64,000 nt of DNA, from the NCBI GenBank assembly GCA_045047305.1, contig JASFYO010000002.1:107541-171540 (forward strand), written 5' to 3'. How positions within the stretch are numbered: the first letter of the stretch is position 1; the number at the start of each line of letters is the position of its first letter. Source of the stretch: Planctomycetota bacterium (GTDB taxonomy: Bacteria > Planctomycetota > UBA1135). The notes under the pieces are model-generated. The model did no database searches. It was given only the letters and a program-made list of their open reading frames with translations, and had not been told where the DNA came from. A program made the translations under genes and the position numbers. Below are positions 1-64,000 of the stretch, in pieces.

Positions 1-458
1 AGGGCGTCCAGAAAAGATCCGATGTGTGGTGGCACAATCTTTGGGTCTAAACGCACCAGATTCGAAGCTGGCACCACCACGTATTCGGCAAAGCAGCCTG
101 CGCGATGCAAACCTGCGATTTCCGTTTTCTCACAAATGTGCTGATTCCCTGCTTGGCACGCGCGACAGCGGCCGCACACAATGTGCATTTCTGCCGAAAC
201 ATAATCCTCTAAGTTCCAGCCATCGACCCCCACCCCAATTTCATCGAGATGGCCACAAAACTCGTGGCCGATGGTGACCGGTGGAGTAATCATCGAGGCC
301 ACGGAAGGGTCCCAATGATAAATATGGCGGTCAGTGCCACAAATCGCAGTGTTCAAGACTCGGACGCGCACCTCGCCGGGGCCAGGTGTGGGAGAATCAA
401 GGTCCGTGATGAGTACTGCTGCCCCCGCTTCGGGTCGGGCCATTTGGATTGCCTGCAT
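1..458 (-). CDS. tdh: L-threonine 3-dehydrogenase / Zn-dependent alcohol dehydrogenase (runs off the window; absent from the ORF track)
   Basis: Manual translation MQAIQMARPE...AICGTDRHIYHWD...IGHEFCG...YVSAEMHIVCGRCRACQAGNQHIC...GCFAEY shows the catalytic Zn motifs (CGTD, GHE) and the structural 4-Cys Zn site. VSAE-H-VCG and HIYxWD are Tdh-like. Confidence 0.85.
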   Translation of the reverse strand, partial: MQAIQMARPEAGAAVLITDLDSPTPGPGEVRVRVLNTAICGTDRHIYHWDPSVASMITPPVTIGHEFCGHLDEIGVGVDGWNLEDYVSAEMHIVCGRCRACQAGNQHICEKTEIAGLHRAGCFAEYVVVPASNLVRLDPKIVPPHIGSFLDA

Positions 459-466
459 TGAACGAG

Positions 467-475
467 ATTCTAGCA
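467..475 (-). promoter_or_regulatory. Extended -10 element (TGC-TAGAAT) 8 nt upstream of the tdh ATG; leaderless-type promoter
   Basis: Minus strand reads CCTGCTAGAATCTCGTTCAATG with no SD sequence. Confidence 0.55.
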
Positions 476-497
476 GGTCGGCCGGCCTGGGTCGCGG

Positions 498-1634
498 TCA
501 GGCCTCGAAGGCACGAGAGGAGAAAAGAGGAGCTCTGGTTGCACCAACCACGAGAGCTAACCCAAGAGCCAAGCCGCTAGCCATCATCGAACTGCCGCCA
601 AAGGAAATCATCGGTAGTGGGAGTCCTGTCGTCGGCCAAACGCCAAGAGTGACACCCACATTCAACGATAGATGGATCAGGAAATGAATGCCGACACCGG
701 CCATTACGTAACGCGCAAAGGGGTCACGATAGCGTGCTGCGTAGGCCAATAAAGTGATGCCAAGACTAGCGTAAAGCAACAAGAAGCCAACCGCCCCGAT
801 AAATCCATACTCCTCAGCAATGACTGGAAAAACGAAGTCATTATGACGTTCTGGGAGAAGATCAAGGCGATTCTCTGGTCCTTGTCCAAAGCCAAAGCCC
901 GTCAACCCGCCGCTACCAACTGCGAGTTTGGCATGATGTAAGTGATAGCCTTCAATTGCGATTTCCTCAGGCGACAATTCGTTCTGGTGCCACCACGTCA
1001 GAATGCGCTCTTTTTGATAATCCTGAATGGCAAACCAACCAATGGGCGCAAGGATCGCAGGCAGCAATAGTAGCCAGCGAAAACTGCGCCACGGCAAGCC
1101 AGCTAACCAAGTCATGGACAGGAAGAGCGGAACCAACACCAAGGCAGTACCGAGGTCAGGCTCCACCAAAATCAGCATGGCTGGAATGGCAACCAGCACC
1201 CCTGGCTTCACGATATCGCTTAGCCGAGAAGGCTTCGGGTGGTCGGCAAACCAACGTGCTAAAACAAGAATGATGGCAACCTTCATGAACTCACTTGGCT
1301 GCAACTTGAAGCCGCCAAAGAGATCAATCCAGCGGCGCGATCCATTGGTGGCGCGACCGGCGATTAATACCCATATCAAGGGCATCAGCACAGCTGCATA
1401 AAAGAAAAAAGCATGGGCGCGCCATCGCTTCGCCGACAAAACTAATGCGGCAATCGTAAAAAAAATAAGTGCGCCAATCCGCAGGATGTGCCCGCTTGGA
1501 ATCGCAAGCTCTGGGCTAACGCTCCATTGCACAAAAAAACTGAAGGTCAGAATAACGCCAACCAAAGGCAGGATCGGCCAACAGGTCCGATGCAGGAACC
1601 CGCGCATGCGGTAAACAATAGAAGGGCCTCTCAT
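498..1634 (-). CDS. rodA: Rod shape-determining SEDS glycosyltransferase RodA
   Basis: Motifs RWIDL, QPSEFMK, EPDLGT, LPERHNDF and TGLPLPMISFGGSS. Start re-set to the ATG at 1634, which forms an ATGA overlap with the pbp2 stop. Lies downstream of mreBCD-pbp2. Confidence 0.92.
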   Translation of the reverse strand: MRGPSIVYRMRGFLHRTCWPILPLVGVILTFSFFVQWSVSPELAIPSGHILRIGALIFFTIAALVLSAKRWRAHAFFFYAAVLMPLIWVLIAGRATNGSRRWIDLFGGFKLQPSEFMKVAIILVLARWFADHPKPSRLSDIVKPGVLVAIPAMLILVEPDLGTALVLVPLFLSMTWLAGLPWRSFRWLLLLPAILAPIGWFAIQDYQKERILTWWHQNELSPEEIAIEGYHLHHAKLAVGSGGLTGFGFGQGPENRLDLLPERHNDFVFPVIAEEYGFIGAVGFLLLYASLGITLLAYAARYRDPFARYVMAGVGIHFLIHLSLNVGVTLGVWPTTGLPLPMISFGGSSMMASGLALGLALVVGATRAPLFSSRAFEA

Positions 1635-4243
1635 TCGAACAATACCTTCGCTTCGGGGCTCTTTAAGAATTCCTTCAAGATGAAGGATGCGATTTGCCCG
1701 CCGTGCAGGCCAACGTTTTCGCACAATATTGCGAATGAGTAACGCGGGTTATCACGCGGGAAAAAACCAGTCAACCAAGCATGGGTAGGCTGTAGAAGCC
1801 CGTTAGCAAAAATTTGCGCAGTTCCAGTTTTACAAACGATTTGCCACTCGGGATTAAACTTGGTGCGTGCGGCAGTGCCACCGTCTTCATAGCCCACGGC
1901 ATACAGCGCATCAAGGATGAGTGCTCGGTTCGATGCCGATAGTACGGGCACGGCGTGCTGCTCACGTGCTGGGGAACCACCACCGCCAGCATGCACCAAT
2001 CTTGGCTGCAACAACTCTCCGGTAGCAAGCCAACCGTACATGCGGGCCATTTGCAAAGGGCTGGCCTGCACTCCCACTTGACCGATTGCAGTGCGCATTA
2101 ACCGAATCGTATTGTCCTGTAAGGATTTCTTATCCGATAGGTAGTTCGCCTTGCGCTCCAAACGCACGTCGCCGCTTAGGTGAAGGTTTTCTGCAGAATC
2201 CTCAGAAGCGTCAAAGCGCACTAACTCCAAGCCGGTGGGGCGATCAAAACCAAGACCCTTGGCATAGGCGTAGATCACATCGGCGCCAATATCTCTAGCA
2301 AGCAAGTAAAAGTAAACATTGCAGGAACGCTTGAGGGCTTCGCGCATGGCAACGTCTTGATGCCCCCATTTACTATCACACTTCAAAGTTGTGCCGCCAC
2401 TAATAGGAGTGATGGCACCCTCACAATGATAAACCTTGTTCCAGTAGTTAGGGTTCAAGGACAAGGCAGCAGCGGCAACCAAAGGCTTAAAAGTGGAGCC
2501 TGGGTACGGAACTTCAGGCCCTAGATACCCACCTCCAAGTGCCCGATTACGCAGAGGGTTTCCGGCCTTTATTTCGGCGAGCTGTTGGTAATCGGTACGA
2601 AACTCCTCGCGCGAAAAACCCGGGGTGCTCATTAACAGAGGTGTTTCGCCATTGCGTAAATCAAGCAAGGCAAATCCGACCCGTGGAAGATTGGGGTTGA
2701 ATTTGCGTAATGACTCAGCTGGAGTTTCAGGGAAGGTGGACGCGAGTGTGCTTGGCGTTTCACGATAGACCTTCAGAATCGAGCGCTGCGCTGCATGGGC
2801 CAGGTCCACGTCAAGCGAAAGAGTGATGTCGGTGCCATCACGAGGTTTGGAGAAAAGAAGCTCTAGAGGTCGTCCATCACCTTCTCCCCCCTCAAGGACT
2901 TGCAGATATCCACGGCTGCCTCGGAGTTGATCCTCATAAACCAATTCGATCCCGGTGGCACCACGCAATTCGTCTGGACGGAGCGCGTCGCTCCAGAGCC
3001 AATCACGCACTTTACGAAACTCAGCCTCCTCTTCTGGCTGGCGAATAAAAATGCGACGTAAAGCATGGAATCGATCGACTGCTTCTGCAAACTCCGACGT
3101 TTCATCGGGGTCCACCTTACGCACATTGCCCACCAACATGGGTGATATTTCATTGGGGTAGATTCGCCGGGCAACTTCTTGCAGATACAAACCTTGGTAG
3201 TTTTCCGATTGCTGCGCGAGCAAATCCACCAACTCAAAGCTGAGGTCACGTTTCAGCGTCTTGACACGATATTGGTGGATACGGCGCGCCTGCGAACGAC
3301 GTACCCCGGTGGCGTCGTCGGTATGATTCTTTTCCAAATCAGAAAGGAAGTTGTCGAGCAATTGATTTTTCTCAACTCGCGACATGGCATCCAGCGCATC
3401 TTTGGCCGCGCCGCCTAAAGGCTTCAATAACGCGCCTAATGCTGCAGGATCAGCTTGCCATGACCAGCGCTCACTAAGGGTTTGTAAGGCTTGATCTCTC
3501 TCTTCACCGGCTTTAGCGATCCGGGAGAGCAAACTATACGAAGAAATCCCCAAAGCGCGGCCGGCGCATTCCTGCAATGCACGAGTCAGCACCATGCCCT
3601 CTAGCACTTGACGCCGGAGCTCCAGCTTGGGAAGAAGGGTGCCACGCCAAGCTGGTCCAAGAAGTTCCTCAAGCAAAGCAATCTCGCGCCGAGCTTCGAC
3701 GAGACCGCGACTAAGTCCGTCGAAAGCTTGTGGGAAATGCTCGCCGAAAGAATCCTCACTCCCGTCTGCCCATTCTTGGACAGCAAGCCGCAACCGCGAG
3801 GACGGCATTTCGGCGATGCCGCGTAAGTAAAACATCAAGTCACCACGTTGCCGAGGGGTGATGCTGCGCAAGTCCTTTGGCGTCCAAGAAAAGCACAAGC
3901 GCCCCAAGCGCTCGCCGTCAGCCATGCACTCTTCGAGACCGCCAGATGCGACCCCCATCAAGGCAAGCGCCTCATGCAACTGCCCTGCGATGTGGCCGCG
4001 ACGGAAATCACGGTAGCGGAAGGATAAGTCGTAAGATGGCTTATCCATCGCCAACACTTTTTCGTTGCGATCCAGAATCCGGCCACGACGAAATGGAATC
4101 GACTCCCGGTCTAACCGCGAGTTCCTGGCCTCGCGCAACCAATAGTCATGTTCCTTAATTTGCAATTGAAAGAGGCGCCCAATCAGGACTGCCACAATCA
4201 GCAAGAACAGATACGCCAGATTGCGCAAACGTAAGCCTCTCAT
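1631..4243 (-). CDS. mrdA: Penicillin-binding protein 2 (class B transpeptidase), enlarged to 870 aa
   Basis: N-terminal TM, RGRILDRN, RIYP, GIELVYEDQLRG, SxxK (GSTFK), SxN (SCN), KTG (KTGTAQ), HAWLTGF. Confidence 0.92.
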   Translation of the reverse strand: MRGLRLRNLAYLFLLIVAVLIGRLFQLQIKEHDYWLREARNSRLDRESIPFRRGRILDRNEKVLAMDKPSYDLSFRYRDFRRGHIAGQLHEALALMGVASGGLEECMADGERLGRLCFSWTPKDLRSITPRQRGDLMFYLRGIAEMPSSRLRLAVQEWADGSEDSFGEHFPQAFDGLSRGLVEARREIALLEELLGPAWRGTLLPKLELRRQVLEGMVLTRALQECAGRALGISSYSLLSRIAKAGEERDQALQTLSERWSWQADPAALGALLKPLGGAAKDALDAMSRVEKNQLLDNFLSDLEKNHTDDATGVRRSQARRIHQYRVKTLKRDLSFELVDLLAQQSENYQGLYLQEVARRIYPNEISPMLVGNVRKVDPDETSEFAEAVDRFHALRRIFIRQPEEEAEFRKVRDWLWSDALRPDELRGATGIELVYEDQLRGSRGYLQVLEGGEGDGRPLELLFSKPRDGTDITLSLDVDLAHAAQRSILKVYRETPSTLASTFPETPAESLRKFNPNLPRVGFALLDLRNGETPLLMSTPGFSREEFRTDYQQLAEIKAGNPLRNRALGGGYLGPEVPYPGSTFKPLVAAAALSLNPNYWNKVYHCEGAITPISGGTTLKCDSKWGHQDVAMREALKRSCNVYFYLLARDIGADVIYAYAKGLGFDRPTGLELVRFDASEDSAENLHLSGDVRLERKANYLSDKKSLQDNTIRLMRTAIGQVGVQASPLQMARMYGWLATGELLQPRLVHAGGGGSPAREQHAVPVLSASNRALILDALYAVGYEDGGTAARTKFNPEWQIVCKTGTAQIFANGLLQPTHAWLTGFFPRDNPRYSFAILCENVGLHGGQIASFILKEFLKSPEAKVLFE

Positions 4244-4731
4244 CGGCCCCCTCCCTTAGAAAGGAAATTTGCACGCGTCGGGCGATGGAAGAAAGCCATA
4301 AGAAGACCTGTATACAAACAACGAATCCAGGCGTCGGAAGGGCTGAGTTGCGTGCCAAGTTGTTGCGCGGCAAGACGATCGAGCAAGGCAAGCGGGACCG
4401 CTGCCGAAAACCCGGTTACGAAACGCAGGAGTGGATTGTATTCACTCAAACGTCGTGCAAGTGTTTCACGCACGAACAGCGCCAATCCAAAACCAGCCCA
4501 TGCGCTAAAAGGCGATATCGCGGTCACGCTACTGCGCAGAACGCCGAGCAGGATCACTATGTGCACCGAGCGTCGCCAGGAGTCTGGCGCGGGGACGGGG
4601 ATCGAGAGCAGCAGAAGCACCAGCCAGACATCGGGGAGTTGGGCGCCTCCTGGGAGCTGGCGCAAGATTGGAGCCAATAGGGTCACCAGGATGGCCACTG
4701 GAATCAGAATGCGTAAACGCGGGCCTTTCAC
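4240..4731 (-). CDS. mreD: MreD-like small polytopic membrane protein
   Basis: 163 aa, hydrophobic, PD motif after TM1 (LPDVWLVLLL). Located between the mreC-like gene and pbp2 with 4-nt overlaps. Confidence 0.65.
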   Translation of the reverse strand: MKGPRLRILIPVAILVTLLAPILRQLPGGAQLPDVWLVLLLLSIPVPAPDSWRRSVHIVILLGVLRSSVTAISPFSAWAGFGLALFVRETLARRLSEYNPLLRFVTGFSAAVPLALLDRLAAQQLGTQLSPSDAWIRCLYTGLLMAFFHRPTRANFLSKGGGR

Positions 4732-5933
4732 GGCGTGTCCTCCGCTTGTGCGTCTAAGCGCAACACTTCCAGATTCACCAGCGGTGACATTGCGGCTTCA
4801 TCTTGATAACCAAGCCATAAACCACGTGGGATGTGATCGCCGCCGCGGGTGAACAAGGGCAATGGGTTCGAAGATGCCTCCCATGCCTTGACTCCAAGGA
4901 CCTCGCCGGCATCGGGGTCAAGAGCCACGGCTCCCTGGTCCCAAGATGCTGGAGCAAGGCGTCGCGCCCAACCCCATCCACTTCGCCACACACGCAACTC
5001 TCCACTCACCTTGGCCTGGTCGGTCACTACCGTAGGTGTGAAATTAGCGGGAGAGCTCAAGGCATACCAATCAGATCCGAGCAGGGCATCGGTGCGTAAA
5101 AGACGCGAGGCCACTTGCCGCTTTTGCGCGGGCTCTGCAATCAAGTCCTTGCCGACAGCTCCAGCAGCAATGAATACACGTCCCTGTGCCCCGACCGGAA
5201 TGGAATGCTCGATTACCCATAAGGCTTCGCCACGGCTGGAGTCTCCCTCCAACTGCATCGTTCCCAAATGCAATCCTGCCTGTGCCAAGTTGGGAGGGTC
5301 CAAGGGGCGCGGCCGCCACATCAGAGTTTGGCCAACCAAATAACCAGTTTCATCTTCAGACCATTCCACCACGGCCGTGCCTCCTCCGCCGCGGCCAAAA
5401 CAAACCGCGCGAATGGGTTGGCCTGATTCTGGCACGACGGTTAATCCAGTGCGCAATCCAGCGGCCGACCACAGCTCAACATCGGCGGCATGCTCTCGCA
5501 CTTCCCCTAGTCGGCCAAGAAAGGCATTCCCAAAAGCGACCAACTGACCTTGTGCCAAATGGAAGTCCTTTCCAGCGGCAATCACTAAACGTCCACGCGC
5601 TAAATCCAGCGACCACACTGGAACTTCCAACCAAGCCATGCCCGGAATCGCTGCTGGCAATCCAAGTCGACGCTCCAAAGAAACCAGTGCGGATCGAGTT
5701 GGCGACGGTGCTGTTTCACCCAGCACAGAAGCCTGGCCCGCCGAGTCACCGGTTAAAAAATCATCCAACCTCCCTGCAAGCGCTGCAATCGGCTTTTGCA
5801 CCGGCGCCAGGACCACGCTCACTACATGCTCTAGTTGCGGTAATTGTAAAACGGCCTGCAAAGCCAACAACCCAACCGCTGCCCCAGTGAGCAGTACACG
5901 CCGATAGCGCTCCGCTCCCGGCAGCAGGAACAC
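4728..5933 (-). CDS. mreC: Divergent MreC-like protein
   Basis: N-terminal TM followed by VLAPVQKPI. Contains LVIAAGKDFHLAQGQLV..FLGRLGEV (MreC beta-barrel pattern) and C-terminal LFTRGGDHIPRGLWLG. Directly follows mreB. Confidence 0.65.
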   Translation of the reverse strand: MFLLPGAERYRRVLLTGAAVGLLALQAVLQLPQLEHVVSVVLAPVQKPIAALAGRLDDFLTGDSAGQASVLGETAPSPTRSALVSLERRLGLPAAIPGMAWLEVPVWSLDLARGRLVIAAGKDFHLAQGQLVAFGNAFLGRLGEVREHAADVELWSAAGLRTGLTVVPESGQPIRAVCFGRGGGGTAVVEWSEDETGYLVGQTLMWRPRPLDPPNLAQAGLHLGTMQLEGDSSRGEALWVIEHSIPVGAQGRVFIAAGAVGKDLIAEPAQKRQVASRLLRTDALLGSDWYALSSPANFTPTVVTDQAKVSGELRVWRSGWGWARRLAPASWDQGAVALDPDAGEVLGVKAWEASSNPLPLFTRGGDHIPRGLWLGYQDEAAMSPLVNLEVLRLDAQAEDTP

Positions 5934-6985
5934 TAGGCCAAATCCTCTCCGTCGGAGAGGAAGGATGCGTAAAGGTCGAGGTCTTCGAGGAACTTGGCAG
6001 TTCCACGCACCACTGCGGTCAATGGATCCTTGCCGATTTTACATGGCAAACCCGTATTCTTGGTCATGTACTCACTCAAGCCTGGAAGCAATGCACCACC
6101 GCCTACGATGACGATGCCTTGATCCAGCAAGTCGGAGCCAATTTCCGGTGGTGCCATTTCTAGACAATCCAAAACCGCACGCATAATGCCGCGCAGTGGG
6201 ACGTCGAGTGCATCACGGATTTCTTCTGAATTGAGGACTGCCTTGCGCGGCATCAGGTTCAGGGTATCGCGACCTGCAATCTCTAAAGTCTTTTCTTCCT
6301 TGAGGGCCCAAGCCGAACCGATGGTTATCTTTAACTGCTCAGCAGTTTGTGGACCAATCTGCAAGTTATGACTCTTGCGGATGAAATCGACGATAGCATC
6401 GTCCATGTTGTCGCCTGCCATCTTCACCGACTTCACCGAAACCGGCCCACCGAGTGCAAGAATCGCAACCTCGGTAGTTCCACCGCCGATGTCGACGACC
6501 ATGGAGCCTTCCGCTTCCGTAATCGGCAATTCGACACCGAGCCCAGCCGCCATCGGCTCATCGACAAGGAATACTTTGCGTGCTCCAGCGCGCTCAGCGG
6601 AGTTAATCACCGCGCGACGCTCTACTGTGGTAATCCCAGATGGAACTGAAATCACGACCCGTGGGCGAACCCAAGAGCGGCCTTCTTGCGACTTGCGCAG
6701 GAAGTAGCGCAACAGCTTCTCGGTGACTTCAAAGTCTGCGATCACACCGCCCTTCATTGGGCGCACTGCGTCAATGTTGATCGGCGTTTTACCCAACATG
6801 CGGTAAGCCTCAATGCCTACGCCTTGGCCATCCAAGATGACCTCATTGGTGCCCTTGTAAACCGCGACCACCGAAGGCTCATTCAAAATGATGCCGCGCT
6901 CCTGCGACGCAACCAAAGTATTGGCTGTGCCGAGGTCAATGCCGAGGTCCTCAGAAAGGGAGAACCGACGAAAAAGCCAATCCAT
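5933..6985 (-). CDS. mreB: Actin-like rod shape-determining protein MreB
   Basis: GIDLGTANTLV, NEPSVVA, RPMKGGVIADF, VDIGGGTTEVA, GGGALL. Confidence 0.97.
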   Translation of the reverse strand: MDWLFRRFSLSEDLGIDLGTANTLVASQERGIILNEPSVVAVYKGTNEVILDGQGVGIEAYRMLGKTPINIDAVRPMKGGVIADFEVTEKLLRYFLRKSQEGRSWVRPRVVISVPSGITTVERRAVINSAERAGARKVFLVDEPMAAGLGVELPITEAEGSMVVDIGGGTTEVAILALGGPVSVKSVKMAGDNMDDAIVDFIRKSHNLQIGPQTAEQLKITIGSAWALKEEKTLEIAGRDTLNLMPRKAVLNSEEIRDALDVPLRGIMRAVLDCLEMAPPEIGSDLLDQGIVIVGGGALLPGLSEYMTKNTGLPCKIGKDPLTAVVRGTAKFLEDLDLYASFLSDGEDLA

Positions 6986-7030
6986 GTGTAGGAAGTGTTG
7001 GGGTTTGGAAGCGGATGCAGTTCCTTGCGC

Positions 7031-7059
7031 AGTATAGGGACCCTTTCCTTGGGATTAAA
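7031..7059 (-). promoter_or_regulatory. Putative sigma70 promoter of the mreB operon (TTTAAT-N17-TATACT)
   Basis: Near-consensus -10 with a 17-nt spacer, located between the upstream terminator and the mreB start. Confidence 0.5.
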
Positions 7060-7086
7060 GCACCACAGAACAAAACAGGGTCCGCA

Positions 7087-7129
7087 AAAGGAAAGAAGGC
7101 CGGAACCATTTCTGATTCCGGCCTTCTTT
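7087..7129 (-). terminator. Rho-independent terminator after the 8254-7143 gene pair
   Basis: Minus strand reads AAAGAAGGCCGGAATCA-GAAA-TGGTTCCGGCCTTCTTT followed by CCTTTT; starts 13 nt after the stop codon. Confidence 0.85.
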
Positions 7130-7142
7130 GATTTGGCTTGTT

Positions 7143-7388
7143 CTACTTACCGTAGTTACCGGAGAACAAGGCGCCCATCCCGTAGTTGGTGCCTGAGGAG
7201 TGATCAATCATGATGACCGCTGCCAAAAGCATTACTGCAGTGACGATGCTCAGAACCACTTCCATTGGAGGGCCTGGGCTGACTTCCTTAGCTTCCTTGA
7301 CCTTTTTGGCCTTCTTAGCTTTAGGAGCCTTCTTTCCGCCACCCTTTGCAGGAGCGGCTTTCTTAGCGTTACGTCGACGTGCTGCCAT
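7143..7388 (-). CDS. Small Lys/Ala-rich single-pass membrane protein, unknown function
   Basis: 81 aa with a basic N-terminus (AKKAAPAKGGGKKAPKAKKAKK) and one TM. AGGAG SD upstream, terminator downstream. Confidence 0.8.
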   Translation of the reverse strand: MAARRRNAKKAAPAKGGGKKAPKAKKAKKVKEAKEVSPGPPMEVVLSIVTAVMLLAAVIMIDHSSGTNYGMGALFSGNYGK

Positions 7389-7399
7389 CTGGAGACTCC

Positions 7400-8254
7400 T
7401 TACAGGCGAGTGGTGACGCGGTCGCCAGCGGTGATTGCGCCGTTACCGTCGAGGACAACCGTTGCAGCAGACTTGGTCTGGTTCACGGAGTGGACGTAGA
7501 TGCGACCCTTGTAAGTCGAACCGTTAAAGACGTCGTAGGTGTAGCCAGGCTGAACGTTGTTGTCCTTGCCCAAGTTCACAACCACGTAGGTGGTGTTATC
7601 CACCGTCTCAACACTCAACACCGAGCCATCCATCTGCGGCTGCGCACCAATCTGCTCGATGTCGACCTTGTACAGGCTAACCACCGTTGCGAGCTTGGCT
7701 TCAGCAGCGGAGGAACGCTCCATTTCACGATCCAGCTTAATCTGGAGATCATGGGCAGCGCCATTCGCCATGTTGGCGGAATCCTCTGCAGCGTTTGCAC
7801 TTGCAAGAGCTGCATCACGCGAGTCCAGAGCATCGTCGCGCTCTTGGCGGACGGCTTCGAACTGACGGTGCAAGCCTTCAAGCTGCGTGGACTGTTGACC
7901 GTTGGTACCTTCGAGGTCACCAAGCTTGCCATCAATCACCTGCAGGCTTTCGCGCAGATCTGAGTTTTGCTGACGCTCAGACTCGAGGCTCTCAGTGAGA
8001 GCTGTCTTGTCGGCAGTGAGGGTGCTGTTGTCGTTGCGCAGCTGACTACTGATGCTGTTAGCTGTGCGCAGTTGAGCGGTGAGGTCGCTAACTTCGGCAG
8101 TAGAGCTGGCTTCAAGGTCGGCGACGACCTGTTGCTCAGCTTCATACTTGCCTCGGTACTCCTCGCTATGCCCAATCAGGGAAGCGGCTGCCCCCACGAA
8201 AAGGGCAGACAATGCAAGGTTCAAAACGACAAAAAACTTTCCGATGGTACTCAT
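7400..8254 (-). CDS. Membrane-anchored long coiled-coil protein with a C-terminal beta domain
   Basis: N-terminal TM (GKFFVVLNLALSALFVGAA), roughly 170 aa of heptad-like Q/E/A/L-rich sequence, and C-terminal VVNLGKDNNVQPG...GRI..AGDRV. Confidence 0.8.
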   Translation of the reverse strand: MSTIGKFFVVLNLALSALFVGAAASLIGHSEEYRGKYEAEQQVVADLEASSTAEVSDLTAQLRTANSISSQLRNDNSTLTADKTALTESLESERQQNSDLRESLQVIDGKLGDLEGTNGQQSTQLEGLHRQFEAVRQERDDALDSRDAALASANAAEDSANMANGAAHDLQIKLDREMERSSAAEAKLATVVSLYKVDIEQIGAQPQMDGSVLSVETVDNTTYVVVNLGKDNNVQPGYTYDVFNGSTYKGRIYVHSVNQTKSAATVVLDGNGAITAGDRVTTRL

Positions 8255-8354
8255 CCCAGATGGTGCGGGCTTGTTATGGGGAGGTGAAGCGCAGGGTCGC
8301 GCGGGGCTCAGTCTAGGCGTGCGTGGGCATTGGGTTTACGCCTGAGAAGCGAAA

Positions 8355-8383
8355 AATCTACCCCAACCCTAGAGAAGGGTCAA
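8355..8383 (-). promoter_or_regulatory. Sigma70-type promoter TTGACC-N17-TAGATT for the coiled-coil gene pair
   Basis: Near-consensus -35 (8383-8378) and -10 (8360-8355) with an exact 17-nt spacer. Confidence 0.7.
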
Positions 8384-8387
8384 GCGC

Positions 8388-10016
8388 TTAGGCCTTCTTG
8401 CGCTGAGAAGCCCGCTTAACAAGCTTTTCACCCCAGACCATCAAGCAAAAAAGAAGTCCGATGGCGGCCCAAATGGGCGCCATCAACCATCCGCCGCGGC
8501 AGTATGGAGTCAGTGCGGCGCCTACGGGGGCAACCGGAAGATCCACCGCCCACCATCCCTTCGTGTTGGGTTCAATCCCGTAAATCACTTCTCCATCTGA
8601 TCTTACGAGACATGTATAGCCAGTGTTGGTAGCTCGGAGCATCGCTAAGCCGACCTCGGCAGCACGCAAACGGGTGGCAGCAATCATTTGATGCATTTCT
8701 AGACCCTCTTCTCCGAACCAATCCTCATTCGAAAGGATGACGAATGCCTGGGCTCCGGCATTGGCTTGTCGACGGTATGGAGCTTCAAAAACATTTTCCC
8801 AACAAACCGTGCCTCCAATCTCGGGAAGATTCCCAATTCCGGCTAACGGGCCCGCATCCTGCGTAATGTTGAAGTCAGGACGGAGACCAAAGGTGTTGTG
8901 CGCCCAGCGACGAAATGCTTCTGTACCTGGGAGTAAGCCCCAAAACGGTATGGATTCACCAAATGGCACCAACTCTTGCTTGGAGAAATGATGCAGTAGA
9001 TCACCGCGGTCATTGAAAAGCACAAACTCCGTCCCCCTAGGGGAGTACTCTGATTCCAGATTCTCCTTGGTGACGGGATAATAGAAGTGGGCGCCGGTAA
9101 GGAAATACGGGGTGTTCGTAGCTGCCGCAAGAAGGCTTTTCACCTTTTCCTTTTGACGTAAGGCCACCAAATCCATACTCACGATTTCGTCTTCGCGACC
9201 AGGCCAAGGGCGGCGCAAAAAGCCGCCTATATCTTCCTCGCAGCCAGGATAAGGCCACATGGTTTCAGCCCAAATCACCAAATCTGCTTTCACCCCCATC
9301 GCAAAGGCTTCCCAAGTAACATCGCGTTGACGCTCGTAGAAGGTCTTTGCCGACATCAGCACTCCATTCTTATCCTCCACGGAAACGTTTGGCTGTACGG
9401 TTAAGCAACGCAGAGTTTCACTGGGCTGTTTCGCACTAGCGAGCCAAGGACTGCCACCTATCAACAAGACTCCCAGCACCAAGCTTGGACGTAAGTTGCG
9501 TGCAAAGATAAGCGACCAAAGTGAAACCCCAACACCAACCGCAAGCACTACCAAACCAGCCTCCCCGAAGACGCGCGCGTAGGGATAGAACGGAGAAGGT
9601 TCCAAAGCCAACCCCATCGAAGCCCATGGCACCCCACCGACTCCAAGATAAAACACCTTCATGCGCAGGAACTCTGCCGCTGGCAAAGCAAAAAAAGCCG
9701 CAAACGATGCTGGAAGCCTAGAACGTAATGCACGGTAGAGCAATCCTTCCACAAACCAACAGCTGGCCAGAATGAGCGCCGCTCCAAGCGGAGCCAAAAC
9801 GTGAACGTGGATTAGAAAAGAAAAGCTAAGCGTCCAATAAACCAAGCCGCCGACATAATCCACCCACAACCGAGGCTGCTTCTCCCAGGCCATGATGCGC
9901 AGCACCACAGAAACAAAAATGAGCGGCCACATCCAATCCCCAAACCAACCCGGCAACGCGAATGCGCGGGTGAGGGCAGCAAAAACACATAGCCAAAGCG
10001 CGGGCACTAGTGGCAC
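8388..10016 (-). CDS. lnt: Apolipoprotein N-acyltransferase
   Basis: N-terminal TMs and a nitrilase triad E (WAET), K (KQELVPFGE), C (VCWEN), plus SNEDWFG and RATNTG. Start re-set to a GTG at the moeA stop (10016 or 10007). Confidence 0.92.
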   Translation of the reverse strand: MPLVPALWLCVFAALTRAFALPGWFGDWMWPLIFVSVVLRIMAWEKQPRLWVDYVGGLVYWTLSFSFLIHVHVLAPLGAALILASCWFVEGLLYRALRSRLPASFAAFFALPAAEFLRMKVFYLGVGGVPWASMGLALEPSPFYPYARVFGEAGLVVLAVGVGVSLWSLIFARNLRPSLVLGVLLIGGSPWLASAKQPSETLRCLTVQPNVSVEDKNGVLMSAKTFYERQRDVTWEAFAMGVKADLVIWAETMWPYPGCEEDIGGFLRRPWPGREDEIVSMDLVALRQKEKVKSLLAAATNTPYFLTGAHFYYPVTKENLESEYSPRGTEFVLFNDRGDLLHHFSKQELVPFGESIPFWGLLPGTEAFRRWAHNTFGLRPDFNITQDAGPLAGIGNLPEIGGTVCWENVFEAPYRRQANAGAQAFVILSNEDWFGEEGLEMHQMIAATRLRAAEVGLAMLRATNTGYTCLVRSDGEVIYGIEPNTKGWWAVDLPVAPVGAALTPYCRGGWLMAPIWAAIGLLFCLMVWGEKLVKRASQRKKA

Positions 10017-11242
10017 TCCAATGGCAAGTAGTGGATGACGTCGCCGCTGGACAGGTTTTGCTGAGGCTCCATGAAAAGCAGGACCTCCGCACTGGCTAGG
10101 CTGGTCCAGTCGCCAGATCCAAATTCTTGGGTAGGCATTACAGTTAATGTGAGGTCGGAGGTGAACTTGCCGGGCAAGAAACGTGGGCGCGCGCGGCTGC
10201 GGACATCGCCCTGTAGGCGAGCAGTGCGCATGGTACGTGGATATTCCACGGAGCATCCAGCAAGACGGTCCATAAGTAGACGACCAAATAATTCCAGCAC
10301 CACAAAGGAGGACACCGGATTACCAGGCAAGCCCAACACAAAACGCCCCCCTCTCTCACCAGCCCATACCGGCTTACCAGGTTGCACATCAACCTTATGG
10401 AAGAGTTGCTCCACCTCTAAGGCGCCAAATACCTGTGGAAGATAATCCTTCTCCCCCATGCTGACACCACCAATGGTCACCACCAAATCAGCAATTCCCA
10501 GGGCTTGATCGACCGCTTGCAACAAGGCCTCTTTTTGATCTAAAACATGATGGTGGGCAACCACGTCGGCGCCGAAGGATTCCACTTGCACCTTAGCCAA
10601 CAAGCGGTTGGAATCGCGCACTTGATGCGCTTTCGGCATCGCTTCAAAAGGAACCACCTCATCGCCGGTAGCCAAGATCACCACCTTGGGCCTGGCGTAA
10701 ACCAGCAGCGGATCGACACCACACCCTGCAATCGCGCCTAAATCGGCAACCCGGAGCCTCTGCCCAGGATTCAGGATGACGCGCCCCTTCACGCCTATCT
10801 CCCCCGCCTTACGCACATGCTGCCCAGGGGTGGGGACGGCCTCAATCGATAGAATTTCCCCCTCCCGGGTGGTGCGTTCCACTGGAATCACAGCGTCGGC
10901 ACCATCAGGAACTGTCCCGCCGGTCATCACCGCAACCGCTTGCCCATGCTGCAGGCAAGTTTGACCTTCCGTTCCAGCAAAGTAGGTGCCTACAATGCGA
11001 CGCGCGGCAAGGCCATCGGCACTGATGAGAGCAAAACCGTCCATTGCCGAACGTCTTACCGGTGGTTCATCGCGGTCCAAAGCAATCTCTTGAGCCAACA
11101 CGCGACCGACCGCCTGCTGCAAGGGGACATGTTCCGTGGATGGGATTCTCTGAAAACGACCCTCCAACACTTGGAGAGCTTCCGCGTATGGAAGCAAGTC
11201 CCCCCCCCCACTTGATTGCGATGTTTGCGATTGAGTGCCCAT
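10007..11242 (-). CDS. moeA: Molybdopterin molybdenumtransferase MoeA
   Basis: GRVLAQ, SAMDGFA, VMTGG-VPDGADAVIPVE, TGDEV, DSN, GGVSMGEKD, PGKP, LPGNPVS. Start re-set to the ATG at 11242. Confidence 0.95.
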   Translation of the reverse strand: MGTQSQTSQSSGGGDLLPYAEALQVLEGRFQRIPSTEHVPLQQAVGRVLAQEIALDRDEPPVRRSAMDGFALISADGLAARRIVGTYFAGTEGQTCLQHGQAVAVMTGGTVPDGADAVIPVERTTREGEILSIEAVPTPGQHVRKAGEIGVKGRVILNPGQRLRVADLGAIAGCGVDPLLVYARPKVVILATGDEVVPFEAMPKAHQVRDSNRLLAKVQVESFGADVVAHHHVLDQKEALLQAVDQALGIADLVVTIGGVSMGEKDYLPQVFGALEVEQLFHKVDVQPGKPVWAGERGGRFVLGLPGNPVSSFVVLELFGRLLMDRLAGCSVEYPRTMRTARLQGDVRSRARPRFLPGKFTSDLTLTVMPTQEFGSGDWTSLASAEVLLFMEPQQNLSSGDVIHYLPLECH

Positions 11243-11303
11243 GATGCCGTCAGCTTGACCTACGAAGGCCTCATAATAGGGTCCCCCGTGTTCCTCATCC
11301 GCC

Positions 11304-12437
11304 ATGACCTCCCTTAAGCCCACCCTGCTCTCCCTTTCTCTGCTAGTGGCGTTCAGTTGCTCCCGCCTAGCCGAGAAGGATGACACCTCCTCTGAGGTTT
11401 CCGCCCCTGAAGTCGAAGCAGAGGTTGTGAAAAAGGAGCCTGTGTTGGTGCGTGCCTCGCACCTAAGCATGGGCGACGTGGAGAAAACCCTCGAATCCAG
11501 CGCCAACGTCATGTCGATGGATGTGGTGGACTTGATGCCAGAACGCGCCGAGCCGGTGGTCGAAATTTTGGTAGAGGAAGGCGACTTGGTGGTTGCAGGA
11601 CAGGTGCTGGCACGCTTGCGCGACGCCAATGCCAAGCTCGCCGTTGCCGAAGCCGATGTGCGGGTGGTTGAAACGCGGCAAGCCATGGAGCAAGCTGAGC
11701 GTGAGTTCGACCGCGATAAAAAGCTGATGGAGACTGGCGGTCCAACCGGAGTTTTGTCCGACCGGGTTTTCGAAACCAGCCGTCAAACTTGGGACGCAAG
11801 CAAAACCGCCCACCAAACCGCAACGGTAGCCAAGGAGCGGGCTCTTTTGGAGTTGGCGCAATGTAACCTCATTTCCCCAATCAGCGGCACCGTCAGTGTG
11901 CGCGACATTTCGGTCGGTGACATGGCCACCGTTGGCGCGCGCGCTTTTGAAATCACCGATCAGAGCAAACCCAAGATGGTGCTTTTCCGCCCGCAGCGGG
12001 AGCTCATGGATCTTCGTGTTGGTCAACGCCTGACCGCCTTTTCGGATGCCTTCCCGGGCATCATCGTGGATGGCTACATTGAACGCATTGCGCCGACTGT
12101 GGACCTCGCTACCGGAACTGTAAAAGTGACCGCGGCATTAGAGCCGAAGGAACAATTAATTCCAGTCGGGATTTTGGCCAAGCTGGTACTGGTTATGGAG
12201 CGACATGAAAATGTTTTGCTCATCCCAAAGAAGGCTCTCGTCCACGAAGGCAGTCAAGTATTTTGCTATGCGGTCCGTGACAACCTAGCGGTCCGGGTCG
12301 AAGTCTTTGAGGGGTATGAAAACGAAGACATGGTGGAAGTTGCAGAAGGCACCGACTTAACCATCGATGATTTAGTCGTGGTGGTTGGAGCGGATCGCAT
12401 TGGTGATGGCGATCCTGTGGAGCTCGCAGACGAATGA
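11304..12437 (+). CDS. RND efflux periplasmic adaptor (membrane fusion protein), probable lipoprotein
   Basis: Lipobox-like VAFSC, VEEGDLVVAGQVLARL, coiled hairpin, ISPISGTV, IAPTVDLATGTVKV. Confidence 0.9.
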   Translation: MTSLKPTLLSLSLLVAFSCSRLAEKDDTSSEVSAPEVEAEVVKKEPVLVRASHLSMGDVEKTLESSANVMSMDVVDLMPERAEPVVEILVEEGDLVVAGQVLARLRDANAKLAVAEADVRVVETRQAMEQAEREFDRDKKLMETGGPTGVLSDRVFETSRQTWDASKTAHQTATVAKERALLELAQCNLISPISGTVSVRDISVGDMATVGARAFEITDQSKPKMVLFRPQRELMDLRVGQRLTAFSDAFPGIIVDGYIERIAPTVDLATGTVKVTAALEPKEQLIPVGILAKLVLVMERHENVLLIPKKALVHEGSQVFCYAVRDNLAVRVEVFEGYENEDMVEVAEGTDLTIDDLVVVVGADRIGDGDPVELADE

Positions 12438-15400
12438 ACAAGCAGGAATCACAAAGCGGCGGTTTTGGGGGCTTGTTCGCTCTAGGTGTACGCCGGCCGG
12501 TGGGCATGGGCATGATTGTCGCCGCGGCGGTGGTCTTCGGCATCATCTCGCTTGGCAAACTACCGGTGGACTTGTTGCCACCTATCAATTATCCCTCGCT
12601 TACTGTGCGCACCACCTACTCCGGAGCTGCTCCGGAAGATGTAGAGGAGCGCGTGACCGAACGCCTGGAAGATGTGCTTTCCACCGTTGGACATTTGGTG
12701 CATATCAGTTCCAGTTCGCGGGCAGAGGTTTCAGAAATCCTGATGGAGTTCGAATGGGGTGCGAATCTTCCATTCCTAGTGCAAGATGTGCGTGAACGCC
12801 TAGACCGGGTGTTTTTGCCCAACGGCGTGGAGAAACCGCTCATCCTGCGTTACGACCCGAGCTTGGATCCCGTACTACGCATTGCACTCTCCGGGGGCAC
12901 CGATTTAGTGCGTTTGCGCGGCATCGCCGAATCCGAGGTCGAGCGTCAGTTGGAAGGGCTGCCTGGAGTGGCAGCGGTGCGGGTGAAAGGCGGGCTTGAA
13001 GACGAAGTCCACGTTCTATTTGACCCTCAAAAACTTGCGCGGTTCGGACTCTCCGGCGAAGACATTCGGCAACGTTTAATCGACGAAAATCTCAACGTTC
13101 CTGGGGGCAAGCTGGAAGAGGGCTCGGTGGAATACGTTGTGCGCACACTCAACCAATTCCGTACTCTCGATGAGATTCGGGATTTGCCGATCCTGACCGT
13201 AGAGCAGACCACCGTAAAGCTGCGTGACATCGCGACGATTTCACGTGGGAGCAAAGACCGCGACGTCGTGCAACGAGTCGCGGGCGCAGAGGCGGTGGAG
13301 ATTGCGGTTTATCGCGAAGCTGGCGCTAATATTGTTTCGGTAGCACAGGAGGTACGTGCAAAGCTATTCGGCAAGGTAGTCGACACCAGTCGTCCGCCAC
13401 CCAAGGACGATTTTGAAAGCGATTCTGCCGATGACCTTGCTCCTGAGAGGCCGGATTACATCGCTGCAAAACTACCCTCCGATGTCAAGCTCACCCTGCT
13501 TTCCGACCAATCCACTTTCGTCGCTGACGCGATCTCGGAAGTCAACCGCGCCGCCATGTTTGGTGGCATTTTCGCGGTCCTAGTTTGTTACTTCTTCCTT
13601 AGAAGATTCGGTACCACTTTCATCATCGGCCTCGCCGTACCGATTTCAATCGTTGCCACCTTCGGCGCTATGTACAGCTCTGGTGTTTCGATGAACATCA
13701 TGTCTTTGGGTGGTCTCGCCCTTGGTATTGGCATGTTGGTGGACAACGCGATTGTGGTGCTCGAATCCATCACCCGGTGCCGAGAAGAGGGTGACTCCCC
13801 GAGCGATGCAGCCATTCGCGGCGTCGCCGAAGTAGGCAGCGCAGTCACAGCGTCTACCCTGACCACGATTGCGGTCTTTGCTCCCATCATCTTCGTTGAG
13901 GGCATTGCAGGGCAAACCTTTGGCGATCAAGCTTTGACCGTAGTCGCGTCTTTGCTCATTTCCCTAGCCGTCGCCTTGTTCTTTATTCCGGGGCTAGCAG
14001 CGCGGATCCAGCTTACGGATCAAGACAAACAAGAAGGTGGCGTGGGCGGCATAATCGGGCGCATGAGCGCGCAACTTTTGCCGCACATTCGTTCTGGCAA
14101 GCTGTTTCAGGGACTACTTCAAACCAAACGTGTCCGCTTCTTGGTGGGCAGTGCTGTTTGTGGCGTGGCCGCTGCAGTCTTGGTGTTGGTCGTTCTCCCT
14201 CCAATGGATGACGAGTGGGTCAAGCAAGGCATGAAGCTCAAAGGCGATTGGAATCCCGTGCCGAAAGATGTGCGGCAAAGCATGGCGCTCTTAAAGTTCA
14301 TCGGGATATTGCTATTCCTGCCATTCCTTTGGATTTGGGGACAACCTGCAATCGCATTTCTTTCGCGCTTACTGTTCGACGTTCTCGGGCTAGGACTTTT
14401 TGTGGTCAAGGCTTTGTTAGGCGCAGTTCTGTTTGCAGTCAAGATTGCACTTTGGCCTCCCTCGTTCTTGTTGAACTTAATTTTCACCCTGTCAGAAAAG
14501 ACTTACCCTCTAGTCTTACGTGGGGCCTTGCGTGCACCTGCGATTGTGCTGTTTATCGCCATGGGCTTGGCCGCCCTCAGCTTCCGGGGCGCCAGCGACA
14601 TGGGTCGCGAACTCTTACCCGAAGTCATGCAAGGTGAATTCACCGCAGAGCTGTATTTCCCGGCAGGCACACCGCTGTTGGAAACCGATCTTCTCGCGCG
14701 CAAAATGGAGCAGAAAATCCGCAACTTGGATGGTGTTCTGGAAACCGCGATTACTTCCGGCGCCGACCGCGAGACGGTTTCTACGGAAGAAACCGGGCCA
14801 CACACGGCTCGCATTTCCATCCGCTTAGACCCCAAGGTAGCGGACCCTCACGCACTAGAGCGTAGCGCGGAAGCGCAAATCCGTGGGCTGATGGAAAGAG
14901 AACCAGCCTTGGCGCGCTTCTCCTTACGCCGGCCGACACTCTTGGCCCTGAATGCGCCGTTAGAGATCGAAATCATTGGCGACAATCTCGACACTCTTGC
15001 CGAAGTCTCTAAACGCACACAAGCAGCATTGCAGGACATTCCTGGCTTGGTCGACATTCGTTCTTCCTTGCGTCGCGGCAACCCGGAAATCCGAATCACA
15101 CCAGACCGTGTCATGCTGGCACGCCATGGCTTAACAGCTGCGCAGATTTCCAGCCGCTTACGCCTCGCAGTCGAAGGCGAAACCGCATCGACCTTCCCGG
15201 GCAGGGACGAACGCATCGACATTCGTGTCCGCGCCGACATGGATGGCATGAAGCGCGTTGAACAGCTCATGGATTTGCCGATTAACCCAGATGCGGAACA
15301 TCCGTTGCCACTGAGTGCCGTCGCGCACTTTGAGCTGCAAGATGGGCCAAGCGATATCCGCCATATCCGTGGGCGTCGGGCTGCCGTGCTTTCCGCTTCG

Positions 15401-16063
15401 CTTGCAGGATTCGACTTGGGGGATACCAGCGCTGTGGTTGCGGAACGCCTCAGCCACATCCCCCTCCCACCTGATGTAGTGATTAACCTTGGCGGCCAAA
15501 CCGATGAAATGGCCGACGCACTCAATTCCTTGATGTTCGCACTAGGATTGGCGATTTTCTTGGTTTATGCGGTAATGGCAGCACAGTTTGAATCCCTACT
15601 GCAACCATTCCTCATTCTGTTCTCAGTCCCTCTCGCTGGCGTTGGTGCTATCACCGTGATGCGCTTTACCGATACCCCGATTTCTGTGGTCGCGCTACTC
15701 GGTGCGGTCATCCTTGCAGGCATTGTGGTCAACAACGCTATTGTGCTTGTCGATCGAATTAACCGCAACCGCCTGAGAGGCATGAGCGTGAATGAAGCCA
15801 TCATTGAAGGCGGCCAAGCACGCTTGCGGCCCATCTTGATGACCACCACCACCACCGTTCTCGGCATGCTACCCATGACTGGTTGGATTTCATTCCTTGG
15901 CGGTCAACAAGGCGCCGAGCTACGCACTCCGATGGCATTGGTGGTCATTGCTGGACTAATTAGTTCCACCGTGCTCACACTACTTGTGATTCCCACTGGT
16001 TATCGCCTGCTGACAGCACTGGAAAGAGGCGACCGCTACTCCAAGGAGAAGGCAACTGTCTGA
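12434..16063 (+). CDS. AcrB/AcrD/AcrF-family RND permease 1
   Basis: RRPV..LPVDLLP, GAAPEDVE, GMLVDNAIVVLE, QFES, GIVVNNAIVLVD, RLRPILMT. Confidence 0.93.
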   Translation: MNKQESQSGGFGGLFALGVRRPVGMGMIVAAAVVFGIISLGKLPVDLLPPINYPSLTVRTTYSGAAPEDVEERVTERLEDVLSTVGHLVHISSSSRAEVSEILMEFEWGANLPFLVQDVRERLDRVFLPNGVEKPLILRYDPSLDPVLRIALSGGTDLVRLRGIAESEVERQLEGLPGVAAVRVKGGLEDEVHVLFDPQKLARFGLSGEDIRQRLIDENLNVPGGKLEEGSVEYVVRTLNQFRTLDEIRDLPILTVEQTTVKLRDIATISRGSKDRDVVQRVAGAEAVEIAVYREAGANIVSVAQEVRAKLFGKVVDTSRPPPKDDFESDSADDLAPERPDYIAAKLPSDVKLTLLSDQSTFVADAISEVNRAAMFGGIFAVLVCYFFLRRFGTTFIIGLAVPISIVATFGAMYSSGVSMNIMSLGGLALGIGMLVDNAIVVLESITRCREEGDSPSDAAIRGVAEVGSAVTASTLTTIAVFAPIIFVEGIAGQTFGDQALTVVASLLISLAVALFFIPGLAARIQLTDQDKQEGGVGGIIGRMSAQLLPHIRSGKLFQGLLQTKRVRFLVGSAVCGVAAAVLVLVVLPPMDDEWVKQGMKLKGDWNPVPKDVRQSMALLKFIGILLFLPFLWIWGQPAIAFLSRLLFDVLGLGLFVVKALLGAVLFAVKIALWPPSFLLNLIFTLSEKTYPLVLRGALRAPAIVLFIAMGLAALSFRGASDMGRELLPEVMQGEFTAELYFPAGTPLLETDLLARKMEQKIRNLDGVLETAITSGADRETVSTEETGPHTARISIRLDPKVADPHALERSAEAQIRGLMEREPALARFSLRRPTLLALNAPLEIEIIGDNLDTLAEVSKRTQAALQDIPGLVDIRSSLRRGNPEIRITPDRVMLARHGLTAAQISSRLRLAVEGETASTFPGRDERIDIRVRADMDGMKRVEQLMDLPINPDAEHPLPLSAVAHFELQDGPSDIRHIRGRRAAVLSASLAGFDLGDTSAVVAERLSHIPLPPDVVINLGGQTDEMADALNSLMFALGLAIFLVYAVMAAQFESLLQPFLILFSVPLAGVGAITVMRFTDTPISVVALLGAVILAGIVVNNAIVLVDRINRNRLRGMSVNEAIIEGGQARLRPILMTTTTTVLGMLPMTGWISFLGGQQGAELRTPMALVVIAGLISSTVLTLLVIPTGYRLLTALERGDRYSKEKATV

Positions 16064-16082
16064 ACCTCGAGATCCAGCCTTA

Positions 16083-19000
16083 GTGCGCTTCTTCCGCGCC
16101 TTGATCCAGCACCCGATTGGGGTGCTGATGATCTCCATTGCTCTTTTGGGCATGAGTTTCATCGCGGCCAAGCGCATTCCACTGGAGTTGATTCCTTCTG
16201 GATTAACTGGTTCGCAGATTTCGATTAATGCTGCATGGGAAGGCGCCAACCCGATTGAACTCGAGCAGAAGGTGCTGAAACCACTCGAGAAGGAATTGCG
16301 TTCGATTTCTAATCTAGAGGAAATCGTATCTTGGGCCTCCGATGGCAACGTTGGTTTCCAACTTGAATTCCCTGGCGACCTCGACATGGACCTGGTTTAC
16401 AGCGAAGTCGCAGACCGGGTAGAACGTGCGCGACCGGCTTTACCCAAGGAAGTCGATCGCATTCTGATTCGCAAAAACGGTATGGATCAGATTCCGGTCA
16501 TGATGGCAGGAATCCAATACAACGGATTAGATGACGATGTTGCCCAAGACCTAATTGCCAACGTATTAGTTCCCCGCATTGAGGCCATCGACGGCGTAGC
16601 GAGCGCCAATTCCTGGGGGCTAACCCCACTTTCCGTGCGCATTTGGCTCGACGAGCAGAAGGTCTTTGCCAATCGCGTAGATATCGGATCCTTGGTAGCA
16701 CGTCTACAAGGCGATAATATTTCCTCCCCAGTCGGCGATCTCGATGACGGGGGCTCCCGCGCCATCATCCGCGTTGACTCACGCTTCACAACTCTGGAGG
16801 AGATTGAAAACTTCCCAGTACGTGATGGCCTGCTAATCAAGGATATAGGCCGCGTAGTCAAAGCACGAAGTGCGCCCGAATTTCTATTCAAGTTTGATGG
16901 CGAATACAGCACTACCATCCAAATCACTAAAGAGAGTTCGGCAAACACCTTCGAATTATGTGAAGCGCTAAATAAAGAATTTATGCAGCTGCTGCCAAAC
17001 GATCCGGTCCTCGGGCGTTTCACTTATCTCATCTACTTTGACCAAGGTGAGATGATTGGGCAAAGCATCATGGGCTTGGTCGACGACTCCCTTTTGGGTG
17101 GGGCCATCGCCTGCATCGTGCTGCTCTTATTCCTGCGAAGGCTTTCTTACACCTTATTAATCACGCTTTCGATTCCCTTCGCGGTGTTGATTGCATTGAG
17201 CTACCTCTACTTCAGTGGCAAAAGTCTGAACCTCATGTCGATGATGGGAATTACAATTTCCATCGGCATGCTAGTCGATAATTCGGTGGTGATTGTCGAG
17301 AGTATCTTTAAGCGCCGTGAAAATGGTGCAAGCACCTTGGACTCCATCACCCGAGGCCCAGCAGAAGTCATGTTAGCAATCGTCACGGCAACCTTGACCA
17401 CGGTTGTTGTGTTCTTGCCTCTTATGTTCTTGACTAGCGATCGCTCTCAACGCGTAATTGCTGGCGCCATTGGCATGCCTTTGATTGTCGCGCTGCTCTC
17501 AGCATTGGTTCTCTCTATCGTGATGGTGCCTGTGGCTGCGCGTTACCTTCAACACCACGGCAAGCGTGGCAAGAAGGAAGCCAAGTCCGCCGGACAAATG
17601 CCGAAATGGATGACCAAGCCTTTACTTGGCACTTTGGCATTGGCTTTACGTTTCCGTTTTGCAGCAAGTGCAGTCTGCATCGCCATCCTCATGTCAGGCG
17701 CGATCCCCACCGCCAGCCAAAGTGCAACGGGTGGCAATGAAGGTGACGACGGTCAAATTCAAATCGGATTCAACTTCACGGAAGATACTTCCCTAAACGA
17801 CGCTCATGACGAAGTAAAACTGATGGAAGCAGTGCTGCTCACCAGCGACTTCAAGGAGGCCTTCCCTGATGTCGGCACCGGAATTTTGTTCGATGATGAC
17901 AGTGGCCAAATTATGGTGTGGCCAAACAAACCGCTTAAGGTGCGCCAAAAAGAAGCCTTGCTGGCCTACCTCCGAGAAAGCTTGCCACAACGCTCCCGCG
18001 TAAAATACCGTTTTGAAAAGGAGTTCAGCCAAGGCAATTCCAAGGACCAGGAATGGACTCGCATTCGGATTGAAGGCCCGGAGAGCGGAGGGGTCGCTGC
18101 AATCCTAACCCAGGTGCGAGAAGCCGCGCTGCTCAGCCCTGACTTCACGGAAGTAAGTAAAGACCGCGGCAAGGTTCGTGAGATTCTGGTTAGCTTGGAC
18201 CGTAACCGTATGAGCCAGCTCGGCGTGGATAGCCGTTCGGTGATTGGTAACATTGAATGGACGATGCGTGGTTTTATGGTTTCGCGTTTTGAGACTCCAA
18301 ATCAAGATTTGCCGCTCATCATCGAGTACGACACACCCACCAACCCCGATCGTTCAAGCCTCGAGGAAATGGTGGTGGCTGCGCAGGGAACCATGGTGCC
18401 GCTGTCAACCTTCGCCAACTTCACCAACTCGCGTTCCAATAGCGGAATTTTTCGCCGCAATGGAAAGTTATCCGATTCGATTGGCTTGAAGGCCAAAGAT
18501 GAAGACATCAAGGCTGCTTATGCCGCCGCCACGCGCCTAATGGACACGATTGAAATGCCGGAGGGTTATCGCTGGACCCAGGATGGAGGCTGGTCGAAAA
18601 CACAACAAGATATGGGTGAACTGGGTAACGCCATGACACTTGCGATCGGTTTAGTGTTCTTACTGATGGGACTTCTTTTTAACTCGATAGTCCTTCCTAT
18701 TTCAGCACTCACCACGATTGCATTTGCCATTCTAGGTGCCAACTGGGCCTTCTATATCATGGATCAACCTGTCGGCCCGATGGAGTACATCGGCATGATT
18801 GTCTTGGCTGGCGTAGTCGTCAACAACGGCATTGTGCTTATCGATGCCATTCTGCAGTTCGAGCGTACCGGCCTCAACACCCACGATGCCATCCTCGCTG
18901 CGGTAAAGGATCGAATGCGGCCGGTGTTCATGACTGCTCTCACTACGGTCTGTGGCCTACTCCCGATTGCGCTGTCTGAGCCTTCCGGGAATGGCATGAA

Positions 19001-19172
19001 CTTCCAAGGCCTCGCCATCGGTATTGTCGGCGGCATCACTGTGGCGACCTTCTTCACCCTGACCGTGGTCCCCCTCTCCTTCTCGCTTTTGCGTGATTTG
19101 GGCTGCTTGTTCTCAAACGCTTTCCTTGGTAAACCATTACCTTGGGCGCAGGTTGAGAAAGATGTGCTATAG
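16083..19172 (+). CDS. AcrB/AcrD/AcrF-family RND permease 2
   Basis: IPLELIP, GANPIELEQKV, GMLVDNSVVIVE, GVVVNNGIVLID, RMRPVFMT. Confidence 0.92.
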   Translation: MRFFRALIQHPIGVLMISIALLGMSFIAAKRIPLELIPSGLTGSQISINAAWEGANPIELEQKVLKPLEKELRSISNLEEIVSWASDGNVGFQLEFPGDLDMDLVYSEVADRVERARPALPKEVDRILIRKNGMDQIPVMMAGIQYNGLDDDVAQDLIANVLVPRIEAIDGVASANSWGLTPLSVRIWLDEQKVFANRVDIGSLVARLQGDNISSPVGDLDDGGSRAIIRVDSRFTTLEEIENFPVRDGLLIKDIGRVVKARSAPEFLFKFDGEYSTTIQITKESSANTFELCEALNKEFMQLLPNDPVLGRFTYLIYFDQGEMIGQSIMGLVDDSLLGGAIACIVLLLFLRRLSYTLLITLSIPFAVLIALSYLYFSGKSLNLMSMMGITISIGMLVDNSVVIVESIFKRRENGASTLDSITRGPAEVMLAIVTATLTTVVVFLPLMFLTSDRSQRVIAGAIGMPLIVALLSALVLSIVMVPVAARYLQHHGKRGKKEAKSAGQMPKWMTKPLLGTLALALRFRFAASAVCIAILMSGAIPTASQSATGGNEGDDGQIQIGFNFTEDTSLNDAHDEVKLMEAVLLTSDFKEAFPDVGTGILFDDDSGQIMVWPNKPLKVRQKEALLAYLRESLPQRSRVKYRFEKEFSQGNSKDQEWTRIRIEGPESGGVAAILTQVREAALLSPDFTEVSKDRGKVREILVSLDRNRMSQLGVDSRSVIGNIEWTMRGFMVSRFETPNQDLPLIIEYDTPTNPDRSSLEEMVVAAQGTMVPLSTFANFTNSRSNSGIFRRNGKLSDSIGLKAKDEDIKAAYAAATRLMDTIEMPEGYRWTQDGGWSKTQQDMGELGNAMTLAIGLVFLLMGLLFNSIVLPISALTTIAFAILGANWAFYIMDQPVGPMEYIGMIVLAGVVVNNGIVLIDAILQFERTGLNTHDAILAAVKDRMRPVFMTALTTVCGLLPIALSEPSGNGMNFQGLAIGIVGGITVATFFTLTVVPLSFSLLRDLGCLFSNAFLGKPLPWAQVEKDVL

Positions 19173-19241
19173 GAATCAGGAAACCTAAAAGCTCCACAGA
19201 CGTAACCGCTTTGATGCCGTACAATGTATGGCAACCCAGTC

Positions 19242-19760
19242 ATGGCGACGTTCCTTGAAGGCAATCCAGCGGATTCTGACGGTCGATTTGCGATCGTTGT
19301 TGCCCGCTTCAACGCAGACATCACCGAGTCTCTACTCGATGGATGCCTGCACACTCTCGCCCTACACGGCGTTGACCTCGACAACATTGATGTCGCACGT
19401 GTACCGGGTGCCTTTGAGCTACCCCTGACTTGCGACCGCCTCGCGCGCACTGGCCACTATGGTGCCGTCATTGCGCTTGGGTGTGTCATCCGCGGCGGCA
19501 CCCCACACTTTGATTATGTGTGTACTGAAACCAGTCGCGGCCTGATGGACGTAAATCTAGGCCACGGGATTCCCATCATTATGGGATTACTCACCTGCGA
19601 CGACCTCGCTCAGGCACAGTTTCGCGCCGACCGGGAAATGCTGCAAAGCAGTGATCAGGTTGAGCCTGGTCGCAGCACAAAGCAAACTCCACGTTCGAAT
19701 AAGGGTTCGGAATGCGCCGAAGCCGCCCTCGAGATGTCATCCCTCTTATCTCGGATCTAA
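19242..19760 (+). CDS. ribH: 6,7-dimethyl-8-ribityllumazine synthase
   Basis: IVVARFN, VPGAFELP, LGCVIRGGTPHFDYV, NKG. Start re-set to MATFLEG. Confidence 0.96.
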   Translation: MATFLEGNPADSDGRFAIVVARFNADITESLLDGCLHTLALHGVDLDNIDVARVPGAFELPLTCDRLARTGHYGAVIALGCVIRGGTPHFDYVCTETSRGLMDVNLGHGIPIIMGLLTCDDLAQAQFRADREMLQSSDQVEPGRSTKQTPRSNKGSECAEAALEMSSLLSRI

Positions 19761-19763
19761 ATC

Positions 19764-20375
19764 ATGGCTCCCGTTAGACGTCGTACGCGTGCGCGCGAAC
19801 TTGCACTTCAATTCCTGTACATGTTGGAGCTGCGTGGCAGTGAAGCCATGGAAGAATTGGTCCCATTCGTGGATCACCATACCAAGGGTTCCCGCGACAA
19901 AAAGGGTCGTGGCGAGCTAGCTGACTTCACCCTTACATTGGCACGTGGTGTGGTAGAGAACCGTGGCGAGCTCGATTGCTGGATTGAAGCGATTGCGCGA
20001 AACTGGCGTATCGATCGCATGGCGCACCTCGACCGCAATGTGTTGCGTTTGGCCGTCTATGAGTTGATCTTCGAGAAGGACACGCCCTACAAGGTGATCA
20101 TTAACGAAGCCATCGATATCGCCAAGCGCTTTTCGACTGCGCAGTCCGGCTCCTTTGTGAACGGCATCCTAGATCGAGCGCGCCTAATGATTGCCGAGGC
20201 CCGGGAGACTCCTGACAGCCATCCAACGCCACCCAAGGCTAAGGCGATCAGCGACACTCCTGCCGCAGCACATAGCGCGCGGTCGCAGGCTTCTCCTTCC
20301 GAGTCCATTCCCTTCTCCTCGGTTCCGGTGCCGCGTCCGCGAAAGCGCACAGCTCCTGCCGACGACCTCTCCTAA
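19764..20375 (+). CDS. nusB: Transcription antitermination factor NusB, with a low-complexity C-terminal tail
   Basis: RRRTRARELALQFLY, WRIDRM..LDRNVLRL, VIINEAIDIAKRF, FVNGILD. Confidence 0.95.
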   Translation: MAPVRRRTRARELALQFLYMLELRGSEAMEELVPFVDHHTKGSRDKKGRGELADFTLTLARGVVENRGELDCWIEAIARNWRIDRMAHLDRNVLRLAVYELIFEKDTPYKVIINEAIDIAKRFSTAQSGSFVNGILDRARLMIAEARETPDSHPTPPKAKAISDTPAAAHSARSQASPSESIPFSSVPVPRPRKRTAPADDLS

Positions 20376-20393
20376 GCCTCCCCCAGTCGATAC

Positions 20394-21323
20394 ATGGTTT
20401 TTGCACGGCTCAAAAAAGGACTTTCCCGCACCCGCAACCGCATTTCCAACGCCATGCGCCGCCTCGCTGGCGACAATAGCAAAGAGGAGACCTTGGATGC
20501 CCTGGAAGAGCTGCTTTACTCCGCCGACGTCGGTCCCCTGGCAACCGAATTGTTGGAGGAAGTGGAAGCTGAGTTGAACAAAGGCAACTTAGCCAGAGCC
20601 GGAGAAATGCCGGTTTGGTTACGTTCGAAGCTATTAGAAGTTGCGCAAGGCCCCGACGGCGACCCCCTTCCCCTCACCGCCGAATCCGGTCCGACCGTAG
20701 TTTTAGTGGTTGGAGTAAACGGATCCGGCAAGACCACCTCAATTGCCAAGCTTATTACTTGGTTGCGCAACCGCAATCAAAGCGTATTGGTTGCTGCCTG
20801 CGATACCTTCCGCGCGGCAGCCGTCGAACAGTTGGCGATTTGGTGTGAGCGCACTGATGTGGAACTGATCAAAGGCGAACAGGGATCCGACCCCGCAGCA
20901 GTCGCTCATGACGCAGCGCAGGCAGCGAAGGCGCGCGATGTCGATGTCCTTTTAGTCGACACGGCTGGGCGTCTGCACACGCAGAAAAACTTGATGAAGG
21001 AACTTGAGAAAGTTTCCCGCGTCATCGGACGTCAAATCGAAGGAGCTCCACACCACACTGTGTTAGTCCTCGATGCTACTACCGGCCAAAACGCCATTCA
21101 ACAAGCCCGCCAATTCGGTGAATCGGTACCGCTTTCTGGCGTGTTCCTAACCAAGCTGGATGGCACTGCCAAAGGTGGGGCTACGCTTTCCATCGGGCAT
21201 CAACTTGGGCTGCCGGTGCTCTTTGTCGGACTCGGTGAAAGCAAAGAAGATATCGAAGTCTTCGAGCCCGAATCCTTCCTCGACGCCTTGCTTGAGCCAC
21301 GCGCCGAGGAGGCAGAAGCCTGA
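20394..21323 (+). CDS. ftsY: SRP receptor GTPase FtsY (NG domains only)
   Basis: GVNGSGKTT, DTFRAAA, DTAGRL, LDATTGQNA, TKLDGTAKGG. Confidence 0.97.
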   Translation: MVFARLKKGLSRTRNRISNAMRRLAGDNSKEETLDALEELLYSADVGPLATELLEEVEAELNKGNLARAGEMPVWLRSKLLEVAQGPDGDPLPLTAESGPTVVLVVGVNGSGKTTSIAKLITWLRNRNQSVLVAACDTFRAAAVEQLAIWCERTDVELIKGEQGSDPAAVAHDAAQAAKARDVDVLLVDTAGRLHTQKNLMKELEKVSRVIGRQIEGAPHHTVLVLDATTGQNAIQQARQFGESVPLSGVFLTKLDGTAKGGATLSIGHQLGLPVLFVGLGESKEDIEVFEPESFLDALLEPRAEEAEA

Positions 21324-21340
21324 ACCGCGTAGAACGTTCC

Positions 21341-23206
21341 ATGCCATGGATGGCATCGGTTGCAGTCTTGCTACCCATGCTCACATGGTCTGCGTATCGC
21401 CTGGATGAATCACGTGCCGACGGCGCCGTATTCTCGATGTTGGCATTGGCCTTCACCGCCTTCACTTTGTGGAAGCAAAAGCGCATTGCCGTTCTACCTG
21501 GAAGTTTCCTGATTCTGGGCGCACTACTTTGCGGATTCATTCCGCTGCTCCGCCTTGCAAGTGGTAGCACTGGTTGGGCGCCAAGCCTTGGTGGTCTAGC
21601 GGACCGTGCACCACTACTTGCAGCCTGGGTGTTCGCCGCTGCTGCAGCCACATGGCAAGACCTCTCCGCCCGACGCCTCGCATTGCCCTTACTCTTTGGC
21701 GGTGGCATCGCGGCACTGCTTGGAATAGTCCAAGCCTTCGGTTGGGATCCACCCGGCTACGACTCGCTGCTTTCCATACGCCCGGCTTATCCATTCGCCG
21801 GACCGAGTCACGCAATCGAAGTGCAACTGCCACTCTTGCTGCTCGGTTTAGTTTTTCTACCTAAGGATTTACGCGAACGACGCATATTCTGGTTATTACT
21901 TGCTCCGATTGCCTTGCAGGTTGGTTATCTCGGGTCAAACGCAGGCCGCCTTGGCCTAATCGCTGCTTGTGCGTGGATGATCCTGCGACAACGCGCCCAT
22001 CGCCTCCCCATCATCAGCGCCTTGGTCTTAGTGGTCTGTGGCGAGCTCATGCGCAGCTTTCTCGGTGGTGCCAGCATCCTTCCGCCCGATTCCGCCCCTC
22101 GGGGTGTTTCGGTGCGCAAGGAAATCTACCTCGCATCCAGTGGTCACATCCTCACCACCCCGCTCGGTATCGGCATCGGACGCTTCGAATCGGATTATCC
22201 CGAATGGCGACCAGAGGAAGAAGCACGTCTAACCTCTGGCAACTGGGCAGACACCTCGAACCGGATCCCCAAAACCCCGCACCAAGAGTTCTTACTCACT
22301 GGATTGGAATTAGGCTGGGTCGGCAGTCTTTTATTAGCCGTGGCACTCTTACGCTTGGCGCGTGGACGCCGCGAAACCGGTGGCACAGAAGCTGTTTGGA
22401 TCGGCCTTGGAGTACTCGCCATGCTGCGCTCCCCTTTCAGCGACAACCCCGCTGCTTTAGGTATTGCCGCACTGCTTTTAGGCAGTGATTTACGCACTCT
22501 GGCTCCACAGATCCATTTTCGCGGGATGTCCTTATTACCTTTAGGGCTGGGAATCCTTGCTGTCACACCAGCATGGGCACAACTACGTGGTGAGCAGCAC
22601 GTCGCCGCAGCGGTTCAGGACCAGGAGTTCTTGGAGAAGCACTTAACAGCGGCAGTGGAAGCACGTCCGTGGGACAACCGCAGTTTGGTTCTGCTCGGGT
22701 CCTTCTATTTTGCCAACCAAGAGTTCGACGCCGCGCGCAACTGCTTCGACCGCGCATTGGTTTACAACCCCACTGACCTTGCCGCACTCACAGCCTACAT
22801 TAAGGTAGAGATGTTTGCGCCGGATGGCGACGAGGTACTCATGTTGCGCCTTCTTGCTCGCGGTGAAGAGTTCGCCCCGTTTCACCCCAGCGTGAAACAA
22901 GCGCGCATCCTATGGCTGCAGAGTTACAAGAAGGCCTTTTTGGATGAAGCGGTGCGCAGGATTCAAAAAGGTATTCCGAATGCTGGCCCTTGGTGGTTGG
23001 CAAACCATTTAGCCGAAGCATATATTGCTGCTGTGAATGGCAATGCGGAGGAGACCAAACAAGCTCTATTCCGTGCCTCGGCCTACGCCAAAGGCGGGAA
23101 CAAGGGTTTACTGGAACGAACCGCAGAACAACCCGCCTTAGAGCCGGATACCATCGCTGAGCTCACTCGCCGAGTGTTCCCGCAATGGCCACGAGTGGCT
23201 TATTAG
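21341..23206 (+). CDS. O-antigen ligase/Wzy_C-like membrane protein with a C-terminal TPR region
   Basis: Many TMs, SVRKEIY, PLGIGIGRF, PHQEFL..GLELGWVG and TPR-like LLGSFYF...AARNCFDRALVYNP. Confidence 0.7.
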   Translation: MPWMASVAVLLPMLTWSAYRLDESRADGAVFSMLALAFTAFTLWKQKRIAVLPGSFLILGALLCGFIPLLRLASGSTGWAPSLGGLADRAPLLAAWVFAAAAATWQDLSARRLALPLLFGGGIAALLGIVQAFGWDPPGYDSLLSIRPAYPFAGPSHAIEVQLPLLLLGLVFLPKDLRERRIFWLLLAPIALQVGYLGSNAGRLGLIAACAWMILRQRAHRLPIISALVLVVCGELMRSFLGGASILPPDSAPRGVSVRKEIYLASSGHILTTPLGIGIGRFESDYPEWRPEEEARLTSGNWADTSNRIPKTPHQEFLLTGLELGWVGSLLLAVALLRLARGRRETGGTEAVWIGLGVLAMLRSPFSDNPAALGIAALLLGSDLRTLAPQIHFRGMSLLPLGLGILAVTPAWAQLRGEQHVAAAVQDQEFLEKHLTAAVEARPWDNRSLVLLGSFYFANQEFDAARNCFDRALVYNPTDLAALTAYIKVEMFAPDGDEVLMLRLLARGEEFAPFHPSVKQARILWLQSYKKAFLDEAVRRIQKGIPNAGPWWLANHLAEAYIAAVNGNAEETKQALFRASAYAKGGNKGLLERTAEQPALEPDTIAELTRRVFPQWPRVAY

Positions 23207-23254
23207 GGCTCGATATTCCAGCTTTGTCCTCGATTTCAGGTTCCACCGGGGACC

Positions 23255-23296
23255 AAAGAAAACTGGCGAGCCATGTTGCCCATGGCTCGCCAGTTT
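23255..23296 (-). terminator. Rho-independent terminator between convergent genes
   Basis: Perfect 16-bp inverted repeat AAACTGGCGAGCCATG / CATGGCTCGCCAGTTT with a 5-nt loop, running into TTTTCTTT on the minus strand. Confidence 0.88.
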
Positions 23297-23321
23297 CGAT
23301 GACTCACAAAAGCCTAGAGGC

Positions 23322-25124
23322 CTAGAGGCCTAGATCATCCAGTTCATTGGCTTCGTTTTCGGTAACGACCTTGGTCAATCCGTAAAGGTTTGCCATGCCT
23401 TCGAAGGAAAGGACATCGGCCTGAAAACGTTGACTTGCGGCGGTGTAGGCAGCACGTTCAGCACGTTGACGTTCGGCTGGCCACATTTCATCCGGGTTGG
23501 CGGGACGACGCCCCTTCAACTGCGCAATGACAATGCCATTTTCACCGAAGTCCTCAGGACCAATCACCTCACCGTCGGTCAGAGTTTCCAACTCCAAACC
23601 TACACGGTAGCGCAGCATCGGCAGGATCTTGGCGTCGGCTGGCCAGATTGGGTCAGTGGTACGACGGATGGTGTGGGAAATCCAGCCCATTTGCTCAACC
23701 GCACGATCAGCGCCAGCAAGTGCAGCAGCGAAGGCATCGGCGTCCATGACCACGGGATCACCCTCGGCTTGGTCTTCGCCTTTTGGCAAAGCTTCGAGGA
23801 ATGCATCGGCGGCTTCTTTAGCCAAAACACCTTGTTGGGTTTCACGCCATAAAGCAATCACTTCATCCTTGATGTCCTCAAGTTCCGGCATAACCCGATC
23901 ACGACGCTCCAATGGGCGTGCGAGGTAAACCATGCCCTCGGTTTGAATCGGGGTTTGCACCCAGAAGTTGAGTTCTGCATTGAACAGGCGACGTAACTGC
24001 ATGTGCCCGATACGCTCGACATCAGGAAGATCGCTGTACGCGACCATTTCTTCTTGCTTCACGTATTCCGCGCCCTTCTCAGCTGCAAATGCGGCAGCGT
24101 CGGCGGCTTGTGGCAACTCCAAGGCGAGGGTAGTAATGGCCTTATGCAAAAGGTAATCACCACGGAGGCGATCACCAAGTTCTTCCACCGTTAGGTGATC
24201 ACCCAAGTCGGGATCGACCTCTTCGCCTTCTTTAGGCTCCGGGCGACGGTAAAGCGAGAAACGATTAACCTGGTAGAAACCGTCCAGAGCCTCCTGAGTG
24301 GGCTCTTCCGGAGTGAACCAAGCTTTCACGGCATCGCTTGCGAGCGCGTCGGCAGTAAGGATGAGCGAGTCGAAGGAAACCGCTTGCTCCACCTCGAGGT
24401 CACGACGCTGTAGTCCATTTAGGCCAGTGAGAAAGAATGTGTTGAGCTCTTCTTCTTCTGGCACTAAGGCTGCTGCTGCATCGGCGAAAGCCGATGCGTG
24501 CCATACGGCGTATTGCACATCCATCTCTTCATAATCCTTAGCCCATGCTGCAACGATTTCAGACTCCGAAGGCAGTGAGGCAGAGGCTAGGAAACCGACC
24601 AGCGTTTGCACGCGAAGCGAGGCGCGCACTTGCGCCTCAAACTGACGTGCATTGGCAAACCCAAGTCCGCGATAAGCGCGCTCGTATTCACCCGTGCTGA
24701 GTTGACCATAACCCCGCATACTGAGGAAAGCCTGAAGTTGGGTGTTAGTGACTACCACTTCCAACTCATCCGCAAGCAACATCAAAGCGGCATAAGTTAG
24801 GTTCGACTCGGTATCGTCGGCGTCTTCTGGAAACAGAAAAATGCCAAACTGCTCGCCCCAGCTGCGCAAGCGACTTGCATGCTGAGAATCTTGCACCGTG
24901 ATGTCGACCGTGCCACTTGGCAAGTTGACCGTGCCACGCACAGGGGGCCCGGAACCGAACCAACTGGTGATGACATCCGACATGGGGCCGGTGACTGAGA
25001 AAATCAACAGGCAGAACACCGCGACTCCACTAATAATCCAGCGTCGCAGCGGCGACATCGGTTTATGAGTGTGGACAGCGGCGTGTTGGTCGACCACTTT
25101 GGCCTTTTCGTGAGATTTCGACAT
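23322..25124 (-). CDS. Membrane-anchored PpiD/SurA-like periplasmic chaperone (divergent)
   Basis: N-terminal TM, a SurA-N-like pattern (ADELEVVVTNTQL...FEAQVRASL), EEMDVQYA, and PELEDIKDEVIALW. Size and layout resemble PpiD. Confidence 0.6.
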   Translation of the reverse strand: MSKSHEKAKVVDQHAAVHTHKPMSPLRRWIISGVAVFCLLIFSVTGPMSDVITSWFGSGPPVRGTVNLPSGTVDITVQDSQHASRLRSWGEQFGIFLFPEDADDTESNLTYAALMLLADELEVVVTNTQLQAFLSMRGYGQLSTGEYERAYRGLGFANARQFEAQVRASLRVQTLVGFLASASLPSESEIVAAWAKDYEEMDVQYAVWHASAFADAAAALVPEEEELNTFFLTGLNGLQRRDLEVEQAVSFDSLILTADALASDAVKAWFTPEEPTQEALDGFYQVNRFSLYRRPEPKEGEEVDPDLGDHLTVEELGDRLRGDYLLHKAITTLALELPQAADAAAFAAEKGAEYVKQEEMVAYSDLPDVERIGHMQLRRLFNAELNFWVQTPIQTEGMVYLARPLERRDRVMPELEDIKDEVIALWRETQQGVLAKEAADAFLEALPKGEDQAEGDPVVMDADAFAAALAGADRAVEQMGWISHTIRRTTDPIWPADAKILPMLRYRVGLELETLTDGEVIGPEDFGENGIVIAQLKGRRPANPDEMWPAERQRAERAAYTAASQRFQADVLSFEGMANLYGLTKVVTENEANELDDLGL

Positions 25125-25190
25125 GCTTAATGGGGCGTAGAGCCGTTTTCGCTAGCCGAGAAGTGTACCCCCTCCCAGCCAGCACGCCTA

Positions 25191-25880
25191 CTATTCGGCG
25201 CTTGGCTCCCCCTCAGGGGAGGAAGATTCTGGTTGTTCAGTAGATTCCGGCTTCGGTTCAACCGCAATCTGCTCGGCCGGGTTGGCCAGACGTCCGGCTT
25301 CGGGGAGATCATCTAGATCACGCAGGCCAAAGCGATCGAGGAAATCTTTGCTGGTGCCATATAAAAATGGACGTCCAGGCAAATCTGCGCGGCCGAGAAT
25401 ACGTACCAAGCGCAAATCCAACAGGTGGCGCAGGTGGGTTCCTGATTTCACACCGCGGATGGCGTCGATATCAGCCTTAAGAACCGGCTGGCGGTAAGCC
25501 ACGAGCGCCAAGACTTCGAGCCCGGCAGAGCCAAGACTCTCCTTCTGCGCAGTTTTACGCACCGCTTGGAGCGAATCGGCCATATCCTCACTGGTCAGTA
25601 GGCGCCAGCTGCGGCCGGCTTGATGCAGCACCAAAGGAAGATTGCGCTCTTCCATCCAGTTTTCCAGTGCCGCCAAATGCGCTCGTGGGCTGAAGTGCTC
25701 CAGCTCCTCGAGCACCGCCTCCGGGGTGCATTCCTTGTCTGCGCCCTCAGCCTCGGCCTTGTTTGGGGTCGGATAGAGCACCTGCCGAATCCGATCGAGG
25801 TTGACGGCTTCAGGTGAGGAGAACAACAGCGCGAACAAAAGACGCAGCTTGTCGTCGAAAATCTGTGGTTGCTTGTCCAC
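25191..25880 (-). CDS. scpB: SMC-Scp complex subunit ScpB
   Basis: ALLFSSPE, LEVLALVAYRQPV-KADIDAIRGVKS, GRADLPGRPFLYGTSKDFLDRFGLRDLDDLP. Start re-set to the GTG at 25880. Confidence 0.93.
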   Translation of the reverse strand: MDKQPQIFDDKLRLLFALLFSSPEAVNLDRIRQVLYPTPNKAEAEGADKECTPEAVLEELEHFSPRAHLAALENWMEERNLPLVLHQAGRSWRLLTSEDMADSLQAVRKTAQKESLGSAGLEVLALVAYRQPVLKADIDAIRGVKSGTHLRHLLDLRLVRILGRADLPGRPFLYGTSKDFLDRFGLRDLDDLPEAGRLANPAEQIAVEPKPESTEQPESSSPEGEPSAE

Positions 25881-25887
25881 AGTAGCT

Positions 25888-26802
25888 TCAGCGGGAGAAC
25901 TCAAAGGCTTGGGTCGGGCCGGAGAATGGTGAAAGACTCGTGGAAACAGTATAGCGACGGGACATCTTCTCAAACCAGGCCCGGGCTTCAAGAGCGTCGA
26001 TTGGCTGGTTTTTCAATTCTTCGAGCAGGATGGCGACGGGCGGAAGCTCGGTTTCAGGGTCCAATACTTCGGTGACAAGCCCTACGCGCCAACTGCGGTC
26101 GCCTTCCAGCTGGAGCGGTCCAATCACCTGGCCGACGCTTGGATTCTGAAGTTGCTCCCCCAACATGCCGGGGAGATCACGACTCACGGGTGGGTAGCTA
26201 CCATCTGGGCTGGGGCCAGCCAAGAGGGACTCTTCCACCATCGATTGTGGACTGCGGCCGGCCTTCAGCCCCGAGGCCCAGGAGCGAGCTTGCGCCTGAT
26301 CACCAGTGACAAACCAATACAGGCCTACGCGCCCACTTTGGCGAGCGTCCGCACGCAGAACGATTTGATAAAGCAGGTTGTCTGCGAGGTTTTGGCGGTA
26401 CAAGGGCTGCACTTCCCGCCACGAGGCATCGTGGCGGGCCAGCGCCCAGGCATCTGGATTTGTGTTGGCGCCGAGTTGGGCAACCAGACCCTGGGTGAAC
26501 TGAGTAAAGGCTTGGTCGATTCGTGACTCAGGAACCGATAATTCAAGACGCTCCGCTTCCAGCCTTGCCATTTGCGTGCGTACCAAACTGCGGGTCAATT
26601 CGGCCGACTCCGCCGGAAATACGAACGCCATTTGCGCGACAAAGGCGCGCAAATTTAATCCCGCTCCTTGGACCGCTACCCCAGCAACGCTTTGGTTACG
26701 CTGGACGCGTGATGTCCGCGAGTTGGGGAGCTCGTGCGTCGGCCCAGCTTGGCATGAAAACCCAAGGAGCAAAAGGCCGACAACTGCGAGGCGCGGCGTC
26801 AC
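25888..26802 (-). CDS. Lipoprotein with SurA-N/degenerate parvulin-like domains
   Basis: Lipobox LGFSC, EAERLELSVPESRID, VGQVIGPLQ. Confidence 0.55.
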   Translation of the reverse strand: MTPRLAVVGLLLLGFSCQAGPTHELPNSRTSRVQRNQSVAGVAVQGAGLNLRAFVAQMAFVFPAESAELTRSLVRTQMARLEAERLELSVPESRIDQAFTQFTQGLVAQLGANTNPDAWALARHDASWREVQPLYRQNLADNLLYQIVLRADARQSGRVGLYWFVTGDQAQARSWASGLKAGRSPQSMVEESLLAGPSPDGSYPPVSRDLPGMLGEQLQNPSVGQVIGPLQLEGDRSWRVGLVTEVLDPETELPPVAILLEELKNQPIDALEARAWFEKMSRRYTVSTSLSPFSGPTQAFEFSR

Positions 26803-28274
26803 TTGAAGCTGACGCTGCGCCTAACCTGAATACCGTGGCATGTCGGGCACTTCTTTTTCCGCTGACGTGCTCCATTCTGCGACACATCCATAATCTCGAT
26901 ATATCCACTTCCAGCACAAGTTTGGCAGAAAGTGAATTTAACCGCGATGACGTTGTAGTCTCCGGAGAACTCCGAGTAGTAAGCCAACATCCACTGGAAT
27001 CGCGAGGTCACCGATGCACGGCGCCACCAATCTTCAGGGCTCACATCTCCAGCGCCACCGGATGCCGAACGACGCGTGGCCTGAATGTTATCGAGGTAAC
27101 GCTTCATGCGATCCTCCATTTCCCGTTGCTGGTCTGACTTGCCGTCGTCCTTCTTTTCCTCTTCATCTTTGAGACCAACCGTGGCTCTTTCTGCACCCAG
27201 AATCCAAGTTCCGTCATTAAACCCTGCAGTATGTGCGGTTGGTGCGGTTTCGAGACGGGCGAGCCAACGCGCGTCAATGCTGCCGAGATCCAAATGAGAA
27301 TCCATGTCCTTCAGCTCGATTAACAACTGCTGACGCACAAGCAAGGGCACCTCCGTCTCCAACCAGCTACTAAGCTGATCCATAGCCACTCCCTTCTCTA
27401 GCGACTTACGTTTAAGCACCTTGACCACCCGACTAAACCAGTGACGCTCAAGGTAGCGTGTCACCGCAGCATCGCGACGTTCTTCAAAACGATCGGCCAG
27501 CTGCAAGTACTCACCGCGTAAAGGTGAGTCGCTGTGCTCTTGATCAAACTCCGCAAGTAAGCCTTCAGCCACGGTGTAGCGATCACGGTGCATCATTTGT
27601 CGAACCATGTCGAGTTTTTGCGCCTCGACGCGGTTCGCAATCGTGTCCTCTAACTTTGCCAGCGCCCCTTCGATACGGTTCAGTAGGGCGGTATCGCCTT
27701 CAGCCGAGGCGATTTCTTGGCTCAAAAGATAATGCGCTTTCGCTTCATCCAGGGCGAACATGACTTCGAGCTCTTGCGCAAAATCGAAGTGCGCAAAACG
27801 ACTTGTGCTATCGATTTTTGGCACGCGCTCAGCGTAGTACTGCTCCGGAGTGAGAATGGTAGAAGCCTCCACCACCACTTCTTCTGGCGGAGCGGCCAGG
27901 CGTGACTTCGGCACTAAGGAAGTGGTGTCACGTACGCGAATTTCTAGGTTGCGGTTATCTTCGCGCAACAAGCGGCCAATGATTTCACGTCCGTTCTGCA
28001 ACAACACGCGGTGGGCAGTGGTCATCGGAACTTGAGTTTGATTACGATAACCGAAGTTGTCGCGCAAACGCTCTGCTTCGCCAGGAAACAAGTCCCGCCA
28101 GGAGAGCTGATAACGACCACCATCCAGGGCGGTGGTTAACACGAGCCCGTCGAGATCATGCTCCACGATGGCACCCACCAACAGGCGGCCGTCACGCAGA
28201 CGCACGATTTGATCTTCGCCATTTTGTTGAACGGCAGGAATCAGTAAAGAAGTAAGAAGTATGGCGAGCATCAT
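26799..28274 (-). CDS. Secreted hypothetical protein with a C-terminal CxxCxGxG...CPxCxG zinc-finger-like motif
   Basis: Signal peptide, two repeats of V-L-D/NGR-I/L-G, a helical middle region, and FCQTCAGSG...KCPTCHG. Confidence 0.75.
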   Translation of the reverse strand: MMLAILLTSLLIPAVQQNGEDQIVRLRDGRLLVGAIVEHDLDGLVLTTALDGGRYQLSWRDLFPGEAERLRDNFGYRNQTQVPMTTAHRVLLQNGREIIGRLLREDNRNLEIRVRDTTSLVPKSRLAAPPEEVVVEASTILTPEQYYAERVPKIDSTSRFAHFDFAQELEVMFALDEAKAHYLLSQEIASAEGDTALLNRIEGALAKLEDTIANRVEAQKLDMVRQMMHRDRYTVAEGLLAEFDQEHSDSPLRGEYLQLADRFEERRDAAVTRYLERHWFSRVVKVLKRKSLEKGVAMDQLSSWLETEVPLLVRQQLLIELKDMDSHLDLGSIDARWLARLETAPTAHTAGFNDGTWILGAERATVGLKDEEEKKDDGKSDQQREMEDRMKRYLDNIQATRRSASGGAGDVSPEDWWRRASVTSRFQWMLAYYSEFSGDYNVIAVKFTFCQTCAGSGYIEIMDVSQNGARQRKKKCPTCHGIQVRRSVSFK

Positions 28275-28708
28275 TTTTTCTGGCCCTCTAGGAAACGCGC
28301 GATGGGGACACTCCGCTCAAGCAGAAATGTCACACGAGTCAAAACACGATCTGGAGACTTGCGGTAGAAACGTAGTTCGGCGCGACGCAAAAAAGGATTA
28401 TCCCCTTCGGGCCGCACAATGAGGTCGTAACGGTAAGCAGAAGCACCTGGTACCGCTTCTCCTTTAAGTTCCCGTAGACCGGTTGTTTTGCCTTTTTCGT
28501 CGACAATCCAAGCATTCTGGCGGACGTATTCCACCAAAGGCTCGATTGCCGGGGCAAGTTCAGCATGAACCCGAGCATCCTGCTCCAGATTACCACCGAC
28601 TTGGAATAGCCCCAAGATTGCGGTGATGCCAAACATAAAAATGGCGATGGCAATCACCACTTCGATTAGGGTAAAACCCTGCATAGGTTGCTTGACGTGC
28701 AATTTCAT
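28271..28708 (-). CDS. Minor (pseudo)pilin, GspI/PilV-like
   Basis: Class III signal QG/FTLIEVVIAIAIF, 145 aa. Confidence 0.85.
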   Translation of the reverse strand: MKLHVKQPMQGFTLIEVVIAIAIFMFGITAILGLFQVGGNLEQDARVHAELAPAIEPLVEYVRQNAWIVDEKGKTTGLRELKGEAVPGASAYRYDLIVRPEGDNPFLRRAELRFYRKSPDRVLTRVTFLLERSVPIARFLEGQKK

Positions 28709-29628
28709 CGCAAACGCCTCCCCCCTGCAGAAACTGGGCTTTGACTACTGTAGCGCGAGGCAAAGAACACCTCACTGCGTGCCTTATGTTCCGCCGGCAA
28801 GCTGCCCCGCCGGCCGCGAGCAGTGATACTCAACGAAGGGAACTGGCCAGCCACGCTCACCCATTCAGAATCTATCAACACCATGTCGGGCATGCGACTT
28901 GGAGCATTTCCGCGCAATAGCATGGTGGTGGGTTCCTTGTTGATTGCATGATCTAACAGGGGCGGATGCTTTCGTGCAGTTCCGGACACATGTTCCACAT
29001 TGAGCTCTATGCTTGCAGGAAAGTGAAATGGCTGCCCAGCATCGACGCGAAACTTGGTCTTTTTCTCGCTGCCATCGTGGGCCACAAACTCCGCCCACAG
29101 CACACCATCCATTAGGACTAATCCGTTCCCGGAACGCAGCACTGCATTCGCAACACGCTTGTCCTGCAAAGGAGCCGATGGATCTTCCACCTTGGCGAAA
29201 CGGACCAAGCGATAAATCTTACTGCCCGGCGCTTCCGGGACCATGCACCACATCACTTCAACCGCAGCTTGAGCGGAAGGGTCGATCTCGGGCAGAGATG
29301 CGCCGTCGGCCAAAAAGCGCAAACGCGGCATGAAGGTTGAGGGTTGTCCTTCGGTAGCTGGTGGAATCTCCCATTCGTCTAAGACCATCCAGCCCCGGGC
29401 GCCCGTATGCATCGCGCGCAAGTCGCCACGGAATCGTTCGACGGTTGCAGCGTAAACCAAATCCCCGCGCCCGCGGCGTTCCCCGGCACTCCAAAGGTTG
29501 AGCACGGAATCCATGATTTGAATGACGAATGCTGACAACACTCCAAACAGGAATAGCGCGAGCATCACCTCTAATAGGGTCATGCCACGTTTGCCGCGGG
29601 CCTTCAAAGAAAGCGTGGCCGCATTCAT
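28705..29628 (-). CDS. Minor (pseudo)pilin, GspJ/PilW-like
   Basis: Class III signal RG/MTLLEVMLALFLF, 307 aa. Confidence 0.85.
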   Translation of the reverse strand: MNAATLSLKARGKRGMTLLEVMLALFLFGVLSAFVIQIMDSVLNLWSAGERRGRGDLVYAATVERFRGDLRAMHTGARGWMVLDEWEIPPATEGQPSTFMPRLRFLADGASLPEIDPSAQAAVEVMWCMVPEAPGSKIYRLVRFAKVEDPSAPLQDKRVANAVLRSGNGLVLMDGVLWAEFVAHDGSEKKTKFRVDAGQPFHFPASIELNVEHVSGTARKHPPLLDHAINKEPTTMLLRGNAPSRMPDMVLIDSEWVSVAGQFPSLSITARGRRGSLPAEHKARSEVFFASRYSSQSPVSAGGRRLR

Positions 29629-32600
29629 TCTGTGATCTCCTGACTGCGCTCAATCCGAGTATTGCCGAGATAATCGACTAGCAGATTGCGCAGGCGCGGC
29701 GCTTGAGTCCAGCCAACGGAGCGGAAGGTTGCAGGGTCAAACGCACCTGGCCCCCAATCGAACATCACCCGCAGGTCGAGGCGATCGCTGTAGAAGCCAA
29801 GCTTTTGATATCCGCCCTGGACAACATCTTTACCGCGCTGAAAAAGGGTTAAACCAGGCGTAGTGCGTGGGTCATCCTCCCAAGAAGCTGGCCCACTGCG
29901 TGCAAGAACACGAATGGAATGCGAGTTGTCCGGTAACTCTGCTTGGTATTGAATCCCGCGCCAGAATGCTTCCGGCTCATTGAATCCCAATTGCAGCCAC
30001 GCACCGACACCACTGTCAGACTCAGGGACATAGTTATCCATCCAGCGATTGGGGAAACTGTAGACCAGGGTGCCTACCTGATGATTCGCCGGTTGAGTTC
30101 CAAAACGCCCGCGCAGAATGCCTTGCCCAACTTGACCTTCCGGACCGCGGCGTTCTCGCGGCATAGCCAATCCACCGCCAACACCACGCATGGGTGTATG
30201 CAGCAATTCCGAATCGATCAGAAGCATGCCGCTACGTCCGAAGCCTAATTGGTTTTGAACTTGTATCGTCTCGGAATAGGAAGTGAGATTGCTATTGAGT
30301 ACCGAGGAGGCGCGACTATCCATAAGGCGCACCGTTGCGCCGGTGCTGTGGGCGCGGACCTCAGTGCCAAGGAATCCCCGACCATTCGATGCAATGGTGA
30401 ATTCGCCGTTGGTGGTATCGAGATCAGAGTAAGCGATGAGTTCGCCGTCGATATCTAGCAAGCCGCTAGCAGGGAGAATGCTTAGCCAGTCACCGGGTTG
30501 AGCATTCGGATCACTCACGCGGAATCCATCCTGATAATAATCGCGAGGATTTACCCGGACCGTGGACATGGTGCCTTGCTGCAGGTCTTCGCGCAGGAAG
30601 AACGCTCCCCGGGCAGTACGCACACCAGTTCGTCCCTGACCACCGACTGCAGTAAAAGATACTTCATCCACATAGCCCTGCAGGTTTGGCGAACCGCCAG
30701 AAGCAGTGCCGCCTACGACCAAGTTACCAAAGTTACGTGGACGTTCATGGTTGGGGAACTTGCTTAGACGACTGAACTCACGGCGATCACCACCTCTTGG
30801 AAGCGTGGCAAACTCCCCTACAGTATGGCCGGTAAACGGAATGCCTGTCGAGGCATCAAAGGCGACATAATTCACCCCCAAACGCACCCGGGCCCCATCC
30901 GGCAACGGGTCGGTTGGCGTATTCACGGGATCGTGTGCCCAACTCACCTCAAACCAAAATGGCAGGCTTTGTTCACCGGCTTGCATCACAGCAACGCGGT
31001 CGAAACGCCCAACGTAGCCATAACCCGAATCCACCAAGCCGTTCGGGAGCTTTTGCGTGTTAAACACAGGCACCATTTCTTCGCCAGCGGTATGCGCATG
31101 ATCATAAGTCCCCATCACACCACGAAAATTCAAGTTGTAGGCATAAGCCTCGTTCGGGAAGCTAGTCGGCTTCTTATGGCTAGCAAGGCGATCGTCACGA
31201 TCTTGAACGGGTTCACCTAGCCAGGTACGTCCAGGATTCGTAGGGTCCTGGGGGAGCCAGCTAGTGTTCATGCCGAGAGGCTCGGCAGCTGGATCGGGCA
31301 AGGAGAAATCCTCTTCCGCCAACGAGGAGTCAATGATTTCAGAAAAGGTGCGCGTTAAATGATCCCAATTGTCACGCACAAAGTGTCCTTGAAAAATATG
31401 GTCGTAGCGAATCCACTCCAATTCCTGAGGCCGGCTTTTGCTCCCAAGTTGTACGTAGGCACTGAACTCATCTGACCCAGGTTGATAAGTCAAATCAGAT
31501 GCGCCGGAAGCATGAACCGAGATTGGAATCACGGTAATGTTCAATCCCTGAACCTGGTTTAGGAAACGCCCATCAGTGAACTGAACGTCTCCGGAGTACT
31601 CCACTAGGTGAGTGATTCCTGTGGTACTAAGACTGGTATTCCGAGCGCCATCCCGTGGTGCATTGACAAGCCCGGGCAAATCTTGAACATTGCGCCGAGC
31701 GATGGTCAGGACATCGCCGGTACGAGCGGAATATTCAATAATCTCGACGCCGCCAATCGGGCTATCGTCCTCGGTATTGGTCGCTGGCACTGGGCCAGAA
31801 ATCAGATAGGCATAACCCCCATCCGACTGAAAAGCACCACTGTAGAAGGTGTCTCCAGGAATCCGATACATAGGTGCAAGCTCTAGAGGGCCCACGTAAG
31901 AGGCATTGATGCCCTTGCCTAAGTTCGGGATCACGAAACCTTGATTGGTTAGCGCGGTGATGTCTTCTCCACCAACGAAAACACTTGCCATCGACCAAGG
32001 TCCAACATCACCGGAAAGGCTTTTACCGCCAGGGGGAATGTTGCCTTGAATCAGGGCAGAGTAGCCGTACAACTCCACCGCACATCCGGCTGGGTGTTTG
32101 GTGTCGATTGCAAAGGCGTCTCCATCTGATTTCTCACGAATGGCACGTCCTCCGAAGTACTGCCCTGGAACTAAATCTGCATTAAATGATGTCTGGGTCT
32201 TCGATGTGTACTCAATAATCTCTGGCCCAATCCGGAGCACCCCGCGGTCAGGGAATCCAACGGTAGATTCCACGCTAATGACATTGCCTGTGGTAGAGGC
32301 ATCGTATTCGTTTAGCGCTGCAGTGAGATAAGTGAAGCCATCAATATCGCCACGCGGAACTCCGTCGATGAGCACCTGGACACCGCGGTGGGAGAAATCG
32401 CGAATCAAAACCGATAGATGGAACCAACGGTCAGCCAAAGGGTATTCCGCGGGATCAATGCGCACGATGATTTCTTCCGGCATACCTTGCAGATCATAAT
32501 CGTCCGGCCCGGCGGTGCCCTGCACCCGCACCACCAACTCCCCCTGCTCCATTGCGGCAGTCACACGGTTACGGTCGTTTTCAAAACCAGCTAGCTCGAA

Positions 32601-34526
32601 CAAAGTACCAGCCTGTAAATCTTCGCTAAAAAACCAAGCTTGAAAGCAAAGAGGTTCTACATCGCTAACATTCGAAACACCAGCTACGGTCCATTCCTCA
32701 AATAGGGGGCTGTATGGGCCCGTTTGAGGAATGTAACGCCCTAGCGGCGATGGGTCGAAATCAAAGTGTTGTACCCGGCCGAGACCATTGAAAGCAAACT
32801 GGTCGGACTCTCGCGCTGGCATCGGGATGACAGCGGAAGTTTCAGGGTCCTTCTCCGGAACCATACGTCCCGTTTCTTCCCATGTGCCGAGTTGAAGTGT
32901 TAAGCCATTCTCGGACGCGTCAAAATCTCCGGTGAGTGATCCCATGGAAACTGGCAGCGTCACCACACCATGCATGCCTCGCCCCCACCGGGTTGCGTCT
33001 TCTAACGTTTCTTGATCGCCAAAAAGAGACAACAGTTCACCAGCAGGGATGGCCGCCACATTTTGTTTGAACGATGCGCGTGCAAGCGTGCGACCTAAAC
33101 GAGAACGTACGGCTGCGTTGATGCGCTGGGTGTAATGATTACCACTGCGGTAACCAAACGAAGTCGTGCTTTGAAGCAGGCTACCGTTGTTGGGATCCAT
33201 ACTGTTTAGGTACAGCGCCCAGGAATCCGCATCGGAAATAGCGCCATCATCAGCTAACGGCTTCAACACGCGGTCCCACAAATCTTGAGGTCCATGCAAC
33301 GGCCGGGCCTGCACCACACGGGCTGCAAAGCGTCGAGCCTCAGCAGGGTTTACCCAATCGCGACTACGTCCAGCGTTCGCTGGGGCAGCGCCATTTGCAG
33401 CCTGACCGGCAAAGGAAATAGGAGGGCTTCCATTAAAGGCAACACCAAGCGCAAGAGCTTCTACGATTTCTGGTCGACACGCATTGATGTCAATCGGCTC
33501 GCGACGCATGGGATAGACGCGAGTGGTGAGTGCATCAAAATCGGTGGGAAGCGGTGCCGCCAAACGCAAGGTTCCACCACCTGCGGCAATCACTAAGCGG
33601 TCAAGCGGATCTCCAAACTCTGGCAAAAAACGAACCACCGTCCCCATGTTGAAGTAGCTGGCTTCATCCACCCGCACTCGATTGGGATGCTCTGGATCGA
33701 TCCGACGTACCGTCCAACTAGCTGGCTCCCAAATATCGGCGCCGTAAGCACCCGAACGCAACACGCATTGGTCCTGCAAGATTTGCAGGTCGGTTGCCGG
33801 TAACAAACTATCCGCTCCGCCGCCTAAATCGAAGGCGAAGGCGTCGGCAAAGAACTCTGGCGGCACGTGCCCCTCCGCTTTAAAGTTCGACAAAACTAAA
33901 GTTTGCACCCGGGGGTCTTGCACCAAATAACCCTCCAAGAAACGTAATTGATCTAAATCTTCCGGCTCTGATCCATCGGGAACCAAGTCGGTAAACGCGG
34001 TTTTCGTTTTACTCAGGTACTGAATCCACGAGGTCCCCACCAAGATAAAGCCTTGCTCTGGGAATCCTGCTGTGGAATTCACCGGAATGGTACCGGCGCG
34101 ATAGCTCACGTCGGTTTTGAGGAAGCAAGGATGCAGTAGGTTTTGCAACAACATCACTGGCGCTGTGGCCAAAGACACTTTGGCCTGCATACTCTCAATC
34201 TCTGCACCCCAAGATTCCGTTGAGCGCTCCCAAGCGGAGCCCAGAGCTTGCGGCATAGGGCCGATAGTGCTGCCATCCCACTCCGCAGCATCGTCCCATA
34301 ACGGAGTTGGGTCAGAGAAAGGATGGGAAAGCGATTGCTGGAATGCTGTAGCGAGGGAGGCAGACTCCACCGCGACGCGGGCGGTCGAGCGGCTAAAAGT
34401 TTCACTCGACGCCTCGGAACGCATGCGACTTGCAAACAGGAACGGGACGCCCATGGAGAACAACAGCGCCAAAGCCATCAGCACCACGATCAAGGCAGCG
34501 CCATCGCGATTCGTTATCTTTCTCAT
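29625..34526 (-). CDS. Giant GspK/PilX-like minor pilin (1633 aa) with LamG-like and repeated beta domains
   Basis: DG/AALIVVL class III signal lacking Glu5, as in GspK/PilX. GspK-like segments IESMQAKVSLATA and PIDINAC..EIVEAL, plus LamG motifs and internal repeats. Confidence 0.75.
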   Translation of the reverse strand: MRKITNRDGAALIVVLMALALLFSMGVPFLFASRMRSEASSETFSRSTARVAVESASLATAFQQSLSHPFSDPTPLWDDAAEWDGSTIGPMPQALGSAWERSTESWGAEIESMQAKVSLATAPVMLLQNLLHPCFLKTDVSYRAGTIPVNSTAGFPEQGFILVGTSWIQYLSKTKTAFTDLVPDGSEPEDLDQLRFLEGYLVQDPRVQTLVLSNFKAEGHVPPEFFADAFAFDLGGGADSLLPATDLQILQDQCVLRSGAYGADIWEPASWTVRRIDPEHPNRVRVDEASYFNMGTVVRFLPEFGDPLDRLVIAAGGGTLRLAAPLPTDFDALTTRVYPMRREPIDINACRPEIVEALALGVAFNGSPPISFAGQAANGAAPANAGRSRDWVNPAEARRFAARVVQARPLHGPQDLWDRVLKPLADDGAISDADSWALYLNSMDPNNGSLLQSTTSFGYRSGNHYTQRINAAVRSRLGRTLARASFKQNVAAIPAGELLSLFGDQETLEDATRWGRGMHGVVTLPVSMGSLTGDFDASENGLTLQLGTWEETGRMVPEKDPETSAVIPMPARESDQFAFNGLGRVQHFDFDPSPLGRYIPQTGPYSPLFEEWTVAGVSNVSDVEPLCFQAWFFSEDLQAGTLFELAGFENDRNRVTAAMEQGELVVRVQGTAGPDDYDLQGMPEEIIVRIDPAEYPLADRWFHLSVLIRDFSHRGVQVLIDGVPRGDIDGFTYLTAALNEYDASTTGNVISVESTVGFPDRGVLRIGPEIIEYTSKTQTSFNADLVPGQYFGGRAIREKSDGDAFAIDTKHPAGCAVELYGYSALIQGNIPPGGKSLSGDVGPWSMASVFVGGEDITALTNQGFVIPNLGKGINASYVGPLELAPMYRIPGDTFYSGAFQSDGGYAYLISGPVPATNTEDDSPIGGVEIIEYSARTGDVLTIARRNVQDLPGLVNAPRDGARNTSLSTTGITHLVEYSGDVQFTDGRFLNQVQGLNITVIPISVHASGASDLTYQPGSDEFSAYVQLGSKSRPQELEWIRYDHIFQGHFVRDNWDHLTRTFSEIIDSSLAEEDFSLPDPAAEPLGMNTSWLPQDPTNPGRTWLGEPVQDRDDRLASHKKPTSFPNEAYAYNLNFRGVMGTYDHAHTAGEEMVPVFNTQKLPNGLVDSGYGYVGRFDRVAVMQAGEQSLPFWFEVSWAHDPVNTPTDPLPDGARVRLGVNYVAFDASTGIPFTGHTVGEFATLPRGGDRREFSRLSKFPNHERPRNFGNLVVGGTASGGSPNLQGYVDEVSFTAVGGQGRTGVRTARGAFFLREDLQQGTMSTVRVNPRDYYQDGFRVSDPNAQPGDWLSILPASGLLDIDGELIAYSDLDTTNGEFTIASNGRGFLGTEVRAHSTGATVRLMDSRASSVLNSNLTSYSETIQVQNQLGFGRSGMLLIDSELLHTPMRGVGGGLAMPRERRGPEGQVGQGILRGRFGTQPANHQVGTLVYSFPNRWMDNYVPESDSGVGAWLQLGFNEPEAFWRGIQYQAELPDNSHSIRVLARSGPASWEDDPRTTPGLTLFQRGKDVVQGGYQKLGFYSDRLDLRVMFDWGPGAFDPATFRSVGWTQAPRLRNLLVDYLGNTRIERSQEITE

Positions 34527-35560
34527 TGCGCAATCTCCTGGGTAAAGCGCCCTATCACAAAGGAGGCGATTTCCTCATCAAACACCTCTAAGCGCACAGG
34601 TACGCCGGCGGAATGGAACTTCGGATCTAATGTGCCGTAGCGGTCGAAATTCACTTTGTCTGAGCCGAAGGTCAACTTGACGTCGATGGGGAGCTCTGGG
34701 CCGGATTCCGCAACACGGGCCCAAACGGTGAACTCATCTAATCGTCCGCGCCAACCTTGACTATCGTGTCCAAATCGAGCTGCTTCACGGGGTGAACCAA
34801 GCACCGGAGGAATGGCTACGCGCTTCACTTCCTTGCCGTCGATAACCAAAGCAGCGCTTCCGTCGGCAGCAACCAGTTTGATGTGCTGCCAACGATTCGG
34901 TTGCAGCGTTCCGACAGGGCTTTCGATGAGTACATCCTGAAACAACTCATCACCACCGTTGCCTGCTCGCAACGAAACCGCAAGGACGCCATTTTTGCGC
35001 ACCCGCATGTCGAGCAATCCCTCCCAACGAAGCAGTTCTCCTCCATTTGAGTCCAGCGCTTCGAGGTCGAAGTCGAGAGAAAATCCGTGTTCAAGCTGAG
35101 GGTTACCGCGGCCAGCAACGGTAATCGATCCGCCCTCACGCAAATCAATCCCCGTACCATAACGGCCAGTGGTTTCTAAACCAGCTGCTCCACTAGCCAC
35201 AACATCTTCTCGGCCGCGGAAGCGCGGTTCAAAAGTGGCCTCCATCGAGCGGCGATAAACGAATCGCCGCAATCGCTTGCTGCCTTGTTCCTTGTCGACG
35301 TCGACCACCATAACCGTGACGGGGTGTCCAGAGGTGCGTGCGCGATCACGGCTGCTTTCCAAAAAGGTTTCGACTGTGGACTGCAAACCCTTGAAGCCAG
35401 GATCCATACGATCGAAACCGGCTACGCCTATCCCCATGATGATGCCCATCAATACCATGACAAAAAGCATTTCAAGCAAAGTGTAGCCTGTGGCTCTACT
35501 TTGCTTGGCACGTAGAAGACTTGTCCTTCTACTGATCGCCGGTGTAGGAAAAGAGATCAT
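34523..35560 (-). CDS. Minor (pseudo)pilin, GspH/FimT-like, with an inserted LamG/ConA-like domain
   Basis: TG/YTLLEMLFVMVLMG, RDRARTSGHPV, NRWQHIKL..LVIDG..WRGRLDEFTVW, VNFDRYG. Start uncertain. Confidence 0.8.
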   Translation of the reverse strand: MISFPTPAISRRTSLLRAKQSRATGYTLLEMLFVMVLMGIIMGIGVAGFDRMDPGFKGLQSTVETFLESSRDRARTSGHPVTVMVVDVDKEQGSKRLRRFVYRRSMEATFEPRFRGREDVVASGAAGLETTGRYGTGIDLREGGSITVAGRGNPQLEHGFSLDFDLEALDSNGGELLRWEGLLDMRVRKNGVLAVSLRAGNGGDELFQDVLIESPVGTLQPNRWQHIKLVAADGSAALVIDGKEVKRVAIPPVLGSPREAARFGHDSQGWRGRLDEFTVWARVAESGPELPIDVKLTFGSDKVNFDRYGTLDPKFHSAGVPVRLEVFDEEIASFVIGRFTQEIAQ

Positions 35561-36146
35561 CTTCGGTCTCAAACAGACCATCTGCGCCTGCGGAGACTAG
35601 TTGGAAGCCACTTGGTTCATAGAAACTTCCGGTGCGCTCGCTGCGACCCGGTGAGACATTTTGCTCTTCATAGTATTCATCTTCGCCAGCCTGCACCGTG
35701 GCGCCAGTTTTGTTGCTGTAGTGCAAGCTCTCAAAGTAAACAATAGGATTGCCCCACTCATCGCCGATTTCAAAGAGTTCACGCGATTGCAGAATGGTTA
35801 AGTTACGCGTAGTTTCATCGCCGTCAGTGTTAACCAGCCAATCCTGTGCAGGCCGTTCACCGGAATATTCCGGGTCAAACAGAGCGAGGAACAAAGCCTC
35901 ACTATGCGAGTTAAAGCGGTTGCTTGTAGTCCCTTTTGGCAGGCGATCATCGGGGTACTCGCCTTCCATGGTGCGGTAGCTTTGCAACATGATGGCCAAA
36001 GACTGCATCCGAGCTTTTGCTGCCCGCTCTTTGCTTTTACTAAACATGCTCCCTCCGACTCCTGCGAAAGCAGCCGCCAAAATACCGATGATGACCATGA
36101 CGATCATCAACTCCATGAGAGTAAATCCTTGTTGTTTGGTTTTCAT
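35529..36146 (-). CDS. Major pseudopilin, GspG-like
   Basis: QG/FTLMELMIVMVIIGILAA, GEYP, DEWGNPIVY, FQLVSAGADGLFETEDD. Confidence 0.85.
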   Translation of the reverse strand: MKTKQQGFTLMELMIVMVIIGILAAAFAGVGGSMFSKSKERAAKARMQSLAIMLQSYRTMEGEYPDDRLPKGTTSNRFNSHSEALFLALFDPEYSGERPAQDWLVNTDGDETTRNLTILQSRELFEIGDEWGNPIVYFESLHYSNKTGATVQAGEDEYYEEQNVSPGRSERTGSFYEPSGFQLVSAGADGLFETEDDLFSYTGDQ

Positions 36147-38836
36147 TGGACTGCGTAAATCAGTTCCACGTTATCTAGAGAAGCATCCACTGGCAAAGCA
36201 AGCGCGGTACGCACTAACAAGCCAGAAGCCATGACACCCGTTGGATTGCGCAAGCTACTCACGGCTTCGGAGTAAATCACTTCGTCGTTGAAGCGAACCG
36301 TAAGAATAGGTTGCTTGGGTTCCCGATTCACATGGAAGGAGATGCGTGCCGTCTCGCCCTCCGCAAGCCGATAGGCCGTTTGACCATTTTCAGGGCGCGT
36401 GCCGCGCATCATGCTCCACCCGATTGCGCCTTCACGATCACGGATGACGCGGAAAGACCAGGTTTCTTTATTTCGGTTCTGCAATGCAATATAGGCAGCG
36501 GCGTCGCCACGATGCCCATTCTCGATATGCAGATCTGCAACAAAATCACGGAAGGCCAAGCCTGGAACCGTGTAGTAAGCGCTAGTTTCGGCAGCTCCGG
36601 AATGCTCCCCTTGAATCAATAAAGACTGATTCTCTAAACGCGGCTCCACTCCGGCACGGGCACCAGTCTGTGTATCCCAGCCTGGCCGCAAACGTCGTCC
36701 ATCAAAAGAATCTACCCAGCGACGCATTTTGGCATGACTTAAAACACGGTCCTGCCAAGTTGCCGCATAGATGAACTGCAAGTCATCTTCACTCTCGCGC
36801 AGAGTATCTTGCAGATATGCAAACTCAGCAACGGCTGCATCTAAATCACCTTCTTGGTAAAGCACCATACCCTTGGCGTTTCGCGCAGCATTAAGGCTGG
36901 GATCCATAGACAAAGCCTGGTCGAATGCAGACATCGCGTCTTCAAGAAGATTCCGATGAAGTAAATTCAAACCATGACGCATCACCACTCCAGCCCACGC
37001 GGGAGCATCATTGGTATTGCGAACCCAATCCGGGAAGGCCTCTTCCAAGCTACGGAAAGCGACTTCAGCACGCCCGTAGGATGCTTCGGTGTAAAGCAAG
37101 TCTGCGAACTCAGCAAGAATTCCGGCGCAAACTGGAGCAGTACGCACCAAGTCTTGCAGGCCAAGCCGGGCGCCTTCTAAATCGCCATCGCGTGCAGCCC
37201 AATGCACTTGCAGATAGCGGCTGTAGAGGTGACGTGGAGAAAGTTCAAGCGCGCTTGCCAATGCTTCTTGGGCCGCATCCGTCTCACCGATACGATCCAA
37301 CCAAAAAGCCTGTGCGGAAAGAGCAGGTGCAGCATCGAATGGAGTCGCGGCTGCAGAGGCACGTAAATCGCGAATAACCTCACCGGCAGCTCCACCATCC
37401 GCTGCTTCTGCGATACCGCGTAGGTAAAGCAAACCAGCATTCGCGCCGAAGTTGTCGATGGCAGTCCCTGCAAGCGCCCGCGCTCCAGAGAAGTCACCAG
37501 ACAAGTAGGTCGAGGCAATCAATCCGGACTGTGCCCGCATTGCAGCGACTTTATTATTGCCTGCAGCACGTTCTGCATTAAGGAAAGCCTGGTTCGCTTC
37601 ACTCCAATTCCCAGAGCGCATGGAAGCTTCACCTAAGGCAACGGCATTGCGTAGGGCGCTCTTAGAATTGCGTTGGCCTTGCATCCCCATGGCGCGCGTA
37701 AGAAGCTGACGGCCCTCCTCCACTCGACCGAGGTCAAGCATTAAGAGGCCTAACTCCATCGGAGCATTCGCATCCCCGGATGCGAGGTCGACCGCTGCAC
37801 GAAACTGGACCTCAGAATCCGCATCCAAGCCGATGCGACGTAGGATGACACCCATACGTACCCGCGGTCCTGCAGAACGCGCAAAGCGTCCTTTCTCAAC
37901 GGTTAATCCGAAGTCCGGCAAGGTCTCGCCTAGATTCTCACCTGCGAGCATCGCGTAGAGGGCAAACGCGCGGTCGAGGTCAAATGTCCGTTCCCAAACC
38001 TCACCGAGCAACATCCAATTGGTGACATCGTCGGGGGCAAGACGCACGGCATCGCGCGCAAGCTCATCCGCGTATCCAAAAGCAATCGGCTCGGCTAGAC
38101 CTTGATCCAACAGCCAATGCACAAACACACCAAGGTCTTGTACACGGGCGGCAGACATACGCGTCCGCTGATCACGCACGCCAAGTTCAATCTGATTGTG
38201 CAAGGTATCGGCGAATCCGAATCCTTCGTATTCCTCGGCATCGAACTCAAGCTCAGCGCGTTCCCGGCCAGTGTAAGGGTCTACCTGCTTAAAGCGCAGG
38301 GTGTCGCCCTTGACGTAATCAAAACGACCATCGCCCAGGAGGTAACCGTAAAAGGTTGCCAACGGATTCAGCCGAACCCAATCGTAAACCTTGCGGTACT
38401 GATCGTCTTGATCAGAAAAAGTGTCGGCAACCGATTGATCCAAGCCAAGCAGGTCGGTTCCATTGGAGCCTGCGTCCACCAAATCATCTAATCCACCGAG
38501 AATGGTTGGATTTGCGGCAAAGAGGTGTTCACTCCAATAAGAGGCCCCGCTGTCTGGGATTGGCGGTGGCATCAACACACCGAGAGGAGCCAAACTTGGG
38601 TCCGGCAGCTGCAGCGCATCGAGTGGCTCATCGGCGCTTGGTCGACGCAACAGATCACGCCGCGAGCCTTGCGCCGGAAGGGCCACAACTGGATTGGAAA
38701 GTGGCATTTGGAAGGCTTCTAAAGCTTTTCCGCCAGAGACACGTGGCGCACGTGGCGCCTCCTGTTGCATGAGGTTGTAAGTCATCAAGCTCAAGATGAG
38801 CAGAACAACAACCAGAATGATGGGTTCACGCTTCAT
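36143..38836 (-). CDS. Membrane-anchored multi-TPR protein (897 aa) with a C-terminal beta-sandwich
   Basis: N-terminal TM, Pro-rich linker, many TPR-like units (e.g. AMSAFDQALSMDP..ARNAKGMVLYQEGD), beta-rich C-terminus. Confidence 0.75.
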   Translation of the reverse strand: MKREPIILVVVLLILSLMTYNLMQQEAPRAPRVSGGKALEAFQMPLSNPVVALPAQGSRRDLLRRPSADEPLDALQLPDPSLAPLGVLMPPPIPDSGASYWSEHLFAANPTILGGLDDLVDAGSNGTDLLGLDQSVADTFSDQDDQYRKVYDWVRLNPLATFYGYLLGDGRFDYVKGDTLRFKQVDPYTGRERAELEFDAEEYEGFGFADTLHNQIELGVRDQRTRMSAARVQDLGVFVHWLLDQGLAEPIAFGYADELARDAVRLAPDDVTNWMLLGEVWERTFDLDRAFALYAMLAGENLGETLPDFGLTVEKGRFARSAGPRVRMGVILRRIGLDADSEVQFRAAVDLASGDANAPMELGLLMLDLGRVEEGRQLLTRAMGMQGQRNSKSALRNAVALGEASMRSGNWSEANQAFLNAERAAGNNKVAAMRAQSGLIASTYLSGDFSGARALAGTAIDNFGANAGLLYLRGIAEAADGGAAGEVIRDLRASAAATPFDAAPALSAQAFWLDRIGETDAAQEALASALELSPRHLYSRYLQVHWAARDGDLEGARLGLQDLVRTAPVCAGILAEFADLLYTEASYGRAEVAFRSLEEAFPDWVRNTNDAPAWAGVVMRHGLNLLHRNLLEDAMSAFDQALSMDPSLNAARNAKGMVLYQEGDLDAAVAEFAYLQDTLRESEDDLQFIYAATWQDRVLSHAKMRRWVDSFDGRRLRPGWDTQTGARAGVEPRLENQSLLIQGEHSGAAETSAYYTVPGLAFRDFVADLHIENGHRGDAAAYIALQNRNKETWSFRVIRDREGAIGWSMMRGTRPENGQTAYRLAEGETARISFHVNREPKQPILTVRFNDEVIYSEAVSSLRNPTGVMASGLLVRTALALPVDASLDNVELIYAVQ

Positions 38837-39615
38837 TGGAGATCCTCCCCGACAGCAATCTGCGGCATGACGCCAACCCCGAATTCCAACACGATGCGTT
38901 GTTCCATACGTTTTGCGTTACGTGGCAAGACCTCAAATGCAGTCAGCCCTAGTGGATTTCCACTTGCTTGTTCCGCAGCTAACTTACGCAAAAAAGGAGT
39001 TGCGCTCACTCGTTTGAAGACAATCTCCATGGTTACAGGAGTGATGTCTAGTGGCGATGCATGGCGCCCACTACGACGCCTTCTCTTTTGTGAAATTCGG
39101 ATTTTATCGACCTTGGAGGCTCCGTGATCCACCGCCATGTGAACCACACGATCCACCACGTCGAGGCCATGAAGAATGCGTTCGATCTGTTGTGGTTGCG
39201 AAGGCGAAACCGGAGGTAGACCTAAGGAGTCATCCACTTCACAGTTGTGACGCAAGGACCATCCAATGATTTCGTCGCGCAGTTCCCCTGTCAGCGAAAT
39301 GTAATGCTGAGCAGCTGGGGTTCCATTTGGAATCCGAAACCGTTCTCGAAACGGTGGCAGAGACATGCGTCCGAGCTCAGCGTTGCGTTCCTGCAAGGAC
39401 GCTAGGCGCTTCTCCAAGGTGGCCACTTGAGCCGCTCCGTACATACTGCTCGAGTTCATCTTGCGCCGCGTGCTCGAGATGGAACTTGAGCTGCGCCGAA
39501 AATCCTCTTTCGACCCACTGCTGGTGAAGGCAAGCAGGATGAAGAACGCCACCACTCCGCCGGCAAGGCCAAGAATGAAGCGACGGTGGGTTTGCCAGAA
39601 TGCGTCGAAATTCAC
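38833..39615 (-). CDS. PilO/GspM-like inner membrane alignment protein
   Basis: N-terminal TM, coiled coil, and a C-terminal ferredoxin-like pattern (ITPVTMEIVF..ATPFLRKL). Follows the pilM/N gene. Confidence 0.6.
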   Translation of the reverse strand: MNFDAFWQTHRRFILGLAGGVVAFFILLAFTSSGSKEDFRRSSSSISSTRRKMNSSSMYGAAQVATLEKRLASLQERNAELGRMSLPPFRERFRIPNGTPAAQHYISLTGELRDEIIGWSLRHNCEVDDSLGLPPVSPSQPQQIERILHGLDVVDRVVHMAVDHGASKVDKIRISQKRRRRSGRHASPLDITPVTMEIVFKRVSATPFLRKLAAEQASGNPLGLTAFEVLPRNAKRMEQRIVLEFGVGVMPQIAVGEDLQ

Positions 39616-41273
39616 TGATTATCCTCCGCGTCGAATTCTTCCCCTTCAGGCTCAGGCTCATTCATTAACTGGGTCCGAAAACTCCACTCAAAACTTTTTC
39701 CTCGTGGATTCGAACTCGGTTGCATGTCGCGGTCAGCATCGGCTAAGAGAGCGCCCATGCCACCGGCGAAAACACCAAAAGCCTGACTTGCGGCGCGCAC
39801 GTCGTCTTCTGCGCGTCCGGCAACTTCAAACACTGGGATTCGGCGCCCCTCGTGTCCGAACTCCTTACCGTCGGCTAGGTCCACCCGAATCGATTCAACC
39901 CACAAACTTTCTGGCAGAGAACGTTCCATGTACTGCAACAGGGCGTTGGTGCCAAATGAAATCGCAAAGCGCGATTCCAAGTCGTTATACAACAGGCTTT
40001 CCAAACGCACTTGCTCTAACAATTCGTTCGCGCGGGTGTTGCTACTTTCGATGCGTTTCTTACTAGCTTGCATCGCCTTCGATGATTTGCCTGCATCCTC
40101 AGCCAAACCGCCCATGATGATGAAATTTACCACCACAAAAGCAACCGCTGCCATCCCCATCAAGATGTTGAAGATTGTGCGCTCGGAGAACTCTTTCTTC
40201 GCGCGCGCCGCAGCGGTGAGAATTTCCAAGGCATAGAGCTCAGAATCTGCTGCACCGAGCCCCAAACCCAGGGCCACAGTGGCACCAGGTCCGTCAGCTT
40301 CCAACTGCTCGATTTCGTCTTCTGGCAAAGATTCCACGTCGACCATTTCGACAGGATTCCACACCTGAACAGGAACCCGCATGCGAGCTTCCAGGAATTC
40401 ACTAAGACCGTTGGTATTAGCGCCACCTCCGGTGAGCAAAACGCGGTCCAAAGTCAACTCACTCAAGCGCGCTTGCGCCTTGCATAAGGTCACCACTCCG
40501 CCTAGCAGAGTCGGCAAGCTCTCATACATTGGCATAAGAGGCCGGGTAACACGCTCGGCATCGCTACTAAGACGTTCGCCGAGAGCGAGACGCAAATCCA
40601 AGTGCTTATGGATCAAACTGCGCGCACGTTCGCTATCAATCTTTAGTTGACCGGCAAGAGTGCTGTCGCGTTTTTCTAAGCTAGTCGATACAGAGCGCGC
40701 AAAATAAAGCTCGGTGCCATGGACCAACGCCAAATCCAAAGTCCCTGCGCCAATGCTAGCAATCAAAGTAGTCGATGCCTCGTGATCGCCGAGCACTAGG
40801 TATGCGTTGTAGAGGGCAACCGCATTCGGAGTGAATGCTTTGACACTCAAGCCACCAAGATCGTTCATCGTGGACTCCAGCAAATCCTCGCGCACCAAGC
40901 TGAGTAGCATGGTGTCCTCGTCGTCGAGGCCTTTTGGCACCGGCAAGAGGTTGTAGGAAGATGCCAAACTGGAACCCGACCGCGATTCCACCTCGCGAAT
41001 TTCAAACTCCATCAGGCGCTCAAGTCGCCAATCCTCCACCGGAGGCACAGGCAAGTAACGCATCATCAAGTCCGAGCCAGTCAAACCAAGCTCGACTTGC
41101 CCTAACTTCTTCGCAGCACCAACAAGCACGGCACGGGCGGCTTCAACAGGAGATTCCTTGCCCTCTGGCGCCGCTGCCATGTAACGAGTTAAACGATGAT
41201 GGCCTTTACTTGCTTCGAAAGCAGCTAAACGCACCAAGGAGGTACCAAGGTCAATTCCACATCCTTTGGCCAT
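39612..41273 (-). CDS. pilM: PilM-PilN fusion (actin-like PilM domain + TM + PilN-like domain)
   Basis: GIDLGTSLVRL, IGAGT, VLLTGGGA, VALGLGL, then a TM, a coiled coil and LPESLWVESI. Confidence 0.8.
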   Translation of the reverse strand: MAKGCGIDLGTSLVRLAAFEASKGHHRLTRYMAAAPEGKESPVEAARAVLVGAAKKLGQVELGLTGSDLMMRYLPVPPVEDWRLERLMEFEIREVESRSGSSLASSYNLLPVPKGLDDEDTMLLSLVREDLLESTMNDLGGLSVKAFTPNAVALYNAYLVLGDHEASTTLIASIGAGTLDLALVHGTELYFARSVSTSLEKRDSTLAGQLKIDSERARSLIHKHLDLRLALGERLSSDAERVTRPLMPMYESLPTLLGGVVTLCKAQARLSELTLDRVLLTGGGANTNGLSEFLEARMRVPVQVWNPVEMVDVESLPEDEIEQLEADGPGATVALGLGLGAADSELYALEILTAAARAKKEFSERTIFNILMGMAAVAFVVVNFIIMGGLAEDAGKSSKAMQASKKRIESSNTRANELLEQVRLESLLYNDLESRFAISFGTNALLQYMERSLPESLWVESIRVDLADGKEFGHEGRRIPVFEVAGRAEDDVRAASQAFGVFAGGMGALLADADRDMQPSSNPRGKSFEWSFRTQLMNEPEPEGEEFDAEDNQ

Positions 41274-43021
41274 TAGTTTGCCTCCTGTTGAATCCAGCCC
41301 GAAAGCACTGGATAAGTACTCGCGAGTGCGTTTTTCACCCGGCTGCGATAATTCTTCGCCTTTTCCGCTTCCGCCGCGCGGAGTTCATCAAGGCTGGATT
41401 CTAATAGGCCAGATAACTCCAACGATTGACCTTCGATATTCGTTCCTGGAAAGCGGGAAGCTAGTTCCAAAACCTGTTGATTCAATCCATCGAGTTGGCC
41501 GATGGCGCCGACAAACAAAGCACCAGAAGCACGTAGTTGCAAGTTTGAGAATTCGGCACGCCCACTTTCAATCGCGTTGCGCGAAAGCACCAGTGCCTCT
41601 TGCACCTTGAGGTCGTCGAGCGGAAGTTCGCGCAATAAACGAGCAGTGGAGTTCAGCAACAAGCGCACATCGCCGGAGCGAGCGGCACGACTGATTTCTT
41701 GGGTCAAGCGAGCGGCATCGGTGATGACTTCACGTAAATCCCAAAGCAACTCCAACGAGCTGTCAACGGCCAACCGAGCTTCCACTTGTCCACCAATCAC
41801 CGTGCTTGGTTTTGCGGGGCGTAAAAGGAAGCGGCTAGCCCCTCCTCCAATCAACAAACCTGGGCTGTTGTCGACGCGAACACCACGTGCATTCCCAACA
41901 GGACCACCGTCTCCAAGGATGAGAAATGCACCGGCTTCATTCAGGGTGTCGGTGGCGGCAACTGCCAACTCGGCCTTGCCAGAAGCGGTAAAGGTCATGC
42001 CATTGGCGCTGGGCGCCCATGAGCCACCCTGGCCGTGTATCACCAATAAATCGCCCAAAGGTCCGGTTAGAAACAGGTTGGCGCCACTGCTAATAGCGCT
42101 ACCCGAAGGGGTCGACACTTTGCTCGGAGCACCCTCGGCAGCTTCTACTGTCAAAGCGGAGAGCGAACCACTACCCTCCAAAACCAAGCTTAGCTGAAAC
42201 CATTTGGCCTCAGCAGGAAGGGCCAAAGTAGAGGTTCCAGAGGACAGGTCCTGCGCCTCCCACCGTCCGATGACAACTTCTTGGTCTTCATCTTCACCCC
42301 AACTGATGACCGGACGAACGGAAAGATCACTGACGCTGGCTGAAATCGTTAGCGCACCGTCTTGCATTGGAAAGGAACGCGACAATCGGATTTCATTACG
42401 CCCTGAGGCATTTTGAACCCTTCCATCGGCCAGGGTCACACCTTTCGGCAGGGCCCAGGCTTCGGCCTCGTCAAAGGTGCCGTAATTTCCGATAGCGTCG
42501 AGACTTGCTACTGCGGAACCACCTTCCGAAGAACCGCGGCCCGGCTGATCGACTTCGGCATCGCTGCCGCCAAGAGTCCACCATGCAGCACCTCCTCCAG
42601 CGAGAATGAGAACAGCACCTAGAACCATAGTCAGCGGGCCACCTTTCTTTTTACCAGACATCGCTGCCTCGCGAGCGCGGCGGTGGACGTCGTCGTCGGC
42701 GGCATCTCCAGCAGAGGAAATCGAGGCGGAGGATGTATCTAGGTAACGCAAAGAGCAATCACCGAGGCGCATCTCGCTACCTGGAAACCACTCTCCGTCA
42801 TTCACTTGGACGCCGCCGGCCCAAGTGCCATTAGTCGAACCCAAATCGCGGAAGCGGAGTGTGCCGCCTGCGTCAATTTGGAGTTCAAGATGTCGGCCCG
42901 ACACGGAATCCAACGCCAAAACCAAATCGTTGGTCTTGGCGCGGCCGATGCTGTGTGTGCCCGGGCCGAGGTCTAGGACCTTACCCGTGTCGGGACCACT
43001 TAGGATCTCAATTTGAACCAT
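41273..43021 (-). CDS. FHA-domain single-pass membrane protein
   Basis: IGR..NDLVL..SVSGRH..DLGSTNGTW, TM LTMVLGAVLILAGGGAAWW, large C-terminal region. Start re-set to MVQIEIL. Confidence 0.85.
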   Translation of the reverse strand: MVQIEILSGPDTGKVLDLGPGTHSIGRAKTNDLVLALDSVSGRHLELQIDAGGTLRFRDLGSTNGTWAGGVQVNDGEWFPGSEMRLGDCSLRYLDTSSASISSAGDAADDDVHRRAREAAMSGKKKGGPLTMVLGAVLILAGGGAAWWTLGGSDAEVDQPGRGSSEGGSAVASLDAIGNYGTFDEAEAWALPKGVTLADGRVQNASGRNEIRLSRSFPMQDGALTISASVSDLSVRPVISWGEDEDQEVVIGRWEAQDLSSGTSTLALPAEAKWFQLSLVLEGSGSLSALTVEAAEGAPSKVSTPSGSAISSGANLFLTGPLGDLLVIHGQGGSWAPSANGMTFTASGKAELAVAATDTLNEAGAFLILGDGGPVGNARGVRVDNSPGLLIGGGASRFLLRPAKPSTVIGGQVEARLAVDSSLELLWDLREVITDAARLTQEISRAARSGDVRLLLNSTARLLRELPLDDLKVQEALVLSRNAIESGRAEFSNLQLRASGALFVGAIGQLDGLNQQVLELASRFPGTNIEGQSLELSGLLESSLDELRAAEAEKAKNYRSRVKNALASTYPVLSGWIQQEAN

Positions 43022-43150
43022 ACGTGGGATGTTAGAGCGCCGCATGAGGAACCCAGCGGGCAGGTGGAAGTCTAAGCCCGCCCTTACGTTGCGGGCAAAC
43101 CTCGTATGCCATCCTATCTCCACCTGCCGCTCCAGTAACCTTGACCGAGC

Positions 43151-43873
43151 ATGCGTTTCTTCTTCCTGACCACCTCGCCCGAAAGCGCCCATGGACCCTG
43201 GCGGCCAGAGGCAGAATTAGCCCGCCACTTGAAGGCTCTTCGTTTTCAGCCGGGTGAGGAGCTATTACTGCTCCCAGCACGAGGCGATGCCTACCATGCA
43301 ACCTTCCACAGTGTGGACCATTTAGAACTGCTCGGGCGCACCGAGCGCCCCCAGCTTCCGCTGCTAAAGGTGACCCTTGCCACCGCCTGGCCCAAGGGCT
43401 CTCGCGGCGATGAGCTGCTTCGCCGATCCACCGAAAACGGAGTAACCCACCTACTACCATTGGCTTGCGCACGCAGCGTAGTCGGGCGCGGCGAATTTAG
43501 TCCGTCGCGCCTGGCACGCTGGAACAAAATTGCCCAAGAAGTCTGTCAGCAAACCCGGCGCCCAGTGCTGCCTCGTATGGACCTCCAACCGACCCAGCTA
43601 AAGGACCTGCGTGCGGCCTTCCCCGATGCCCACCCCATTGCTTTGTTCCCTGGGACTTGGCCGCTTGGCATGGAGCTCGACCTCCATCGCCCCACCCATA
43701 TTCTCTTGGTCGTGGGCCCCGAAGGTGGATTCACGGATGAGGAAGAAGCCTTGATGCGCGATCAGAAATACAGCTTTGCTGGCTTATCTCCAACCATTTT
43801 ACGCATCGAGGCAGCTGGCCCCCTGGCGATTGGTCTATGTCAGCACCACTATTTAATGCGCCAGGGGCACTAA
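43151..43873 (+). CDS. rsmE: 16S rRNA m3U1498 methyltransferase RsmE
   Basis: HLKALR, STENGV, RWNKIAQEVCQQTRR, VGPEGGFT, ILRIEAA. Confidence 0.92.
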   Translation: MRFFFLTTSPESAHGPWRPEAELARHLKALRFQPGEELLLLPARGDAYHATFHSVDHLELLGRTERPQLPLLKVTLATAWPKGSRGDELLRRSTENGVTHLLPLACARSVVGRGEFSPSRLARWNKIAQEVCQQTRRPVLPRMDLQPTQLKDLRAAFPDAHPIALFPGTWPLGMELDLHRPTHILLVVGPEGGFTDEEEALMRDQKYSFAGLSPTILRIEAAGPLAIGLCQHHYLMRQGH

Positions 43874-43890
43874 AAAGCAGCCGGCCGCCC

Positions 43891-45585
43891 CTAATCCTGG
43901 GCCGCAACCCGCATATAGAAGTTGCGATCAAGCTCGAAGGACTTCAGCGCGGACTTCAGCGCAATCTCTTTTGGAGTCTCGGAAACAAGGACACGCTGCT
44001 CTTTGCCGTTGATGTGCAAAAGAACCGGCACGCTGAATCCCGGCACCACGTCCTCGAACCAAACTGATAAGGACTTCCCTTTAACCGCGTATTTGAGCAG
44101 TGGAAGGCCTGCCGTGCGCAAGTACTGATCAAACACTCGACTGAAATCGAAACCTGACACACGACTGATGTAAGCCTCGACCTGAGCTGTGGTCACAGTC
44201 TGATGCCAAAACTCCTTTTGCAGGCCAAGCAAAACGGCATGCCACTTTTCGTCGTCGTTCAAAATATGCCGCATGGTGTGCAGCATGTTGGCGCCTTTGG
44301 GGTACATGTCTCCCGCACCCGAGTTATTCAGGCCATATTTCCCAATGATGGGCGCCCGGTTCGCAATTCCTTTGCGAATACCAACGATGTAATCTTGAGC
44401 CTCGGCTTTGCTGAAGTGATACTCCACATAGAGACTCTCCGCATAGGTCCCGAAACCCTCGTGAATCCACATATCTGCGCTGTCTTTCATCGAAATATTA
44501 TTGCCCCACCACTCGTGGGCAGATTCGTGAATGATGATGTAGTCAAATTTAAGACCGATTCCAGTACCGCTCAAATCGCGCCCGCGATATCCATTCTTGA
44601 ATCCGTTGCCATACGTCACCGAGCTCTGATGCTCCATACCCAAGTACGGCACCACCACTAACTTGTAACTGTCTTCATAAAAAGGGTATTTGCCAAACCA
44701 GTACTCGAAAGCCTCAAGGGTGAGCGGCACTTGCTGGAATTGCTTTCGCGCTTTTTCCTCCTGCCCCTTCAGCACCCAGTAGTCGAGGTCCAACTTCCCA
44801 AACTCGCCCTCGTACACACCCGGCATTTCCACATAGTTGCCAATGTTCACATTCACCCCGTAGTTGTTAATCGGGTTCAGCACTTGCCAGTGGAAAGTAC
44901 TGGTCTTCGCAGCAGAATTCTCCGAACGATCCTTTAAGCGGCCATTCGATACCGCTGTTAAACCCTGCGGAACGGTAATCCGCATGTCCATACCGCGATT
45001 GGGCTCATCCGCGCCATGGTCCTTATTCGGCCACCAAATGCTCGCACCAATCCCTTGGCAAGTCGTAGCGATGAAAGGATTTCCATCTTCATCTTTATTC
45101 CAGGTGAAACCACCACTCCACGGTGGATTTTTACTTTCAACCGGAGTGCCCTCATAGAAGATCTGAACTTGATCCTCCACCGCTGGCACCAGGGCTTGCG
45201 GGAACTGAATCCAATAAACATTGCCCTCACGTTCGAAGTCCAAGTCTGCGTCGCCGTGAACCACCCGTGTAATGACCAAAGGCGGCTGTAAATCCACCTG
45301 CATCCGATCGCCTGCCGCTACGGTACGAAAGGAAATGATGTTTGACCCCTTAATGCTTTTCGTCTTAGGAAAAACTTGCAGGGTGAGGTCGTAATGCTGC
45401 ACATCCCACCACGCGCGCTCAGGTGTTATGGAGCCGCGCAGTTGGTCCTGACGGTTGAATCCTTCTGGGATGGCACTGTCCTGGGAAGCGGAATCTTCTT
45501 GCGCTGCACTTTGAACGGACGATGCTAAGAATACCGACAACGTGAACACTACAAACAGAAGCGACTTGGTGATGCGATGTTGCAT
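43891..45585 (-). CDS. Secreted M1-family zinc aminopeptidase
   Basis: Signal peptide, YLGMEHQS, HESAHEWWGN...WIHEGF, YPKGA. Confidence 0.93.
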   Translation of the reverse strand: MQHRITKSLLFVVFTLSVFLASSVQSAAQEDSASQDSAIPEGFNRQDQLRGSITPERAWWDVQHYDLTLQVFPKTKSIKGSNIISFRTVAAGDRMQVDLQPPLVITRVVHGDADLDFEREGNVYWIQFPQALVPAVEDQVQIFYEGTPVESKNPPWSGGFTWNKDEDGNPFIATTCQGIGASIWWPNKDHGADEPNRGMDMRITVPQGLTAVSNGRLKDRSENSAAKTSTFHWQVLNPINNYGVNVNIGNYVEMPGVYEGEFGKLDLDYWVLKGQEEKARKQFQQVPLTLEAFEYWFGKYPFYEDSYKLVVVPYLGMEHQSSVTYGNGFKNGYRGRDLSGTGIGLKFDYIIIHESAHEWWGNNISMKDSADMWIHEGFGTYAESLYVEYHFSKAEAQDYIVGIRKGIANRAPIIGKYGLNNSGAGDMYPKGANMLHTMRHILNDDEKWHAVLLGLQKEFWHQTVTTAQVEAYISRVSGFDFSRVFDQYLRTAGLPLLKYAVKGKSLSVWFEDVVPGFSVPVLLHINGKEQRVLVSETPKEIALKSALKSFELDRNFYMRVAAQD

Positions 45586-45639
45586 GTATCCAGGATAACG
45601 TATCTTGGATTCTTAAGGTTTCCCGGAATCGTCCCTGAT

Positions 45640-46242
45640 TTACAACCATCCCTCTTCCAAAAACGAAAGGAAACTACCTGCGCCAATCACCACATGGTCC
45701 AATAACTCAATACCAAGCAAACGCCCTGCGCGCTGCAGACGACGTGTTGTGGTGCGATCATCCGCGCTTGGTTGAGGGTCCCCTGAGGGATGATTATGTG
45801 CCACTAGAATTGCTGCCGCACGGCGACTTAGAGCTGGAGCGAAGACTTCCCGTGGATGCACCAGGGAAGAGCTTAAGGTTCCGCGACTGATCTCTGCCTC
45901 GAAGAGAAGGCGGCCCTTACTGTCCAGGTAAAGCGCATAAAACACTTCACAGGGAAGGTGCGCGAGCTTGGGAGCCAAATAGCGGAAGACATCTTCGCCA
46001 CCGCAAATCGGCGGCTCCAAAACAGCAGCATCAAGTACGGCGCGGCGCCCCAGTTCCATCGCGGCAGCCAAACGCTGGGCCGAAGCCGGCTCCAAGGTAT
46101 GCCGTGCAGCTAAATCGGCTGGTTCCATTCCAGTAAAAGCAGCCAAGGAAACTTCTTGCTCCAGCTTTACGCCGAAAGAAGCTAAGAGTTCGCTCTCATT
46201 CCAAGTAGAAACAGGGCGCGTACAAAACGAGGAAGTATTCAT
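45640..46242 (-). CDS. radC: RadC/UPF0758 JAB-domain protein
   Basis: AMELGRR, EVFYALYLD, GTLSSSLVHPREVF, HNHPSGDPQPSADD, LLDHVVIG. Confidence 0.93.
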   Translation of the reverse strand: MNTSSFCTRPVSTWNESELLASFGVKLEQEVSLAAFTGMEPADLAARHTLEPASAQRLAAAMELGRRAVLDAAVLEPPICGGEDVFRYLAPKLAHLPCEVFYALYLDSKGRLLFEAEISRGTLSSSLVHPREVFAPALSRRAAAILVAHNHPSGDPQPSADDRTTTRRLQRAGRLLGIELLDHVVIGAGSFLSFLEEGWL

Positions 46243-46273
46243 CCGCCATGACGACGGACTCCCCGTTCAAAAG

Positions 46274-47647
46274 TTACAGGTTTTCCCAGCGCGCACGATG
46301 ATTCGCCTCGACCGTGGCAAAACTCAAGCCGAATGTACGTTCCCAGCCCTCTTCAAAGGTATGCCCACGCACATTCTGAAAAAGATTGTGCAACACACCA
46401 CGACCATATTCGTCTTCCAGCCAACCACAGAACGCCATCGAATAAAAATATGCCTGCGCAACTCGGTCCCGATCCGTCCACGCGGTCCAATTGGAATCCA
46501 AGTCCTGTACTGAAATCCGCAAAGGCAAACGCGCACGCAATCCATCGCGTGCTAATTCCACAGCATGGCCTTCTGCAATCTGCGCCATCCCCTCTTGCAG
46601 CCAAGTAGGAAGTCGGGTACCCAAAGTGAACAGCACGGCATGGGTTAGCTCATGGCGCAGAGTACTCCGAATAGCTTCTTTGCCGGCCGGATAGTCATCA
46701 ATCACAATGCGCACACGCCCATCATATAAACCACTGGACCAATCGGGCGCACGCCATTGATATTGCTCTGGGTCAAGCCACATCACTAGGATTCGTTGCT
46801 GTGGCTGAATACCGAGCAGGGCGACGACATCGGCGTAAGCTTCTTCTAAATCGCGCTTGAGGTCTGGAATCCATGCCACCATATCCGGGTCTTCTGGATC
46901 GAAGCGTGATTCGAAATGCGCGGTTGCGTCGGTCAGGAAAGTGCGATAAAGCTCTTCTTCGGTGCGCAACTGACTTGCGCGTTCGGCGAGATAAGGATCG
47001 TCTGGCGACTGCTCCAGCGCATCTGTAATTTCCTGCAGCGCACGTTGCAGGTCGCCCTCCAGCGCGGCAAGGTCGGCCGACAAGCGCAGCAACGCCGGCT
47101 GCTTGGGAAACTTCCCGAGCGCCGTATCCAAAACGGAACGCGCCTCTACCCGACGTCCGATGCGCAAATAAATCCGTGCAATTCCGTAGGCCGGAATACC
47201 CTCATCAGCATCCACTTCCTGCGCCTCCAGCAACAGCTTCACCGCTTTCGCATGCCGCCCAGAACTGCCTTCGAGGCCAGCCCACCGTCCGAGAGAGCGA
47301 GATAGGTTCAAGCGTATCACCACGTCTTCTGGTGCGAGCGCTACGGCCTCACGCAATAGCAGAACCGCTTGCTGCGGGTTCTTCTGCTCGAGTGCTGCTA
47401 AGGCGCGTTGATTGAGCTCTAAGGCATTCAGGCGTTGCACATCCCCTTGCCCGATTTCCTCAGCAAAGGCCAGTTCTTCGGCACTCGGCTCCACCGCGGT
47501 TTGCGCGAGCAAAGCTTCGCGTTGAATCACGGCTCTACCTTCAGATAGGTCTGGGATCGAAGTTTCTGCTTGCTCACTCTTATGCAAGTAAGCGTAGACG
47601 CCGCCGCCAAGCAGGAGTGCCGCCAAGATGAGATTGCGAAGATTCAT
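46274..47647 (-). CDS. Membrane-anchored/secreted TPR protein with a C-terminal peptidase MA-like (gluzincin) domain
   Basis: N-terminal hydrophobic segment, TPR-like repeats, LRHELTHA...PTWLQEGMA, AYFYS. Start re-set to MNLRNL, giving an ATGA overlap. Confidence 0.8.
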   Translation of the reverse strand: MNLRNLILAALLLGGGVYAYLHKSEQAETSIPDLSEGRAVIQREALLAQTAVEPSAEELAFAEEIGQGDVQRLNALELNQRALAALEQKNPQQAVLLLREAVALAPEDVVIRLNLSRSLGRWAGLEGSSGRHAKAVKLLLEAQEVDADEGIPAYGIARIYLRIGRRVEARSVLDTALGKFPKQPALLRLSADLAALEGDLQRALQEITDALEQSPDDPYLAERASQLRTEEELYRTFLTDATAHFESRFDPEDPDMVAWIPDLKRDLEEAYADVVALLGIQPQQRILVMWLDPEQYQWRAPDWSSGLYDGRVRIVIDDYPAGKEAIRSTLRHELTHAVLFTLGTRLPTWLQEGMAQIAEGHAVELARDGLRARLPLRISVQDLDSNWTAWTDRDRVAQAYFYSMAFCGWLEDEYGRGVLHNLFQNVRGHTFEEGWERTFGLSFATVEANHRARWENL

Positions 47648-48318
47648 GCGTGTAAAGATGGCAAGCCCCCTTGCGCCATCCAACCGCCACGTCGGTCGGC
47701 GAGGATGCGCTCCCAAGGGGCCACCGACCAAGGATAGCCGGATTCTGTGGAGAGCGTTTCGAGATAAATACGAACCTCTTGCAGTGACTCCGGGCGCAGG
47801 ATGCGACGCTCCTTAGCGCTGGCTAAATACAAATCGACTTCGATGGAACTGCCCCAACGCTCGCCATCCGCGGGAAGCAGCTGGCCAGCCGCAAGGTCCC
47901 TCTCCAGTACGGCATCCAAGAAGGCCGCGGCTGAGGCCAATACCAAGCTCAAGGTTGCACGCTGCGGATAACGCTGAATCCCTTGGCAATAGCCGGCAGC
48001 CAGGTCCAGGGCATCGGCATGTTCGGTCAGTTGCGGCCAGTATGGGAAATCACGGCATTGCGCTGGGCGCTCCGCGTAAATCGAGCAATGGGCATCTCCA
48101 TCTAAGAGAGAACAACTTCCATCTGCATTTTCCAAGATGGACAAACGATTGCCGACACGACGCACAAAGCGTTGCACGAATGGGTCTACTTGGACTCCGA
48201 AGGCGGCCGCCATCGCCGGTAAATCGGATTCTTCAAACCAAACTTGCCCATGCCCGACGCGGCAACAATTTCCACAGCGATGACAATCGAAGGAAAACGC
48301 CGGTGCCTTCTCGCTCAT
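47644..48318 (-). CDS. YkgJ-family cysteine-cluster (Fe-S/Zn) protein with a C-terminal extension
   Basis: FDCHRCGNCC, CSLL, CSIYAERPAQCRDFPYW, CQG. Confidence 0.88.
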   Translation of the reverse strand: MSEKAPAFSFDCHRCGNCCRVGHGQVWFEESDLPAMAAAFGVQVDPFVQRFVRRVGNRLSILENADGSCSLLDGDAHCSIYAERPAQCRDFPYWPQLTEHADALDLAAGYCQGIQRYPQRATLSLVLASAAAFLDAVLERDLAAGQLLPADGERWGSSIEVDLYLASAKERRILRPESLQEVRIYLETLSTESGYPWSVAPWERILADRRGGWMAQGGLPSLHA

Positions 48319-49322
48319 CGCGCCAAATGCGCTGCGATGTCTTCCATCAGCTCGGTCGGGGTGGAATAACGCACCTCGCGATCCTTGGCCATCATCTTCT
48401 CAATGAAGTAGTGCATATGCGGTGAAATCGAACGCCCCTTAAGAGCGGAACCTTTCAAGCTTTCAAGCACCTGTTTACGCACCATTTCCTGGTCGTCGCC
48501 CGCCTCAAAGGGTAGTGAACCCACTACTAAGTGATACAGGGTGGCGCCGAGGGAGTAAATATCTGCGCGGCCATCCAGATCTTGCATGCCTTGCGCTTGC
48601 TCCGGGGCCAGATATGCCGCCGTGCCCAAGGTGGTGCCTGCGCCTGCAGTACCCGTCATGCCTTCCCCAGCAAAACCGAGGTCAATCAACTTCACCCGGC
48701 CATCTTTCGCCACCATGACGTTGCCAGGCTTCAAATCGCGGTGCACCACGCCCTGCCCGCGCATGCCCTCCAGCGCCTCAGCCACTTGCAGCACAATGGA
48801 AAGGGCTTGCTTCTCACCAAACTCATGACCTTCGGCGAGCATGTCTTCCAAATTCTTGCCAGGCACCTTCTCCATTTCCAAGATGATGGTACCGATGAAG
48901 CGGAAGGCGCGAAACCCGCGCACCACTCCAGGGACATGCAAGTCCTTAAGTAACTTCACTTCCTGTAGAAAACGCTTAGCCGCAATCGGATCGACGGCTA
49001 AATCAGGGCGCAATATTTTCAGAGCAACGTGCTTAAAATCCTTATTACGCTGCGCTGCGAAGACTTCCGCAGTGGCACCTGTTCCGAGTAATGCGCCCAT
49101 CTTGAACCCAGGAATCTCCGGTTTCTGCATCACCTTGGTGCGGCGCAGGAACGCAATCCTGGCAGCATCCCAATCGGTGACAGCCGCTAAAGCATCATCG
49201 AAAGGCACTTCGGCTGCGGCTTCTAAGACGACTGTCGCCAACTCCCGCGCAAGGTATCCGCGGAAAACTAGTTGAGCGAGGAAGCTTTGATCCTCAGCTG
49301 GCACGGGTGGTGATGCCGCCAT
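48315..49322 (-). CDS. Cytoplasmic Hanks-type Ser/Thr protein kinase
   Basis: GTGATAEV, VALK, HRDLKPGN, DLG, GTAAYLAPE, DIYSLG. No TM segment. Confidence 0.93.
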   Translation of the reverse strand: MAASPPVPAEDQSFLAQLVFRGYLARELATVVLEAAAEVPFDDALAAVTDWDAARIAFLRRTKVMQKPEIPGFKMGALLGTGATAEVFAAQRNKDFKHVALKILRPDLAVDPIAAKRFLQEVKLLKDLHVPGVVRGFRAFRFIGTIILEMEKVPGKNLEDMLAEGHEFGEKQALSIVLQVAEALEGMRGQGVVHRDLKPGNVMVAKDGRVKLIDLGFAGEGMTGTAGAGTTLGTAAYLAPEQAQGMQDLDGRADIYSLGATLYHLVVGSLPFEAGDDQEMVRKQVLESLKGSALKGRSISPHMHYFIEKMMAKDREVRYSTPTELMEDIAAHLAR

Positions 49323-49336
49323 CAGGCCAACATCCT

Positions 49337-49418
49337 ATATCGGCGAAGGCAGCGTGGGAACTTTAGGCTTCGGGCGCAAAGCCTTTGGACTCAAGCAAGA
49401 AAGCTGAGAAGCCGAAAT
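49337..49418. promoter_or_regulatory. Back-to-back sigma28-like promoter motifs
   Basis: Minus strand TAAAG-N16-GCCGATAT (49365-49337); plus strand TCAAG-N15-GCCGAAAT (49391-49418). Spacers are 1-2 nt longer than the enteric/Bacillus consensus. Confidence 0.4.
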
Positions 49419-49462
49419 AACCACGTCTGGCATTTTCCCGCCAGGCCACCCCACTGCCTGTC

Positions 49463-50749
49463 ATGTCTAACGGAACCGGAATCGTCTACAAATACTTCGA
49501 CCTCATCGACGGGTTTATCCGCGTCAGAGTCTTGGGCCAAGATGTCTCACTCTCAGTGTTGCAGAAAGGTGTGGGCGAACCCCCTAGTCGCAGAGAATAC
49601 CGCCGCTTGGTAGTGGAAAACTGTGTCATTGGAGTCGAAGACGAAGTGTTGCCCAAGGTGCACTCCATCTACCCAGAAGACACCATCGCAGCGGAAGATT
49701 TGCTGTATCAGATTTGTGTCGACGTCAATCCAAGCCTGGAAATCCATTCGGTTGCTTTGCCAGCAGAGGGTGCTCAAGAAGAAGTTGAAGACGAGGCCAT
49801 GGAATCATTCCGTGAGCGCGCAGGTTTACTCCGCAACGCGGTGCTCAAGGAGTTGATTGGGCAAGATGAGGCCGTCAATAAGATCTGCCGTACGGTGCGC
49901 AAAGCCGCAAGTGGGATTGGAGACCCGCAACGTCCGGTTGGAAGTTTCCTTCTAGTAGGACGCACCGGAACTGGCAAAACTGAGCTGGCAAAATCGCTCG
50001 CACGCCATCTATTCGAAAGTAACAACCTAGTCCGTATTGATTGTTCTGAGTTCGCTCTCCCCCACGAAACAGCGAAACTCATCGGTGCCCCTCCTGGATA
50101 CGTTGGCCACAACGATGGCGGAACACTTACCGAAGCGCTGATGCGCGACCCCCACGCGGTAGTGCTCTTCGACGAGATTGAGAAAGGTCACGAAAAGTTG
50201 CACAACATGCTGCTTCAGATTCTGGACGACGGCCGCCTTACCGACAGTAAAGGCAACACGGTTTCCTTCACCAAATCCTTGGTGTTGATGACATCGAACG
50301 TAGGCACGGCAGATTACTCCGAAGCGACCAATCGCCTTGGCTTTGGCCGCAATGGTAGTTTGGATGATTGTGATTTCCAGTCGATTACCTCCGAAGCCTT
50401 ACGCCGGAGCTTTAAGCCAGAGTTGATGAACCGTCTCGACGGAGTCCTCACCTTCCGCGCTTTGTCTCCGGATGACTGCACGCATATCGCAGAACTGCAA
50501 TTGCAGAAACTGCGCAGCCGCATGGACAATGCTGGCATCCGCCTGAAGTGGTCGAAACGCCTAGCGAAAGCCGTTGCCGAGGCCGGTTATTGTGAAGAAT
50601 TCGGCGCTCGGGAAGTGCGGCGTGCGATTGCACGTCTGGTAGAAGAACCACTCTCCAACGCCATTCTGGATGGAGAATTCGCCTCAGGCCATAAAGTCAC
50701 CGCCGGTTGGCGTGGCGGCAAGGTGATTTTCCGCGGCGACGCTGCCTAA
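49463..50749 (+). CDS. Clp/Hsp100-type ATPase with a single ClpA/B/C D2-like AAA+ module and an unrecognised N-terminal domain
   Basis: LIGQDEAV, GRTGTGKTELAK, LIGAPPGYVG, VLFDEIEK, LLQILDDGRLTD, MTSN, LGF, FKPELMNRLD, FGAREVRR. Confidence 0.88.
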   Translation: MSNGTGIVYKYFDLIDGFIRVRVLGQDVSLSVLQKGVGEPPSRREYRRLVVENCVIGVEDEVLPKVHSIYPEDTIAAEDLLYQICVDVNPSLEIHSVALPAEGAQEEVEDEAMESFRERAGLLRNAVLKELIGQDEAVNKICRTVRKAASGIGDPQRPVGSFLLVGRTGTGKTELAKSLARHLFESNNLVRIDCSEFALPHETAKLIGAPPGYVGHNDGGTLTEALMRDPHAVVLFDEIEKGHEKLHNMLLQILDDGRLTDSKGNTVSFTKSLVLMTSNVGTADYSEATNRLGFGRNGSLDDCDFQSITSEALRRSFKPELMNRLDGVLTFRALSPDDCTHIAELQLQKLRSRMDNAGIRLKWSKRLAKAVAEAGYCEEFGAREVRRAIARLVEEPLSNAILDGEFASGHKVTAGWRGGKVIFRGDAA

Positions 50750-50805
50750 TCCGCGTCCAAACTGCAGGGTTACCCACCACCGAGGCAAGGCTATCCTGTG
50801 CCTCG

Positions 50806-52197
50806 ATGTTGGCTGCCCTCCTCCTTTCACTCCCGATTGCCCTAGCGTCTGCTGCGCAGGAGCAAGCCCCATTGCGCCTCAAGCAAGACCAAGTTGCGGT
50901 GTGGAATGGTGGCTCCATTAGCCAAGATCGGTTTGACCGTTTCCTCGGTGCCAACGCGCATTATCAAGAAACTGGGCGCGAGGCTTTAACCCACATCTTG
51001 CAAATCCAAGTGGTACAGATTGAAGCCGATGCGCGAGGGCTGAAAGTCGATTCCAAAGCAGTCGACGCAAGGGTCCAAGATGCGCGTGAGCAGATCGAGC
51101 TTGCTGGAAAAAGCCTGGAGGTTCTACTCAGTGCCCGCCAAATGGGAATGAAGGAATTCCGTTCCTTGATGCGCGACTCCTTGCTTCACGAACAACTGGT
51201 ACGAGCCGACCGCAACCTTCCAGAATCCGCGGCCTTAACTCCAGAAATGCTGCTCGAGTGGACCAATGCGCGCATCGCTGAGCTCCTAGTGCTCTCGGCT
51301 TCCGCGCCGACTGGGATGATGCTCGACGCCCCCCCTTTCCGCGTCTCGGAACAAGAGGTTGGCGCCATCATCCGCCAAACGACTGGCAACGAAGACCTGG
51401 TGGATCGCGTGGAGCAGCTTGTTTTGATGGAAGCCTTGCCGCAATGGGCTGCAAGGCAGAAGATCCCACTGACCGACGACATCCTCCACCGCGAGATTGA
51501 ATGGCGGCGTAAACGCGTGGATGAAAATCCAGCCTATGGTGGCACCACTTATGAAGATTTACTGAAGGTGCGCAACTCCACCGTGGAGGCCGTGTTCAAA
51601 TCAGAAGAACTGCGGGTTGCTGGTTATCTTCGATTACTGGCAGCGCAGCGCTATCCCGATTCGTGGTTTGATGGCTTGAGCAGCAAGCAACGCAGTGCCT
51701 TTGACAATGAATACGGTGCCTCGCGCCGAGTGGGTTGGATTTTGATGCGCGCGCATGAAGAAAAAGAAGGCCCCTTAGATCTCACTTTTGAAGAAGCTAG
51801 CGATGAGCTATTGAAACTGCGAGATCGCATCAAGAGCGCGGATGATTTCCGCTCGATTGCGGCAGATTACTCGGAAGACCAAATCACCGGCCGACGTCAA
51901 GGCATGCTCGGTTGGGTACATCGTCAGGAGGAAGGGGTGACTCCGCAAATTTGCGCAGCTGCCTTTGAGGCTCCGGGAAAGGGCATTTTCGGCCCGGTAA
52001 AAATCACCGACCCAAACCCCTTTGCTCCCGTCAGTGGTATGGCCTTAATCCTCGTCGACGGAGTGCGTGAAGCTCCATCCGAAGCCGATTTCCGTGCTCT
52101 AGTACGTCGCGGCCAGCACCGCCAACTACGCTCCCAGTTCTTAAACGAAATCAACTTAACCAGCCGCTGGACCCGACGCTTCGACAAAGCACATTAG
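50806..52197 (+). CDS. Secreted SurA/PrsA-like foldase with a C-terminal parvulin-like domain
   Basis: Signal peptide, two SurA-N-like blocks, FRSIAADYSED...GMLGW...AAF...GPV. Start re-set to MLAALLL. Confidence 0.75.
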   Translation: MLAALLLSLPIALASAAQEQAPLRLKQDQVAVWNGGSISQDRFDRFLGANAHYQETGREALTHILQIQVVQIEADARGLKVDSKAVDARVQDAREQIELAGKSLEVLLSARQMGMKEFRSLMRDSLLHEQLVRADRNLPESAALTPEMLLEWTNARIAELLVLSASAPTGMMLDAPPFRVSEQEVGAIIRQTTGNEDLVDRVEQLVLMEALPQWAARQKIPLTDDILHREIEWRRKRVDENPAYGGTTYEDLLKVRNSTVEAVFKSEELRVAGYLRLLAAQRYPDSWFDGLSSKQRSAFDNEYGASRRVGWILMRAHEEKEGPLDLTFEEASDELLKLRDRIKSADDFRSIAADYSEDQITGRRQGMLGWVHRQEEGVTPQICAAAFEAPGKGIFGPVKITDPNPFAPVSGMALILVDGVREAPSEADFRALVRRGQHRQLRSQFLNEINLTSRWTRRFDKAH

Positions 52198-53381
52198 TCT
52201 TTAGGACCGGCTGGTTGCGGCATGCTCTGTTGATTCAATGAAAGCAGACTCATTGCAGTTCCAAAGTGGGAGCTGCGTGGGAAAACACGGTCGTTGAAGG
52301 TCCAGGAATCCGCATCCATGCTTTGCAGAAGCAGTTCAGAGTAACTTGTGCGCAGAGCCGGACGCTCTTCCTCGGGCAGCTGCTCCATCGCTAAGGACGC
52401 GTAGTAATGCGCATAATAAAAGTAGTACGGAGCGATTCCATATTCGCCTTTATGCGTTCCAGTTTTCGCGCGACGCTTCTCCAACTCTTCCCAATGCTTG
52501 AGAAAGTTATGCACCGCGATGCGGAGATCCTTTTCTTCGCTCAAGCCTGCAAGCCCAAGCACGACTTCCACCGCAGGGCTGCGACCAATCGTGCCAGGCA
52601 TTTTGCTTAACCCTCCCGTCGAGGTGTAGGCGTAAACACCCGCATCAACCTTTGCGGCAAGCAGAGATTTAAGCGCTAGCTCCACCACCGCATCCTCGAT
52701 GGCATAACCTTGTTCTTGAGCTTGCCATAAAGCAAGGATTGCCGGAGCCGTCATAAAAGGCGAAGAAGCAGCGGGTTCTCCAGCGCCAGAACGTCGAGCG
52801 TAATTCCAACCACCGGTTTGCGGAATGGCATTGCCCTGGAGGGTCTCCACCAACCAAGCTATGCGTTGGCTGACATCTACTTCAAGTGCTTCAGGAACTG
52901 CGGCCTTCGCCTCCATGCGCAACAAAAAGTTGAGCGCGTAAATGATGCCCCAGTCGCGGACGTCGTAAGTGCTGGCAAAGCCCGGCTGCATTGGTTTCTG
53001 CTCGAGCGCCGCCAAGACGAAACGCAACCCCCGCTCCACCGCTTCCTGCGCGGCATCATTGGTGGCATAAGATGCATCTTCCAATAGAGACCAAGCGCAA
53101 ATCGCCGTGCCTCCCACGCGATAGCCCAACGGGATTTTGCCACGCTCCCGATAAACACCCTCATAGGGCCACTCCCACCTTTCCTCGGACTTACCGATCG
53201 TCTCTTGGCCGCCAAGAAGGTGCAGCACTCCCGCCTTGCGCACCATCACGAGGAAATCCTCTGTGTCTAAGGGGGCGATTTGTGATTCCCGAGGAACCTG
53301 TGGAGCTTTCTTTTGTGCGGCAAAGCCTGGGATGGAGATAAGCAGCAAAACAATCCCAGGCAAAAGGTGATGACGCTTCAT
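52194..53381 (-). CDS. Secreted prenyltransferase/squalene-oxidase-repeat (alpha/alpha toroid) protein
   Basis: Signal peptide, AVERGLRFVL, GGWNY, TAPAILALWQA, GVYAY, YYFYYAHYY, FGTAMSLL. Confidence 0.65.
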   Translation of the reverse strand: MKRHHLLPGIVLLLISIPGFAAQKKAPQVPRESQIAPLDTEDFLVMVRKAGVLHLLGGQETIGKSEERWEWPYEGVYRERGKIPLGYRVGGTAICAWSLLEDASYATNDAAQEAVERGLRFVLAALEQKPMQPGFASTYDVRDWGIIYALNFLLRMEAKAAVPEALEVDVSQRIAWLVETLQGNAIPQTGGWNYARRSGAGEPAASSPFMTAPAILALWQAQEQGYAIEDAVVELALKSLLAAKVDAGVYAYTSTGGLSKMPGTIGRSPAVEVVLGLAGLSEEKDLRIAVHNFLKHWEELEKRRAKTGTHKGEYGIAPYYFYYAHYYASLAMEQLPEEERPALRTSYSELLLQSMDADSWTFNDRVFPRSSHFGTAMSLLSLNQQSMPQPAGPKD

Positions 53382-53403
53382 GCCACCATGTTAACCAGCT
53401 TCC

Positions 53404-54795
53404 TTAGCAGCTAAGCCGGAACTCTTCGCGGTTGGCGAAAGTTGCCGCGATTTCCTGAGCACGTTGCTCGTATCCCTCACACCCCATGAGTGCGAGTGCG
53501 GCGATCTTCCCAGCCTCCACACCTGGTTGATCAAAAGGATCAATCCCGATGATGCCGCCGGCATAGGCGGTAGCGATCTGCATGAACTGAAAGTATTGAC
53601 CGAGGTGAAAGGCATCCATCTTGCACATTTCAATCACGCAAACCGGACGTCCGGAGTCGAGTAAGGCAACCTCAGTTCCCTGCCGCTCTTGCTCCATCAG
53701 TTCGCTTAAGTTGCGACCTTTCAAATGCTCAAACGCAGGCGACTTCACGAAGGGTTGTGGGATTTGAACCTCGCGGGAAAACTTCCCCAGCTTCAACATG
53801 GTGTAAACCTTGTCGTCGGGCCCTTCGACGTATAGCTGCGCTTGACTATGTTGATCGGTAGGACCAACCGCCTTCACTGGAGTGGGGCCAACATGCACCG
53901 TCTCCCCCGCGAGGTTATGGCGCTTGCCTAAAGACTCCGCCCACAATTGCTTGTACCAGTCTGCCAAGTAACGCAAACGATGAGCATAAGCAAAATGCAC
54001 ATGCACTGGCTTACCTTGCTCCATATAAAGCATGTGACTTAATGCGTAGAGCAAGGCAGGATCTTCTTGCGGCGCGCACTCGCGTAATTTCTTGTCCACG
54101 CGGGCAGCACCTGCATGAATCGATTCTACATCGAGCCCTGCCATTTCTGCGGTGAACATGCCCACTGGTGACATCACTGAAAAGCGTCCACCAACACCGT
54201 CTGGAACTTCCAAGGTGAAAAACCCTAGATCATCGCAGATGCTACGGAAATGGCCGTTTACCGGGTCGGTGGTAATGGTAAAGCGTTCGCGCGCAGCTTT
54301 TTCATCGCCGTTGCAGGCAGCCAAAACGTGATGCCAAGCGATCAGGAATTCAGAACTGGTTTCAATCGTTCCACCCGACTTCGAAATCACGTTGACGTGA
54401 GTGCGATCCATCGGGACCTTTTCAAAGAACTCGCCCAACCAATCAGGGTCCACGTTGTCCAAAACGAATACGCGCGGTTGCCCTTCTTCTGGCGCCCACT
54501 CTTGATAGATGGGCGCTAATGCTGAAATCATCGCCGTATTGCCGAGCGCAGAACCACCGATGCCAAGCACTATAAAGTAATCCACATCGCCACGCGCCTT
54601 CACTTCTTTGGCGCGGTCACGGCAAGCTTGCTGCAGTTCTGTACGCGTGTGCAGGGAACGCCATACAGGGACATCGGCCAGGTGGGCTTCGCGAGCGGCG
54701 ATGGCACGTGGGAGAGCGTCGGTGAGGGATTGGCGGGTAAGGCGGGCATCGGTGCCATCGCCAAACAAACCACTGAAGTCGAGATGAAGAGCCAT
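53404..54795 (-). CDS. pgi: Glucose-6-phosphate isomerase
   Basis: GIGGSALG, ISKSGGTIET, GVGGRFSV, QLWAESLGK, DQHS, DPFDQPGVEAGK. Confidence 0.97.
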   Translation of the reverse strand: MALHLDFSGLFGDGTDARLTRQSLTDALPRAIAAREAHLADVPVWRSLHTRTELQQACRDRAKEVKARGDVDYFIVLGIGGSALGNTAMISALAPIYQEWAPEEGQPRVFVLDNVDPDWLGEFFEKVPMDRTHVNVISKSGGTIETSSEFLIAWHHVLAACNGDEKAARERFTITTDPVNGHFRSICDDLGFFTLEVPDGVGGRFSVMSPVGMFTAEMAGLDVESIHAGAARVDKKLRECAPQEDPALLYALSHMLYMEQGKPVHVHFAYAHRLRYLADWYKQLWAESLGKRHNLAGETVHVGPTPVKAVGPTDQHSQAQLYVEGPDDKVYTMLKLGKFSREVQIPQPFVKSPAFEHLKGRNLSELMEQERQGTEVALLDSGRPVCVIEMCKMDAFHLGQYFQFMQIATAYAGGIIGIDPFDQPGVEAGKIAALALMGCEGYEQRAQEIAATFANREEFRLSC

Positions 54796-55478
54796 TAGAT
54801 TCGTCGTCCTCCGAAGAGGCTAGTTGCGTAGTAAAGCAGAGTGGCGATGCCGGCTAAGGCAGCGGCCACGTAAGTCATGGCTGCGGCATTGAGAACCGCG
54901 GTGGTGCCATCGGCCTCTTGCTGGGTGCGCAAGAGATTCAGTTGATCGAGGGAGACAAGCGCGCGTTTGGAGGCGTCGATTTCCACCGGCAGGGTGATCA
55001 ATTGGAACACCACCACGCCAAGGTAAAACACCAGGCCAACAGCAGCCAAGGCAGGGTTCCGTAACACCATGCCGAGTAGGATGAACGGCATCCCCAGCAG
55101 GTTTCCTAAACGGGCACTTGGCACGGTCAGGTTGCGGAGGGCAAGCCCACCGTATTGCTCCGCGTGTTGCAACGCATGCCCAGCCTCATGGGCGGCCACC
55201 CCCAGGGAGGCTATGGAACGTCCGTCGAAGACGTCTGGCGACAAGCATAAGAGCCTGGATTTAGGGTCGTAGTGGTCGCTCAACAAACCTTCGCTCTTCT
55301 CTACAGTCACCGCGGCGAGGCCAGCCTGACGCAGAATCATGCGCGCGACCTCGGCTCCAGAGAGACCCGCCTGATTCGGGATTGCCTGATTGACGCGGAA
55401 TTGTTGCTTTACGCAATGTTGCGCCCACATTCCGAGCGCGGAAGCGAGAATTACGAAAAGCAAGGCAAGTAGCAACAT
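54795..55478 (-). CDS. YugP-like membrane neutral zinc metallopeptidase
   Basis: GAEVAR, LSDHYDP, VAAHEAGHALQH, TLPVEIDASKRA, AAAMTYVAA. Confidence 0.93.
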   Translation of the reverse strand: MLLLALLFVILASALGMWAQHCVKQQFRVNQAIPNQAGLSGAEVARMILRQAGLAAVTVEKSEGLLSDHYDPKSRLLCLSPDVFDGRSIASLGVAAHEAGHALQHAEQYGGLALRNLTVPSARLGNLLGMPFILLGMVLRNPALAAVGLVFYLGVVVFQLITLPVEIDASKRALVSLDQLNLLRTQQEADGTTAVLNAAAMTYVAAALAGIATLLYYATSLFGGRRI

Positions 55479-55606
55479 GAGTCACAAAGATTCTAGCTGC
55501 AACGGTGAAAATTCCTGCCTTTGTCTTCCAGGATTGCCGATAAAAAGGCAAGATTCTTGGCACGTGGGGCGTCGTAACCACGTCCCACTCTGCCAGCTTA
55601 GAACTC

Positions 55607-57604
55607 ATGTCTCGTTCCCAGTCAGGAAATTCCCAACTCATCGGCCTTCTTGTAGTCGGTGTTTTCGTCCTCGGTGCTATCGGATTCCTCTTTATGAGTG
55701 ACTCCGCAGACGCCACGGACCCCAATGCCATCGCCCCTGTCACAGAGGTTGTGGAAGAAAATCTCCCCGTCGAAGGAGGCACTTTGGATCCTGGTCCAAT
55801 ACGCCAACCAGCTCGCGTGGACTCAGCCTCCCGCACCGATCTAGACACGGGCCCAGCGCTGACCAGCAACGACGAAGCCATTGGTGCTGCCGTTTATGGC
55901 GTAGTGATTAACAATGAAGGGCACCCGGTTGCGGAAGCCATTGTCAGTTTGACCCAAAAGTACAATGCCGGCACTTTGCTTGCTGATTTCCAAAAGACGC
56001 AAAGGTTTGAAGCCGAAACCGACTCCAAAGGTCGTTATCGCTTCCGCAAACTACCTGCGAATAAGGACATGAACATCTGGGTTTACCACGGCGATTACGC
56101 GCCGACCCAAGGCCCTAACTTCGCATCGCTTGCCGATGAGTCACAAGAGCTTCCACCGATTGTGCTCAAAGATGGGTACGCCATCGCCGGTCAAGTCACC
56201 GATACCAATCACAATCCTCTTTCTGCCAAAGTCCAGTTACGCAAACAGAAGAATGGATTCAAGCATAGCTCGCCTGAAGAGCAACTCGCAGAGGATCGCG
56301 CACTCGGTCGTTTGCTAGAAGTGCAAGCGGATGAAAACGGTAACTTCCAATTCAAAAACATCGCTGAAGGCATTTGGATTTTGCGCGCCGATATGGAGGG
56401 CTTCGCTTCCTCGGAAGTACGTCCAATTGCATGTTTTGAGAGCAAAAGCATTGAAGACCAGGAAGTCATCCTGGACGACGAGCATCACATCGCCGGACGT
56501 GCGGTGGATGAAAACGATCAGCCTATTGTAAATGGCTTGGTCAACGTCTCACGAGTGCAACCGCGACCCATCCTGACCGGATCCACGCGTACCCTCGACG
56601 ATGGCAGTTTCGATGTCCGAGGCCTTGCAGCCGGCGTATACGGCCTTTCAGTACAAGCCGAAGGCTACACCAATGGCCATGCTGGTCGCGTACAAGCCGA
56701 CACCGAGACCTTAGTGGTCGTCATGCAACAAAAGGCTGGAGTCACTGGTCGCATCACCAATCCAGATGGCGGACCTGTCGCCAAATTCAGCTTGGAAATC
56801 ATGCGCACCCGCTCTGGGACCAAGCAATACGGCATGACCGGTGCGACTTATGAATTCAGCTCTACCGATGGCACCTATGCCTTAGAAAGCCTGGATCCAG
56901 GCACGTTCATTCTACTCGCACGGGCTCCAGGACTCGCGGCAACCTACTCCGCACCCTTCCGCATTGACCGCGAAGAAGTTGCAGGCATAGATATCCCGAT
57001 GAAAGCTGGTGGTGTTGTGGTCGGTCAAGTCATCGATGGCACCACGCATAAGCCCATCGCCGGCGCCTTGATTAGCCTGCACGGAGACGAGTACAACCCC
57101 GATGAAATCGATTCCCTGTTTGGCGCTTCTCTTGGAGACCCGAATAACATCCCTCGCCTTACTGCGACGACCGACAGGGATGGAAAGTTCCGCCTAGAAA
57201 ACTCCTTTCCTGGGACCGTCCAAATTTTAGTGAGCCATAAGAAGTACTTGCCTGAATTAGTCGCAACTACGGTGATTGAGAACAGCAATAACGACTTAGG
57301 TGCGATTTCGATTTTCCAAGGGGGAAGTATATTTGGCATCGCGCGCAACAAGGATGGCGGCATGCTCACCGGCGGCAGCATCAACCTGTCGCGTAAGGAT
57401 GGCGGCAGCTTCTTTCATAAGCGCGCCACCGTGGATGCCCGTGGACGCTTCCGCTTCGACGGCCTCAAGGCTGGCTCCTATGAGCTTGTGGCTTATCCAC
57501 CGTCCAACGAAAGCATGTTCCTCTTCCCTCCAGAAGGCGATAAAAAGAGTGTTTACGTGGCTGATGGCACTGACGTGGAAGTCGACCTAAATTCGAGCCT
57601 CTAG
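55607..57604 (+). CDS. Membrane-anchored protein with tandem carboxypeptidase-regulatory-like beta-sandwich repeats
   Basis: N-terminal TM and about five G-V-D..G.P...A.V....TD..G.F units. Confidence 0.8.
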   Translation: MSRSQSGNSQLIGLLVVGVFVLGAIGFLFMSDSADATDPNAIAPVTEVVEENLPVEGGTLDPGPIRQPARVDSASRTDLDTGPALTSNDEAIGAAVYGVVINNEGHPVAEAIVSLTQKYNAGTLLADFQKTQRFEAETDSKGRYRFRKLPANKDMNIWVYHGDYAPTQGPNFASLADESQELPPIVLKDGYAIAGQVTDTNHNPLSAKVQLRKQKNGFKHSSPEEQLAEDRALGRLLEVQADENGNFQFKNIAEGIWILRADMEGFASSEVRPIACFESKSIEDQEVILDDEHHIAGRAVDENDQPIVNGLVNVSRVQPRPILTGSTRTLDDGSFDVRGLAAGVYGLSVQAEGYTNGHAGRVQADTETLVVVMQQKAGVTGRITNPDGGPVAKFSLEIMRTRSGTKQYGMTGATYEFSSTDGTYALESLDPGTFILLARAPGLAATYSAPFRIDREEVAGIDIPMKAGGVVVGQVIDGTTHKPIAGALISLHGDEYNPDEIDSLFGASLGDPNNIPRLTATTDRDGKFRLENSFPGTVQILVSHKKYLPELVATTVIENSNNDLGAISIFQGGSIFGIARNKDGGMLTGGSINLSRKDGGSFFHKRATVDARGRFRFDGLKAGSYELVAYPPSNESMFLFPPEGDKKSVYVADGTDVEVDLNSSL

Positions 57605-57687
57605 GCAGCGTTTTTACAGATTATCCCCAGCGCGAGCGGGAATTGTGCGTATCCTGTGCCGTCCTGGACTATCCAGGACGTCCTAGC

Positions 57688-58926
57688 ATGATTCTCTCCA
57701 CACTCCTCCTTTTTGCCGTTCCTGCCCAGGAACCGGTCCCTAGCGACATCCGCGTCAGTGACCTCAAAACCCACATCAGTTTCCTGGCTAGCGATGAGCT
57801 AGAAGGCCGCGAAGCTGGCAAGCGTGGCGGTCACCTCGCTGCTGGATATGTTGAAAACCAGTTTCGCCGCTTTGGGCTCCAAACCATCACCAAAGATGGC
57901 TCGTACCGCATCCCCTTCCAACTCGGCGCAGACACCGCCTACAACGTAGTTGGCCTGCTCCCGGGAACCGATCCAAAAATGCAAGATGTCTATTTTGCGG
58001 TTGGCGGTCACCATGATCATGCTGGCCTCGGCTCGCGCCTTTCCGGAGCCATGGGATTTCCCTATGAAATCCACAACGGCGCCGATGACAACGCTTCCGG
58101 AACCTCCGGCGTGCTGGAGCTTGCAGAGTATTTTACTGCTCACCCACTCAAGCACCCCATTCTCTTCATGACCTTCAGTGGTGAAGAGCGCGGTCTGAAA
58201 GGCAGTAAAGCCTTAGTCGACAGCGGCGTGCTCCCGAACGACCAAATCATGGCCATGATTAATCTGGACATGGTTGGCCGCTTGAAGGACGACGCCCTTT
58301 TTGTTGGCGGTCTTGGCACCGCAGCGGAACTACACGACATCCTCGACCCTTTGTTCGAGAAAAGCTCCCTCAAGCTGGAGCTCGATGACCGCGGGGAAGC
58401 CCCAAGCGATAACACCAACTTCTTTCACGCGGGCATTCCCTCCTTATTCTTGTTCACCAACATCCACGAGGACTACCACATGCCCTCCGATGATGCCGAC
58501 AAGATTAACTACAAAGGCGAGGTCCGAGTGCTAAGTTTGGCGCGCGACATGCTGAGCTTACTTGACCAACAAACCAGTCTCACCTTTGTCAACAAGGGTG
58601 GCATGGGTATGCCTGCGGATTTCATGGACCGTATGTCGGAACACTATCGCCGGATTAGTGCGCGCAAGGCGCTAAAGGGCAAATTGGGCCTTCGTGTGAG
58701 TGTCGACGAAGACACTGGACTTGTCGTCAACACGGTCACCCCTGGCAGTGCTGCGGCAGAAGCAGGACTGGAAGTCGGCGACCTTGTCCTCTCGGTTGCG
58801 GGAACGGAAACCCCAAACATGACCATGTTGCGTCGCGCTTTAGCTTCGGGCCTCAAGGGCGATTCGATTGAGCTTCACATCGCCCGTGGCACCACCAAGT
58901 TGCACCTTACCGCAATCTTGAAGTAG
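57688..58926 (+). CDS. Secreted M28-family aminopeptidase with a C-terminal PDZ domain
   Basis: LASDELEGR, GHHDH, NGADDNASG, GEERGLKGS, NLDMVGR, SD, DYH, PDZ (LGL..VTPGSAAAEAGLEVGD). Start re-set to MILSTLL. Confidence 0.93.
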   Translation: MILSTLLLFAVPAQEPVPSDIRVSDLKTHISFLASDELEGREAGKRGGHLAAGYVENQFRRFGLQTITKDGSYRIPFQLGADTAYNVVGLLPGTDPKMQDVYFAVGGHHDHAGLGSRLSGAMGFPYEIHNGADDNASGTSGVLELAEYFTAHPLKHPILFMTFSGEERGLKGSKALVDSGVLPNDQIMAMINLDMVGRLKDDALFVGGLGTAAELHDILDPLFEKSSLKLELDDRGEAPSDNTNFFHAGIPSLFLFTNIHEDYHMPSDDADKINYKGEVRVLSLARDMLSLLDQQTSLTFVNKGGMGMPADFMDRMSEHYRRISARKALKGKLGLRVSVDEDTGLVVNTVTPGSAAAEAGLEVGDLVLSVAGTETPNMTMLRRALASGLKGDSIELHIARGTTKLHLTAILK

Positions 58927-59563
58927 GACGATTTCCTGCGGGGTCCACTTGCGGCACCTCGTACTCCTGCCACGTGGTCCAACTGCGCGCAGGAAAGAAA
59001 AACCCAGAAGGCCGGAAGCGCAAATCAATGCGCTCGCCGGCCTTCAACGTTTCAAGCCACACGCGTCGCTTGAGGCCGTCGAAGGAATCACACACTGCGG
59101 TGACCTCTTGAATTGGAGACCGACCATGGCGTCGCCATTGCAAAACGCTTTGCGGGTCAGCGGTGCGCCAGGTAACCGAAGCCCAATCTGGCCCCCACGT
59201 GAGCATGGGTGGATCTTCCCACGCACTCCCCGAAAGTTGCATGCTGCCGGCGCGGACATCAATGTTTAACTGACGGCCAGACCAGACATCGATCTGTAAA
59301 AGGCGTGACGAATGGGACTCTGGCGCTGGAGTCGGCCATGGGATGGGCGCTGCTGGGGCCTCCGTTTCGAGCAAAAAGGCATTGAAATAGCGCAATTCCT
59401 GCGCCTTGCATTCCACTTGGATCAAGCCCTGCATGGGGTCATAAGCAACCCGGCTTGGTGAATCTAAAAGCCGCTGCGCCGAGGGCTGATGAGCGGCCGG
59501 CAATATGGTTAACGCACCACCGCTGAGGACCAAAACCAGAGAAAGGGCGAAAAAGGTGCGCAT
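58907..59563 (-). CDS. Hypothetical secreted/membrane-anchored protein
   Basis: Fills the gap between M28 and the next gene, with a signal-like N-terminus MRTFFALSLVLVL. No recognised motif. Confidence 0.55.
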   Translation of the reverse strand: MRTFFALSLVLVLSGGALTILPAAHQPSAQRLLDSPSRVAYDPMQGLIQVECKAQELRYFNAFLLETEAPAAPIPWPTPAPESHSSRLLQIDVWSGRQLNIDVRAGSMQLSGSAWEDPPMLTWGPDWASVTWRTADPQSVLQWRRHGRSPIQEVTAVCDSFDGLKRRVWLETLKAGERIDLRFRPSGFFFPARSWTTWQEYEVPQVDPAGNRPTSRLR

Positions 59564-59586
59564 GGGCTCTAGAATAACCGACGGGG

Positions 59587-62562
59587 ATGGATAAAAAGGT
59601 ATTACTCGGGATAGGAGGAGCTGCGGCCTTGATTGCTGCTTGGGCTCTATGGGATATGTCTGGCCCTGCGCCAAACGACTTCGACGCCGGCTTGGAAGAA
59701 GACCCAGCGTATGTCGCAGACATGCTAGAGGAAAAGGCCGACGACTCGAGCCCAACCCGACGCCTCGTCATCCGCGATCAAAATGACCTGGACACGCGCG
59801 AGGTTGCGGTTTATGCGGACACCGGTGAAGAAGTGATTCGCCTGACCAGCAAAACCGGTTGGGTGCGCTTGCCAGTCACTGCCGAGCGCCTCACCCCGGC
59901 TGCTGCTTTGGCAGATGGACGCTGGAGCAGCGTCAGCAACATTCCCTTCGAATCGGATGACACGCCAGTCCTAAAGACCTCGGTGGCGTCGGCACACTTA
60001 CGCATTGATGTGCAAATTGAAGGTCTCGACAACGCCGTGGAACCTTGGGTTGAGATTCACCCGCTTGGCGACGACGGCATATCCGCCTCCGCCAACCTTT
60101 ACCTAGATGTCTTGACCGCAGGAAGTTTCCGCTTCCATGGCGCTGACAGCGTAATCAAAATCCAGGACCTCCCCCCTACGGTTTATCAATTGGATGTCGG
60201 GCATGAAGGCAGCCCGAGTGTGCGCTTGCAAATTAAAATGGAAGCCGGCCAAATCAGCCAACCGACCGTGCGACTCCAACAAGGGGCGCGCTTGCACGGC
60301 GTGATCCAAAGCATTGATAAGGATGGCAAAAAAATTGGCCTAAAAAATGCGACTCTTGCCCTGTGGCCTTTGATTTCCGGCGGCACCGGATGGGATGACC
60401 CCCTCACTCCATTCCGCATTTACGGAACGCTGCCTCCACGCATTACCAAAGCGGAGCGCACGCAATCGGGCGCCGAAGGGAAAGCCAATCTGCGCAACAT
60501 CCCTCCTGGCAAGTACCGCTTACTGGCCTTTGCCGAAGGTTATCGTCCAGTTGTGGGCGAAAAAGTCGTGGAGTTAGGCTCGGGCGAAGACCTGGAATTC
60601 GACCCCTTCACCCTATTAGCGGGCAAATCCCTGCAAGTGCACTTACTGGCCGAAGAAGGTGGCCCAGTACCCAATGCCGCCATTCACTGGCAACTGCGAC
60701 CCCCTTCAGGGCGTCCGCTTCTTGGGCAAATGGCCTCGCGCAAATTCACTTCCGCCGCGGATGGACGCTGCCTTCTTAGTGGGCTACCCGAGACCGAACT
60801 TTGGTTACAAATCGTGCATCCCAATTATGCTGTGTTCGAAACCCGCATAAACATGGACGCGGATAGCGACACTCTAGAGCGCGAATACACCTTGCTCCAC
60901 GGACGTGATCTTGATGGCCAAATTCTAGATGCGATTTCGGGCAAAGGGGTAGCAGGTGTCAACTTGAAGATTCTCCCTCAAATCGGCAGTGCCGGAGCGA
61001 GCAGTGGCTTCGGCAGCAATTATCCCACCGAGACTACCAGCGATCATCAAGGTGCGTTTTCTTTCCACAGCTTGCCACCTGCCACTTACCTACTACTTGC
61101 CCACCACGAGCAATACGCATCCACGCTATCCAGCCCTATTCAGGTCGATGCCGAACACGTTCGCCCGCATACCATCATGCTCTCGCCCGGCGCCTCGCTT
61201 GAGGTTGAGTTGCTAGATGGTGCTGGCCGCCCTGCCGCCCAGGAGTGGGTGGTTGTGCGTTGCGAATCTCCGGAATCCTTTTCCCGCGAGCGCACCAACG
61301 ACCAAGGCTTGGCACGCTTCCAACATCTGGCCCCCGGCACCTACCGGGTGATGCATGCCGATTCCGTCGCCGACGCCATGAGCTCAGGGGGACGTTTGCA
61401 TCGGGATTATGAATTCACCAGCCTGCTCGACTCTGACACCCGCAGGCTCACCTTGGGTGGCCGCATCGTGCACTCCACCTTGGAGGGATTCGTGCTCCTC
61501 CGCGGACGTCCGGCAAGCAACTATCGCGTCGCCCTCCTCGCCGACGATGGCACCCGCCTCGCAACCAGTGACAGCAGCGGATTTTTCCAATTCGATAGCC
61601 TCATTCCCGGACGCTATTTATTCCAAGTCACCAGCCCCCAAGGCCCGTCCGCAGGAAGTTTTTACGGCAGTGCATGGGTCACGGGCGAAGAAGTCGTCAA
61701 GCGCGACATCCTCCTGCCATCTTCTGCCTTGGAAGTGCATGTCGTCGACGCTGCAAGCGGACTCCCGATTGCACACATGCCCATCACCTTGCGCCCAGCC
61801 GATGGCACCGACATCCTCGGCGGACAATTCCAAGTCACCGATGCAGAAGGCTTGGTTCGCTTTGAGACCCTCCGCGATGGAGAATATTTAGTTTGCGCTG
61901 GGGATGCAGCCACTCCCTTCTACGGCGGCGACGGCAAGTACGGCGCAACCCTGGAACCCGTTCGTATTCGTGCCTCGAATCAGGACACACCGCGTATCGA
62001 AGTGCGGGCACCACGCGGTGCAAGCTTGACCGCCCATGTGCAAGACCGTCAAGGACGTCCCATAGAAGGAGTGCATCTGCATTACCAAGACGCCTTTGGC
62101 AATGTACTGAATCAAGCTTCTCTGCAAGGTAGCAATGCCCGAGGCGACATCACCCTCAAGGGGCTTCCCTCTGGCCCGGGTTATTTGATTGCCCGTCACC
62201 CCAAGCTTGGGATCACGCGGATGTCGATTGATTTGGTTCCGGGGCAACGCACAAAACGCGTGGTGCGCTTAGAACCGGGTATCACCTTGCATGTGCACGT
62301 GGTCGACCGCGAAGGCAGTCCTGTGCCCGGAGTGATGGCACGCGTTCTCAATCAAGAAGGGCAAGCAACCGGCGAGTTACGCAGTACTTCTGAGTTGCAG
62401 GCAGCGCGCTTGGCTTATCTACGAGGCACCGCGCAAACCTTAGGTCCATTCCAACCTGGAACCTACACCTTACGCTTACAGCGCCCAGGCGAAGAGCCGT
62501 TGGAAGAGACGATTGTCCTAGATGCTGGTGCCCAGGACATGCACCTCCGCCTTACTTACTAA
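59587..62562 (+). CDS. Membrane-anchored protein (991 aa) with tandem carboxypeptidase-regulatory-like repeats
   Basis: N-terminal TM and repeated V.D..G.P...TD..G...F..L.PG.Y units. Confidence 0.8.
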   Translation: MDKKVLLGIGGAAALIAAWALWDMSGPAPNDFDAGLEEDPAYVADMLEEKADDSSPTRRLVIRDQNDLDTREVAVYADTGEEVIRLTSKTGWVRLPVTAERLTPAAALADGRWSSVSNIPFESDDTPVLKTSVASAHLRIDVQIEGLDNAVEPWVEIHPLGDDGISASANLYLDVLTAGSFRFHGADSVIKIQDLPPTVYQLDVGHEGSPSVRLQIKMEAGQISQPTVRLQQGARLHGVIQSIDKDGKKIGLKNATLALWPLISGGTGWDDPLTPFRIYGTLPPRITKAERTQSGAEGKANLRNIPPGKYRLLAFAEGYRPVVGEKVVELGSGEDLEFDPFTLLAGKSLQVHLLAEEGGPVPNAAIHWQLRPPSGRPLLGQMASRKFTSAADGRCLLSGLPETELWLQIVHPNYAVFETRINMDADSDTLEREYTLLHGRDLDGQILDAISGKGVAGVNLKILPQIGSAGASSGFGSNYPTETTSDHQGAFSFHSLPPATYLLLAHHEQYASTLSSPIQVDAEHVRPHTIMLSPGASLEVELLDGAGRPAAQEWVVVRCESPESFSRERTNDQGLARFQHLAPGTYRVMHADSVADAMSSGGRLHRDYEFTSLLDSDTRRLTLGGRIVHSTLEGFVLLRGRPASNYRVALLADDGTRLATSDSSGFFQFDSLIPGRYLFQVTSPQGPSAGSFYGSAWVTGEEVVKRDILLPSSALEVHVVDAASGLPIAHMPITLRPADGTDILGGQFQVTDAEGLVRFETLRDGEYLVCAGDAATPFYGGDGKYGATLEPVRIRASNQDTPRIEVRAPRGASLTAHVQDRQGRPIEGVHLHYQDAFGNVLNQASLQGSNARGDITLKGLPSGPGYLIARHPKLGITRMSIDLVPGQRTKRVVRLEPGITLHVHVVDREGSPVPGVMARVLNQEGQATGELRSTSELQAARLAYLRGTAQTLGPFQPGTYTLRLQRPGEEPLEETIVLDAGAQDMHLRLTY

Positions 62563-62568
62563 GCCATC

Positions 62569-63507
62569 TTGCTTTCCCCTCTCCTGCAAGCAGGCACTCC
62601 CCCCTTCGAGGGTGCTGGCGAATGGTCTGCGCTCGGTGGCGCAGCGGCGTGGGGTACTGCTTCGGTCCTGTATGCCCGCAACATGCGTGGCGATGATCCA
62701 CTCAGCGCGGTGTGGTTCAAGAATGCTGTGGCGGCCTTGGTGTTAGGCCTGCTTGCACTCATCCTTGGCTCCAACTATGGCGGTGGTCTACCTGCTACTG
62801 GCGAAACGCGATGGCTCGTCTTGTCCGGATTGCTCGGCATGTGCGTTGGAGATTGGCTCTACTTCGTGGCCATCACTCACATTGGACTTGGCCGTACCGT
62901 CATCATTTCCATGACGACGCCCGCCCTAACCGCCTTGCTTGCTTGGCCAGTGCACGGCCAAAAACTTGCCAGTGGTCAGTGGATTGGCATTGCTCTCGTG
63001 GTCGGTGGTGGCATGCTCGCGGAAAGCCGCCGTTTCGGCAAAGGCAAGTCCGACGCCAACGCTCACCTGGACCGCACCGGAGTCCTGGCTGCAATTACCT
63101 GTGCGCTGCTTTGGACAGCCGGGAACTTAGTCATCCACAATGGCCTCCACGGAACTGGGCCGGTGACTGGTGGAGCCCTTCGGCTCGGCTCCGGCGCCCT
63201 AGGGTTTGCGTTGTGGTTCCTTTTTCGCGGCGAGCTGAAAGGAAAGCTGAAGCAACTCGCATCCGCCAATTCTTGGCGGCGTTATGGAGTGGCCACCATG
63301 CTTGGCACAGTAATCGGCATGTGGCTCTATGTAGGTGGATTCAAATGGGCAAAACAGGGCGTGGCGGCCAGCTTATCGAGCTCAGTGCCACTTTTTGCCA
63401 TTCCACTATCGGTGTGGCTTTTAAACGAACGCCCCGGCTGGCGTGGCTGGCTTGGAGCCTGTGTGGTCGTGCTTGGAGTTTGCTTTGTTGGCGAACTCTT
63501 CGGCTAG
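62569..63507 (+). CDS. DMT/EamA-family transporter
   Basis: About ten TMs in two repeats, LSGLLGMCVGDWLYF, PLFAIPLSVWLLNER. Start uncertain. Confidence 0.88.
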   Translation: MLSPLLQAGTPPFEGAGEWSALGGAAAWGTASVLYARNMRGDDPLSAVWFKNAVAALVLGLLALILGSNYGGGLPATGETRWLVLSGLLGMCVGDWLYFVAITHIGLGRTVIISMTTPALTALLAWPVHGQKLASGQWIGIALVVGGGMLAESRRFGKGKSDANAHLDRTGVLAAITCALLWTAGNLVIHNGLHGTGPVTGGALRLGSGALGFALWFLFRGELKGKLKQLASANSWRRYGVATMLGTVIGMWLYVGGFKWAKQGVAASLSSSVPLFAIPLSVWLLNERPGWRGWLGACVVVLGVCFVGELFG

Positions 63508-63557
63508 GAAAAACTTACTAGCAAAGACCGGGCCAAGCGTAAGCTGGCATAAGGATT

Positions 63558-64000
63558 ATGCGGCTCTTACTTCCCCTACTACTCCTTGGCGGCCTGCTTG
63601 CTGCCATCTTTTTCATCTACACCGGTTCCTCCACAGCGGAGGAGGCCGGCTCCGATGCATCTCCAGAAACGGGGATTACGGCAGCGGACTTGCCCGATAT
63701 TGCACCAGCTGGTTCTTTGGAAATCGCCAACGAGGCAGAATCTGGACTTCAGCGTAGCAGTGAAGATCACGCCGCCTTGGTGCTTTCGGTTCTCGACCCA
63801 AACGGTGAACCCGCCTCCGACTTTAAGCTCTTCTTCGTCAAAACCGATGGAGAAGTCTTGGTCATGGAAGGAGAAAATGGCTCGCTCGCGCTAGCCAACA
63901 TCTCCGGCCTGGATGCCGTCTTCGGGTTTGGCAACCACTATTGGTCGGAATATGTCTCGCTAGAAAAGTCGGGCGACGCAACCTTCGAAACACCTTTGCA
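63558..64000 (+). CDS. Membrane-anchored protein, probably another carboxypeptidase-regulatory-like repeat protein (truncated by the window; absent from the ORF track)
   Basis: Manual translation MRLLLPLLLLGGLLAAIFFIY...LVLSVLDPNGEPASDFKL stays open to the window end. AAGGA SD upstream. Confidence 0.65.
   Translation, partial: MRLLLPLLLLGGLLAAIFFIYTGSSTAEEAGSDASPETGITAADLPDIAPAGSLEIANEAESGLQRSSEDHAALVLSVLDPNGEPASDFKLFFVKTDGEVLVMEGENGSLALANISGLDAVFGFGNHYWSEYVSLEKSGDATFETPL

Follow-up and report, generated by a model that had tools for sequence, protein, structure and literature searches.

The Verru_Chthon cassette protein A is a giant K/PilX-type pilin encoded, together with three other pilins, in a cassette of a bacterium from the PVC superphylum. 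In type II secretion systems (T2SS), the tip of the pseudopilus is occupied by the minor pseudopilin GspK or XcpX (3CI0 chain K, 5VTM chain X), and in type IV pili the pilins PilX/PilK occur with the large protein PilY1/PilC; about 1500 residues are given for a PilY1 in the accessible part of one report (PMC13533445). That part also describes the donation of a strand in cis across large insertions in PilK homologs that lack PilY1. Thermus ComZ and Caulobacter CpaL are such homologs, and the accessible descriptions place a large module between the sheet that accepts the strand and the C-terminal strand that is donated to it (PMC13533445, PMC8179133).

The 64,000-nucleotide window of planctomycete DNA analyzed here encodes, at 29625..34526 of the reverse strand (the strand of all features given below), a K-type (GspK/PilK) pilin of 1633 aa, here called giant K. 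Like the Verru_Chthon cassette protein A, as that protein is generally described, it is a giant K/PilX-type pilin of the PVC superphylum, but assignment to this family (TIGR02600) was rejected, as the match was limited to positions 1-48 of the 1296 in the profile and scored 13.6 bits where 332 are required. Giant K is about as large as PilY1/PilC with PilX/PilK and, like them, is predicted to sit at the tip and to take part in strand addition; its head and pilin form one chain. It is not a PilY1/PilC protein itself, since neither model contains a beta-propeller and PF05567 matches neither the protein nor the genome, which is 88% complete, so that the absence of PilY1 from it could reflect incomplete assembly. 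With ComZ and CpaL it shares the module between acceptor sheet and donor strand, but as far as the accessible accounts of those proteins go, the insertion of giant K is far larger (CpaL has about 600 aa in total) and consists of a LamG domain, barrels and an unmatched beta domain instead of a beta-solenoid.

The pilin core and its operon

The open reading frame is intact, with 1633 codons translated without an internal stop, and the product has about 177 kDa after predicted processing. Residues 1-65 (34332..34526) comprise a class III-type leader and a long N-terminal pilin helix, which spans residues 8-65 in the predicted model. Gly9 precedes the hydrophobic helix and is found in 195 of 207 aligned homologs. 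Position +5 is occupied by Ala, Val, Ile or Leu in these homologs and Glu is absent from the four commonest residues, so that the signal is of the K type without Glu5, as in GspK/XcpX. The GspK-fold core covers residues 38-495 (33042..34415) and is broken up by the barrel R1 and one further barrel. Among 48,161 chains, the core model was most similar to 3ci0_K (Z 13.1, rmsd 3.3, 233 aligned) and second to 5vtm_X, XcpX (Z 12.4), and the fold comparison also revealed the GspK-type alpha insertion. With Foldseek, the N-terminal model had no PDB match at E 0.001, and GspK was not among the entries listed; the wider structural aligner did find it. These results confirm that the reading frame encodes a K-type pilin with a GspK core. 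They bear out an earlier sequence-only reading, which had described a 1633-aa protein with a GspK/PilX-type class III signal and proposed a comparison of its N-terminus with GspK; the five stretches that it quoted were all found where it had placed them, to within a few bases.

Giant K differs from GspK/XcpX in being about five times longer, in having two barrels in its core, in carrying about 1125 residues ahead of the last strand, and in its operon order H-K-J-I. The T2SS GspK equivalog NF037980 (cut-off 130 bits) gave no match at E 0.1, and two distant homologs reached 16 and 13 bits.

As is usual for GspK, giant K is accompanied by G, H, I and J pilins. The operon starts with an FHA-domain membrane protein (41273..43192), conserved at this position, which is followed by a PilM-like protein (39612..41273, 553 aa, weak match to the Amuc_1101 family), a membrane-anchored protein without family match that is PilO-like by position only (38833..39615, 260 aa) and a TPR protein (36143..38836, 897 aa). 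Directly ahead of giant K lie a GspG-like pilin, probably the major subunit (35529..36146, 205 aa; GspG 42 bits, below cut-off), and an H-type (GspH/FimT-like) minor pilin whose LamG domain exceeds the cut-off of Pfam (34523..35581, 352 aa). Behind it lie a J-type (GspJ/PilW-like) minor pilin with an N_methyl match (28705..29628, 307 aa), whose role is assigned by position and size, and an I-type (GspI/PilV-like) minor pilin (28271..28708, 145 aa), whose matches to GspI/PilV were weak and stayed under the cut-off. I and J were assigned from weak matches and position. A conserved protein with a DnaJ-type zinc-finger end (26799..28274, 491 aa) lies downstream. The operon contains no ATPase, platform or secretin gene. 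The order pilM...G-H-K-J-I is conserved, and PilM, the G pilin, the 491-aa gene and ScpB stand beside giant K in all 30 long loci. A J pilin with a barrel comes after K in 57 of the 84 distant loci that leave room for it, and in several genomes (for example L109, L125 and L127) K has no adjacent pilins.

Barrel repeats and their relatives

Giant K contains copies of a small beta-barrel of 70-90 residues. Copies of this barrel are 15-30% identical to one another, too little at this length for a tree to reveal a donor. By sequence comparison four copies are firm, namely R1 (residues 131-206, 33909..34136), R2 (731-824, 32055..32336), which is nearest to cyanophage gp7, R5 (1306-1404, 30315..30611) and R6 (1405-1493, 30048..30314). 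Five of the six pairs that these form gave profile-profile E-values of 5.6e-14 to 1.8e-5, and the weak pair R2-R5 gave 8e-4, against 0.0026 for the best pair involving a control region. When one class of copies at a time was left out of the profile, the held-out copies scored a median of 17-33 bits, whereas none of 2,300 shuffles scored above 8.7 bits. Two further copies are probable, the decorated barrel R3 (843-1000, 31527..32000) and R4 (1001-1158, 31053..31526), which has a long, partly disordered insertion with low pLDDT at 1072-1095. Their profile probabilities are 19% and 29% (best control 7%), and the combined module profile, though built including the four firm copies, gives them only 0-4 bits. 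The hallmark Glu and Arg are nearly invariant, with E928 in 197/207 and R945 in 183/201 homologs for R3, and E1037 in 206/206 and R1135 in 200/202 for R4. Both regions show a barrel-like covariation pattern, and in R4 residues 1023-1027 covary with 1149-1156. The five to six degenerate copies claimed from the sequence alone have therefore to be graded: four align with one another beyond controls and shuffles, in the kind of comparison that had been proposed, and R3 and R4 are supported by invariant residues and covariation. R4 is the copy that had been quoted as EWIRYDH. In giant K as analyzed here, the complete RG-GT...H..G..V tail is confined to R4-R6, with a variant of it in R2 and no such tail in R1.

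A divergent barrel, R1b (264-342, 33501..33737), is matched at the level of structure by phage tail-tube, tailspike and distal-tail barrels (9n71_B, Z 11.2; 8rk3_U, Z 8.7; lambda 8iyk_J, Z 7.6). It was rejected as a sequence repeat, its profile probability being 11%.

Several searches support that the repeat is homologous to modules of phage baseplates and tail tips. The repeat profile matched PHROG 2885, 708, 1101 and 4406 with E 9e-14 to 7e-5, the baseplate wedge match being the one at 9e-14, as well as cyanophage gp7 (E 4e-4) and the solved tail-tip proteins of JBD30 (E 9e-5) and Chi (E 5e-4). Consensus and fold are common to giant K, the JBD30 hub gp53 (491-561), the Chi minor tail protein, the N-terminus of cyanomyophage gp7 and the gene transfer agent (GTA) domain Rcc01698_C (PF23666), for which the match is weak (E 0.004, 18 bits against a cut-off of 27). 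Chain M of 9IN6, for which we found no identifying paper in the literature, superimposes on R6 (Z 10.2, rmsd 1.7, 75 aligned) and on R2 (Z 7.4). Other searches gave little: a single repeat found no match in the PDB by phmmer, R5-R6 nothing better than E 0.1 by tblastn against phages, and R2 one match only against plasmids, at E 0.6. In an atlas search with residues 1340-1495, viral clusters scored 0.79-0.80, no better than chance, and Foldseek against viral models yielded long, low-TM alignments to phage proteins that carry little weight.

The part in common with phage tail-tip and baseplate proteins is, however, only the module of 70-90 residues, and it is also present in FlgE hooks and other large bacterial proteins. 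With the module, scores of 44-54 bits were obtained for nine FlgE hook proteins of bacteria and of 36-55 bits for seven phage-like proteins. Because these hooks score as high as the phage copies and the J pilin of this operon has a copy as well (28741-28962, module E 1.5e-14), the barrel is a shared extracellular module and not virion-specific. The phage relationship proposed in the sequence-only reading is supported, including matches to PHROG baseplate and tail families; the resemblance to GTA-like tail tips that it named is a weak one. The FlgE carriers are giant flagellar hook proteins. As a further observation, the residues best conserved in the barrel (Gly, Glu, Arg, Tyr, His) may have no more than a structural role.

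Nested domains and the terminal strand

A LamG/pentraxin-like jelly roll is split in giant K, its first part being formed by residues ~601-730 (32337..32726) and its closing strands by residues ~1250-1295 (30642..30779). Model comparison identified the jelly roll (Z 13.8, rmsd 2.9, 146 aligned), and the first part covaries with 1250-1310. A Pfam scan of this giant K gave no PF13385 match; the family was above cut-off in three of eight distant homologs scanned. A C-terminal beta-rich domain (1494-1620, 29667..30047), which serves as a marker of the family, has no Pfam or PDB sequence match and covaries with residues 540-620. The resulting nested layout is supported by the model (pLDDT 88.6) and by covariation. 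It had escaped the sequence-only reading, as had the split LamG domain and the barrel in the J pilin.

The protein ends in a strand (1621-1633, 29628..29666) that is predicted to pair antiparallel with 485-494, by which the pilin sheet would be completed in cis, as it is in GspK. In a model built without the core this segment is disordered. In an alignment of 207 related sequences (effective number 184), five of the top 17 covarying pairs join 1621-1630 to 487-493. This band has a z of 1.27, compared to at most 0.59 in 12 control segments, and of 1.12 compared to at most 0.27 in eight row permutations; as row permutation also removes kinship, the segment controls are the fairer test. The covariation suggests that the C-terminal strand likely completes the pilin sheet, so that about 1125 residues are likely inserted inside it.

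Distribution, machinery and proposed function

The giant K family occurs in 194 of 301 Planctomycetota genomes, mostly as a single copy, and spans dozens of families. Its neighbors are pilus and housekeeping genes, and GC3 is 0.51-0.58 in its modules and 0.52-0.61 in the neighbors. Viral contigs yielded no relative, none of 61 candidate viral stretches was confirmed, and an RNA holder did not turn up either. From this distribution, the neighbor-like GC3 and the lack of a relative on viral contigs it follows that the gene is ancient and vertically conserved; a recent capture from a phage was rejected on the same grounds, and a phage structural gene or prophage remnant was ruled out, as there is no phage context. 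Literature searches, some of them aimed at planctomycete pili, found no study of the family; they covered few subscription papers, and proteins of this kind may be listed in Dataset S1 of PMC8179133.

Of the components of a type IVa pilus system, PilM, PilB, PilT, PilC, a secretin and a prepilin peptidase are all present in the genome, PilT above cut-off, and PilM alone lies within the K operon. A PilB-PilT-PilB-PilC operon without adjacent pilins is unlinked to K. A T2SS is encoded separately in the genome and includes a GspK-like gene of 553 aa; in addition there are two orphan 900-aa secretins. Motor linkage was seen in three of 166 loci, and only in one other genome (L201) does a distant, rearranged K relative share one full operon with PilB-PilT-PilB-PilC, from which we infer a functional link of the K operon to motor genes.

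On balance we think it probable that giant K is a GspK/PilK-fold pilin capping a retractile type IV pilus, and that it carries its own tip adhesin in place of a separate PilY1. The prepilin peptidase would cleave after Gly9 and the N-terminal helix would serve as an anchor in the inner membrane. Folding of the body would then be nested, with the beta domain around the split LamG domain, the LamG domain carrying R2-R4, and R5-R6 following, before the last ten residues come back to finish the pilin sheet. This completion may license assembly with the co-encoded I, J and H pilins only after the entire head has folded, and the GspG-like pilin would polymerize below K, with the unlinked PilB-PilT-PilB-PilC operon as the probable motor. 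The likeliest binders, putatively of glycans or surfaces, are the LamG domains that K and H carry, and the barrels are likely rigid spacers or additional putative binding surfaces. This reading draws on the GspK/XcpX fold matches, the conserved gene order, the terminal-strand covariation and the nested layout, as well as on the lack of a detected PilY1, the separate T2SS, the presence of PilT and prepilin peptidase, the L201 operon, and the cis strand donation described for PilK homologs without PilY1 (PMC13533445). Against this reading stand the operon without ATPase, platform or secretin, the rarity of motor linkage, the K proteins without adjacent pilins and the GspG-like major pilin, which also fits a periplasmic pseudopilus. 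Further points against it are that in one solved homolog the probable equivalent barrel braces the baseplate, with no receptor binding described (PMC11445458), and that the conserved residues may be structural.

Such a periplasmic, T2SS-like pseudopilus, in which the head of K would recruit or push a substrate or gate a secretin without staying outside the cell, is unlikely in our view. The GspK-type alpha insertion, the T2SS proteins as best fold matches, the GspG-like major pilin, the orphan secretins and the 177-kDa head with the enlarged H and J, which would be a large load for a secretin, all speak for it. On the other side, PilM lies inside the operon, the separate T2SS already has a K-type gene, a PilT operon devoid of adjacent pilins exists and is joined to a K relative in L201, and LamG domains and these barrels elsewhere decorate exposed structures. 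The barrels might also form a platform at which another protein, secreted or of a fiber, docks as the true adhesin, comparable to the end of the GTA megatron that holds the tail fibers. The weak Pfam match indeed falls on the C-terminal part of Rcc01698, whose residues 985-1304 bind fibers according to the accessible part of PMC7296036, CofB is described in that of PMC8179133 as an adaptor for secreted CofJ, and the 491-aa and 897-aa genes are conserved alongside the operon without a clear role. Nevertheless, none of the genes in the conserved operon was recognized as fiber-like, LamG domains are already present on both K and H, and the PF23666 match is under cut-off, which makes this quite improbable. 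We give very little credence to a domesticated virion-like contact apparatus that recognizes prey bacteria as phage tails recognize hosts, since the FlgE hooks score as high as the phage copies, no hub, spike or sheath gene was recognized in the operon, and the family covers dozens of families of unknown lifestyle. The barrel homology itself would fit it, and so would a close relative (L021) from UBA1135, which is grouped with the shapeshifting Saltatorellus clade (10.1101/817700), in turn described as sister to predatory classes (10.64898/2026.10.26.761892), as far as the accessible parts of these preprints go; on the opposing side, a term search of that part of the latter found pili unmentioned.

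Returning to the pilus-tip adhesin, a wider extension of it is tentative and, taken as a whole, rather doubtful: most sampled Planctomycetota lineages would share an undescribed type IV filament, whose K+J+H tip, equipped with seven or eight barrels of the virion type as well as LamG domains, grabs cells or particles, possibly prey, whose assembly is licensed by a strand sent back across 1100 residues, and whose barrel is a common block of phage tails, pilus tips and flagellar hooks. As a conserved, usually single-copy putative surface machine in about two-thirds of the sampled genomes, giant K is of interest for a phylum that includes shapeshifting and bacteria-engulfing lineages with unexplained attachment machinery. 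As an extreme natural PilK-adhesin fusion, it also offers a direct test case for the recent beta-strand licensing model, and the small unnamed barrel, used in giant flagellar hooks as well as in the tails of phages and the tips of pili, provides an annotation handle for many hypothetical proteins.

Pilin core, probable inserted head and terminal strand

The giant K, a 1633-residue pilin of the GspK/PilK type, is encoded on the minus strand by an intact frame of 1633 codons (29625-34526) that overlaps its neighboring genes by 4 bases at both ends. A sequence-only reading had described it as a GspK-like pilin with five to six phage-virion-like repeats, and the five motifs quoted there were recovered at their places in this frame. 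The feature is both genuine and conserved. An initial homology search gave 60 relatives, full-length or long, all of which belong to Planctomycetota where an organism is named. One close relative lies in a record named UBA1135; UBA1135 is grouped with Saltatorellus, the genomes of which encode type IV pili (10.1101/817700), and the host presumably belongs with that group.

When a predicted model of residues 1-845 (pLDDT 83, pTM 0.79) was compared with 48,161 chains, GspK (3ci0_K) ranked top with Z 13.1 and an rmsd of 3.3 over 233 aligned residues in the model range 38-495, and XcpX (Z 12.4) also came ahead of all remaining chains. Foldseek did not show the GspK match for this model. As the NCBIfam GspK model does not match the giant K either, the protein has the GspK fold outside the curated T2SS family.

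A LamG/pentraxin jelly roll (Z 13.8) is present in the model of residues 601-1633 (pLDDT 88.6, pTM 0.85). It is built of about 601-730 together with strands near 1250-1295, and the repeats R2-R4 are inserted between these parts. Covariation computed on 207 aligned homologs couples both LamG parts to each other, and residues 540-620 with the C-terminal domain. The final 13 residues are poorly ordered in this model, which excludes the core. Of the 17 couplings that rank highest, five join 1621-1630 with 487-493 in antiparallel register. This band scores 1.27, and none of 12 other segments exceeds 0.59, so that the chain likely exits the sheet of the pilin near residue 495 and re-enters it near 1621. 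According to PMC13533445, this terminal strand licenses tip assembly and is donated by PilY1 in trans or GspK in cis, and PilK homologs without PilY1 can have large insertions ahead of it.

The barrel module within and beyond the giant K

The repeats are copies of a small beta-barrel module of 70-90 residues. Family profiles of R1 (131-206), R2 (731-824), R5 (1306-1404) and R6 (1405-1493) align in five of six pairs at E 5.6e-14 to 1.8e-5, the best pair involving any of six control regions reaching E 0.0026, and leave-one-class-out profiles still recover the held-out repeat class (medians of 17-33 bits vs a maximum of 8.7 bits in 2,300 shuffles). Judged by these alignments, four copies are firm. 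R3 (843-1000) and R4 (1001-1158) give weak profile matches to the others, retain the Glu and Arg that are near-invariant in R2, R5 and R6, and show covariation matching the barrel pattern; they are probable further copies. An additional barrel (264-342) is similar by fold only.

Phage-built profiles match the module (baseplate wedge, E 9e-14 and 7e-5; virion structural, 5e-9; tail, 5e-5), and did so in all 11 family members tested. R2 matches cyanomyophage gp7 with a best E of 4e-4, in a search that gave 280 phage records at E up to 10, and in S-SSM7 a copy of 37 bits sits at the gp7 N-terminus within a gp25-gp6-gp7 block. A module profile of 118 rows has two matches among PDB sequences: residues 491-561 of a JBD30 baseplate protein at E 9e-5 and, at E 5e-4, a Chi tail protein. 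The JBD30 paper describes a small six-stranded barrel bracing the hub, which would be residues 491-561. R6 superimposes on chain 9in6_M of Vibrio phage VP1 (Z 10.2, rmsd 1.7). Barrels of similar fold in RcGTA and JBD30 have been named oligosaccharide-binding, for RcGTA from likeness to a tailspike domain (PMC7296036). The proposed phage kinship holds for the module, and no relative was confirmed in viral contigs (0 of 61 candidate stretches). An 816-codon frame with one barrel (L131:6705-9152, G222:C2), which drew no Pfam or PHROG hit under the thresholds applied, may be a prophage tail gene.

The module extends beyond phages. With 8,000 candidates scored and 100 hits examined, nine were giant flagellar hook proteins by Pfam, two of them checked as FlgE, with 3-4 copies each and up to 54 bits vs 4 bits in 120 shuffles. 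In best score, the nine (44-54) and a set of seven phage-like proteins (36-55) overlap. These hook proteins (P0101, P0110-P0117; 1014-1739 residues) carry their 3-4 barrels between normal hook ends, and one is named as Alphaproteobacteria TMED199. Planctomycete proteins of 6,000-8,000 residues and an Ig-domain protein have the module too. Two open frames, 6225 and 8478 codons long (L132, G271:C10; L133, G261:C88), combine Calx-beta or G8 domains with 2-3 or more barrels. A membrane-anchored Ig-domain protein (590-660 residues, single barrel; L128:7237-9006, L129:7752-9734, L130:7500-9398) comes from a family without giant K (0/16); in L129 and L130 it follows a pilin cluster.

Operon and distribution

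The operon runs FHA, PilM, a PilO-like protein (by position), TPR, GspG-like pilin, H (GspH/FimT-like, with LamG), K, J (GspJ/PilW-like, with one barrel), I (GspI/PilV-like), 491-aa, 304-aa, ScpB and 600-aa genes. PilM, the G pilin, the 491-aa gene and ScpB recur in all of the 30 longest of 77 related loci. The 491-aa protein (zinc-finger type), the 304-aa protein, ScpB and the 600-aa protein, which matches rotamase weakly, are co-conserved behind the pilins (23322-28274) and may help folding in the periplasm. At 12434-19172, a gene for a membrane-fusion-like lipoprotein precedes two RND/AcrB-family transporters in tandem.

Among 301 Planctomycetota genomes, the module profile matches 228 and that of the family-specific C-terminal domain 194, mostly in one copy; by family, the latter is positive throughout in some and 0/16 in two. 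In 89 loci chosen from the best module hits, and therefore a biased set, each has a protein of at least 1000 residues matching the giant K family (one weakly), with the four firm copies in 55. A barrel-bearing J follows K in 57 of 84 inspected loci with room, and in some genomes the giant K stands alone. One locus (L137:4887-13781, G290:C10) has two giant K genes in tandem; the family of this genome and family f19 include several genomes with 2-6 copies.

Filament type and candidate machinery

The host genome (G000; 2.83 Mb, 88% complete) encodes six secretins, five PilB/GspE-type ATPases and one PilT, some of these being accounted for by one T2SS cluster and another pilin cluster. A separate 553-aa GspK-like gene lies apart from the T2SS cluster with which it is assigned. 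The PilB-PilT-PilB-PilC operon has no adjoining pilins, and PilY1 was not found in this 88%-complete genome. In G197 (L201:624-16322, G197:C6), PilB-PilT-PilB-PilC is followed in one operon by G-G-H-K-J-I, in which K is rearranged, barrel-bearing and 1825 codons long; this full arrangement was seen in 1 of 166 loci. We favor a retractile pilus as the giant K filament. Two orphan secretins of about 900 residues (L144:1443-14549, G000:C5), weakly Amuc_1098-like, are candidates for its outer-membrane gate; near them are a 969-aa protein, a YbgF-like protein and an ExbB/TolQ gene.

We think that in the giant K a K-type pilin is probably joined in one chain to an adhesin head of its own. Modular pilins already form an established class, for which PMC8179133 gives an 860-residue protein as extreme multi-domain case, with many more expected to be undetected so far. 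The giant K is therefore a new variant within this class, and it stands out by size, nested build and phylum-wide range. Membership in a periplasmic pseudopilus is unlikely, and a docking platform appears quite improbable. A prey-recognition device is very improbable. Apart from this putative adhesin-bearing pilin, the host has a separate pilus cluster (L147, G000:C35:19000-35000) with three tandem PilX-like genes, one of which contains a long His/Asp-rich insertion.
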